Assembly: GCF_018977255.1 (NCBI RefSeq)
Contig: NW_024704743.1
Span: forward strand, 28,088,001 to 28,152,000
DNA: 64,000 nt
Source: Callorhinchus milii
Lineage: Eukaryota
Direction: 5' to 3'
A program made the translations under genes and the position numbers. The notes beneath the pieces were generated by a model that saw nothing but the letters and a program-made list of their open reading frames with translations, was not told where the DNA came from and did no database searches. The first letter of the stretch is position 1, and the number at the start of each line of letters is the position of its first letter. Positions 1 through 64,000 of the stretch are shown here, in pieces.

Positions 1-744
1 GTTCCTTTTGCTGATACGATTGTCCGATAGGAATACAAAACATTTGTTCCATGTGTGAATACTGAAAGAAAATCTTGTTTGTAGATGTCAATTGTACGAG
101 TACATGCCATGATGTCTTCATCCTCTGTGCCTGTGGCTGCTCAAAGAAATCTGGATACCATATGAAACTGGAGTTTAATTTCCTATATTTGCAAAAAGGG
201 TGTCAAGCGCTAACTGCGGTTTCTGAATAAAAGAAGGAGAATAAATCCCCAAACTCCCTGTGGGCCAGCTGTTTCAGTCTCAGCCTTTTTCAAACTTTGC
301 CAGCTTTTGAAAAACACCGAACACAACCCAATTTCTCAGGACAACAAAGGAGGCTCAAAATAACACTTCCTGTGTGAATATTGCAAATTAGAAAATTTCA
401 GCTCTAGTGCCAAGACATTAGTTTGAAAGTGTCTTGGGATGTCCTCAAGACACGAAACGAGTTATATAAATTTGTATTTGTTGTTCCATTAGTAATTAGA
501 CTCTATTCTGGCCAGTGACAGGTTTCTAACCTTACCCATCCCTCAATGAAATTATGGCATAAGAATTGCAAGTAGTATCTTTTTCCAGGCTAAGAATAAT
601 AGTGAAGTTTGGTGCTGAAGGAAAGTGAGTGCTTTCAAAGCTAGGAATTGGTAAATTGGGGAAGAGATAGGAAAAGTAAAAATAAAATTAAAAAAAAGGT
701 TTGTGAGAATACTAAAGCAAAAATAGGAAAAAAGTAGTGATATA

Positions 745-1027
745 TAATAATAATAATAATAATCCTTGCATTTGATATAGCATCTTATCACGTCTTCGAG
801 ACGTCTCGCAGCGCTTCACAGAATATACTGTAAAGTGAATCAACTGTATATTTTTGGGCGAAACTCGGCAGCCAATTGACTAACTAGCCGGGTTCCTACT
901 TTCTACTAGGCAAATAGAGGCACGTGGAGTAAGGAAACTTGGCCAAAGTTTCATCCTGCCGGGAATTGAACCCAGGTCTCTCGCTTGTGAGACAAAAGCT
1001 CTAACCAGTGAGCTACAGGACTCCACA
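745..1027 (-). mobile_element. tRNA-derived SINE with internal deletion
   Basis: (AAT)n tail, family 3' end and tRNA head present; central body missing. Confidence 0.88.
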
Positions 1028-3369
1028 ATCCTGTAGGCAATGTGGTGATAAACAGAAAGTTTACTAATTGTTTTACAGTACAGTGCAATTTAAATTGATA
1101 TAGTGCCTTTCCACATCAAGAGGAGGACTCAAAGTGTTTGACGATGCAGCTTGGGCACCCAAGCCAGAGAATGTGAACCGAGGTGGGTAAGAAGGGGAAA
1201 AGTGACCAAAAGCGTGTTCAAAGAGGTCAATTTTGAGCCATGCCTTAAACGAAAGGAAGGAGGGACTGATTGCTTCCTGGTTTGCCTTTCATTTTGTTTT
1301 TGAAAATTTGTTTTGTAGTGTTAGGTTTCATTCTGCATTATTAATCCATTCTTTATCCCCAAGTTGTTGAAATTTTAAAAGCATCAGCCTTTTGAAAAAA
1401 ATGGCTTTGGTGCCCTTTAAGTTTTTCAATAATAATAATAATAATCCTTGCATTTGATATAATGCCTATCATGTCATCGAGACGTATCAAAGCGCTTCAC
1501 AGAATATAGTGGAAAATTAATTGACTGTATATTTTGTGGACAAAATTCAGCAGCTAATTGTGAACAGCAGTGTCCCACAAACAGTCATGGATTGAGTGAC
1601 CAATTTTTTAAAATAATATCTTAAGGGATAAGACTTGGATTTCTCTCTTCCCACTCCTCTTCAAAAAAATTATTTGGTCGCAAAAGGACAGTTCATCGCG
1701 GGATAATAATAATTCAGTGATTAACGGGGATTCCTGCCAGTAACCAAAAGTACATTGCGTTCAATTTAAGGGTTCTCACCATCTAATTCCTACACTTCAA
1801 AAGAGGATCCCACAAGTCAGGATAGATGTACTGCTGGTTATCAATAGAATTCCCCAATAAAGACCTTGAGTTACTGTTTGTAAATCCCGCGGCAGCCAAT
1901 TGTGCACAGCAATGTCCCACAAACAATCGTGGATTGAGTGACCAACGTTTTTTTTTATTTATTTTTTCCGTACCATTCCTTCATATATACCCTTCAAAGT
2001 ATTAATATTCCACATCCTCTGATCAACATGAATATGAAATACATTGTGTAAGACTCTTTGGACAGTAAACACTTATGTAGTAATTTTAAATATCGGCAGA
2101 AGCAGTAATTTGAAGAGAGCTTTTTATTGATAATTCCATGAAAATGTTAAAGATGACAGGAAACCAATTCAGGATATTTATGTATCAGATTTTAAAAGCA
2201 TCAACCTTTTGAAAAAAATGGCATTGGTGCCCTTTAAGTTTTTCAAAATTGCTAATAAATGTCATGTTTATAATCTAATTGGTGATATTTTACTACATCA
2301 TAACGCTTGCCCTGTATAATGTATAATTTTGTTATAAATCCTAAATATTGTGTTAACAGGTTTATGGGTGAGTTTCCATAATCTGACATACTTAGCACAG
2401 ACATATAGATTTATGCTTAGTGCTAAGACCAACACAGAGACGTGGCACAGAGAGAGCATTAATTTAATGCGTTCCAAGCTTCCTTTGGAAATATCAAAAC
2501 ACAAAGAGCATCTGCCAAACCTACTCTGTGTAAAATTGGATTGCAACCAGCAAGGTCCCACAAATAGCAGATCAACTGTCAGTTTTGCCTGGATAATAAC
2601 AGTCATTGCACTTAAAGTAGCTTGTTGAATGAAGAACTTGAAGATTAGATGTAGAGAAGTTTCTAAAAAAAGTCCTTCTGCCCATTTGTATATTTATCTA
2701 TTGTGGCTATGTCTCCAATACTGTGAATTTTATACTGTAAAAGGCATTGCATTCAGTTTACCAGGACCACCCACTGAGCACTTTTCAAACGTAATCATTT
2801 CAACCGTCAGTCAGTGTACTTCCAGTAACATTGCATTTTGAAGATTTTCTATAAAAATACAGTAAATCAAGTAATTCATAGTCCATTAGTATGTTAAACA
2901 ATGTTGTTGATTTGTACTTTTTGAAGCAGTTTTCTTTATCCCTACAACGATGACAACATCCTTTTAACGTTTGTTTTTTAACTGACCATATTGGGGTCAG
3001 AAAATGTGGTTGTTATCATAATTACAGTTTGGCCTAATTGTAAAGGGTTTCTTTATTGTGCTAATTTGTTTATAACATGGTAGCAGTTTCACTCTATTCG
3101 CTGCGAATGCTCGCAGTGCGCCTGCTTACTTCTCATGCACTGGCCAGTTTTTGAGCTAAAATAGCCATCTTTCGGGTCATCGAGTCGCCGACAATGTCAC
3201 TGCCTGTTACTATTGCATGCGCAGTAAGAGGACGTGATGTCGTCAGTGACCTGATAACCTGGAAACCATCCGTTTTTCATAGCATTAGATACAGCCAAGC
3301 ACGCAGTGAGCCTGCATGATAGCAGCTTGTATGTGCAGTCAAACCATGCAAGCGCCTCATTATAGTGTT

Positions 3370-4932
3370 ATAGAACATAAGGACAAAAGAAAGGCTAGAC
3401 GCAAAAAGGACCAAGGTCCATCTAGTTCGCCTACCGCCTTACTGGCGGTCGCGTGCACATATATCCCAAATTACCTATGTACTATATTCCACAATGTTAT
3501 TTTCCAAAAAAAATGATCTAATCCGTGTTTATTGGAGCCTGTTCCACAGGTTTATTATTCGCTCACTGAAATAGTGTTTCGTAGGTTAGTTCTGAATTTA
3601 CCCCTTTCAATCGCAGGCCGTGTTCTCTGGTTTTACTATTCTGGACTATTTGAAACAGCCTGTCATGATCTACATTGTCTAGCCCCTTTAGAATCTCAAA
3701 GACAGCAATCATAACGCCTCTCAATCTTCCCTTTCCCAGTGCGAACATGCCCAATTTACTTAGTCGCTCTTCAGATTCCAATCCCTCCAGTCCCTCATTC
3801 ATTCTGGTTACCCTCCCCTGTCAATTTCTCCCATATCATTTTTGTACTGCGGTGACCAGAACTGTCCACAGTACTCTGAGTACTGTCTCACCAATGATTT
3901 ATACATTGGCAGGATTACTCCACTATTTCAACTTGCTATTGATCTTTTGATATATCCCAACATCTGGTTTGCTTTACTCACTGCCACAGAGAATTGTTGT
4001 GAGAGCTTCAATTTATTGCCAATCAGGACCCCTAGGTCCTTTTCATTTTCCATACATATTATTTTCCTTCTGTTCAATTAATAGTCCCTTCCTGGATTTT
4101 TTTTGTCCCGACATGAAGTACTTTACATTTCTGCAAATTGAAATTCATCTGCCAAAGGTCTACCCAATTTCCAAGTATGTTCAAATCCTCCTGTAACCTA
4201 TATTGTTCAGCTTTGCAATATACCACCTTCATTAACTTGGTGTCATCTGCAAACTTAGCCATGGTGCTTGCGACTCCTAGTTCCAGATCATTTATACAAA
4301 TATTAAACAAAAGATGTCCTAAAACAGACACTTGTAGAACTCCACCGGTAAAATTTTCCCAGTCTGATGACATTTCCTGTACCACCACACTTTGGGTTCT
4401 TCCGATCAACCAGTTACATATCCATTGTAATACACTTCCACTGATTCCTGCTTTTTTTACTTTCAGTACCAGCCTCTCAAGAGGAACTGTATCAAAAGCA
4501 TTACTGAAATCCAGATATACATCAACCACAGCCTTACCTTTATCAAGTTCCCTTGTCACACCGTCAAAGAAAACCAGTAAATTAGATTGGCAAGACTTCC
4601 CCTTCATGAACCCATATTGGCTATCATTTATGATTTTATTTCTATCCAGGTGCTCCATGATTTGATCCTTAATAAATGCCATCCATAATTTTACCCACAA
4701 TGGATGTCAAAATTACTAGTCTGTAGTTTCCTGGGTCACTTTTGTTACCTTTCTTAAAAATAGGAGTAACATCTGCCTTTCTCCAGTTCCCCGGCACCAC
4801 TCCAGTATTCAGAGATTTCTGAAAGTTTTATGCCAGGATTTCTGCGACTTCCTCCCTTAGTTCCTTAAGGATCCTCGGATGCAATTTATCCAGCCCCTGA
4901 GATTTATTTACCTTAAGTTTGCACAGCTGTTT
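3370..4932 (-). mobile_element. CR1-clade LINE, 5'-truncated, decayed ORF2 reverse transcriptase fragment
   Basis: Minus ORF 4074-4700 has QYGFMKGKSCQSNL, VYLDFSNAFDTVP, KFADDTKL and WQMNFNLQKCKVLHVG; minus ORF 3563-3802 has the CR1 C-terminus (EERLSKLGMFALGKGRLRG). Confidence 0.92.
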
Positions 4933-4974
4933 GGCAAAGATGCTAGAAGTGATATGAATAGTGTCGCAACTTTA

Positions 4975-5729
4975 CTCTGCAACATCCTTGATTCTACGAG
5001 ACGGAAACCATACTCATTGGCTCCTGTCAATGTCTTTTATCTTCCAGCTCTGACCTCCTCAACCTCCCAGCATATCTCTCAGACTTACCGAACCAGTGCG
5101 CAAAGTAGGCGTCATGTTCAACCCACATCTTCCTCCACCTCCGCCACATTGCCCGCCTCTGACAGTACTTTAATCCAGACGCAGCCAAAACACTCGTCCA
5201 TGCCTTTATCACCTCCCAACTCGACTTTTCGAATGCGTTCTTCGCCGGTCTCCCTAGCTCCACCATGCACAGGATCCAGCTGAACCAAAAATCCGCCGCA
5301 CACATATTCACCTTTACTAAACCCCGTACCCCCATCACACCAGTTCTAGCCAGGCTCCACTGGCTCCCTATTGCCGAAAGGATCATTTCAAGATCCTCAC
5401 ACAAGTTTTGAATCCCTTCATGCCCTGGCAGCTCCCTGTCTCTCCGACCTGCTTACCCCACAGCCCACTACCTTCGCTCGAGCCATGTTCCTTGTGCTCT
5501 CCATTCCACCATTGGTGCCCACGCTTTCAGCCACTAACTCTGGAACACTCTTCCTCTATCCCTCCACCTTGTCCCTTCCTTCCCATCTTCAGGTCGCGCC
5601 TGAAGATTTTCTATTTGACCGTGCTTACAGTCACCTCCCCCCGGCTCGGCGTTATGCTCCAGCACTGTCAAGCGCTCTGGAATGCTACCCTGCGTGAGGG
5701 GCGCTATATAAATACAAGTTGTTGTTGTT
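4975..5729 (+). mobile_element. L2-clade LINE 3' fragment (older subfamily)
   Basis: Decayed ...HITPVLARLHWLP-type coding sequence; 3' end agcgctctggaatgctaccctgcgtgaggggcgctatataaatacaag(ttg)n. Confidence 0.85.
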
Positions 5730-7009
5730 CTCTTTCCAGAACAATCAAAAGAAATCAGCCAACTCAAAATGTACCCCTGTGATTGCACGTGATGATACAC
5801 ACTCTATCATCTATCCCTGTATACAAAATAGTAACCACTGAGAAATGCACAATTATCACTGGCAAACTCAGGTACAGTTGTAAAAGCAGCATTACTAAGT
5901 GCCAGGTGTCAGTGGATCCTGTTCTTGGCGGAACACTCCTTTGATGAGTATGCTTGGCATAGCAGCCCCTCTAATGTGGGAATGTGTGGTCAGAGTGGGA
6001 GAGCGATGTGATACTAAACAGGCAGAGTTCGGTCAAAAGCAATCTTGACTTTTCAGTGCTATGATGTTTTCGAGCTCCAACTGACTTTCTGAATATTTCA
6101 AACCAAAACGAGAGAGTGCTAGAAGGCTGCAGTACCATTCAGACTTCAGAGCTTTCTCGGAATACACCACAAACGTCTGGTTTTGTCATGTTTTTGGTGC
6201 TCAGAGCCTCCTGTGGTCCTCAAAGGACAGGGTCTGTTTGCTTTTCAGCGAAATGTTCTGGGGTTCCGTGCATTCCAGCAATTCTACTTTATAATATTCT
6301 GCAGGTGAAATTACCAGGAAATCATTCCCGCAGATGTTATTTGATTGGAAACTCGTGTGCGTCTTCTCAGCTCTGAAGGCTGGCTCCCGTAAGGTCAGGG
6401 GATGTGCAGTGGAGATCCTCAAATGTTCATTCATTTGTAAAGAACATTCATTCTTAAAAAAAATAAGTTAATTTTCCTTCTCTTTGCTTCATCCGATGTG
6501 CCATTCCCCAGGCCAGAGGGTATGCGGTCAGCCTGTTGCCTGCCCTAAGCCAATAGATCTATTTGTCCAGCAGCTGGGAGTTCCATGAGAGCTTTCCTTC
6601 CAATTTGCTGTCCTTCCTGCAGTGACTGACATCTGCTCGGGGCTTCTTCCCTGACAGCATGGCAGTCGTCAAGAACAGACCCTCATGGACAGCCTGTACC
6701 CTTCCTACTCATCTAACAGACAATACTGCTCTGAATTACTTTTCAATGGACTTAAAAATTGTACAGTGCACTATTATTCCTCTGACTGCTGTCCACAAAA
6801 CATTTGATATTATAACTGGTCTAGTTTGCTGTATTTTTGAATGCGATTCCTTAATAAAGGATTCAATAGAATTCCTTTTGAGTCACAGAAACTCTGCTCC
6901 AAAGGCAGGTTGTGTCAAAGTGGAGATAGTTCACATGCATCAATTTGATGCATTTCCAGTTACAAGGACTTTCCCTTTACATGACTTGCTTTCCTTATAA
7001 AGGAATCAC

Positions 7010-7205
7010 AGGCCCAAAATTCCACCTAGTCAGCCTCTAAAGACCATATTCTCTTAACATTTAAGATAATGCAGAATTGTGCAAACATCTTCAAATTGGT
7101 CTCAATTTGGAAGTCACATTCTTGTTAAGAACTGACGAAAGTTGTCTTCCAATTTAAGACTGAACTTAATGGGTCTTCCACAATTCTGTGCAATCTTAAA
7201 TTTAC
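7010..7205. repeat. Palindromic MITE-like repeat (family member)
   Basis: Arms ATTTAAGATAATGCAGAATTGTG (7059-7081) and CACAATTCTGTGCAATCTTAAAT (7179-7201), plus inner arms; related copies at about 40120-40300 and 62925-63090, half copies at about 9075-9160 and 31055-31120. Confidence 0.6.
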
Positions 7206-8105
7206 AAACAAATTGTCCTACATTTTAAAACTGAGGGTAATTGAGAAATACTGCAAATTAGACTCCATTATTTAGTGAGATCATTGTATTTTTGGTTTGG
7301 GATTACTATCAAGAAAGGAAGAAACTTTATTGTCCTATCAAAGCATCTAAAGTGCTTCCCAGAAAATACTGTCAAGTGTAGTGACTGCTTTTGTTAGAAA
7401 AAGTTATCAGTCACATTTATATGCATCAGCAATTCCAGTTAGTACAAAAAATACAGTCTAGTAATCATTTGTGTGCTTCACAACATATTTGTTTTAAAAG
7501 TGTCCTCAAAACATGTGTTCTGTCGCAGATCCAAAACATTTAGTTGCAAACTTATGAACGTGGGCTGAAAAATTGACTAGAGTTAGTGAGCAGAATAGTA
7601 AGCTCGCTTAACTCTCTCCTAGTTTCCCTCGTCTACAATTTGGAGATCTCAGTTATCCAGAGGTGTGTGTCAGTCAAGCTTAGGTCAAACAACAGCAGCA
7701 ACTTGCATTTATATAGCGCCCTTCACGCGAGGTAGGGTCCCGGAGCACTTCGATGATTTTGACCCACAGTGGATATAGTGATGGATCATTGTCCTCGAGG
7801 CGGTTTTGGACTGATTCTGAGGGTAGGGATTGAGTTCCAACAGGACCAAAGTGGATACTAAATCAGTATGTTGGTCAATAATGCTTTGCTAGCGTGTGAT
7901 GTTAGATATTGTATACCGGTAAATGAAGTGTTAATTTGGTGTTTGTGTGCAGTGATTAGGTTACACAGGTGAATACTTTTTGTTTTATCTGGGACGTCCT
8001 CCCGACATGAAAGATGCTATACAAATGCAATTTTGTTGCTGCTGTTGTATCTGAGTACACTAGGAGTACAAGTGGGCAGTTCAAATATATAATATAAACA
8101 AAAAA

Positions 8106-8450
8106 AATCCTTGCATTTGTATATAGCCCCTTATCACAGCTTCTAGACATCTCAAAACTCTTCACAGAATATACTGTGAAGTGAATTGACTGTATACTTT
8201 GTGGGCGAAACACGGCAGCCAATTGCGCACAGTCGTGGATTGAGTGACCAATTTATTATTATTTTTTAAAGGAATTATTACCCCCCAGAAAAGTGATCCA
8301 CCAATCGACTAACAAGAAGGTTCGTACTTACTGCTAGGTAAACAGAGGCGCGTGGAGTAAGGAAACTTGCCCAACGTTTTGCCCTACTGGGAATCGAACC
8401 CAGGTCCTCTCGCTTGCGAGGCGAGTGCTCTAACCACTGAGCTGCAGGAC
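8106..8450 (-). mobile_element. tRNA-derived SINE, near full length
   Basis: Reverse complement of the family; head gtcctgcagctcagtggttagagcactcgcctcgcaagcgag...ggttcgattccc. Confidence 0.9.
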
Positions 8451-8676
8451 AAATCTATTTTAACTACGTAAACCTGCCCCATCGCTGTGCTCCTGTGTTT
8501 GCAGAATTCCTGGATGGGAGTGTTGGCTGAATTATATAATAACCATGTGTTTCAAGAGATTGTAATTATTATGTTAAAACCATCACGTCATAACAATTCG
8601 TCTCAGGAGGAGTGAGCTCGCACTTCTCAGTGTGATATCAACTGGATATAACCACTAATACATGTGCTTAACTCAG

Positions 8677-8835
8677 AAAAGTGCATCGGATGGGAAGAGA
8701 CAGGAAGTCATTGTGTTAGATTCAAAGAGGAGCAACGCCATTAACATTGGATTGACAGTATTACCCCCTCCAAGAACAATCAAAACAGCTATCCTCAACT
8801 TTGATGAATATGCCTTGAACAAGGAAGGTATAGAG
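8677..8835 (+). CDS. FHOD3: FHOD3 coding exon (first in window), FH2 domain: [53 protein letters not shown]
   Basis: Acceptor ...ttaactcag|AAA, donor GAG|gtaagc; 159 nt, phase 0-0; contains the FHOD-type FH2 motif [13 protein letters not shown]. Gene is 5'-incomplete in this window. Confidence 0.95.
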
Positions 8836-9483
8836 GTAAGCTGCTAAAATCCTCCTATTTACACAACCTATTTGTCCATTAGCATGTGCCACATATAAGG
8901 AAAGGGAGTCCAAACATTCAGAATGAACCTCCCACTCGGGTGATGGTAGTACAGTAACATGGTGTACCACGGGTGCAAACTCAGCTGGCTTCATTCCTTA
9001 TATGATAAATTGACGATTGCAATTGCTTTTTGCTGCGAAAGGAGGAAAGGGAAAGAAAGTCAAGACCAGAGATTCCAAATTTAGAATGAATTGAAGAATT
9101 TTCCGAAATGCTGCACAATCTTAAATTTCAAGATAATAATATTGAGGTTAAGACCACAGGGGTATAACTGTGCAGGGAGTGGGTTGATGAGTTACCCCAA
9201 CCCTAATGTGTAAACATAAATCAATGACTTCTGAGTACACTCCGAATCAATTGTCTTTTTTTTCCTTTTCTTATTTGTGGTTCGTGTTTTGTGCTTATCA
9301 GGGCAAGGTATCTGAACATTAGGTACAGAATACTTTTCTATTCTTTCTCTTGTAATGTGAGTCTACGTTACTAGGAACCAGGTTGAGAACGTCCAAACAC
9401 CAGTGCACAGATCAGTCAAGAAATGTTTGTTTCCTGCTAGTTACACAAAAAAAACACACAAGGTTTGTCTGGTTTTGTTTTAG

Positions 9484-9666
9484 AAAATCTTAACCATGAT
9501 TCCTACGGAAGAGGAGAAGCAGAAGATCCAGGAGGCCCAACTGCTGAATCCTGACATTCCCTTAGGCACCGCAGAGCAGTTCCTTCTTACCTTGTCCTCC
9601 ATCAGTGAGCTCTCAGCTCGACTCCAGCTCTGGGCTTTCAAACTGGACTATGAAACAGTCGAGAAG
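9484..9666 (+). CDS. FHOD3: FHOD3 coding exon, FH2 domain: [61 protein letters not shown]
   Basis: Acceptor ttttgttttag|AAA, donor AAG|gtacgt; 183 nt, phase 0-0; AEQFL and [10 protein letters not shown]2 motifs. Confidence 0.96.
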
Positions 9667-9995
9667 GTACGTCCACCCTCATTGAGCTAATATTCAACTT
9701 ACGTTATGCATCAAGGGACCACGTCTGGGACTCATTAAGTACAATGCTTCTCCAAAGAGCAGAACTGACAAAATAACACATAAGCAACAGAGCCCCAGGT
9801 GCGCTATAATGTCTGATCCAACAGTTGAACGCATCTGGGTGAAAAATGTGATACCTGATGTCATTTCACATCACTGAAAATTACACTCCAAACCAGTCTT
9901 TAACTATCGACTGATTTGCATGTGAAGCTGGCTGAAGTCTCCATTGGTGTTGCTGCCATGACTCTGATCGATTGTTCATAATGTGTTTGTTGCAG

Positions 9996-10115
9996 GAAGT
10001 TGCAGAACCGTTACAGGACCTGAAGGAAGGAATGGACCAGTTGGAGAACAATAAATCCTTAAGATATATCTTGGCTACATTACTGGCAATTGGAAACTTC
10101 CTAAATGCATCAAAT
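9996..10115 (+). CDS. FHOD3: FHOD3 coding exon, FH2 domain: [40 protein letters not shown]
   Basis: Acceptor tgtttgttgcag|GAA, donor AAT|gtgagt; 120 nt; formin signature GNFLN. Confidence 0.96.
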
Positions 10116-10257
10116 GTGAGTTTGTGCAACTACCCTGTCCCTTTATTATACAGTATTTAAGTTATGGTTTTTCTCAGTAGAATTTTCTGTGCCAATATCT
10201 CCCCATTGGAGAGTACTTTGGAGGCTTAATATAGAGTAATACCTTCTCTTCCTGTCA

Positions 10258-10624
10258 AATAATAATAATAATACTTGCATTTGATATAGCACTTTTCACG
10301 TCTTCTAGACGTCTCAAAGCGCTTCACAGAATATACTATAAAGCGAATTGACTGTATATTTGTGGGCGAAACGTGGCAGCCAATTACACACAGCAGCGTC
10401 CCACAACAGCGGTTGATTGAGTGACCAAATAATTTTATTTTAAGGATTATCATCCCTGGAAAACCGATCCAACAATCGATTAACAACCGGGTTCCTACTT
10501 ACTGCTCAGTAAACAGAGGATTTTGGAGTAAGGAAACTTGCCCAACATTTCGCCCTGCCGGGAATAGAACCCAGGTCTCTCACTTGCGGGACGAGTGCTC
10601 TAACCAAAGCGCCGCAGGACTCCC
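10258..10624 (-). mobile_element. tRNA-derived SINE, near full length
   Basis: (AAT)n tail at 10258, body and tRNA head as in other copies. Confidence 0.9.
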
Positions 10625-12439
10625 CGGAGTCCTGCAGCATGGAGCAACACAAATAAAACTCTTTTCTGATTAAAGACCATGTAGAAAGGGATGCTAAAAG
10701 ACCCTTCAATTCATTTGGTCTCAACCTTCCAAAGTCCCCATTCTACCATCTTCCTATTGCAGCATTAAGCTGTTTCAGTGCCCTGGCCTCAACCACATTT
10801 CCTGGGCAGCCATTGATTGTACTCCATGTAAAGTAATACTTCCTGGTGTCTATCTTGAAATTGCCCTTTACAACCCTGAGCTTCTGCCCTCTTATCTTGT
10901 TGCCTTGGTGTACTGGAAAGTAGGGCTCTCATGTGGTTGACCGTTCGCAACCTGGTTCCTAGTAACGTGGACTTACATTACATAATTGTGTTTAATTTAG
11001 CACTTAATTGGCAATTTCACTTATAATGGTTACAGGGCGACCTGTTGTTGCGAGAATGGAAAATGCAACAGTGGCGCAATAACAAGTTCTCTTCTAAGAC
11101 AGAGAGCGGAGCAAACTGGGTCAGCATGGAACATTGCAGTATCCGACAATGGGTTTCAAAAAGAAGTTTAACCTTCCCTGGAGAAGATGAGATTCACCAG
11201 AAATTGCTTTTTTTAAAAATAAATGCCATCTCATGACTCGCTCCAGACCTACTCAGTGCCAGATGAGACAAGTGGAAGCAAGTACCATTAATCTGCTTTC
11301 ATAAACCAGCCCAAAGAACACTAAACAGGGGTGGCTTAGTGTTCAGTCTGGTACATGTTTTGTGTACCACTCATGTGTACCACTCATGAAGAGTGTATTC
11401 TAAAGGCACTGGAACTGTTTATAAAAGTTACTGCATTCAAATGTTAGAAGCTTTTCAATATTTAGAATAAAAGCATTTTCCGTGATAATTTTCTGAGTTT
11501 ATCTTTTTTTTCAAAGAAAAAACAAATACTCAATCACATCTGAATGACTGGCAAAGGATTGCAATTAAATTCAGAAACTTGCATAGTGTAGGAATAGGTA
11601 TTGACCCAGAACCGTAGAACACATTCAATGCTGAGTAGGGCAGCAACTGAAACGGTGACATGTGCTGGATTTGGTTTTGTTTGTTTTTCTTAGTTTTAAA
11701 GCAAGCCATACAAGCAGGTGGCACATAAGCAATGTGCCAGAATGTCTTTAAATCCATCACTTCCCCATGAAGGCTTCCCTTTTTTACATGGGACGTCCTC
11801 CCGACGTGAAAAGCGCTATATCAAATGCAAGGATTATTATTATTATTATTATTGCAGCCGCTCGGTGGGAAGAAAGAGGGGGCAAATTGCAAATGCTGGA
11901 AATAAATAGCAGATCCATCAGGGAAAGAGCAATGTTTTGTGGGTGAACCTTCTCCCAAAATGTTAAGCTGTCTTTCTTTTTAGATTGGTGTGAATTTCCA
12001 ACCCTTGTGTTTGTGGAATTTGGGTGTTTATCCAAGAGATTACAATTGCAGACTTTGTGCATTGGAGAGTTCTCGGGCCAACTTGGTTCCATGAGCTGAA
12101 AACAGTCTGATGCGAAAACTCTGCTGCAACACGCCCCCTGCTGGCTAACCTCCACCACACACTACAGTATTCATAATCATTTCTCCACATTTCTACCATG
12201 ATTTGTATTTAAATTGATTAAAGAGCTGTTGATCTGTAGTACTTGATGGAATCAGCAACACAATGAGACAATTGCATCACCAAATGCAGATTTGCATCAG
12301 AGTCTATTTTGAAACCAGGTCCAGTGCACTGCAAAAGTAGACAGGAAAGTATAAGGAAGCAGCCCGGGATCTAAAGACATTGGAGAACTTGATCCATGAG
12401 AGTTGAGTTATGTGGAATCACTGTAAACTTCAGTCATGA

Positions 12440-12760
12440 AAAGAGGCATCTCACAGAAGCCCTTACAGAAGTTTATAAGATGCTAACGGAGATAGACAAT
12501 AAACCAAGAACAATACTTTCAGATACACCAAGGCAGCAGGACAAGGGAGCACAGGTTCAGAGTTGTGAAGGGAATTTTAATACAGACACCAGGAAGTATG
12601 ATTTACATAGCATGTTAACCTCTGGAATGAATTACCAGGAAGGGTAATGGGCTGAACCTATTTAAGAACCAGTTGGATGTGGTAATTGTGTTAGGATGGG
12701 TATTCTACAAGGATGAAATCAAATTAGCCAAAGGATCTTCTTCATCTAAGCCTCTTATGA
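12440..12760 (+). mobile_element. CR1 3' fragment, highly decayed
   Basis: LTEVYKMLTEID...-like coding remnant followed by tttaagaaccagttggatgtg and a CR1-like 3' end. Confidence 0.6.
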
Positions 12761-13118
12761 CTATCATATTCTGATACCTAAAAATAGATATCTTCTCACT
12801 AGATGTTTCTGATGGGAAATTTCAATGGGAACCCTCCTATGTCTCTTAATTTTGCAAGCCACTTATTTTAATACTTGAAGCACTCGGAAACCATGCACAT
12901 ATGGAACTCTCAATAATTTGGTTTGGATACCCTCAAGCGTGGCAATCGGTTTCCGTGTGTATCAGACATCCGGCTGACCGAAGAAAAACAATGTAATCAT
13001 TTCATATCAATACTGAAGCTCAGTTTGGAATCCTATTCCAAATTATGTACTAATATAATTTTCAAAGCACATTTTCTTACATGTCTTTGTGATGTGACTG
13101 TCTTGTCTCTTCCCGCAG

Positions 13119-13280
13119 GCTAAAGGCTTTGAGCTGGGCTACTTGGCGAAGGTTCCAGAAGTGAAAGACACTGTCCACAAGCAGTCTCTGCTCCACCACA
13201 CTGCTACTATTGTGGTGGAAAAGTTTCCAGATAGTTCAGACCTGTACTCAGAGATCGGGGCCATCACTAGGTCAGCCAAG
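13119..13280 (+). CDS. FHOD3: FHOD3 coding exon, FH2 domain: [54 protein letters not shown]
   Basis: Acceptor tctcttcccgcag|GCT, donor AAG|gtatgt; 162 nt; KVPEVKDT and SLLHH FH2 motifs. Not in the ORF track; translated by hand. Confidence 0.96.
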
Positions 13281-16200
13281 GTATGTCAGTGAGTAAGAAT
13301 TTCTGTCTGTCTGTGATCCAGAGCTTTAAGCTGTATTTTCCAGGCAAGGCAGAAGGCAACTTGTGACATTCTTCTGCCTTTTTACTGAATAAGAGAGTCT
13401 GATTTAAAAAGGGTGCAGAATAGATTCAGAAGCATTCACTGTTGCTAGATGCAATCTAAGGAGTCAGCTGACTGATTGATTCGAGTTGTAATCTACAATA
13501 ATGTAAATGATATTGGGATACTTGGTACCTTGAAACGTAACCCTTATAAAAAGGAAAGAAAGTAATAAAATTGCAAGTGTGCTGAGGCATGAAGCACCAC
13601 AGAGATTTAAGGTTTTTTACTAGAGCCCTTAAATATATTGGCTGCACACTCCACTAATGTGGCTGTGGCCAGGTGCCACTATCAGTCAAGGCACTGGCAC
13701 TGAATTATCTTCTCACAAACTGTATTTGCTCTAGTAATTGTGATTTCCAGTTTGCGATTTTCAAATTGTGAGATTTGCAGAAAATCCCGAATCCCAGACC
13801 AGTGAAACCCAAATAAAGGTGATGATTCAGGTGGACATTGCCAGCCTCTTCTCTGTCTTTGTCGACTTGAGTTTTTCAATTTGATGTTCACAAATCTCAT
13901 GAATGGGGAATTGCAATTAACCTAACAAATCCTTTTTTTTGCAAATGTTGCATTTTAGACAAAATGCCAGGAAGGCAACTCACAAAGTGCTTCACGGGAT
14001 TATCTGTAAAGTAAAGCAACTGTGTGTTTTGCAGACGAATGCAACAGCCAATTTGCACACAGCAATATCCCATGAACAGGAGTACCTATCTTCCCTTTTT
14101 TTGAGGACTTTTTTGAGTACCTGGGGATATTTAACTCCCACCTGAAAACAGGTAGACAAGATAATCGGTTGAATGTCTCATGAGTTGTTAGAGGATATCA
14201 TTTCCAACAATACTATGCACTCCCTGCACAGCAATGGAGTTCTTGCCTGACTTGTGAGTTCAAAATTCTGATGTGGGATTTGAACCCACAATCTTCTAAC
14301 TCACAACCTTCTGACTCAGAGGTGAAAGTGCTGCCAATTGAGCAAAGCTGATGTTTACAAATCCTTCACAAAACTAAATTCCACTTTGCTGCCGGTTATC
14401 AGTTGTACTGCTGTTTTATGAATAAATCAACAATTTGTATTTACGAATACATACTACCCTTCATGCAGAATAGCATTTCAGAGGTGGTGGGAGATTGGTG
14501 GACATATTTTTATTTTAAAAATTACATGTCTTAGTTTGTAGAAATACAAGGGTATTTTACACCTTACACCTCTCCTAAAGCAGACACTGATTTTTTTTCT
14601 CTCAGACTCGCCAGCTATAGGAGTCTGCTGGTCTGATCAGTCTAGGCTGGTGGGGGGGGCGGGGGGGCTGTAACATGATATCAGGATATTTTGTAAATGT
14701 TGCAATTTTACTGCTGTCAAGCCATATATAGTGCAGGTTTACAACTCAGCTGGCCTGTGGTGATACTTTCCCTCACCAGAGTTACTGTATCAATCATAAA
14801 TAAACTACGGACGGACAGTCGACAGGAGCTGGCGTTTGTTAAACTAATTGCCTTATAGTGCACAGGAGCGTGTGTACTCTCTGAGGTCCCTTTATCTTAA
14901 ATAGTTAACCGCTTTACCACCTGGCAAGGAGACCGCCGAGGATTTCGGTGAGCATGTGTGCGCTGTAAAACATATAAGCCCAATAAAAAGGTACGGGCTT
15001 TCCTGCAGCATTTTCTTAGAGAGCCACTGACCTGATTACGAATTGAAACAGCTGACTCTCTGTATCATCCACTCAACTTTTTACACTTTCAGATCGACAT
15101 TTCAGTACAAGCCAAAGCCTCTCTTTTTTATGAGAAGTCAGAAGTCTTGACTGAGGGATTTACCAGCCACCAAACAGAATAGAAACTTGGTGTTTCTCTT
15201 ATTGAGATGGAAATTAAAAATTTTGGGGGGGGCGGCGGGAGGTTTGAGGATGGAAAGTACAATATAATACGATAATCATCCTTGTGTTTGATATAGCGCC
15301 TTATCAAGTCTTCGAGACATCTCAAAAGCACTTCACAGAATATACTGTAAATCGGATTGACTGTATATTTTGCGGCCGAAATTCGTCAGCCAGTTGCGCA
15401 CAGCAGTGTCCCATAAACAGTCGTGGGTTGAGTGACCGATTTTATTATTATTTTTGGGGGGAAGGAAACTCACCACTCCTGAGAACTCATTACCAAGACA
15501 TTTCCCCTTGGAGCGACAAGTTAACAGGAGTTTGCTGCAGGGGAAACATCCAGTCCGCAATCAGTCACCATGCTGTATAAATAATGTTATATTTATATTT
15601 ATAAAGCGCTTCTCACATAGGGAGGATGTCCCAAAATGTTTGACACTGTTGGATGGGCACCCGAACTGGGGGTGGAAGCTGAGAGGGGTGGGCAGGGAAA
15701 AGATCACCAAAAGTGCAAAGAGATGGACCTTAACAAAGAAGTAGATGGTTCTGCTCTGTTTAAATGGAGTGAATCGTGTGGTGTTGTTATAATAAAGTTT
15801 CCTCAACTTCCCTGTGCTCCGAGTTAAAAAATTAATCAGAGTTCCCACTCCCCTTCACAATCCAGCAATGCCTGTTGGAAAGAGTATTGGAAAGTGTGTA
15901 TATATGTATGTCAGGCGAGGACATGTGTATATCAGGCGAGGACAGGTTTGGCTTTGGCAAGTGCTGTTCCCTTTCTCCCCACCCTTCACTGTCAAATAGC
16001 TTGCCAACATTCAATGTCTGATCATTCACATAATAATAATAATCCTTGCATTTGTGTAGTGTGGCCACTTGGGTAAAAGTACCAGATTGTTACCTGGGGC
16101 CCATGCAGTCAAAACCCAGCATGAATCAGCCAGTTGCTTCAGGAGAAAGAGAGAAAATTGCAGTGGAAGGAGGGCAGAAAAGATAACATAAGCAGCTCTG

Positions 16201-16360
16201 TTGCACAATAGTGTTGCAAGAAGTGTTGAGGTTTTAGTGGCACCAGCATTCCGACATGAAAGCCACTGATGCTCAACCTAAATACATAAACCAACAATGG
16301 AAGGCAACGGAGTGAAATAATACGTTGCTTTTTTAAAACAATAATCTCTGTTCTTTTCAG

Positions 16361-16551
16361 GTTGACTTTGATCAGCTCCAGGAAAATCTTTGCCAACTGG
16401 AGAGGAGGTGCAAAGCCTCGTGGGATCACCTGAAAGCTATTGCAAAGCATGAAATGAAACCTGTCCTGAAGCAGAAAATGTCTGAGTTCCTGAAAGACTG
16501 TGCCGAGAGAATCATCATTTTAAAAATTGTTCACAGAAGAATAGTAAATAG
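16361..16551 (+). CDS. FHOD3: FHOD3 coding exon, FH2 domain: VDFDQLQENLCQLERRCKASWDHLKAIAKHEMKPVLKQKMSEFLKDCAERIIILKIVHRRIVN(R)
   Basis: Acceptor ctgttcttttcag|GTT, donor AG|gtatgg; 191 nt, ends in phase 2, matching the next exon. Confidence 0.96.
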
Positions 16552-19500
16552 GTATGGAATGCGTTCCCTTCTTGTTTGCTCCCCTCCCCAATCCAGGAAT
16601 ACGTCATCACTTTCCCTTGGTCAGTTTTGTTTCTTATATGAGAAATGTAAAGTACTTTTAACTATTGGTTTTGACCTCAACTGGTGGATGTTTGTGTGGA
16701 ATACAATACCTATATGAACCAGTTAGGCCGAATGATTTGTTTCTGTACTCTATGTAATTCTATGTAACAGTGCTAGAGAACTGATTGCCAGTACATTTAC
16801 CAAACATTGGATGCTGGAAACACCTCATGTATTTCTTGGGCTGAAGAAATGGTTTTAAAACATACAGGATTCTGAGGAAGGGTCTTCAAATTAGCTTTCA
16901 TTTGGAGGCCAATTTTCTGCTCTACCTAAATAGGACTGAAAATGCGGCTTCCAAAATAACAGAGCGAGTCCCAATCAATCTTGAATTTTAAGAAAATGGT
17001 CTTAAATCTAAGGACAACACAAGGCCCTTCAGTCCATCGAGCCTATTCCACCAGTTTATTCTTTTCATTATGTTAATCCCAATGCACCGCCCTTTCACCG
17101 TGCCCTTATTATCTTTACTACTGAAGTGTCCTTCTTTCATTCTTTTAAACATCCAACTGAAACATTTTCAGTGTTCGTATGTAATCTGCAGGGCTGGAAG
17201 ATTCTGTTCACTTTGACCTTGCTGGCAGTTCAACTGCAATGTTGAGACTTCACTTTCTTACTGATTGTCCTGTTTGATGGCACAGTTAAAGTGTTCTCAT
17301 TTTTCAGAACACTCTGAGATCCCATTCTCTGCCATAATCCTCACAGCCAAATGCAGCACTAAGCAAAAAACACAGGAAGAAAGAGAGAGAAAATCAGGTT
17401 AGCATTGCCCAAGACTGCTGCCACAGATCCTTGTACAGAGCAACAACATGCAGAGGCCTAGAGCAGTTTCTCTTTACAGGTCAGGTAGAGATGTAGAGAA
17501 CATAGGGAGAAAATAAAATAACTTACAACTAACATACCCAATCCAGTTACCAAATTTGTATACCTTCTTAGGACTTAATTTGTAATTTATTAATAATACT
17601 TCATAACATGTTATTTTCCAGTAGTAGACATTATTACAGGATATTTTCGAGCCTTTTTCTGCTGTGGTTCACTGGATTTGAAGCTGGGCTTTTACCCCAA
17701 GGTTATACCATTATTTTCCTCACTGCAGTTTCTTATCACCATGAATAATATTTCATGGCTGTTTTAAACTCACTCATGCCGTACCGTGCTCACAAAATAA
17801 TCTTTGCTCTATTTCCGCTGTGCTCCCAAGTGCCCTGACATTTGGGGTGGGGCGGGGAGGGAGAAGGGAGAGAATATTGAATATCTTCACTTTCTAGAAT
17901 TTTCCAGGTCGCTAACTCGCTTCTTGTCCAAGCTTTATGACCTGTCCAACCTTCAGATCCAGTGGGAATGATGTCTGGACGGGCTGTAATTAGCAGGATT
18001 TCTTAATGGGATGTCTTGTTAAAGAATTCCCATTGACTTGTGAGAACTGAACTCGGTAGGTTGATTGCCTCAGACACCTGTGGGTCGATGGGATCCACTT
18101 CTGGGGTTACAAGATGGACTTCCCTCTTGCGCTACTCGGATCCTTTGTTAAGAAATCGGTTAAGAAATACAGCAAATTCGATCCCATGAATATTGTCAAT
18201 TAGATTCACCTTTAGTAACATAGAAGAATGCCAGTATTGCAGAATAAGCCGTGCAAATTTCTATCCTCAAATAGATATTGTTGCAAGTCGAGTATTATCT
18301 CTGCTAAATCTGCCCATAAGTTCCATTTGATGTGAGGATGTGTTTGAAGTTTCTCCTTTGTTTATTTTTCGACTGAATATTTAACAGCATTTCTATTGAA
18401 GTCCTCGCGGTGCTGTTTCATTCCATCTGTTCCTCATTCCCACAATGCTGCACATCTGTGACATTTGCTTGATTCCCCCAAATGGGGAGGGAGACAACAG
18501 CGCAGGCTACAATTAAAGGCTCGTGTGCGGCCCATCCTGCCAAAAGACAGTCTGGGTCATTGAAGAGCAAAGGTCAGAGGTCCAGCCTATCCTCAGTTTG
18601 ACAGGACTAACTCTCATCACATCTGGAGCCAGTTCACTGGCAGGCATCCCCCAGTAGGACTGAAATTATCATATTTATCAGAGCCTCATTCATAAGAAAC
18701 ACTCATCTTGCATTTCACCCCCAATATATGCAGACAATTCACTTTACAGTATATTCTGTGAAGCGATTTGAGACGTCTCAAAGGCATGATAAGGCACTAT
18801 ATCAATTGCAAGGATTATTATTACCTGTAACAAGTCAGATACATTGAGAATCACTTGCTAGCTATCAAAATTATTCCTGATATGAAAGAGACAAACAGCA
18901 TTACATTTCAACCATTCAGTTTCCTTTTTCTTTTTTATAGTTGTTACAATACAATTTACACTTATCTAATAGTGGCTTCCAGATTGGGAGGATGTCCCAA
19001 AGCACTCAAGGATTTATCAGAGCCTATTGGATCCAACTAGAAAAAGAAAAAAAGTGTATTTGATATGGTGATTTATCATGTTGAAATGTCTTAAAGCCCT
19101 TCACAAACAGTTACTGTCAAGCACAGTGACTGTTTTGTGGACAAACTTAGCAGCAAAGACCAACAAACAGCCGTGAGGTGAACAACCAATTCATCTGGAG
19201 GATTAATTGACCAGGACACCAGGAGAGAAACTCCCTTCTCTTTTATAAGTGTAACTCACATGTTTCTCTGGTGTTGGAAATTTCAGAGAGAAACCACCCT
19301 CTGAAAGATGACAGTAACGCAGTCTTGTGTTCATTCCTAAGCAAAAGTGGCCACTAGTCAAACTGGACCAGATTTTCATTTTTCTCGCCTTCTTATCTGT
19401 TTTTATAACTAGATTTTTTTTTTAAAAATTACCTTTTCAGTGTCCTTTGCCAATACTATGACATTTTGGCCATGTGCTTTTTTTAAAAAAAAGGCTGTGA

Positions 19501-20719
19501 TCAATGCTCCTCCATGATCAGTTGATGTGAGGCATACTTTTGCAAGGTGCTGCTGTTCCTGATGTCTTCCATCCCATTCCTCTGTCTCTCTCCTACCCCA
19601 ACAATTGCTTTGTACACACAAAGTGTTCCATCTAAAAGCCCGGGCCAGCAGGACAGATCTTAACTCAAGGAGTATTGAATTTTAATGACAGTCAAGGCCT
19701 GCATTCAAAGTTAAAAAGGGTTTTACTTTTTTAAAGGTGTTTACAGTTTACACTGAAATGGTAATCTATACACTGGTTGATTTGTACCTAAATTGGCTGA
19801 TTTAAGGTTAACAAGTAAGAAACAAGAAAATAACCATATTACCCCCTATGAGTCATTTTTTTCCAGTAGATCTTCTACAGTTTAAGCACTCCATGACAAG
19901 TTGTTGTTATTGTTGCCAGTGCCTTGGGATGCCCTCTTGATGTGAAAGGTGCTACAGAAATGGAGCTTTGTATTGTATCATGTTGTTGTTTTCTACATTG
20001 ATGAACTGTCACTAAGTTATCAGTTTGCGTATATATTGTATGTAAAAAAATCCTATCATTTCACAAACTCTTCTTCACCTGAGTCGTTGACTCATGTTGA
20101 GATACAAGTCCACAGTCTCACATCTTCTGGTACCTCATCCAGCAAAGAGGGTGACACCCACTGTGAATGTCAGTAGCATATATGACTTTGAGGGACATTG
20201 CAGTTCACATCAGTGTTGCCCTCAGCCAATTCCATAGTGGATCACTATCTAGTGACCAGGAGTAGGTACCTCAGCTCACTCCACTCACTAGTCCAGAATC
20301 ACTGAGGTTACAAACCTGACTTAGATCAGCCAATAAAACAGACCAGAAGCCGCAAATTCCATCTAGTGTCATTCTGTAAGACCCTGTTGCTTTAAAATAA
20401 GGCTCGGGTATTAAATTTGGGCATTTCCTGATTTGCAGATCTTAAAATACCAGTACATCTCTTCACTGACACATCGAATGGAAGCCCATTTAACACTCAA
20501 TATTGATCCTAATAATAACCAACAGCTCATTCAAAGGAAATATGGTAGAATTGCTTTCACTCTTACTATAACCTGTTGGCAGTCTATGAAAAGATTGTTA
20601 TAGCCTATTCTGTGAAGCGCATTGAGAAGTCTAGAAGACATGAAAAAGCACTAGCTATATCAAATGCAAGGATTATTATTATTATAAAGAGTGTTTCCTT
20701 CCCTCACTTTTGTTTCTAG

Positions 20720-20912
20720 ATTTCATGCATTTCTGCTGTTTATGGGCCATCCCCCATATGCCATCCGAGAAGCCAGCATTCACAGGTTCTGTAAGATAAT
20801 CAGCGAGTTTGCCCTGGAATATCGCACCACCAGAGAGAGAGTCTTACAGCAAAAGCAGAAGAGAGCCAACCACAGAGAAAGAAACAAGACCAGGGGCAAA
20901 ATGATCACAGAT
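20720..20912 (+). CDS. FHOD3: FHOD3 coding exon, end of FH2: (R)[64 protein letters not shown]
   Basis: Acceptor ttttgtttctag|A, donor GAT|gtaagt; 193 nt (1+192) completes the split Arg codon; EFALEYRT and [15 protein letters not shown] motifs. Confidence 0.96.
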
Positions 20913-23900
20913 GTAAGTTGTGGCATTTGTTTGCAATTAAATATTGACTGGTTTGACACAGGCATGATGGTGACCGAATTGTCCCTTTCAGTGCATAAAA
21001 TGTTTTTGCTTCTATGGCGCTCCAGTGATCTCCTCACCGAGGCTGGTGACCCTCGTGTCAGATGGGGTAAGGAATGTGGAGCACACTCTGCTTTGCAGAG
21101 CACTTCTACTCTAGAAACCATTAGCCCTTCTCAGAAATGAGTTTGGTTTTCAATGTGCTCCCAGGTGAGGAGGCATTGCTGGACAGATCATTAATAAAAC
21201 GATCTGTCATACTCATGTGAAGCTATTCAGTAACCCCAGTGTGATAGATGGGTGATAAGAGTCACGTGATTGCTAACTCTGTTCTGCATTTCTTATTTAG
21301 AAGCTGGAAATATATTGGAGTTTGTTAATTGGACTTGTTAGATCTCATTAACAGGGGATTTTGATGCTGATTGTTGGGAAGAAAGAGCATTTAAGAGAAA
21401 CAGTGAAAAGGCAGAGATGGACTTAAAAGATCTGTCATGATGTAATAAGTAGCAGAACAGGTTCAGTGGGCATGTCAGACCTTCTTTTGTCACTATTATT
21501 CTTCCTCTCCTATTTGTAATGGACTGCAAGTGATTCTCCATTCTGGCACCAGTATTAATGACAGTCAAGCAGAAAACTATTATTCTCTTTCCTTTTTGCG
21601 TGGTGCAGAGGGAGAAATGAAAACAATATGTGAAAAAAGTAAGACATTTTGACTATCATTTAGAGTGTGTGTGTGTTTTAGCATTTCCACATACTCTATT
21701 TGAAGTTTGGGATGAGTGAACTGACCAAGATTTAGATGTTCATTTCTGTTCTGTTTTGCTGATCTCAAATTGAAACCACCTCTGAATTTGAAACAAAAAC
21801 TTCAACTCACCTGCCCCCTCAAAAAAGGAAACATGCCTTATCTATGCCAATTATTGGATATTGAAGTCTTGAGCAAAATCAGACAAACACAGACTTGAAC
21901 ACTTACAATAAAATACAATTTATATTTCATGTAGCTTCCACATCAGGAGTTAGTCTCAAAACATTGACAATGTTGGTTGGGCACTTTTATGGCTTTGAAA
22001 CAAAACCCATATTTATCCACAGAAATATGGAAAAGCTACATTTAGTCTACTCCCTTTCCCTGTTATATCCCCTATCCAAACATTTCCAGTAGATTCAGGT
22101 TCAGGTTTGCGAGTGTCACTACTGGAACACTGTTAAGTAGATGTAGGTGATTTCAAAAGTTGTAGGTGAGTTATTCCCACCACCATGTGGTCCTACCTCA
22201 GCAAACTAACCTTCCTCAGCAAAACTGATGTCTTGAAAATGAGGAATATTAAAGGGACCGAGATAGAAAGTGGGGTTAAACCAAGTGGCTCACCAGTGCA
22301 GATTTAATGGGCTGAATGGTACCGTTTCTGTGATACAGTATGGCATGATTCTATGACAAACCTCACTTGAGGAAACGATAACTCTCACTTGTGTGAAATT
22401 ACAGTAATCTTTGCATTGTGCTCTTGCCTACCTAGGAATAATGTTAAAAAACATACTGAAAATGGGATAAACCAAGGATAAAGTAAATATAATGTGAAAG
22501 GCATTGTACTGAATTACAGAGTTTGACTCTTGACTCAAAGGACACCAAGGCAATTCACCGCCTACTTTATTTGTTGCTCAAAGCCATGTAATCCCCTGGC
22601 TCTTCATATATTTGACCAGTTGGAATGTGTGTTCTACCCAGGAAAATAAATAGATCCAGCCCTAAGTACATAAACATTTAATTTGGCGTTTGTAGTGAGT
22701 AAAAATTCTGGCAGTAGAAACCAAAAAATTTTTAAATTATTTCCTCAAGTACTATTTTAGCATCAAAATCCGGCCTTATTGTTGTGTAACTTATGACCTG
22801 ACAGAGACTGAACTTTGCAGAAGAGAGACATAGAATCAAGGAAACAGCCGATCAAGTCATGACTGATGTTTTACTCTGGGTGAGCCACCTAGTCTAATCC
22901 TACTCTCCTGCTTGCTTCCTCTACCCTTGAATATTCCTCTTTTGCAAGACATCAGGTTTGCTGGGGAAGGTTAGCTTGTTGAGGATGGACCACCAACAGG
23001 AATAAATCATCTACAATTATTTCTGATTCACTGTATTCTATCAACTACTCATAAAGCTGCAGTATGGTGCTCTGAACATCTGCTGCTCAGAGTTGGACAG
23101 TACTGCACTGTATTCTGGTCCTGCCATGATCAATTGTGTGTGTTGTGTGGGTGCACAAATTAGATGATGTTTTGAATTGTACTACTGGTTCCATTTGTAA
23201 GCAGGCAAATTGTTAAAATCTGAATGTGTACTGCTGTGCCAAGATTTTTCACATGGAAATACCAACGTGCACGATAAAGCTGCCAGTGTGGGCCTCCCGG
23301 TTGGTAAGTCAGAAATTTTAGAATAGGAAAAGTCCATTAGCTTTAACCAGCCATTTCCCTTTTGGCTGTACATTGTTACTGCTCAGTATGGAACCAAGGC
23401 ATCGCTCCAAGGAAGTCTCATTTTCAGTTTCTGCTTCATCTGAGTTTAGCTGCACTCAGCTAGCGATGCTGTGGAGGTGCTACAGGCCCAGTTCCAACCC
23501 TCACTCCCCACCATTCCTTTCTAGTCTGGGAGAAAACGAATGAGCCAGAGCTCCTGTGTTTGATGGCTTTTCAGTGATGGGTAAGTCAAAGTCCAAGGAG
23601 GTCAATTGATGAGGACAGGATCAGGCTCAGTTCCACGGTTGAACTCGTTACTTTTGAGATGAACGTGAAGAATAGGCACTTGTGTGAGGTTGGGATGGTG
23701 GGTATGTGTGAAAATGTACCTCATTACCTGAAAAATATGAATAAATTACAGGGAAGCACAACAACTTTGCTCACAAATATAGTCAATTCACTTTACAGTA
23801 TATTCTGTGAAGCGCTTTGAGACGTCCAGAAGACGAGAAAAGCACTATATCAAATGCAAGGATTATTATTATTTATATATCACTCTTGACTCGGGTAGCA

Positions 23901-26900
23901 TCTCAGAGCGCTTTAAAGTGCATTTCTTTTTTTCCTGATGATTTCCTCAGGTACCATTTTAGTATCAAAATCCAGACTTGTGTAAATTGTGACCTGAGGG
24001 AGGCTGAGGTTTGCAGACGAGACCCATACAATCATAGAATCAAGGAGACTGGCCATTCAGCCATTAACAACAATAGCTTGCATTTATATAGGGCCCTTCA
24101 CACGGATACTGTCTTCGAGCATTTTAAAGTACATTTTTCGAAAAAAGGTAATTCGTTCAAAAGTTCAAGCACTCTGGGACGCTATCGTGTGTGAGGGACG
24201 CTATATAAGTTCAAGTTGTTGTTGTACCTAGTGGCAACATTTGCTTGTAAATCTTTTTGCAAAACAATTAAAAAACACACATTTTGGCAATACACCATCC
24301 CATGGCTCAATAGTGACTGGTTGGAAAGAGCTAATTGTTCTGTCAGTAGAGAATTTGCCTTCTCGATTGTTATAAAGTTCATTTTTTTTCTAAATCAATT
24401 CACAGATTGTGAAGTTTTCATTTCATCTTTCTATGCTCTGCAGCAGATAAACTCTGGAAAATAAACAATAATTTGCATTTATACACAGCCCTTTATGCGA
24501 AGTAGAGTCTCAGAGTGCTGAATAGTGGCAGAGTTTGATGGAGATAAAGGGAAGGTGAGGAAATTCGTCAGGTGCGATTTGAAGACGGGTAAAGAGGGGT
24601 CAAGAGAGAGGGATTGAGACAAGGAGATCAGGAGGTAAACATCAAGCAAAAGACTTAAAAGCCTGTCTAGGAACACAAATTTACAATTACATCATCTCTA
24701 CTTCAGGAGTAACAAAGATGGCAGTGATCCAGGTCTGAAGAGGAAGATTCCACTTCCCCGGAAGGGAGCACTGCCACCTAATGGTCATTTACCTGGCATA
24801 AATGAACACAACGCTATACATAAAACATTGCAAACACACTCTTCACATACCCACCTACCTACCCACCAACTCTTCTCACAGCGACAAACAGATACCTCGT
24901 ACACACTTCACACATTGCATTGCAAGCCTGCAATTCGCCTCTACCCACAAAAAGTGCCACGTGTTTGAGGCCAGCAAGCAATAGGTTGCAGTGCATGTAT
25001 ATATAGCTCAGTAATTCTCCTATCCATGGCTTTGCACACTTTACACAGTAACTGGGCCTACTATTCATGATAAGGCACTATATCAATGCAAGGATTATTA
25101 CTACTCTTCACTCCCTTCACACACGCACTCTTGCCACACACACCTCACATACACAACACACACAAACACACACACACTGCACTGCTTGCCTGCTATTCCC
25201 CTGCCCCGCAAAGAGCACACAGTGACATGGACGTGCTTTGTACCTTTCTCCTCTCATGCACATACCACACAACAATACAAGTACATGGTGTACCTGGCAT
25301 TTTCTCTTTCTCTCCGCACAGTCACGAGTATCTTTCAGCGGATTACTGAATAGCAATCAGGAGTGGAAACACTGGCTGAATTTCCTCTGTTAAATTCCAG
25401 AAGTGAGTTCTAAATCAATTCACAGATTGTGAAGTTTTTTTGCCTCATCTCCAATACAACTTCACTCCAACTTTTCCTAGACAAAACACTGGAGAAAAAT
25501 AATATACTTTTCATTGAATGCATCAAATCTAACCTTCTCCATCTTTGGAATATTGGCTGGAGTCTGTTATATTTCACTGGGTACTGTTCTATGCCTTGGA
25601 ATCACAGAAATTTGCAACACAGAAGGACCTTGTTTGGCCCATCGTGCCTATGTCACCATAATGTCACCAGATCATTAAGCACTGATGCTCCTTGGTGAGA
25701 TAAATGCTGTCTGCACTACCAGTGCTGTAAATCTCCAGATGNAAAAAAATGAGACAAAATACTCCAACCAACATAACGTATTTCCAGCTGAGATTGCGTG
25801 CATATGTACTATGCACACAGCTGTGAGTGATATATTGCACACCAGTTAACCAGCAGGGATCCATGCTGGTGGGATTGTTGGTTAAAGAGAACATTTGCTT
25901 GTTCTCTACACATAGTTATCAATTACCAAATATGGAATCATATCATAACAAGTGTTCCAACTCACTGATACTGCAATGCCTCACTGATGATAACTCTGCA
26001 AGCACTGACTCAGGCTCTCTCATTGCAAACTTTGGCCTTGTGACTCCTATTGCAAAGATTCTCAGGAATAAGCAAATGTATGCATATAAGTAAGACTGTA
26101 TCCAAAATGTTTACAATACTGCTGCATAAATTGTCAAGGGAGGGAGCAGAGAGCCAAGACAAATTTGGGCAGGGACTGGGGGAAGCAAACTGAATTTATT
26201 CAGTTACAGGCTTTATGGGGTGTGGGGTGTACACTGCCACATGTAACAAAGCTCTGGTGTCTCTTTTGTCACTGTTGACTCTTGGGGCTCTTAGTAATCA
26301 TACTTATTTTTTGAATTTGCCTCTCTGGTCAACTATTCCATTCAAACCTGAACGACTGCATATTTGTTAATCATCAGAATTCACTCAGTGATCTTAGCCA
26401 TTGCTGACAATCTGATTATTCTTTAGGAACCAAATGTCCTCTTCAGCTTTCATAATCCACACCTGTTTTCTATCTTGGAACATCTGTGAAACAGTTTTGC
26501 AACCTTCTGATGTGAAACCACTGAAATTAGAAAAACGTCCAGAGCTAAAAAACCACCTCAAATGCATTTTATGTTTGAAGACACAAAGCCTTTTAATTTT
26601 TTTTATCTCGTTGCAGAATCTCCCCTCTCAAACATTTGAGAGTTAGCAAATTCAGTCACTTTGGAGTGGCCGATAACTTTATCCAAAGGGAAATTTAAAG
26701 GCTGGGTGGGAAGAGCTAAAGTAATTGCCACACTTTTGTCTCCCAAGCTCAGTACCAGGAGGATAGTGTTATTCTCAAAGTGCACAGCATAATAGCTTAT
26801 GACTCAGTTACAGACCAGACTATGGCTTTACCCACTAGGCAGTCAGGGATCAGTGTTTGTAATCTCTGAGGGAAATTTGGTTCCTATTATTTATTCCAGA

Positions 26901-27278
26901 ATTTCTGTATGAAAATTGCTGACAGAGAGAGAGATGTAGGATAGCAATTCTCAACCTGGTTTTTTAGCACCTTATTATATCCTCCCAACGTGAAAGGCAC
27001 TATATAAATGCAATTTATTATTGTTGATATTTTAAACAGGGTCTTAACTAATTGGTGGTGAAAATTGTTAAATTCAGCCTGAATTCCGAAGCGGGATTTT
27101 CTCAGTTCTTAAAAAGAGCTGCTTTTGAAATATTGAAAAATCTGTTGTGTGCCTCACTCGTCTAAATTTATAGAACATAAGAATTGTGTGAAAATTTGGC
27201 TCATAGGTGTGGTTTAAGTGCTCTGAGATGCCGTCCGGCGTGAAGGCCTCTATATAAATGCAAGTTGTTGTTGTGGTT

Positions 27279-28418
27279 GGTGGTGACATCATCCGCAGAC
27301 ATGGAGTTAACTTCCACATGTATGCGGATGACACCCAACTCTACCTTTCCTCCTCTACTCTCAACTCCACGACCACCGATGTCCTGACAGCCTGTCCGAC
27401 ATCGAGTCCTGGACGAGAGACAACTTTCTTCAGCTCAACGTGCGAAAAACCGAGGCCCTCCTGATTGGCTCACGTCAGCGCCTCCGCACCTCAGGCGCTG
27501 ACACCATCAGCATCCAAGGCTGCGCTCTCCACCTCTCAAAGCCAGTCAGGAACCTCGGCGTTTTGTTCGACCCTGAGCTGTCCTTTCTCCCTCACATCCG
27601 CACCACAACTGGCACCGCCTTCCATCACCTCCGGAACATCGCCAGACTACGGCATTACCTCACCCCTCACGCTGCTGAAACCCTGGTTCACGCCTTTGTC
27701 ACCTCAAGGCTGGACTATGGGAACTCTCTCCTCGCCGGCCTTCCCGGCACCTCCCTCCACAAGCTGCAGGTCATTCAGAACTCTGCAGCTCGTGTACTGT
27801 CCCGCACCAGGCTTCGCGACCACATCACTCCCACCCTCGCTCGCCTCCACTGGCTCCCCATTCCCCAGAGGATTGATTTCAAGATCCTCATCCTCACCTA
27901 CAAGGCCATTCACGGCCTTGCTCCCTCCTACCTCTCCGACCTACTATCCCCCTACCTACCTGCCCGTACCCTCCGTTCCTCTGGCTCCGGTCTGCTCCAC
28001 GTCCCCCGCCCCAACCGCCCTACCATCGGTGGTCGGGCCTTCAGCCTCTCAGCCCCCAGGCTCTGGAACTCCATCCCCCAGTGCCTTCGCCTTGCTTCCT
28101 CCCTCTCCTCCTTCAAGGCCGGTCTCAAAACCTTTCTCTTTGACCGAGCCTTCAGCTCCCCTCTCGACTCTCTTCTCTCGACTCTCTTCCCCCTCCTCGC
28201 TCCCTCCCTTCCATCCCCTCACCCTGACCATTTCCCCCCTCCTCGCTCCCTCCCTTCCCTCCCCTCACCCTGACCATTTCCCCCTCCTCGCTCCCTCCCT
28301 TCCCTCCCCTCACCCTGACCATTCCCCCCCTGCTTGGGTTATGACCCAACTGTGCAGCGCCTTGGGACGTCCTCCTGACGTGAAAGGCGCTTTATAAATG
28401 GAATCTTGTTGTTGTTGT
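27279..28418 (+). mobile_element. L2-clade LINE, 5'-truncated, relatively young
   Basis: FHMYADDTQLY RT motif; ORF 27440-28273 with RNLGVLFD, SRLDYGNSLL, LQVIQNSAAR and LHWLP; C-rich 3' UTR, stem-loop and (TTG)n tail. Confidence 0.95.
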
Positions 28419-29451
28419 GGTTCAACTAGGAATAAACAGTCACTATGCTTTACAGTAAATTGTGTGAAGTGCTTTGAGATGTTTCAATGATGTGATAACA
28501 CGCTATAACAAGGAATATTATTATTATACGCTAGTATGGTAGCCATTCTCCATGAGTGTGCTGAGATCGGGATTTGACCTGCTTTACTAGATCTGCTGAG
28601 CACTAAATGCAAGTCAAAGCTTGAGATGAAGGCTTCTGTCACAGCCCATGCATTTATCCAGAAATGTGATTGAAATTCCACATCTCCTACAACCTACCAT
28701 TCAGTTGGATCTGCAGAATTGTTCAGATCACATTGCCTAGTGTTTTACTGATCAGAGGAGAAGACCCTCTGTCTATGTGGCAAATTTCAAAGTTCAACAA
28801 CTTGTGCAAGGGAGATATGGAGCTGCTCCCACCCAGGGGTTATGCACATATTTCAATCACTGCTGCACAGAGGCAGTTGAGTCAGTGATAAGAGGTAATC
28901 ATTGATGATTATCACCAGAAGAATAACTAGGGAGGTAAGATTTGTTTTTGTACATAGAGAGCTGTTAGATTGTGAAATGCTTTACCACAAATGGCTCTTC
29001 AAGTCAATCTTTAACAGTATTCAAGAAAGAATTGGATAAACTGTTAAAATTAATAATATTAGACATGAGATTGGAGGAGATAGCTCCAGTGGGGGAATCA
29101 GCAAAGACATCATGTGCTGAATAGTTTCTTTCTGTGCTATAAACATTCTAAAATTTTATGAAGGGTATTTNAAAAAAGGAAATCTGTCAATGCACAATCT
29201 CTAAGGAGTTGCAGAGATACTATCACATGAGTGAGATTTTACCAACAAAGCACTGCTAGTTGCTACCCTAAGCATTTGTCTGTAATATGAGGTAACTGAG
29301 ATGCATGTCTCATTGATCCCTTGTAATCTGGCCAATTTTCCATTGTCTTTTGTAACTTGTGTTGACTCTTCATTTCTCTATGTATATCATGCTTTTTCCT
29401 CTTTGCTTTCCTCTCTCCCTCCCACCCTCCCTTTCTCCGCTTCCTTTCTAG

Positions 29452-29475
29452 ACTGATGATGAAGATGATGGTGAG
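29452..29475 (+). CDS. FHOD3: FHOD3 24-nt alternative micro-exon encoding TDDEDDGE (T(D/E)5XE motif)
   Basis: Long pyrimidine tract (about 29393-29449) then tag|ACT GAT GAT GAA GAT GAT GGT GAG|gtacgg; phase 0-0; lies between the ...KMITD and TGKFS exons, where the mammalian striated-muscle T(D/E)5XE exon lies. Confidence 0.92.
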
Positions 29476-30284
29476 GTACGGTTGCTGGGTGGCATTGTGC
29501 TGGATGTTTGTTTGCCTTGTGTTATCACCAACACCGCCTTTACACTAACGACAACATGAGAAGCAATTGATGGCCGGCCTCTTCTGTTCCATTGCATCTT
29601 TTAAAACCGCATTAACCTATTGGCCTTGTTCTTGAGTGCTTTAACAGGCGCGATTTCATGAGTATTAACATCTGGGGAGCTGGTGATCCACTAATTTGCC
29701 GGCGATCATCATGACAGTTTTTGATTCCTTCCAGCTGCCGAGGTCTCTATTGGCACTGGCTGCACATATCTATCCAAGTCTTTCATGTCAGTACTCTAAT
29801 CTGATAGTGTCTGCCTGCATTTCCTTTTCATGGGATGTTACACTATAATTGTACCCTTTCCTACATTTGCTTCCAAGTTCAAGTTTGCTTCCCCGGGCGA
29901 TTATTTTGTAAACTACCCTTTCATCTCTGTTAGTTATCTTAAGGAATAAGCAGAAGGCTCCTGCATTAGCCAAGTGGGCAAAGAGACTGCACAGTGTAAC
30001 ACTGAGCCATACAGAAAGTTAACTTCTGAACTCAAACAATTGTTTTCTGTTGGAGTCCCCCAGTGATTGTGCCCGGTTGAATTTATGCTCCTAAAACGTC
30101 ATAATTTCTTGTGGAGAGGCAGGATTTCCTATGGTGTAGGATGGTAACTGAGCCTTGCTGACTGAACTCACTGGTGTCTGTCTCATCATTGTCTGGTCTT
30201 GTCACCTCAACCGCTATTTGATAATGTGCCATTACAGAACTATTACATGTTTGCTGAATTTGCCTACAAATACATAAGTCAAGA

Positions 30285-30600
30285 CTTTGAGCTCGCAGTC
30301 CAGAATGACACTCCAATGTAGCACTGGTGGAAGGCTGCATTGTCAGAGCTACACTGTCCTTCAGATAACAATTTTAAACCAAGATCCCGTCTGCCTGTTC
30401 AAAGGAACATTAGAAATCCCATGGCAGTATTTGAAAAGAGAAGGGAGTTCTGATGTCCTGACCAACAATTCCCCAGATAAAAAGTTGATCGCGCACTTCA
30501 TTGCTGTTTGTAGGTCACTGTTTGTGGGAAACTGGCTGTTGCACTCCCCGACAAATGCACAGTCACTACACTTCACAGTAAATCCTGCGAAGTGCTTTAT
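30285..30600 (+). mobile_element. Older Deu-domain SINE, decayed
   Basis: taaaccaagatcccgtctgcctgttc...aaatcccatggcagtatttgaaaagagaagggagttc; related decayed minus copies at about 13960-14350, 32030-32290 and 56935-57290. Confidence 0.65.
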
Positions 30601-31410
30601 CAATTGTATGGCTTGCTGCTACACCTTTACCTATTCAGCTATTAGGACAGGACTAATGATCTTAAGGAATGAAATGCAATTATTGATTGTCTGAAATCAA
30701 ACGAGAAAATTAATGGATAAACACACCAGGCTGCTCAGTAGCTAATCAGAGTTGTATATCTTGCATTGCCATCGATGTTAGGTACTTCTGACTTCCACAA
30801 TGACAGCATACTGAGACTCCTTCAAGCAAGACAATCTCTGTGCGGATGCTAGCTTGCAAGGAGAAATGGCTTAACCCTTTTCAAAATCGTCCTTGAACTT
30901 TTAAAAACAAGTTGATTGACATTCCACAGAGCTTTGATGGGGTACATGAAATGTTTTTCAGATGATTTTAAAAAAGAGTAGAATAATGTTTTAAAATTGC
31001 AACAAATTGTCAATCCTGTTATGATATGCATTAGAGGCCAAACTTCTCATGGTTTTAGCCTTAAGGCCAATATCTCAAAATTTAAGAATGCATATAATTT
31101 TGGAGAAATTCTTAAATTCGCTTTTAATGTAGATGCTGCTTTTCTGCAGTTTTCAAGTGATTTTTGAACAATTTTCCAATTTTTAAGATATTTTCAATTT
31201 TGAATAAATTGCTTAAAGTTAACAGCATGAGGAATTTGGGATTTTTAATGCCCCCTCTCCCATCCCCACCCCACCCTACTGCATACACACCGCATATGTT
31301 CATAGCATGCATGTGCATCAGTGGGTCAATAGAAGATTGCAGTGCCATGCCACTTGTTTTTTGGCCTGCTGAAGGAATGATAGTAAATGTGCTTCTGATC
31401 CATTGTACAG

Positions 31411-31591
31411 ACAGGAAAGTTCTCCACCAACACCACCAACGCCTCGAGCAGCAGACAGCCACAAGGACTCCAGTACGCAGAAGAGGCAGCAGAACACGAG
31501 AACATGAAAGCCGTACTCAAAACGTCCTCGCCCAGCGGAGAGGTCGCTACCTGTGTGCCAGGCACGCGCACACGAACAAGAGCCAACAGAG
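31411..31591 (+). CDS. FHOD3: FHOD3 coding exon: TGKFSTNTTNASSSRQPQGLQYAEEAAEHENMKAVLKTSSPSGEVATCVPGTRTRTRANR(G)
   Basis: Acceptor cattgtacag|ACA, donor G|gtaaga; 181 nt, ends in phase 1; AAEHENMKAVLKTSSP is characteristic of FHOD3. Confidence 0.93.
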
Positions 31592-32369
31592 GTAAGAGTT
31601 GTCACAGCGCAGCCATTCATCCTGCGCCAGAGATGGAAAGCTTAAGTTTGTGCCACAACCAAAGGGTCCCTATGTTGCTATTGCAGAAAATCTCTGATTT
31701 GCAGGACAGTTCAAGAGTATAAACTTTTCCCTTGCAGCTCTTGGTGTGACATGTGTCTTTGAGTATGAAAACTGCCAGTGAACTTGTAGCATTACTAAGC
31801 TGTGATTCAATGTGTGGATGAGAATCTAAGATGCTGTGTTTGCCTCTGGCTAGAGGGAGACATAATGTTAAGATTAGAGCTAGGACAGTTCAAAGTGAAA
31901 TTGGAAAATAATTCTTCACAGAGTGGTGTGAAAATGTGGAATGTATTGCTCCAAATGTTGTCGAGGCGAAATCTATTGGGATGCTTAAAAAAACAGACAC
32001 GTGGACAGACAGCAAATACTGGGAAGTGATGATATTTGTTACACCTGATATAGCACTTTTCACGTCAGGACACCTCAAAGGTCTTCACAGAATTTACTGT
32101 GACGTGGAGTGACTGTGTACTCTGTGGATGAAGGCAACAGACAATATTGTGCACAACAACGTCCCACAAATAGCTATGAAGTAAATGACTGATTTGAGTT
32201 TTTTGAGGGTTGGTGGGTTTGTTGGCCAGGACACCGGACAAAACTCCCTTCTCTTATTGAATAGTGCCATTCTTTATGGGATCTTTAACATACATGTTAA
32301 CATGTGGAGTCTTTAACATGTGACTCCATGTAACATCTTTAATATGTGAAGTCTTTAACATCTTTAACA

Positions 32370-32730
32370 TGTGGAGTCCTGTCAGTGGTTAGAGCACTCG
32401 CCTCGCAAGCGGGAGATCTGGGTTTGATTCCTGACAGGGCAAAACGTTGGGCAAGTTTGCTTAATCCACACGCCTCTTTACCTAGCAGTAAGTAGAGTCC
32501 GGTTGTTAGTTGATTAGCAGATCGCTTTTCCGGGGATAATAATTTCTTCATAAATAATAAAAGGTCACTAAATCCACAAATATTTGTGGGACACTGCTGT
32601 GCACAATTGGCTGCCGCATTTCGCCCACAAAATATACAGTCAATTCAATTTAAAGTATATTCCGTGAAGTGCTTTAAGACGTATCGAAGACATGATAAGG
32701 CTCTATATTAAATGCAAAGATTATTATTAT
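32370..32730 (+). mobile_element. tRNA-derived SINE (Deu-like body, L2-like 3' tail), near full length
   Basis: A-box-like cagtggttagagc, B-box-like ggtttgattcc, body ttgtgggacactgctgtgcacaattggctgccgcatttcg, tail caaagattattattat. Confidence 0.9.
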
Positions 32731-32923
32731 ACACCTGAATAGGCGGATGGGACCCCAGTTTAACATCTCATCCTAAGGACACGGTATAATGGAAAAGACA
32801 GGTAAATGGGATCAAACAATCTGCCATGGTCTGATAAACTAGTGGAACAGGTTTGAAGGACTGAATGGCCTCCGGTTCCTATTGCTGAACCCTCACCCTG
32901 GTGATGTGCCACTCCCTCTCTAG

Positions 32924-33085
32924 GCCGTGTTGGATCCTGGAACCCGGGTAACGATGATTCTCCAAATGCCACAGATGATGCTGCAGATGAAATTATGGAC
33001 CGGATTGTAAAGTCTGCCACCCAAGTGCCAAATCAGAGAGCGGTGCCGAGAGAGAGGAAACGCTCACGAGCAAACAGGAAGTCTC
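32924..33085 (+). CDS. FHOD3: FHOD3 coding exon, DAD region: (G)RVGSWNPGNDDSPNATDDAADEIMDRIVKSATQVPNQRAVPRERKRSRANRKS(L)
   Basis: Acceptor ccctctctag|GC, donor TCT C|gtaagt; 162 nt, phase 1-1; DAD core DEIMDRIV and basic cluster RERKRSRANRKS. Confidence 0.95.
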
Positions 33086-36000
33086 GTAAGTTATTGAAAT
33101 TTCTCTCTTGCTCCTTAAATGTTACGGTCGGGATGTAAAAAGGGCTCCTTCGCTTCACTCCCGAGTACAGCAGCATCTCCATTATGTGGTATTGGACGTT
33201 GGCATTGGAGAACTTCATGATGCTTAATACATGCTGTTTGCCAATGCTAACTTTTCATTCCACATTTAGAATGAAAGATTCTATCAATCCTACTGTAAGT
33301 GGCGAATTCAGTATTTGCTAATTTGAGAATTTTAGGGCCCCTCCCCCACTGTTAGGAGCCATTCCGAAAATCATCTTAAAATGCCTCAAATGATAGTTTT
33401 TCAAAGTATTAATTTACAATTGGTGCACATACAAACAGTGCAATTATGGGCAGTATTATAATATGGCCATTTGTATAATTCTTTAAATTTCCTCCTAACA
33501 CAAACTCAACACATGTCGACCTAAAAAATTCTCAGATGCCAAACGACTGCATTTGGAATTTGACCACAGTCTCCATTTGTGAGAAGTGACATGAAAAATC
33601 TGTTCAACACATCAACCATGAGTGTTTAATAATATCTCTTCCTAACATCCTTTCCTCCTAGCTGATGAAATATCTCTGCTGACAAGTGGCTCCTGCAGGG
33701 AGGTGGGATGGGATTCAGGAATTTAGTGAAAAACTCAAGAAAAGCAAGGGAAGAAAGACAAGTTACATTAATTCCCGCAGCTGGGTTTTGACAAGCATCT
33801 GGAATTATTTCCTTACTATAGTTATGCACGCCAGTCAGTCATTAGCAAATGGGCATGTTGGATGCAACCTTATTCTGTTACCTTGAACGGTTTGACCTTA
33901 ACGGGAATATTTTCTTCTTGTAAATTAGAGCTGTTTGATCACTGAGAGTGAATAACAATGAGCAATGAGGCTGTCAAAATATTCATTCGGTCACTCCCAT
34001 GGCATTTCAGAACTGGGTAGCTGAAACAACATGAAAATGATTTCAAAATAACTCTTGACGAATTTATTTTCATAAAGTCACTCTTTGTGCTTCAATGCAT
34101 TTCACCCTGACATTCTTTGGCTGAGAATGTTAGTAGACAAACTCTTCTCAAGACTTTTACCAATACCACTCTGGAAGTGGCCAAATTTGCTGGAGTGATC
34201 TGATGCAGTTTGGCTTACAGAACTGCCCTTTCTGCCTGGTGATTCATCCAATATCATGCGCTCCCTGTATCTTTACAGGCTGTACTGCTCCTTGTGCCGA
34301 AAGTCTATATACAAACAGACAGCAAGAGGTGTAGGTGCTCCCAGGCCTCTCTTATTGCACTCTGAAGCTTGTTACTAAACAGTGGGCGTAGGTATCTGTT
34401 TCAATGTTCTTGCCACCAAGGGGGAGATGCGTTGGTCAGCTGCTATCAGAAACCTCCCCTGAACTGTGACATTCCATGTATTTTGGTTGGTCGGATGTCA
34501 AACCCAACAAATTTAAGAGTACAAAACAGAGTGAGAGTTCCACATAACTATACATAGTAGTATACTATAGGTCGTATTGTCTGTAATAGAATGTACACAT
34601 TCTCCGAGAAGGAATTTATTCTGCTTACCTAATTTTGGATAGTATTAGACACAGGTTGACAAGAGCCAAGGCATGGGAACCCCAAAGTGTGTATTGGGGT
34701 ACTACTGTTGTTTAACCAGCTGAAACCCCCATTGACTGCCCTGTCTGACAAGCTTCCCGCTGCTTCAGCGGGTAGGTCCACAGTACCCATTAGGGCTTTG
34801 GCTGGCAGGCTTAACAGGAACCGAGTGGGAAGAATTCCAGTGACTAATCTGTCCCTACAAGTCCTGCAGATGCGCCCTGGAGTACTATAGGGCAAGCTCA
34901 TAAATCGGACATCCGTTTCTAACGTTTTGTTGCCAAAAACATCACCAGGGAACCAACTCAGTATCAAGGAGACCATGCTTGCCTCCTCCCCAAGGTGTAT
35001 GATCATTGGTTGTCATTTGACATTCAACAAGCACATTCATTCCATGGTCTAGTGGTGTCACAACTCTCAGCTGCAGGGTTTTCTGTGAGAAAGTATCCAC
35101 TACAGTTTCAGTATTAGGGAGAGATGCACTTTGTCAAGGGTGTCTCAGGGTGTTATAGTGAAGGGTTCTGTTTTGGGAACACTCTTTTCCTTTCGCAAAC
35201 GCACCCTGCCAGAAAACTGGAAACCAGACAGTAACACACACTAAAAAAACGCTTTTGGAGGAAAGCTGCCCAATTTGTATGACTTCACCGCAACAGACAA
35301 ATCATGGTGTTGAAAAGGGAATCAGATTTCAGCATTTGAAGGAGGTGTGATTCATTTGGCTATTGTGGAGACATGTCTCCTTTTAGGATTAACAGAGTTT
35401 ATTAGGATTTCACAAAAACAGACAAAACATAATGCCAGGTCTGTCAGACATTATCTGCAACAATCCAAGCAAATCCACTACAGGAATGAATTCCACCATC
35501 TGAGCAGATAGAAAGCAAACTAGGATGGTCCATGAACTATAATTCTTACAGTTCTTATTCCCTTGGAATAAAAAGACTGAAAAAGGTGATTTTTTTTGAG
35601 CGAACTTTCTTGATTCATATAGCCTGCATGTGTCAAGGATCTAATGACAGAAAGAGGACACCTGGTTTAGTGAAGATAGATTCATTGGACCTATGCCTTC
35701 AACCCCAATATTGCTGCTGGATCCTCTTTGCTTCTCCAGGGAATGTATCTTTTGTTCCTGTTTCAATCTGTCACCAGTTGGGTCTCACTGGCCCAGCCAT
35801 TTATTGCCAAGAAGGGTTCTCTCTCTCTCCCTCTCCCTCCCTCCCTCCCTCCCTCCTTCTCTAATCCATTCCTTTCCATCTTCTCCTCCACTCCTCTTCA
35901 CTGCTCTATGTCACCTTATTTGATCTCCAAGTTATGAATCAGTTTACTGAGTCACGTGAATGCAGTTCAATAAAATAGATTTATACATTCATATCTCATG

Positions 36001-36849
36001 TGGACTTAACGGTAGAGCATCCTTTTGGTACAAGTGAGTAAAGCTTGGGAATGCTACAGAATAATTAGTTTGCTACGGTCTTCCCCATCACTCAGAAATT
36101 GTTTCCTGGGAAGAAGACCGGTTAGAGCAGTGAGAAAGCCATAGTCCAACTGTGATGTGGGGCGGGGGGGGGGGGGGGGAGCAATTGTCTGATTACAGTT
36201 AGTCTAATTGGGCATAATTTTCTGAGGCGATAATTGTCATTGGTGAAAATTATAATATGATGTATCTTTCAGAATTTTATCCTCTTCACCCACATCTAGT
36301 TCCGCTTCCTGAATACCTTGTTGTTTTCAGGTCGTTTTTAGTCTCACGGAGATCTGTTATTTTAGGTGTCTTCTCCCTTGCTGCTCTGTTGATATAAGTT
36401 ATGTGAATGCCTCATCCATGTGTTTTTCTTAAGCTAGAATTTAGGGCTTCAGCCTTGAATTGCCTGAGTCTGGGAATAATCACTGGTGGCTAAGGACTGC
36501 TTCGCTAAGTCTTTGCCATCTCAGACCCTGAGGAAACAAACAGCACATGTAGCAACTGACCAGCGCTCCTGGAATATGGGTAGTCAATCGCACAGTTGCT
36601 TTTGTTTTGGAAAACCCGTAAAAATAGATTGCAGCAGCATTTCTAATGCCTGACATCCATTGTCTTCACTCAACTTTGCATGCAACTCATGTTAAGTACA
36701 GTTCAGCCTCGCTCACAGATTTCAGGATAAATCAGTTGATGGCAAAGTTGGGAGTGTGACTCTTCTCAATGGGTATTAACAGTACCAGTATAATACAATT
36801 TATATTTATTCCTGAGAATCGAATTGTATTCCCTAATGAGATAGCGCTC

Positions 36850-37693
36850 TCTCCTTTCAGCTTCTACATATGAGACCGAGGCTCTCCTGATTGGCTCCCG
36901 TCAGCACCTCTTCACTTCAGGCGCTGACAGTATCACCATCCATGGTTGCACACTCAACCTTGCTAAGCCAGTCCAGAATCTTGGGGTCTTGTTCGACCCT
37001 CTCCTTTCTACCTCACATTCACACCATGACCCACTCTGCCTTCCCCACCTCCGCAATGTCGCCCGGCTCCGACACTGTCTCACACCGCAGGCCGCCGAAA
37101 CCCACATTACATTGAGGCTCGACTGTGCAAACTGACTGCTTGTCGGCCTCCCCAACTCCTCCCTCCACAGGCTGCAGATCATCCAGAACGCTACAGCTCG
37201 TGTCCTCTCCCAAACTAGACTCCGTGACCCTATCACCTCCATTGTTGCCCAACTCCACTGGCTTCCCATCTCACACAGATACAGTTCAAGATCTTGGTCC
37301 TCACCTTCAAAGCTCTCCATGGTCTTGCTCCCTCCTACCTCTCCGACCTCCTAACCCCCTACCATCCTGTTCGGTCCTTCTGCTCAGCAGGCTCCGGCCT
37401 GCTTCACGTCCCCCGCCTTGCTTGCCCCACTATAGGTGAGTGGGCCTTCCGCCACTCTACACCCACCCTCTGGAACTTCATCCCGCAGTCCCTCCATCTT
37501 GCCCCCTCTCTCGCCACCTTAAAGACCCACCTCAAGACCCTCCTCTTCGACCGTGTTTTCGATATCCCTGCTTGCCCCCCTGCCTCCCCCTTCCCCCACC
37601 CCGACCCTCAGCTTGGGTCCGTAACTCTGTCTGTCCAGCGACTTGGGACGTCCTCCCGACGTGAACGGCGCTATGTAAATGTAATTTTGTTGT
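36850..37693 (+). mobile_element. L2-clade LINE 3' fragment, decayed
   Basis: Frameshifted homolog of the 27279-28418 copy (TFKALHGLAPSYLSDLL); ends cagcgacttgggacgtcctcccgacgtgaacggcgctatgtaaatg. Confidence 0.9.
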
Positions 37694-37739
37694 ATTATTT
37701 TCACAAATCTCTGTAGGTGGTTCTGATAAGCAGCCACTC

Positions 37740-38020
37740 ACAAGATTATTTGGGTGAAGAAGGCCCTTCGGTCCATCCAAACTCTATCCTCCAGAACATC
37801 CAACCTACCATCTCCCCATCAAACTGCTTTTTAAATGAGTCCAGTGTCCTGGCCTTTACCATCTTTCCTTGCAATCTGTTATAGTTGTCAATTACCCTCT
37901 GTATAAAGAAAAACTTCCTGGTAACTGTCGCGAAATTGTCCTTTACAACTCTAAACCTAAGTCCTCTTGTACTACTGTCTGGTTGCAATCTAAAGTATTG
38001 TTCTGGGTTTACTTTTCTCC
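37740..38020 (-). mobile_element. CR1 3' fragment
   Basis: Minus ORF ...STRGLRFRVVKDNFATVTRKFFFIQRVIDNYNRL...LDSFKKQFD, the typical CR1 ORF2 C-terminus. Confidence 0.8.
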
Positions 38021-38460
38021 ACGGCTCCCCCCTCTTCACTTCTGTCCTCCTGATAAACCCAGGCTACGCCAGGTGCAATATTCTCAATGAATGTATATTA
38101 TATTATCAGACTGTTTGAAAACTTTTTTTTAAGGGTGAAGAGAAATGTAGGATACTAAACTAAATAGTCAATAAATATTTAGATTAGTGCTTATCTACCA
38201 GATGAGAATAAGTACTAGATCTCTACATGAAATACATTCCTATCTATATAGCTATGTTAAAGCGTGGACTATCTAAATGTATAATTAGGAACAGGAAAGG
38301 AGTAGGCTATATGCAAGTCGAGGCTGTTCTTCCATTAGTTTATTAAATCATGACAGATCTTTCAATCCCATTTCCTTCCTTTTTTCCATATCCGTTAATA
38401 CCCTTAGTTCCAAAATATATATAATCTATCTATGTAAACCGATAAAGACAGTGTTCTGTA

Positions 38461-38829
38461 TGTGGAGTCTTGTGGCTCAATGGTTAGAGAACTCGCCTTG
38501 CAAGCGAGAGACCTGGCTTCAATTCCCACAGGGCGAAATGTTGTGCAAATTTCCTGACTCCACACTTGTTTGTTTAACTAGCAGTAAATAGGAACCCGGT
38601 TGTTGGTCAATTCGTGGATCGCTTTTCCAGGGGTAATAATTCCTTATAAAAAATAAATTGGTCCCCCATCCATGATTGTTTGTGAAACACTGCTGTGCAC
38701 AATTGGCTGCCATGTTTCGCCCACAAAATATACAGTCAATTCACTTTACAGTGTTTTCTACAAAGAGCTTTGAGACGTCTCGAAAACATGATAAGGCGCT
38801 ATATCAAATGCAAGGAATATTATTATTAT
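38461..38829 (+). mobile_element. tRNA-derived SINE, near full length
   Basis: Same family as 32370-32730: tRNA-like head, Deu-like body, (ATT)n tail. Confidence 0.9.
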
Positions 38830-40693
38830 CCGTCCATACATTAAACATTACCTTTTCCCACAGGTTTGACTTCTTTAGTCCAGCAGTTGTGGTAACTGGT
38901 GGAAGCTTTGGGTGGGGGAAGAGTAAGGACTTGTCTCTTACCTACTAGCAAGCTAGTGCATTTTATGAAATCTAGGTTAATGGAACTGAGCTACGAAAAT
39001 TGTGACCCACATTGCATCTGTTAAAGGAACAAGCTTTAGTGATGGATCCGGGACAAAAGTGTTTAAGGGGTAATTGGGAAGAATTGGCTGTTTGATTAAT
39101 TTGAAAAATTTAATGTGTTTATCGTTATTGTGTGCTGGATATTTCTTTCGTTATTTTCTCATCCAGACAGTTTTAATGTGTAAATAAATTTCGCCCTTCC
39201 TAGAATAAGTCTTCAGCAATCCAACCTACCAACTGCAGTTATTGTAATTCAGTAGACACAGACATCTAGATATCACTGGGCTCTGCCATTGGTTTGAGAA
39301 CAAATCCAGTCATTTGATTTGATATATTAATCTTTGCAGGACTTGTCCTTTAATAGAGTCAAATCTTTCAGCTAATGTCTACAGCTATGGAAGGGACTTG
39401 TCCTCAGCACAAGGCAAATTTACTGCCAGGTTAATCTGTCACTGCAATAAATCCAATAATCCATTCAGGATGCCTGCTATTTAGGCCTGTAAGTAATATC
39501 CGTAACTGATTGAGTCAGATGCCTTTAAACTATTATTTATTTGTTTCCCAGCCTGTCTTTGGTGGGATAGGGTTAAGTGCTGCAACCTTGCATTACACAG
39601 GGAATGTTTGTCCAAACTATACTGTAACAAAACACATCCATGCAAAATGCTGGAGAGAAAGACAAATGCCTCAGAGTGCTTCACTTGTGCAGAGAGAGTG
39701 GGAGTTCCAGGCATTTTTTCAGCTAATACTAAAATTGCAGTTCATATTGTGCCCTCTACATTGCTGAATGTTGAGGCAATACATAATTCTTGAATTTTCC
39801 TTCATATTTGCATTTTGTTTTTTGTAGCACATGACTTCAATGATTTTTATGCAGTAATTAATTTGAATTCATCCCTCACTGCAATAAGTCCAATAAATGT
39901 TAACGGACAATAAAATCAGATCAATAAGTCCCTTTCTTAACAGCAGGTCTCCCTACAGTTACCTCATCTAGTTTTTCTTGGCTGTTACAGCATTTCTTTC
40001 ACACTCTTCACTCTCATCACAAAATGCAAATAAGTACTATATTGGAGATAATATTTCTAATAAAGAAACAGGAGCCTGAGACTCGCGGGAAACCTTGAAA
40101 TTCCACATAGTCTCAGCCTGCAAGACCACTGAGTCTAAAAATTTAAGATCATGCAGAATTGTGAAAAATTCTTAAATTCAATTCTAATTTGAAAGCCACC
40201 ATTCTACAGTTCTTGAAAGGAGCCCGCACCTAATTAAAGCTGAACTGTTTTTCCACAACTCTGCCCAGTGATTCAACTTTAAGACAACGTATTCTTCAAG
40301 CTGAAGATGAGTTAGAAGGTCAACCTCAAGTATCTATCTCTCTACAATAGATGTAAAGGAAGCTTAGCTTTACATTCTTGAAAAGATATATTCAGCAAAA
40401 ATTAAGACATCCTATCAAATCAGCATAAATTGAGGATTATCCCTAGAAGAAAAAAGGTGTAAGAGTTTTTAACACAGAGCATTGTTGCAATATTCATATC
40501 TTACTACAAAAAGCTGTTGAAGCCGAGTTCATAACAAGATTTGAAAATGATGAATACTTGAGGAAAAATAATATTAAAGGGGCAGAAAGACTAGGAAAAT
40601 AAAATTAGGACAGATCACTCCAGTGAGCAAGCTAACACCAGCATAGACCCATTGGGTCAGATGGCTGCTTGGTGTGTTTTGAATGTTTTCTAG

Positions 40694-41494
40694 CAACAAC
40701 AACAACAAGATTCCATTTATAGAGCGCCTTTCACTTCGGGAGGACGTCCCAAGGCACTGGACAGTTGGGTCAGGATCCGAGCAGGGGGGAAATGGTCAGG
40801 GTGAGGGGAGGGAAGGGAGGGAGCGAGGAGGGGGTAGAGAGTCGAGAAGGGAGCTGAAGGCACGGTTAAAGAGAAAGGTCTTGAGACCGGCCTTGAAGGA
40901 GGAAAGGGAGGAGGTGGCGAAGGCACTGGGGATAGAGTTCCAGAGCCTCGGGGCTGAGAGGCTGAAGGCCCGGCCACCGATGGTAGGGCGGTTGGCGCCG
41001 GGGACGTGGAGCAGACCGGAGCCAGAGGAACGGAGGGTATGGGCAGGTAGGTAGGGGGATAGTAGGTCGGAGAGGTAGGAGGGAGCAGGCCGTGAATGGC
41101 CTTGTAGGTGAGGATGAGGATCTTGAATTTGATCCTCTGGGGGATGGGAGCCAGTGGAGGCGAGCGAGGGTGGGAGTGATGTGGTCCGAAGCCTGGTGCG
41201 GGACAGTACACGAGCTGCAGAGTTCTGAATGACCTGCAGCTTGTGGAGGGAGGTGCGGGAAGGCCGGCGAGGAGAGAGTTCCCATAGTCCAGCCTTGAGG
41301 TGATAAAGGCGTGGACCAGAGTTTCAGCAGCGTGAGGGGTGAGGTAGTGCCGTAGTCTGGCGATGTTCCGGAGGTGATGGAAGGCGGTGCCAGTTGTGGC
41401 GCGGATATGAGGAAGAAAGGACAGCTCAGGGTCCAACAGAACACCGAGGTTCCTGACTCACTTTGAGAGGTGGAGAGTGCAGCCTTGGATGCTG
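40694..41494 (-). mobile_element. L2-clade LINE 3' fragment, same subfamily as 27279-28418
   Basis: Minus ORF DPELSFLPHIRATTGTAFHHLRNIARLRHYL...SRLDYGNSLL; (CAA)n tail at 40694. Confidence 0.93.
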
Positions 41495-41597
41495 TAGAGC
41501 AAGTAGAGCATTCCCCCATCAGAAAAAAAACTATAAAATCACAGTACTCTTGACACCAACCCTTTCTGATTATCTTTTTGTCTCTTGGTTTTGACAG

Positions 41598-41680
41598 TAA
41601 GAAGAACACTAAAGAGTGGCTTGACACCAGAGGAGGCCAAAGCACTGGGTCTGGTGAACACCTCCGAGATGCAGGTGTGA
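41598..41680 (+). CDS. FHOD3: FHOD3 terminal coding exon: (L)RRTLKSGLTPEEAKALGLVNTSEMQV*
   Basis: Acceptor ttggttttgacag|TA completes CTA (Leu); stop TGA at 41678-41680; resembles the FHOD3 C-terminus as I recall it (SLRRTLKSGLTPEEARALGLVGTSELQL). Confidence 0.95.
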
Positions 41681-44547
41681 AGTGACTGAACACGAGCCAA
41701 GGCAGGAAACACCACTAATAGCACCTGGGCAAGGCATGACACAGCACGGCTAAAAACATCCAGCTGGCAACCATTGGCTGCTCTGGGCATCCAGTCACTA
41801 CCCAGCTCACTCATCGTATGACACATATGAGCGACGAGAGCTTCAAAGGGATGTTGAATATTGGCACTAAAATTCTGAGAGTTTTTTTTTAAAAATCAGG
41901 ATTGTTCAGAAATATTTATACCTAGATAAAAGTATTGCTTTTTGTTTTGTTTTTCTAATTGACAGGGTTAGAAAAGTAAGCTGTTGTACGAGATATGTTG
42001 TACGAAATATGTTTACGTTGGCTTTTCTTGTGGCCTACTTATGTAGCAATACCATGCACCAAGTCAGTGTAAGCACCAGACCTTAAGGAGACAGTATGTT
42101 GAAGTTTGCTGGATCAACCCCAGCCATGTGTTGGAACTTTAAACAGATGTCGTCTAACCTGCACCAAAAAGCATTGATGTGATCCAGCGTAGTCTAACTT
42201 ATACACACAAAAATACATTAGTTGAACAGATAACCTTGAGTTTTCCAAAGTTATGTGTTTGTGGCCCAGTACAGTGAAAGCAAACTTCTTTTCTAGAATA
42301 TTATTGGCAAAGATAGGTATTAAATATAGTGAAGTACAGGCTGGACCAGTTAGGCAGCAGAGGATTCTGAAACAGCATCAGGAACAGTCGTGTTCATTGA
42401 AGTCCAAGTCAGTGCAAAGATCGTCAAGAGGCAGTATGTCTATGAAGAAGACATAATTGCAATGATCATTAAAAGTGTATTAAATGACTTGCCTTTATAA
42501 CTAAGGCCTGAAAATCTGACTGATTTGATTGTAGGTTTTTTTAAATGGAGACAACTGAAGTATCTTAATATTCCTGTACAGCCCATCCCTAAAGCTCAGT
42601 GACACAGTGTGGACTGCCGTATAATCAGTGAGTTTTGTCACCTCTGCCTGTTTGCACTGGGAGGGAAGGGCCTATCCTGTCTTGACATTTTAATGTTGGT
42701 CAGAGAGTCCAGAATCTCAATGAACCCAACTCCTGATGGCCATGATTTGTACTTCCTAGTAGTTTCTGAAGCACAGCCAATATTGATAATAGATAGTCCT
42801 CAGCTCCACTCAATTCTTACTGAAACCTCAGAGATGGCAAAGGCTAAAGCAAGGGAGAGTTGGACAAGAAGGAGATTACCCTCCCCAACCCCCACAAAGT
42901 GTCCAAAAGTGATAATCCCAAAAAGTATTATAGTGAAATAAAAGTGGTGTATAGAGTGCTAGAGAGTGGAGGCCAGGTCAGCTGGTTGCAAGCCAAGATC
43001 AGAAGTGAAACCTTCCAGACCAGCAGACAATCCACAATTTCCTGGCCAGTAAACTCAGCTGCTGTTTGATTTCACCTGATTATGATGATAGGGGCTGAGT
43101 ATGGGGTACTCTTGTTTAGTATACATGGGGTAGGCAGTATGAGGTGTTGTAGGGTTGAACACAACTGCAACAAGTTTTCCTTCTGCCAGCTGAGCTGAAG
43201 TGTAACTTGAACTGCACCACTGTGTGGATTCACCATGACTGCGTCTAAGAAGCTCTTCAACCACAAGATGAGGAAAAGGCTCAGTGTTTTACCTATAAAT
43301 GGCATGATATAACGAAGGGGGTAAGGGTACTATGAGAGCAGAAGGTAGATAGAGGTGCAGGGGTGTAGTTTGGTGCAGTCAATCATGTTGAAATGCCTCA
43401 AAAAAGTCAAGCTTGGACTTTAGGGTCAATCATTTTCCAGGAGGCATGCAATAAGATTACACATTAAAACAGTTCAATGATCTGCAGTTAATTTTCAGGT
43501 CAGTTCCGTTGTTCAGCCTCTGACTCAACAGTCACCTATCAATACATTTGTGCTCAGGCTTATGTAGATAATGGGATGAGGATTAGCAGTCTCACTGTGA
43601 TTGAATTTAATGCATAGTCAAAACAAAACTCAAACAGGCATATAGATATTTTTCATTCTTTCAAAGAGGACCGACCTATGGAATGGGATAATAAAGTAAC
43701 ATTTCATTTTATAATCAAGCACAAAATAAGAACAGCACATGATCAGCATTACCTATATGTACCAGATCAGAGAGAGCCATAGCATAGTAATACTATTGAG
43801 GGGTAGAGACAACAAAACTTGCATTTATATTGCATCCTTCACATTGCGGTGTCGTGTCTTGGAGTGCCTAGGTTTAGTCGTGTCTCCTACATCTTTGTGC
43901 CCCTAGATTGCTGGCCTAAATGCAAGTCTTATTCACCGCATGAAAATTTGCTTATGGATTTGCAGGTATACAGCGTAGAACCCTAAAACAGGTTAGTGAG
44001 TCCATGAGCTAAGGTGGGGTGGGCCAAGATTTGTGCACGTTTTCACATGTAATGAGTTATCTGATGCCTTGGAGAAGTTTATCATTTGTTATTTTTGGCC
44101 CAGCAGTGAGATTTGAAAATCTCCATGGTTGTTTCAATAATAATAATAATACTTGCATTTCATATAGCTCCTAATCATGCCCCCTAGATGTCTCAAAGTG
44201 CTTCATGGGATACACTGTAAAGTGTTTTTGACTGTTTTTTGGGTGAAATGCGACCGGCTTTGTGAGAAAGATAGCACCTCATAAGGCTGTGTCTGGATTC
44301 CTCTATGTCCCCATGTGTCATTAATGATCGTGGCTGAACACTTGTATCGTGGTCTGTGTGCCTGGCTGATCCAGAAGATAAGATCATAGGTCAGGCTCAA
44401 GGAACATTGAGACAGACCAAACCAAGTGACCCTTGCAGACGTTTGTATGCAGAGCTTCTCTTGTGTTGAAAAGCTATGGATTGAGCGACATTAATAACAC
44501 AATACCAACAATCGGGATAGTAAGGTGTAAAAGTCAAGAAGGAATTT

Positions 44548-44795
44548 ATAATAATAATCCTTGCATTTGATATAGCGCTTTTCACATCTTCTAGACGTCT
44601 CAAAGCGCTTCACAGAATATAATGTAAACTGAATTGACTATATATTTGTGGGCGAAACTTGGCAGTAGTGTCCCACAAACAGTCGTGGAGTGAAGTGACC
44701 AATTTATTTTTTTCTTGAGGGATTATTATTAGGCATATGGAGTAAGGAAACTTTCCCAAGGTTTCGCCCTGCCGGGAATCGAACCCAGGTCTCTC
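44548..44795 (-). mobile_element. tRNA-derived SINE, internally deleted subfamily
   Basis: Family tail, body and head; junction gagggattattattaggcatatggagtaagg shared with 57473-57780. Confidence 0.85.
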
Positions 44796-45554
44796 AATGT
44801 ATTAGTCAAAGAGAAGCGTCTGCTTGTCTAACCCTTTTATATGGATCAATGAAATCTAATTGTTGAAAAATGTGCTGTCAAATATTCAATAATCTTGAGT
44901 AAGGATGTAAATCTGCAATTTTCCAGCAACAAATGTGCTCATAAAGCTAGCAGTCAACGAATGTGTAGAGGAGTTGTCAGCACAGTGTGAGCAGCTTCTG
45001 TAGCCTCAAATTTTACTTTTAAATTTAAGTGCAAAACATAAATTGAGAGGAATAGGGTTAGTTATTCACTTCTTGACGGTAAAACATCTGACCTTGGCAT
45101 TGATTGTTTGCAGTGAGATCTCCCAATGAGGAAAGCACATGGTGAAGATTGGTAAATTTACCGACTGGCAGAAAATTGCTCCAAAGGGTTTATCCTCAAT
45201 GTTCTGCTTCGTCGCCACTGACTGTTTGGATTTTGGCCACTTAAGTATTAAGGCAATGGAGTAGGAGATTAGTCCACAGTAGATTAGTAAGGGGCAAACT
45301 AAAAAGAAGTAAATTTGTGACGTGATAGAACCATAGAAATTTACAGCAAAGAAAAAGGCCATTTGGCTCATTGTATCTGTGCTGGCTCTTTTAAAGAGCA
45401 ATTCTTTCTGTCCCGATACCCCTATAGTTTACTACTTTTTAGATATCTGTCTAGTTCCCTTTTGAAAGCTTATATGGATTCTACCTCAACCACTGCTGCC
45501 AGGGCATTTCCATAACCTATGTTATCACAGGAGATATCACATGCTGTAAATTGT

Positions 45555-45963
45555 GTCAGCCAGGCTCAGTGGTAACACTGAGTTGGAAGTTTCTGGAATC
45601 ACATAGTGTAAGATGACACTCCAATGCAGTGCTAGGGGTGTGTTGCATTGTTGGAGGCGCGGTCCTTCGGATGAGACGTTAAACCAAGGTCCCATCAGCC
45701 TGTTCGGGTGGACGTTAAATATCCCATAGTACTAGTCGAAAAGAGAAGGTTGTTTTTCCCGATGTTCTGGAAAACAAATCCCCAAAATAAAATTGGTTAC
45801 TCACTCCAAGACTGTTTGTGGGACATTGCTGTGCAGAATTACCTGCCATGTTTCTCTCACAAAGTATGCAGTCAAACCACTTTACAGTATATCATGTGAA
45901 GCACTTTGAGACATCTCAATAACGTAATAAGGTGCTATATCAAGGCAAGGATTACTATTATTA
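45555..45963 (+). mobile_element. Older Deu-domain SINE (SacSINE1/DeuSINE-like)
   Basis: Contains ggatgagacgttaaaccaaggtcccatcagcctgttcgggtggacgttaaatatcccatagtacta, matching my recollection of the DeuSINE central domain; L2-like tail with (ATT)n. Confidence 0.75.
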
Positions 45964-47555
45964 TAAATTTCATCCCAAAGTTTCTTCACCTCTCAGTAGA
46001 TTATGACAGATTATGAAGAAGGCTGATATGAAAACCAAAGTGAAAATGATATATCTTTGTACAATAGTTTTTTAAGGCAACCTGGTGTACACCGACCATA
46101 ACAATACAGTTACTATTTTATTGCTGGTAATTTCAATCAGGTTGATATAAAGCATATGTTCCAAGATGGCAACTGTGAATAGACAGTACAGTAGAGTCTT
46201 AGTTCTATCTATCTCATTTTGGCTTCATATCACGGTAGTATTTTATTTATTTATTTTTAAGCGGTTTTCAAAAAAGTAAAACCAATACTCAGAATAATCA
46301 TCATGGTGCCTGTAAAAGTTGATAGGCAGAAACGAATCTTAGGTTTCCACATGGCAATATTGTGTTTGGCTTTCTCAGCATGACTTTTGATTTGTGTTTC
46401 CATATATCCACCGTATCTTGTTACAGCTCAAATATTAGGTAGATTTGATCATTTTTTTTTAAAGTTCAAGAAGCTCCTTCCTGCCTTGGCTTGCAATGTA
46501 GATACTGTCTCTTTAACGTACTTGGACTGCATGAATTGGCTGTACTGGCAACACAAGCAGTGGATTCTTGAAAGGTTACATACTGTGTAATGAAGCTTCC
46601 GAGAGCATAAGGAAAAGAGGAATTCATTTGCTTTTATTATTTTTGAAAAACAAATGCAGTGTTAAAGCATGTATGAATATGTGTAATCCTTTTCAGTTTG
46701 AACCTAGGCTTCCTCATCAATCCTGCACTTTTACTGAGACAGCTGAATAGATGATGATTCAATTGAAGAGCCCTTGGAAAGGGCAGCAATACACAATGCA
46801 CAGCCTTGTGGTACACTCTTATAGCCACGTATAAGGCTTTAACACTGTGGCCAACAGATCAAAAAGAATGGTTGTCTCCCCATTATGGCTATGTAGAAAA
46901 TACCACAGATTTTCATTTAATTTGAAACCGTCTAAGGACGTATTCTTGACTTTTTTTGTGAACTGGGAATTTGTAAAAAAAAATTAAGCAGGAAAAAGAA
47001 AAGACTTGTAAAGTAGAAAGTGAGAGTTTCGAAGAAAAAATAAAAGGACAATGCTGTACAATTGTGTAAATGTCGCTCTTCATAATGTTTTGTGTAGCAT
47101 AGTGTAAAATAGGTCAGACAATGGCAGTGTTATTCTGTGAATTGTAATTTAAAACAAAAGCCATGCATGGTCCTTTAATTACTCCATAAATTGCTCATTA
47201 TAGATAAGGGTGTTTGTTATATCTTACGTCCATGTGTCTCTGAAATTGCATTTGTTTTTGTGTTTTTATGTTAAGGACTTGAACTACTGTTGTAGAACCA
47301 TCCACTACACAGCAACTACGTATACAGCCTTAGGAAGCCTTGACACTGCATTATTAATTACTAGTGCGGTTAGGGAGGCACAGGCCACCCTCTTGCTCGC
47401 AGCCCACCTGCCCTAATGTCTCCTCCACTAGTACAACACCCTTGTCTGTCAGTGACATTCAAGTTAGAAGTGTAAACTGGCTGCAGAAGAACTCCATATC
47501 TTAAATCTTACCATAACTCTTAGCAGTGTTTCAACAGCTTCCAGCAACAGTACTA

Positions 47556-47620
47556 TGTACAAACATCTCGCAATAAAGCTCTATTAAGCAAACGTTGTCA
47601 ATCGTGTCTATGTTGTTTTA
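47556..47620 (+). terminator. Candidate distal polyadenylation site (possibly FHOD3 long 3' UTR)
   Basis: TGTA at 47556, AATAAA at 47572-47577, GT/T-rich downstream element tcgtgtctatgttgtttta at about 47602-47620. Proximal alternatives: ATTAAA at 42468 and 42479, AATAAA at 42937. Confidence 0.45.
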
Positions 47621-48159
47621 TCAAACGGAAATGAGAGCTAGGAATGAGAGCTCAAAGCTGAGAGCTTTAGCAAAGACAGGTTGGATGGCTGGCTGGGTGG
47701 GTGAGTGAGCAGGCAGGTGTCTGTGTGAGTGTGTGTGTGTGGAGGAAACCATCACTCAATCTGTTATATAATAATGATGATGCTCTATCCTTCAAACAAG
47801 GCTGTTACTGTATTTATTTTGCATGTGTCAAAAATTTGGGCAGAATTTATTGATATTTTTCATTCTCATCTCTCGTTTCTTCCCTTCCTCCGCCCCACCC
47901 CATGAAATTATATTATGAAAATGAATTTTGTCTGACCGGTCAGAGATTGAGAAAGGGGTGAGTGAAGGGCAACTAGCAGTAACAAACAATGGATTGTTTT
48001 GCATTCACTAGCAAAGGTTGAAAATGTGACATTTCAAGACATTCATTGTAATAATTATCATCAAAACTGGAATGAAACATCCCATTTTTCACTCCCATAA
48101 TATAAGTATATTGCTGATGAGTAGCTTTCCCATACTTATGGGGAAAATTCCACCTGGAC

Positions 48160-48362
48160 TTCCTCCCTTGCCTCCTTCAAGGTCGGTCTCAAGACCTTTC
48201 TCTTCGACCGTGCTTTTGGTCTTCCTCCCACCTCTCCGCCTTCTCTCACCCCTAAACCACCTCCCGTCCCCCATGCACGGGCCACGACACCTGACTGTTC
48301 AGCACTTTGGGACGTCCTCCCAAAGTGAAAGGCGCTCTATAAATGCAATTTTGTTGTTGTTG
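48160..48362 (+). mobile_element. L2 3' end fragment
   Basis: ccttcaaggtcggtctcaagacctttctcttcgaccg ... gggacgtcctcccaaagtgaaaggcgctctataaatgcaa(ttg)n. Confidence 0.85.
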
Positions 48363-48436
48363 TTTATGTGCCATTTCAGAGCTTGCAGAATTTGGCAAAT
48401 TCTTAAACACAACCTTAATTTTTAGGCTACTTTTCT

Positions 48437-48751
48437 ATAATAATAATCCTTGCATTTGATATAGCACCTTATCATGTCTTCGAGATGTCTCAAAGCGCTT
48501 CACAGAACATAATAATAATCATAATCATTGCATTTGATATATCGCCTTATCACTTCTTAAGTCTCAAAGCGCTTCACAGAATATACTGTAAAGTGAATTG
48601 ACTGTATATTTTATGGATGAAATGTGGCAGCCAATTGTGCACAGCAGTGTCTCACAAACAGTCATGGATTTTGGTGATCTTTTATTATCTTTTTGAAGGG
48701 GTTATTACCCCTGGAAAGCGATCTGCCAATTGTCTAACAACCGGGTTCCTA
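48437..48751 (-). mobile_element. SINE 3' portion with a duplicated 3' end
   Basis: Two successive (AAT)n...ttgcatttgatat...tctcaaagcgcttcacagaa units followed by the family body. Confidence 0.85.
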
Positions 48752-50865
48752 TTTATAACTTTTTTTTAAAGAACTACACAAAAAAACAACTTCAAAGTTG
48801 TGGCTGAATTTCACAATTTCCTTAATTCTGAGCACTCTGAATTGCTAATAAATTCAGCAAATGTACAGCCAGGTGGAGTCTCTCCCCACCTGTGGTTTAT
48901 TGCCGGGTCTGTTCACCACCTGGAAGTGGTGCATGTGGTGTTCCATGACCTCACAGGACTGGCTGACCCTTGAGTCATATTTCAAACCTATTAAATAGTT
49001 CAGTACTTACTTGTGGGGAGTATATTTGTTCCTAGCCTCATTATTGTGGGCTGCAAAAATGAGAAACAACTTGTTAGGATTTTTTTTAAATTGTATAATA
49101 TAAGGAACTAATGATACACTTTAACTAACTTGTCAGATGGTACAGCGACTAGTTCGTTCTCTGCAATTCACCTGATGCTGACTTGTGTTCATGTTTAAAT
49201 GTAATTAATGTGCTTAATTGAATTGTATTGAAATATTAAAGTTTAAGAGAGAAGTAACAGAGAGAGAAGGACTGGCATAGTGTGGTACAACAGTAACAGT
49301 ATAATTGCAATTACCTATATTGTAGCCATTACAGAATCTAATGCATAATTTGAATTGGCCTAAAATTACAAAAATCACACTGTTTGAAGAGCTAGCTAGT
49401 TCAGTTTTTACAATGTTGAACTATAAAGAGTGCAAGAAAGCCTTGAGGTGCATTTTTTTTAAAAAAACACATATTTGTGTGGAGGCCAAACAACCAACTG
49501 TGATATATGTATCTGTCTGAGAAGGGTATCATATGTTCTCACTTGCATACATTATAACCAGGGTTAGTTTCCCATGCTACAATGAGCCCCAAAATTGCTT
49601 CAATAAGTGCTGAAAATATTCATATGCCAGTGTTACTCAAACTTTTATTTATTTGGCTCTTTGGGTCTTCAAATATAAAATAAGTAGTTTCAGGTGTTGG
49701 TAAAGTGTGGGCAGGGTTACCTACTGTTTCATCGTAACACAACATGCTGAATTTTCTACAATGTATTCACAATGTTAATACATAATGCAACAAGAGTCAA
49801 GAAGCTAATAATTTATTTATTAGTTATTCCACGAAGAGCTATTAAAATATAGCGTAGCTATTATAGCTGTAACTGCCAGGTAATGATATTTTGGGGTCAG
49901 ATGGGTGTCTGATACGTGCAGAAACCCATCACCATGCTTAAGAGTATCCAAACCAAATAGAGTCTATGCATCCTACCTCTACATGGAAATTTCAGTGATA
50001 TTTATTAGAATGGAATGTGCACTCTCTCTCTAGAGGGAGATATTCTGGTTACCTTATTCCAAAAAGTATTCGGCAAGAGCCAAGGCTTGGGACACCAGAG
50101 TCTGTGTTGGGGTACAGCTGGCTAGCTAACTAGTTAAAACCGAATAGCTTGCCATTGATAACACTGTGTGGCAAACTTTCCCACTGCTTGTTCAGCTTGG
50201 ATCATCCTCCCCATTAGGGCTTGGTCTTGCACAGTTGATGGGAGCTGCCCTTCTAAGTGCTGTCGATGAGCCAGGCTGGCTGTGCTGTCATCAGCCGTGC
50301 CCTGGAATAGTGCAGACCTGCCTGGCTAAGGAACTAGACTACCAAGACTGCTATGGAGGGTGGGCTTGATTCTCATGTTCTATCGCCAAAGGTATCACCT
50401 TTGAGTCAATTCAGCTTACCTCCACTCAAGGAGGATAGTCACTTATTGCTCATTTGTCATCTGATAAGCGTGGGTTTGAGCCTTCATTATGTGGATGGTA
50501 GGTACCGGGAACTCCGTGCGAACTTCTTGGTGGGAAACACACCTCAACATTAAATGCATGAGAGCATTGTCACCATCTTCCTGCCCAGACACACATCCCT
50601 TCACCACCTGGTGATGGTTCACCATTTGGGGTGTGGAACTTAAGCAACGACTGCTTACCTCTCTGCATTCCAGGGTTGGAATACATGTTCACAAACTCGG
50701 ATCATGTAATGCCTTCAAACAGCTGTCTCCCCAAGCCTCAGAGTTTCCTCATGAGCTATCTGATGGACATCTGCCTTCAGCATGATGGAAGGACCTTTAT
50801 AGGATAGCTTGCTAAGTGCCAGCCAACTTGATGTTCTCGATTCCAAGTCCAATGCCACATACCAT

Positions 50866-51070
50866 CAACAACAACAACAACAAGATTTCATTTATAAAGC
50901 GCCTTTCACGTCAGGAGGACGTCCCAAAGCGCTGCACAGTTGGGTCATGACCCGAGCAGGGGGGAAATGGTCAGGGTGAGGGGAGGGAAGGGAGGGAGCG
51001 AGGAGGGGGGAAATGGTCAGGGTGAGGGGAGGGAAGGGAGGGAGCGAGGAGGGGGAAGAGAGTCGAGAGT
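50866..51070 (-). mobile_element. L2 3' UTR fragment (young)
   Basis: Near-identical reverse complement of about 28160-28418, with (CAA)n tail. Confidence 0.9.
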
Positions 51071-52074
51071 CAAGCTTACTCAACACCAGCTGCTTTATGT
51101 GAGGTCCTCATACGAGGGGCCTTGGCCAATAAGCATGCCCACTGTGAAGCTGCGTTCATCTCCAGGGTACTCAGTGACAGGTCAATGTAGGCCGAAGCCT
51201 TCCATCAATGCAGCCAGACTTTAATCCTTATATGGGACTCCCAGCTGGACCATCAGTGTCAGTTATAAAATAGGCCTGGACCAGAAAGAAAAAAGATTAT
51301 GCATGGAATCTGTTTCTGATTACCGACACATGACTTCTGCTGCATTTGTTTATGTCTAGCGAGAATAGGATTGGGCTGAGTTTGATGCTCACATCCAACA
51401 TCCAGGCACACAACGTATGGCATTCACTGTTCAGGTTCACACGTGAAGGGAGCCAGAAGGCGATTTGGTGACTGAAGCCCGTGAAACCATCATAATTGGA
51501 ATTTTCAAGCTCATGGACAAACAATCTCTAAAAAGCTTGCTGTCTGACACATGCGGAAACCCATCACCGTATTTAAGAGTATCCAAACCAAGCTGAGAAT
51601 TCCATGCATCCCACCTACACATGGAAATCCCAGAGATAGATTGTTGGAATGGAATGCGCACTCTCTCCTCTGGAGGGATGCTTCCTGCTTACCTAATTCC
51701 GGAAGGTTTTAGGCACAAGCCAAGACTTGGGATGGCCGAATGTGCTTTGGGATGCTGCTGGAGTTTAAAAAGAGAAGAAAACTGCTTTGTGTAGAATATG
51801 GAGGGCACCTTCCAAGTTCACAAGACAATAGAACACTCTCTCACAGTGAATTTAAGACAGTATTTCAACTTCATGATTATGTTGACCATTCATAAATCAG
51901 ACTTCCCTTTTCAATTCACTTGATTTGAATCACTGAATTTAATTATTCCTTTGTAGCACACCGCCAGTCATCTGTTATCCTAAATATACGGTCCAAGGTT
52001 TCATTGCCTGCAAAAGCTTCAGAAGATTGATATCTCTGCTTTTGGCATAATCCCTCCAAAAACACAAAACAATA

Positions 52075-52249
52075 ATAAATTGGTCATTTTCAATCCATGA
52101 CTGTTTGTGGGACACTGCTGTGCGCAATTGGCTGCTGCTTTCGCCCACAAATATACAGTCAATTCACTTTACAGTATATTCTGTGAAGCGCTTTGGGACG
52201 TCTAGAAGACGTGAAAAGCGCTAAATCAAATGCAAGGATTATTATTATT
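52075..52249 (+). mobile_element. SINE 3' half
   Basis: Family body and tail. Further 3' fragments at about 1428-1610(-), 15270-15450(-), 18725-18822(+), 20606-20685(+), 23775-23872(+), 44136-44250(-), 55724-55842(-) and 59543-59765(-). Confidence 0.85.
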
Positions 52250-54973
52250 TTGTTTTCATCCAGCGATGTGATAAAAATATGAAGAAATAAAACAAGAAAG
52301 CAGGTTACAAAGGACAAACAGGAATCATTAGATATTGACGTAGCTGACAGAAAGAAATTAATCTCTGGAGATCACAGGAGATGTACTGATGCTCTCATTC
52401 TTCCAGATTACCCAACCTACCATTTTCCCATTACAGTATCAAGCTGTTTCCTAAATGGGGTCAATGCCTCTACCACCATTCTTGGTAACATATTCAAGCT
52501 GTTCATTACCCTCTCTTTAAATAAATACTTCCTGATTTCTATCCTAAAATTACACTTAACCATTCTGAGCCTGTGTCATCTTGTACTGCAATCTTGACAT
52601 ATTTGAACGTAATAGGGTCTCTGTGTTTTGTTTACCCAGTGCCCATTGCTGATGTCAGGTCTGGGATTGGTGACAACAACAGCTTATACTTACATGGAGC
52701 CTTTCATGTAAAAGAACATCTCAAAGCGCAGAATGAGAAGAATCTGAAATGAAGCAAGTGTTGTTATATAGGCAAGTGCAGCATGTTCTCTGTGCCAACA
52801 AATAACTGGAGAAAATGACCCAAAAAGGGCATGTTAGTTCAGATTGTAGGCCCAGACTTGGAATTTTAATTTTGTGACTCATTTAGTTGCACTTTTTGCG
52901 ACTTTGCTGCTGAACTTATCTTGATGTGAAGAAAAAATGTATAAACATTGCTTCACTTTAAAGCTTGAACAAATTCGTTTTTTGAGCATACAAAGATCAA
53001 CCCAAATCACATCAAACTAGAAACAATCAACAAACTCTGCATTGGAAGGTAACATAGTTTTAAAGAGTTTAATTCTCTATTTTTATATATAAAACAATCC
53101 TCACAGAAAACTTGGTTCTGCAAGCTTGAGTTTCAGGCAGAATAAACAAGCTCTTTAATCCACATGTCGACAATGGCCAGAAGCCCATACTATTTGTATT
53201 CCTGAGATTCATAGTATGCATTCTGCTCCAGTAAGATTGCTTTGAAATTATTGATAAGCCTGAGATTAATAAACGCTCTTTTATTGATACCATCAGCAAA
53301 ATTGTGCCAAGGCTGTTTGATCTAGCACTTTATTCAAACTTCATGTATGGTCTTTGCAGGAAGAATTAAAAAACAGAAAACTGTATTTATTTAAGGGTTT
53401 CTGTGTTTTGTTTACCCAGTGCCCATTGCTGATGTCAGTTCTGGTTTACTGTCAACCAATTTACCCTATTATTTTATATATCCTGGTCTTCATAACATTC
53501 CTGTCTTTTCAAAACCATTTGCAATTATATGGTTTTATTCTGCCTCCAGGCAATAAACAAGAAACACGTCCTATTCATCAAGAACATCTCAGACCAAAAT
53601 GGTTGGAAAACTCCTTAAAGTGATTATTTTATAAGGAGCTAGGAATGGAACAATTTCCCACATCAAGACCAGGATAGAATCAGAGCAGGTACAACACACC
53701 TTAAAGCGCTTTCTATTTTGCTCAGTCTCTATTTTGTAACCACCCATTACAGCACCAATGTAACAACAACAACAAATTACCTTTGTATATCGCCTTTCGC
53801 ATCAGGAAGATATCCAAAGCACTGGAACCCTTCATTTCATACACCAACCTCTTCTGTGGCCTAAGTGAGTGAAATTGTCAATTTAGTTACATACTGTGGG
53901 CAATTTTATGCTCCAACACTTTATAGGACCCAAACAGCCAAATAGAAACATACATATCATGAGATCAAAATGCAACATGTGATATAATATCTGGTGAATT
54001 ATCACATCAAGAATACAGAGGATAAAAAGAGACCAGTGATAATTATTTTGATTGCTTTTCACTGTAATTTTTTTCAATGTTATAATTATCACAAATTATG
54101 TGATGCATTTTTCCCCCACAGGTTAGTATCATCAGAGTCTGATGGTGTTTTTGCTTCCTCTCTCCCAGTTGTCAACCCCCCCCTCCACCCTTTTTGAAGA
54201 CTGGGAGAGTACTGTATACTCCACCTTCTAGTCAATACCCTTCAATCTTCCTTTTCCCTGCTTGATGCCACTTTGTCTGTCAAGCCCTTTGAGACATTCA
54301 CCCACATGAATGAAGTTATACAAGTTAAAATATTCTAACTGGGATTGCAGGGATTTTTAAATGGTTTAAGAACGCAAACTATTTTTGTTTTAAAAAAACA
54401 TTCACAGTGGATTTAAACTGCAATCTGATCAATGTTCAACTGTTTCAGCATCTCCCCTCAAAATATTTCCTTGAAATAATACAGTTTCCTTATTTGGCTA
54501 AGAGCTTTGCCATAGCATTACTGAAATATGAAAGCGAGCAGCATGGGAGTCTCACTGTTACTGGTTATAAATTTCAGTCGTAAAAATGCAAGAGCCTTGG
54601 AGGAAGGCTGATGAAACCCATAAAAATGATCACAGGGCAGATGGGAACAGTCATTCATAGGATCTTTCATGTTCAAGCGTGTGATAGCATAAACATCAAA
54701 CATGTGTTTGCAACTAAGTCATCAGAAACATAGTCAGAAGTGAATTATATAGTAATCCACAAACATTTGGTACTCATATCAGGCATGTGGGCATGTAAGA
54801 TAGTAGTTACACAAGTATCTTGTTTGCTTACAGCTTGGCAGTTTAACCACATAGAATGAGAGACAGTGGAGGATTTGGAGTTGATCCCCAGCTGTGAAAC
54901 AGTGCAATGTTATAGGCAATAGAGCTATTAATGAAAGCGGAAATCTATGTCACATTTATCTAAAAACCTGTCA

Positions 54974-55308
54974 GGTAAGAGAGGCAATGTGGTAGGTAAG
55001 AGAAGCACTGGTGTAAAGTGAAAGAGGCAGTGGTGTAAGGAGAGAGAGGCACTGGTGTAAGGTGAGAGAGGCAGTGGTGTAAGGAGAGAGAGGCACTGGT
55101 GTAAGGTGAGAGAGGCACTGGTGTAAGGTGAGAGAGGCAGTGGTGTAAGGAGAGAGAGGCACTGGTGTAAGGTGAGAGAGGCACTGGTGTAAGGTGAGAG
55201 AGGCAGTGGTGTAAGGTGAGAGAGGCAGTGGTGTAATGTAAGAGAGGTTGTGGTATAAGATAAAACAGGCAGTGGTGTTAAGGTAAGAGAGGCAGTAGTG
55301 TAAGGTAA
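54974..55308 (+). repeat. 22-bp minisatellite, consensus GTAAGG(T/A)GAGAGAGGCA(C/G)TGGT, about 14-15 units with degenerate ends
   Basis: Units read at 55035, 55057, 55079, 55101, 55123, 55145, 55167, 55189 and 55211. Confidence 0.95.
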
Positions 55309-56263
55309 GCATTGCAGCATTCCTACCTCTTGTAGCATTGAGGTGGTATCTTTAATTGCGTACATAGTGCCTTTGGAGACACTTGAGCCATTTTGTTCTG
55401 GCCAAGGCCAGGTCGAGGTGTTCTACTGGTCTTGTGAGGGCTGGGAGGCCAGACATTCACTGGATCACCTGCTGATCGCAGGAATGCCTCTCGGAGATAC
55501 TCTGTGTAGGGCTGAAGTTGAATTTGGTCAATATTGTAAGAGTATAGCAATGCATATTACATTAAAAAACTAACATCACTTTAGGTGAAAAATAATCCAG
55601 TGATGGAACAACATTTGAAGCAGCTTAAATATTCAGTTCATGATCCAACCTTATCAAATTTAGAGCCTAATCCTCAACTGAAAAGATTACTATTGAAACT
55701 GGTTAAATTGAATAAAAAAAAGATAATAATAATAATAATAATCCCTGCATTTGATATAGCACTTCATCGCATCTTCGAGACATCTCAAAGCGCTTCACAG
55801 AATATACTGTAAAGTGGATTGACTGTGTATTTTGTGGGCGAAATAAAACCGAGTTGGTTGTCTAATAGTTACTGTAGGTCCAACCTCAGACTAACTCAAG
55901 GGATAAACCCCAAACAGTCAATTGCTGAATGGTCTGTGGGTCAACATGCTCTAATCACATTGCTATCCAACCACTGCACACTAGAAAGCTGACTCTCTGA
56001 ACAAGGTGGTTTGTGAGACTGCTACAGCCAGGAACAGGTGGAAGTGCTTACAATAGAGCAGTCTGTTCCCAGCATTTAATCAAGAGTACAAATGAAAATT
56101 TAATTTTTGTACATGTGAGTTATTTGGGGATCAAATGTAAAATGGGCCGCATTTTTAAATCATTTTGGATTCAACAATATGATTAAAGGTGACTTTGGAT
56201 GAACTTAAAAAAATGAATATTTGGATAAAACTGGAATTGGGTGATTCATGCAAGCAAGATGAA

Positions 56264-56588
56264 AGGCTCCGGTCTGCTTCACGTCCCTCGCTTCGCCCGC
56301 CCCACCATTGGCAGTCGGGCCTTCAGCCACTCTGCCCCCACCCTCTGGAACTCCATCCTGCGGCAGGCCCTCTGCCTTGCCCCCTCCATTGCCTCCTTCA
56401 AGACCAGTCTCAAGACCCTCCTCTTCGATAGGGAGCCAGTGGAGCCTGGTAGAACAGGTGTGATTGGGGTACGGAGTGTAGTATGGGTGAGTATGTGGGT
56501 GGCAGAGTTTGGGATTAGCTGGATCCTGTGCATGGTGGAGCTGCTAGGGTGACCAGCAAAGAGAGCATGTGAAAAGTCGAGTCGAGAG
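56264..56588. mobile_element. Two L2 fragments fused in opposite orientation (+ 56264-56428, - 56429-56588)
   Basis: Plus part encodes GSGLLHVPRFARPTIGSRAFS; minus part encodes HRIQLIPNSATHILT...TPITPVL, like the 4975-5729 subfamily. Confidence 0.8.
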
Positions 56589-57472
56589 GCTTCCTGCCAT
56601 AAAGAAGTTAAGGAATATTGAAATTAGTCAGTTTGCAATGCCTCAGCCATCAATGACTCTTTTATTAAAAAGGTTGCTATTTGTAGACATCGGGGTCAAA
56701 ATTCGACATGTGATGCGTTAATTATTACCAGTGATAAAATCTCTTTATTGATAAAGTCAACAAAGCCATTCCAAAACAAGACCGGTCATGATCCTTCCCA
56801 AGAGATGTGCTAATATCGCTGTTGATGGCCTCAATGAAAATGCTAACAAAGCCATGTCTGTATTCCTATCAATTACACAGCAGCTCTTCACTCTGTTTTT
56901 ACCCCTATTTTATTAATTTATAACAAAATATACAACAATAATAATAATCCTTGTATTACGTCATTGAGGCATCTCAAAGCACTTCCAAGATTTACTGTAG
57001 TGTATTTCTATATAGGCAAACGTTGCAACCAATTTGCACACAACAATGTCTGCAAACTGCCAGGAAGTGGAAGACCAATTTTATTTGGGGGTTTGAGGGC
57101 AAGGACACCAGGAGAAACTCCATTCACTTTTCGAGTAGTGCCATGAAATCTTTAACATCCACCTGAACAGAAAGATGAGACCTGAGTACACCTCAGCTGA
57201 AGGACAGACATTCATCCTATTAGTGTGAGTTGGATCCAAACCCGGTCTTCTGAGCAAAAATGTAGTGTTCTTACCCGCTGCCGAACTATCTCACTGCTTC
57301 CTACAAGGGAGTTTTAAAAATGAGGTAATTGTTTTCCTGTATATAAAAATCATATCTGATTTATGGAATAGGTGAACACCACACGTGCATAATTTGTGGG
57401 TTGGGTTATTAATATGCAAAGACATGTGAACAGAGGAAATTACAGATGGCGATAATTATGTAACCACCAAGG

Positions 57473-57780
57473 AATAATAATAATCCTTGCATTTGATATA
57501 GCACTTTTCACGTCTTCAAGACGTCTCAAAGCCCTTCACAGAATATACTTTAAACTGAATTGACTGTATATTTTGTGGGTGAAACGCAGCAGCCAATTGT
57601 GCACAGCAGTGTCCCACAAACAGTCATGGATTGAGTAACCTAATTATTATTGGTTGTGTTTCTTGAGGGATTATTATCAGGCGTATGGAGTAAGGAAACT
57701 TGCCCAAGGTTTCGGCCTGATGGGAATCAAACCCAGGTCTCTCGCTTGCGAGGCAAGTGCTTTATCTACTGAGCTACCGG
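57473..57780 (-). mobile_element. tRNA-derived SINE, internally deleted subfamily
   Basis: Family tail, body and head; junction gagggattattatcaggcgtatggagtaagg. Confidence 0.88.
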
Positions 57781-60700
57781 AATTAAATGGATTGTAGGTG
57801 ACTCCAAACTTTTCTATTCATTGTTTTTTAGGCTTTTTATTTTCGGTCCTGTGGGCAGAATTTAAGTGCTTTATCATAACATTTGTTATAGAAAAGAGTG
57901 CACAACTGCTTCAGATCAATCTTAGAGGAAACAGGGAACAAAAGTTCTTTGGGACAGAATACCTCTGGTGTTGCTAAGGCTGAGGAGGAAGGGTTGAAGT
58001 GAAATCTCTCTGGGAATGGATGGAGGCCAGATCTGAAGAGTGCGGACAGATGAATATTGAAAAGTTTTATTTCATTGCCTTTGACAATCAGAGTAGCTCT
58101 AGAATATTGTCCCCAAAGAGGTGGAATAGGTGAGTGAAGGCCCACAATAGAGTAGGTTGTACATGGTTAGTGAATACACTAGTTCCACTATGCTCTAAAT
58201 AATTACTTGTTTTGTACAGATATAAGATGTAACGATCGACATGCAGTGATATTATCCTATCAGGTATGTTTGTGTTCACATGTCTGTGAATATGTGTCTG
58301 TAAAATTTATTGTGTTACAACAATAACTGAGCTAGGCTGACACCCTGTGCAGTCAGTTCTGAACCCAATGGCAGTTTCTTCAAGAAGCTGAGGCAATTTT
58401 CCAGCTGTTTTCTGACTTTCTGATAAATGCCTCCACTTGATTGTATGTGTGTGGGGGAGAGAGGTCCAAGCTTCTGCCACAAATAGAGAGCTAAGGTCAG
58501 TCTGTGACAATATCCTAAAGGTCTCAGTATCCTCAGGGTCTGGTCTCAAAAAATATTTGTGTGTCATTTCTGCCTGAAATTCAATACTCCAAAATGGTTA
58601 TCAGATTTTAATTCTAAATTGTTTCAGTTGCTGTACAGTTTATGTAAGTCTATGAATGTAAGTTAGATACCCTGAAGGAACAATGATTTTGTCAATGGTC
58701 ATGAAATCACCATTCAGACACTCGGATACTGAGGAACATCAAGTGCTAATGTAATTTCTTTGCCTGGAATTTGGAGAGTGCACTTCATGGCCTTTCATCA
58801 CACTTTGAGTGAAGTAGCAAGTCAGTGCACCAATGGTTGGGACATTAGATCTCATGACATTGGGTCGATTACCTTCAATAATCAAAAACATTCTTCAATA
58901 ACTGGGTCTTAACAAGTTGTTTATCATTTCTTCTACAGTGTCAAAACCATTATTAAAGTCAATGTGTTCTACTTATCTGATCACAGCCATTCGGGATATT
59001 GTTTTGTATAAATAAGGTGCTTCTCATCATGAATTATGCAAAGTATTAGATCTTGCTTCCAAACTACTGCCACAGCACATCAGAAAGCACCAGTGATGTA
59101 TGGTTTTCGTAGTAGAGAGTTGAAGCGTGTCTTTAATCTGATAGAGTGAGAAGAAAAGAGAGCCTTTTACAGTATGCTATTGGATTGAAGGCCAACCATT
59201 GTCCAAAGCATGTTCTGATTGATATTATTTTCCTGAAAAAAGTCAAAAATTCAATTGTAAGCTAATACCAATGTAACATAGGCAACGTAATGGAGGATTG
59301 GAGATTTACTTAATTCATGTCTAAATATTACATTTAAATGTTGGATGCCTGGAATGGGAATGAACTATTTTCCCCCCAGCTCCTCGTCATGCTCCATCAT
59401 TGTTAAATGCTCCAAGTCGCTACCGCATGTGAAGAATGCTATATAAATGCAAGTTGTTGTTGTTGTTGAACTAAGCATCAATGGGAATTTCATGATACAG
59501 GCAACCTTGTAAATTTCCCTACACGTCACCTTGTAGCCAGAGAAATAATAGTAATAATCCTTACATTTGATCTAGCGCCTTATTGCGTCGTTCAGATGTC
59601 TCAAAGCGCTTCACAGAATATATTGTAAAGTGGATTGACGGTATGTTTTGTGGGAGAAACGTGGAAGCCAATTACTCACAACAGTGTCCTGCTAACAGTC
59701 GTAGATTGAGTGACCAAAATGTTTTTTTTGAGGGATTGTTCCCCCAGAAAGTGATCCTCCGATTAAGTAACTGTCTTTTTACAGATTCAACAAAGTTATT
59801 GAACATGATTTGAATTATTAACAAGACTTCATCTGTTTTAACTCTTATGGCTACCAGAACATATTTAAGATATTATTTGCACTTATTACCAGGAATTCCA
59901 TGTACTGCCTTCCATTTTATTGTCCCTTTGTGAATATTACAATATTTTCCTAAAGTTTCAATTTCTTTCACTAGGTTCACGTGTAAAGTATTATCTGATA
60001 ATTCCACATTTTATTGTCAATTCCCAGAAACGATGACTCTTTTACACAACATCTTTGTTCCAATTGCCTCCAGCTGCACCCTTTGGTTAAGTCAGACAAC
60101 ATACATATAATTTCTATAAAATTGCAATGTTAATCACTACAAAACACACATGTTTACTTTATAGTGGTTTTGTTAAAGAGCAAGATGAGAGGCAAATAAG
60201 CAGTGTGTTCTGCCTTTGCATTAGAGGTGCGTTCAGTCATCACATTAGACAGTGAGCTCCCAAACAAGGATTTTCAAGCATTATCATCATATTTATGTTG
60301 CACTCAGGTCATGATACAAAGCCACTTTAAGGTCAAGCCTGGAATCAATTGAATTCTATGGGCATTGCGCCCAGTCCTAGGAAAAAAAACAATGTTGTTC
60401 TCGCCTGGTGTTCCACCTTTTCCACCACATCACTTGCAACCAAAGTGACCTAATAATAATGAAAAAGTGCCTGACTTCAAAGAACTGAAACATTCAGGAA
60501 CTGACAAATAAAAAGCTTAAATACAAAAAGAACGTCGGCATATTGTTAATCATTTTTGTGCGAGCATCAGGCTAACTTTGGTTCAGCCTCACTAAAAAGC
60601 ATATTGCTTGTACAAAAAAATGCTACACAGACCACATGTTGATGGGTAATTATTGAAGCACTTCAGGAAGTAACTGTAGTTTTGGTTCTAGTAATTTTCC

Positions 60701-60965
60701 ATTCCTATACTATAATAAATTCTGAAGACATTTACTGAAAAGCAACTTTTTTGGTTGAGGCAATTGGAACTTATTTTCAGTGGAAATATGCATGTCCTGG
60801 GATGTAACATTTAATTCAGATTAAAAACCTGCTATTATTGCCCCGTTGAACAATAAGCGTTATTCTTTCCAGAGAGGATGTGTACAGCCATTCTCTGTAT
60901 CTGGAGTCACAACTGGACAAAAAAGAAAGTCCCTGGTTGCGAGAAAGAGAGAAAGAAATTGAGCA

Positions 60966-61260
60966 AGCAACGACAACAACAACATTTCATTTGTATAGCG
61001 CCATTCATGTCAGGAGGACGTCCCAAGGCCCTAGACAATCAAACTGGGGGTCGGGATCGGGGTGGGTGGAGGGCAGGGGGGGAAGGAGTGTGATCGAAGG
61101 CACGGTCGAAGAGGAAGGTCTTGAGACAGGTCTTGAAGGTGGCAAGGGAGGAGGCGAGGTGGAGGGACTGCGGGATGGAGTACCAGAGGGTGGGGACAGA
61201 GTGGCTGAAGGCCTGCCCGCCAATGGTGGAGTGGGCGAAGCGGGGGAAGTAAAGCAGGTT
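60966..61260 (-). mobile_element. L2 3' fragment
   Basis: (CAA)n-like tail, reverse complement of the L2 stem-loop (atagcgccattcatgtcaggaggacgtcccaagg) and decayed ORF2 end. Confidence 0.85.
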
Positions 61261-61369
61261 CTAATATACACATTGTATTTACTAGAAATTAATAAACAGC
61301 CCATGGTGGATTAATTAACCCTTGGACACATCTGGCGCTTGCGTGAGAAATAAATAAAAGTTGTTTCTT

Positions 61370-61600
61370 TCATAGATTCATAGATTCATAGAATGTTACG
61401 GCACAGAAGGAGGCCATTCGTCCCGTCGAGTCTGTGCCGGCTCTTTAACAGAGCAAGTCACTTTCACTAACCCCAATCACCAGCTTTCTCCCCATAACCC
61501 TGCAAACCCGTCTTCCCCAGATACCTATCCAGTTCTCTCTTAAAAACTGTTATCGAATCGGACTTCACTACCCTTTCAGGCAAATCATTCCAAATTTGAA
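61370..61600 (-). mobile_element. CR1 3' terminus with tandem tail
   Basis: (TTCATAGA)x3 tail followed by atgttacggcacagaaggaggccattcgtcccgtcgagtctgtgccggctc; a related end lies at about 45325-45510. Confidence 0.75.
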
Positions 61601-62325
61601 ACAACTCAAAACAACTTCTTGATGGCAGTGAGTTTGGCTTTCTTGAATTGTTTTTCTCTCAGTTAGGATTTGCAAATTTGGCTACGAATAGCTCAAAAAG
61701 TTTTCATTAAAGGATGACAATCCACTTATATATGTTGAATCAAGGAATGTAACGGTTTAACCAGAAGGCCCCGATACTACATTCTGAGGGCAATTAGGGA
61801 CATGAATCTCAGGACAGAGATATAAATAACTAATGCAACGCTTCGAAGCATTCTTTAATGTAACTGTGATCTGGAGACTTTAAAAGTATTTCAGGCTTTC
61901 TATCAATTGCATTCGATAACAGCAATGTCACTGTTTGACTCCAGTCATAAAATATTGCAACAGCGGAAAAGAATAAAGACTCTTCAAAAGCCATATGTGG
62001 TATCATAAAAGTCTGACTTGAGGCTGCCATATCTGGACTTCAAACAGCATGGAGATAAGAACAAAAGATCTTTATTTCTGCATAGGTTATCAAGAGCAAA
62101 GGCCTATGTGGGCCAATTGATGTAAACATAAAATAGCTGACTTAAGAGACTGTTGTGTTTTATTTACACAGCTTGTCTTCTTACATGTCTACAAGAGATA
62201 TAAGTAAACACATACAGCTGTTTTCTTTTTCTGTGAAGCTACAGAGATGTAATTGACCGATGTTAACTCTTGTATTGATTTTAACACTGCTCGTAAAGAC
62301 TAAAGTATTTAATCTTTCATAATCA

Positions 62326-62350
62326 TACACACACACACACACACACACAC
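62326..62350 (+). repeat. (CA)n microsatellite
   Basis: Direct reading of the sequence. Confidence 0.95.
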
Positions 62351-64000
62351 AGACATTCAGAATCCTTCATCCATAAAGTGTGGTAATGAGTTGATTATAA
62401 TACTGTATATTAGTTGTTTTGGCACCAGAACAGGCGCTTAGAAAGAGCAAACAGAAAATAGAGGAAGAAATTGGATAAAATGGAAGGCAAGGCATTTATT
62501 GTTTAGAAAAACATACCAGAGAGGAACCATTTGGTATTAACAGAAACAAAAGTATCTTCAACATTGCAGCCTCTGTTGAAACTTTCTAAGTGCCTCATAC
62601 CAGCCACTACACAAATCATCCTCTGTGATAGCAACTGCCACTTATAGCCATCATAGTTATTCCCAACATGAACTTTTGTCCTTCTATATTGCTGGTTTCT
62701 CCCAGAAGTCATTGAAGTAATTATAACAATAACATAAAAAACTTACATATAAGCGCCTTTATATAGCACCCCTCATGCAGGGTTGCGTCCCAGAATACTT
62801 ATTATCAGGGCACTAAGTGTCAACCATGCCCAATCCCACACAAAATGATACTGATACACTAGTAATGAAGAATTTCCAAATGCACTGCCTGAAATATCAC
62901 CTAATCTTTTCCTTTAAGATCATTATGTCTTAAAATTTAAGATCCTGCTGAATTGTGGAAGCTAGTTGCTGCATTTCTTAAAAAGAAACGACTTCCAAAT
63001 TAAGACTCAGTTACTCAATTTTGTTCAATTCTGCTGAAATCTTAGATTGTAAGGCAAGATGTCTTACAGGCTAAATCTAGGTGGAAATTCAAACCAAGAG
63101 TTATTAAAGTTAGTTCTGGTCTGTTTTATTTCTTACCAGGATTATCTGAGTCACGTAATGAGCCAACTCCTTAGGCACAGGCAAGAATGTCATCCTGAGC
63201 TGCAGGAACTTCTCAAGAGGAATTTCTGTCAGGTCAACAGAAAATACTTCAAATTAGACCCAAGTGTTGAGCAAAAGCAGTTTTTACACAGATTTTGTGG
63301 CACATCCCTTACTTCAAGTCTGGTGGCCCCCAACGCACACACATTGAAATATTCACATCTACCAGAATGTCTGTCAATAGAGGTCAATAGTTTAACCTGT
63401 TCATTCTGTCACACTCCTTTCTGCCTGAAATGCTTTTGAGAGCGATAGCAGACAACATAAATGGTTACTGAATATCGTCGTCAAGACCTTGTTACTGCAC
63501 AATGCATAATTCCTGCAGAGTTCAGATACAATGAGGTGCATAAACCATTCTTCCTAGTACGATTGAAAGAATATTTAAAACCTTAAAAGGAGACTTCTTT
63601 TGCTTGGGTTAAGGAGTTACATGTTAGTATATTTAGAAAAATGCTACACAATCATTGTTGCAATGTTTTTGGTCAGTCGAGTACTGTTTTTGGTATCTGA
63701 CATGTCTGGAAACATCATGATGCTTAAGAGTTTCCAAATCAAACTGCTGAGATTTCTACATATATGTATGGTTTCCATTTGTTTGGTAAGGAGTATGTAC
63801 TCTCTCCCTAGTGGAATGCACCAATTTACCTTATCCCAAAGAGGTGCACAATGTAAAGCGGAGTGCACAGTGGAGACCTGTAGTGCATTGGTGCTGGCAA
63901 AAAGGGGGCAAGGCAGAGGGATTGAGGCTGAGGGATACAGATTTTCAGGGGTTAGTGGTTGAAAGCCCAGCCATTGATGGTAGACTGAAGCAAACGAGGG

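Follow-up and report, generated by a model that had tools for sequence, protein, structure and literature searches.

Does the elephant shark Callorhinchus milii use the acidic micro-exon known from mammalian FHOD3 and, if so, how is it spliced and how old is it? The 64,000-nt stretch of its genome analysed here (contig NW_024704743.1, positions 28,088,001 to 28,152,000; the window) contains the 3' part of FHOD3, in which a sequence-only reading had noticed a 24-nt exon between the exons ending in KMITD and beginning with TGKFS. The mammalian T(D/E)5XE exon, number 26 in human and 25 in mouse, was described by Iskratsch et al. 2010 (PMC3002041). According to the accessible text of that paper, it is conserved from zebrafish to human in seven orthologues, creates CK2 sites with the target residues T1474 and T1476, and is included less in failing hearts; phosphorylation is linked to myofibril targeting and release from p62, and T-to-A mutants mislocalize. 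Table 1 of another study, likewise available in part (PMC3324543), puts inclusion at 90-100% for heart and skeletal muscle of the mouse, compared with 0% for embryonic brain and kidney.

Translation of the window yields TDDEDDGE from a phase-0 24-nt exon at exactly the coordinates in Table 1. It is preceded by TAG and followed by GTACGG, giving in-frame AG/GT ends. Over the ~40 nt upstream, its acceptor has 95% pyrimidines, more than any other of the 621 AG sites of intron 20913-31410, where the runner-up reaches 0.86. The micro-exon also takes first place among the 350 in-frame candidates (AG..GT, 6-60 nt) of this 10.5-kb intron. Of the 515 AG-N24-GT segments that the window contains (269 on the forward and 246 on the reverse strand), no other codes for at least four acidic residues. 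The AG-free zone before it spans 150 nt, compared with 20-64 nt for the gene's nine other exons in the window, and of the 4228 gaps from one AG to the next in the window only two are at least that long. The phase-0 exon with its pyrimidine tract and GT-AG ends, as described in the sequence-only reading, is thereby confirmed as real and beyond chance. Use of the donor-like ATG/GTGAGG inside the exon would give an out-of-frame exon of 19 nt; we rejected it because both inclusion contigs described below fit 24 nt and not 19. Predicted RNA folding of positions 29290-29720 is less stable than in 100 of 100 shuffles (z +2.46), and a structural switch is therefore not proposed.

Table 1 Features of the FHOD3 locus in the window.
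Feature	Position	Strand	Basis
Cassette micro-exon, TDDEDDGE, residues 1450-1457 of model P0009	29452..29475	+	sequence, gene models, spliced contigs
150-nt AG-free zone, long polypyrimidine tract, TAG acceptor	29301..29451	+	sequence scan
5' splice site GAG/GTACGG	29476..29481	+	sequence
Competing donor-like ATG/GTGAGG, five bases inside exon end	29471..29476	+	sequence
QKI-type motif ACTAAC, +69 downstream, putative inclusion enhancer	29544..29549	+	motif rule PMC10202634; function putative
QKI-type motif ACTAAT, +215 downstream	29690..29695	+	motif; function putative
TGCATG, RBFOX-type, -150	29302..29307	+	consensus; weak
Upstream flanking FHOD3 exon, FH2 end, ...TRGKMITD then GTAAGT	20720..20912	+	sequence; holds first CK2-target threonine
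Downstream flanking FHOD3 exon, CAG then TGKFS...	31411..31591	+	sequence
FHOD3 3' part in window	8677..41680	+	ten-exon model
FHOD3 coding exons 1-5 of window	8677-8835, 9484-9666, 9996-10115, 13119-13280, 16361-16551	+	ten-exon model
FHOD3 coding exons 6-10	20720-20912, 29452-29475, 31411-31591, 32924-33085, 41598-41680 (stop)	+	ten-exon model

The assignment to FHOD3 of a cartilaginous fish was correct: the source is C. milii, nine UniRef entries named Callorhinchus milii FHOD3 match the upstream flanking exon at 100% identity, and in our tree the gene groups with gnathostome FHOD3 (support 96/94). A Pfam search with the two flanking exons alone gave no match. With the micro-exon, the ten-exon model encodes 485 residues, and five C. 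milii proteins in the databases end in precisely this sequence; without it, the 477 residues are identical to two other C. milii proteins. TDDEDDGE is present in six of the eleven C. milii FHOD3 models examined, including RefSeq XP_007887959.1 and UniRef A0A4W3JZB3; of the remaining five, four lack it and one continues into the intron. The micro-exon is therefore already annotated in C. milii, contrary to the suggestion that it may be missing from automated annotation. Several FHOD3 models (P0002, P0021, P0045, P0046 and others) read through past the donor after KMITD; these are likely annotation errors.

Splicing was read from contig pieces only, in four of 14 listed runs, none of them recorded as RNA and all with coded tissue labels (X4, X7 and X8 from study P2, X6 from study P1), over positions 20600-31800; the contig-piece table alone was used because depth bins and joint tables were swamped by intronic repeats. 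In X4 and X7, a contig follows the upstream exon to 20912, continues with 22 unplaced letters and resumes at 31409. Bases 31409-31410 are AG, identical to the last two bases of the micro-exon, and the alignment breaks off at 31408, a position at which the intron has C and the micro-exon G. The insert, known by its length and end, is thus 24 letters long and ends as the micro-exon predicts. X6 and X8 each yield a contig in which 20912 is followed immediately by 31411, with no gap. Since the contigs cross the 10.5-kb intron at its GT-AG ends, they derive from spliced RNA. Inclusion contigs occur in two of the four runs, both from P2, and skipping contigs in the two others, one from each study; such contigs drop rare forms and carry no inclusion level. 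The acidic FHOD3 exon is alternatively spliced in C. milii, and both outcomes that were to refute the sequence-only reading, inclusion nowhere and inclusion everywhere, are excluded. Run X6 also differs from the window at 20867 by a synonymous C>T change in the third position of an Ala codon, probably an allele.

The introns of FHOD3 contain high-copy interspersed repeats at 20650-20690, 23780-23870, 27000-28400 and 30550-30600, which collected thousands of outside contigs. A pyrimidine-rich tandem unit of 45-46 nt is present at 28187-28331 and again, on the opposite strand, at 50953-51055, and a 22-nt minisatellite (15.4 copies, 86% matches) occupies 54969-55306. Among 56 open reading frames scanned, the sole match was a reverse transcriptase fragment on the reverse strand at 4077-4706 (Pfam RVT_1, E 1e-19), which is probably what remains of a LINE-type element in an intron.

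The C. milii exon and the T(D/E)5XE exon both comprise 24 nt and eight residues, sit at the FH2-end junction and have AG/GT ends. TDDEDDGE fits the T(D/E)5XE pattern exactly, with both target threonines and cassette splicing as in the known exon, in agreement with the proposed orthology; position X is G in C. milii and V, A, I or others elsewhere. The insert (residues 1450-1457) lies 31 residues past the Pfam FH2 match at 1055-1419. A structural model of the lamprey protein has the corresponding insert at the frayed end of helix 633-684, the last FH2 helix, at a low pLDDT of about 48-57; solved FHOD structures gave no match. The CK2 recognition pattern is S/T-x-x-D/E. In a scan for this pattern, the consensus sites TDTD and TDDE are found only with the insert, and none is found in the skipped form, in shark and lamprey alike. 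Both CK2-target threonines, which correspond to T1474 and T1476 of PMC3002041 as numbered in its accessible text, are thus conserved in the shark at the level of the predicted protein, as the sequence-only reading had proposed.

What the exon does in mammals is less uniform than that reading implied. An effect on sarcomeric targeting is indeed a result of PMC3002041, but to call it established is an overstatement, as the available text of PMC3324543 finds the exon dispensable for sarcomere localization and actin assembly. The firmer human result is the effect on actin itself: in purified fragments, the insert tightens barbed-end binding ~30-fold and lowers nucleation by ~30%, according to the accessible part of PMC12263155, whereas targeting to the sarcomere is disputed in print. 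The human exon also changes in heart development, as reported in the available text of a preprint (10.1101/2025.03.21.642423). In a search of largely open-access literature, we found no paper on the acidic FHOD3 exon in elephant shark or lamprey. The exon is not discussed in the accessible text of a lamprey FHOD paper (PMC4601495), nor does it appear in the portions available of a zebrafish fhod3 preprint and PMC11263117. The main text of a splicing preprint covering 20 species, C. milii among them (10.64898/2026.09.05.749416), contains nothing on FHOD; its supplements may list the exon.

The octapeptide TDDEDDGE is identical in models from Heptranchias, Mustelus, Cetorhinus and Rhincodon, and variant inserts are found in sturgeon, bowfin, teleosts, amphibians, turtles, birds and mammals. 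In a tally of 17 distinct inserts of eight residues, which leaves out one 7-mer and one 9-mer, position 1 is T or S, positions 2-5 are acidic and position 8 is E in every case. In the teleost FHOD3 models P0019, P0056, P0134 and P0136 the insert starts with S instead of T, and one of these inserts has seven residues; one turtle model has an insert of nine.

A search of 50% representatives found the first lamprey protein. TDDEEAAE occurs at the same junction in a protein named Petromyzon marinus FHOD3, in a second Petromyzon model and, with 98% identity to it, in a protein of 835 residues encoded on a contig of 5979 nt, while a Lampetra fluviatilis FHOD model is without the acidic insert, giving three lamprey records with the insert and one without. 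These FHOD3-like proteins (S4RN63, XP_032813322.1; Lampetra CAM9485246.1) resemble the C. milii protein in the 8-residue acidic insert, its junction and both CK2 consensus sites, and in Lampetra also in the existence of a skipped form. They differ in that TDDEEAAE has four acidic residues after T, compared with five in T(D/E)5XE. As judged from lamprey protein records and not from DNA, their possession of the insert dates the exon to before the cyclostome-gnathostome split and makes it as old as the vertebrates. An origin at least in the jawed-vertebrate ancestor, as put forward earlier, is therefore upheld, but this bound was too young. No hagfish protein was recognised among the matches listed in our FHOD searches.

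Which paralogue the lamprey gene represents is less clear. In the best tree (FH3+FH2) it is joined to FHOD1 with support of 83/86, which is not firm, and the alternative placements with FHOD3 (p-AU 0.21) and outside both (0.13) are retained; trees on FH2 alone likewise do not settle its position between FHOD1 and FHOD3. According to the available text of PMC4601495, lamprey orthologues of both paralogues are clearly defined. With matching upstream-exon queries, the acidic insert was present in 30 of 120 FHOD3 matches and 0 of 120 FHOD1-type matches, counted on cluster representatives, which can hide isoforms. The FHOD1-type set comprised frogs, sharks, C. milii, gar, lungfish, turtles and birds, a few of them labelled FHOD3-like. 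The acidic insert is absent from all 25 long FHOD proteins of non-vertebrate type among those listed. Amphioxus FHOD (Branchiostoma P0184, P0187, P0265) has an insert at the same junction that is present or absent and in this respect resembles the vertebrate exon. In contrast to the latter, it is 17 residues long, contains neither an acidic run nor an S/T-x-x-D/E site and shows no sequence likeness. Mayfly Fhos models differ by six residues at the FHOD junction.

Motifs around the exon provide a lead to its regulation. Two copies of ACTAAY lie within 250 nt downstream of the micro-exon and none within 300 nt upstream. None of the eight other internal exons is followed by this motif, two copies occur together in 39 of 6375 sliding windows, and the last FHOD3 exon has one copy at +34, in the 3' UTR. 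In the accessible text of PMC10202634, downstream ACUAAY marks QKI-activated exons in striated muscle, Fhod3 is among the QKI-dependent genes, and in the mouse heart Fhod3 changes to an isoform of the cortex type when QKI is lost. Of the two motifs near the C. milii exon, only that at +69 falls inside the 200-nt window used there. The exon shares the downstream ACUAAY with this class; the Fhod3 exon concerned is not named in the text available. The two motifs, together with the 150 nt free of AG before the exon, suggest that a muscle switch of the QKI type is at work, which we treat as a lead only because ACTAAY belongs to a set of about a dozen motifs that we screened. Splicing of Fhod3 also responds to RBM24 (PMC6538757), and RBM20 and PTBP1 act on Fhod3 exons 12-14 (PMC7230170), as far as the accessible passages go; those passages on FHOD3 that were available to us do not name a regulator of the acidic exon.

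Among the other motifs, TGCATG is the RBFOX-type consensus, and its occurrence here is weak evidence because it is also found upstream of two of the nine other exons. Consensus motifs for MBNL, PTB/RBM20, CELF, NOVA and RBM24 were either missing or differed from background by no more than about twofold. In targets of SRRM4, a UGC lies shortly before the 3' splice site. The TGC nearest to the acceptor of the micro-exon is at -48.

We consider it probable that the elephant shark exon is the orthologue of the T(D/E)5XE cassette exon, controlled by a QKI-type muscle switch, with a role in barbed-end binding and CK2 phosphorylation, and older than the split from lampreys. The short exon, with its long AG-free, pyrimidine-rich acceptor, would be skipped by default, and binding of a QKI-type factor downstream would promote inclusion, which in this fish would be enriched in heart and skeletal muscle. 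If the mammalian reports apply, the included form would bind actin barbed ends more tightly, nucleate less and be a CK2 substrate that escapes p62.

Short exons arise easily by chance, and the intron offers 350 in-frame candidates, so a cryptic pseudo-exon, or a gene model taken over from other species and not spliced in C. milii, had to be weighed. It deserves practically no credence: the micro-exon is the first-ranked candidate and the only acidic 24-mer in the window, and the identical peptide in four elasmobranch genera together with the 24-letter inserts in spliced contigs refutes it. A real alternative exon could instead follow a neural SRRM3/4 programme or another non-muscle pattern in this fish, with muscle specificity acquired later. 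The frame-preserving length of 24 nt falls within the 3-27 nt size class of neural micro-exons, the pyrimidine tract is long, and the runs with inclusion carry coded tissues only, all of which would be compatible with such a pattern. We nevertheless regard it as unlikely, given the distance of the nearest TGC from the acceptor, the QKI-type motifs downstream and, in the accessible part of PMC3324543, inclusion in 0 of 10 clones from mouse embryonic brain.

The orthologous, muscle-enriched cassette exon could also have a conserved task that is purely electrostatic, in barbed-end capping and nucleation, with CK2 and p62 incidental or specific to mammals. This is compatible with the account we prefer, and the ~30-fold difference in barbed-end binding between purified human fragments, the disputed role in targeting and the invariant acidic residues all point towards it. 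Mislocalization of the T-to-A mutants argues against it, as does the first residue, which alternates between the two phospho-acceptors T and S throughout the 17 inserts while the upstream T is kept, a pattern that fits selection on phosphorylation. On balance we find a purely electrostatic task rather improbable, though less so than a neural pattern.

Taken as a whole, the interpretation offered by the sequence-only reading is partly supported. The exon was already known, as were its biology in mammals and its presence in the C. milii annotation. Our analysis adds a date before the lamprey split, beyond the zebrafish-to-human range in the accessible text of PMC3002041, absence from the FHOD1-type proteins examined, and a candidate control by two QKI motifs in a slow-evolving genome. 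The exon sits in a cardiomyopathy gene and its function is disputed; natural variants such as the less acidic lamprey version offer a means of testing charge against phosphorylation. More speculatively, and with doubt outweighing confidence, the acidic CK2 exon may predate the FHOD1/FHOD3 duplication, having originated on the vertebrate stem at a junction of older optional chordate inserts, with the QKI muscle switch kept since, the exon lost from FHOD1 and kept in FHOD3. If so, loss of the micro-exon would be a step in the division of work between the paralogues into sarcomeric and non-sarcomeric roles.
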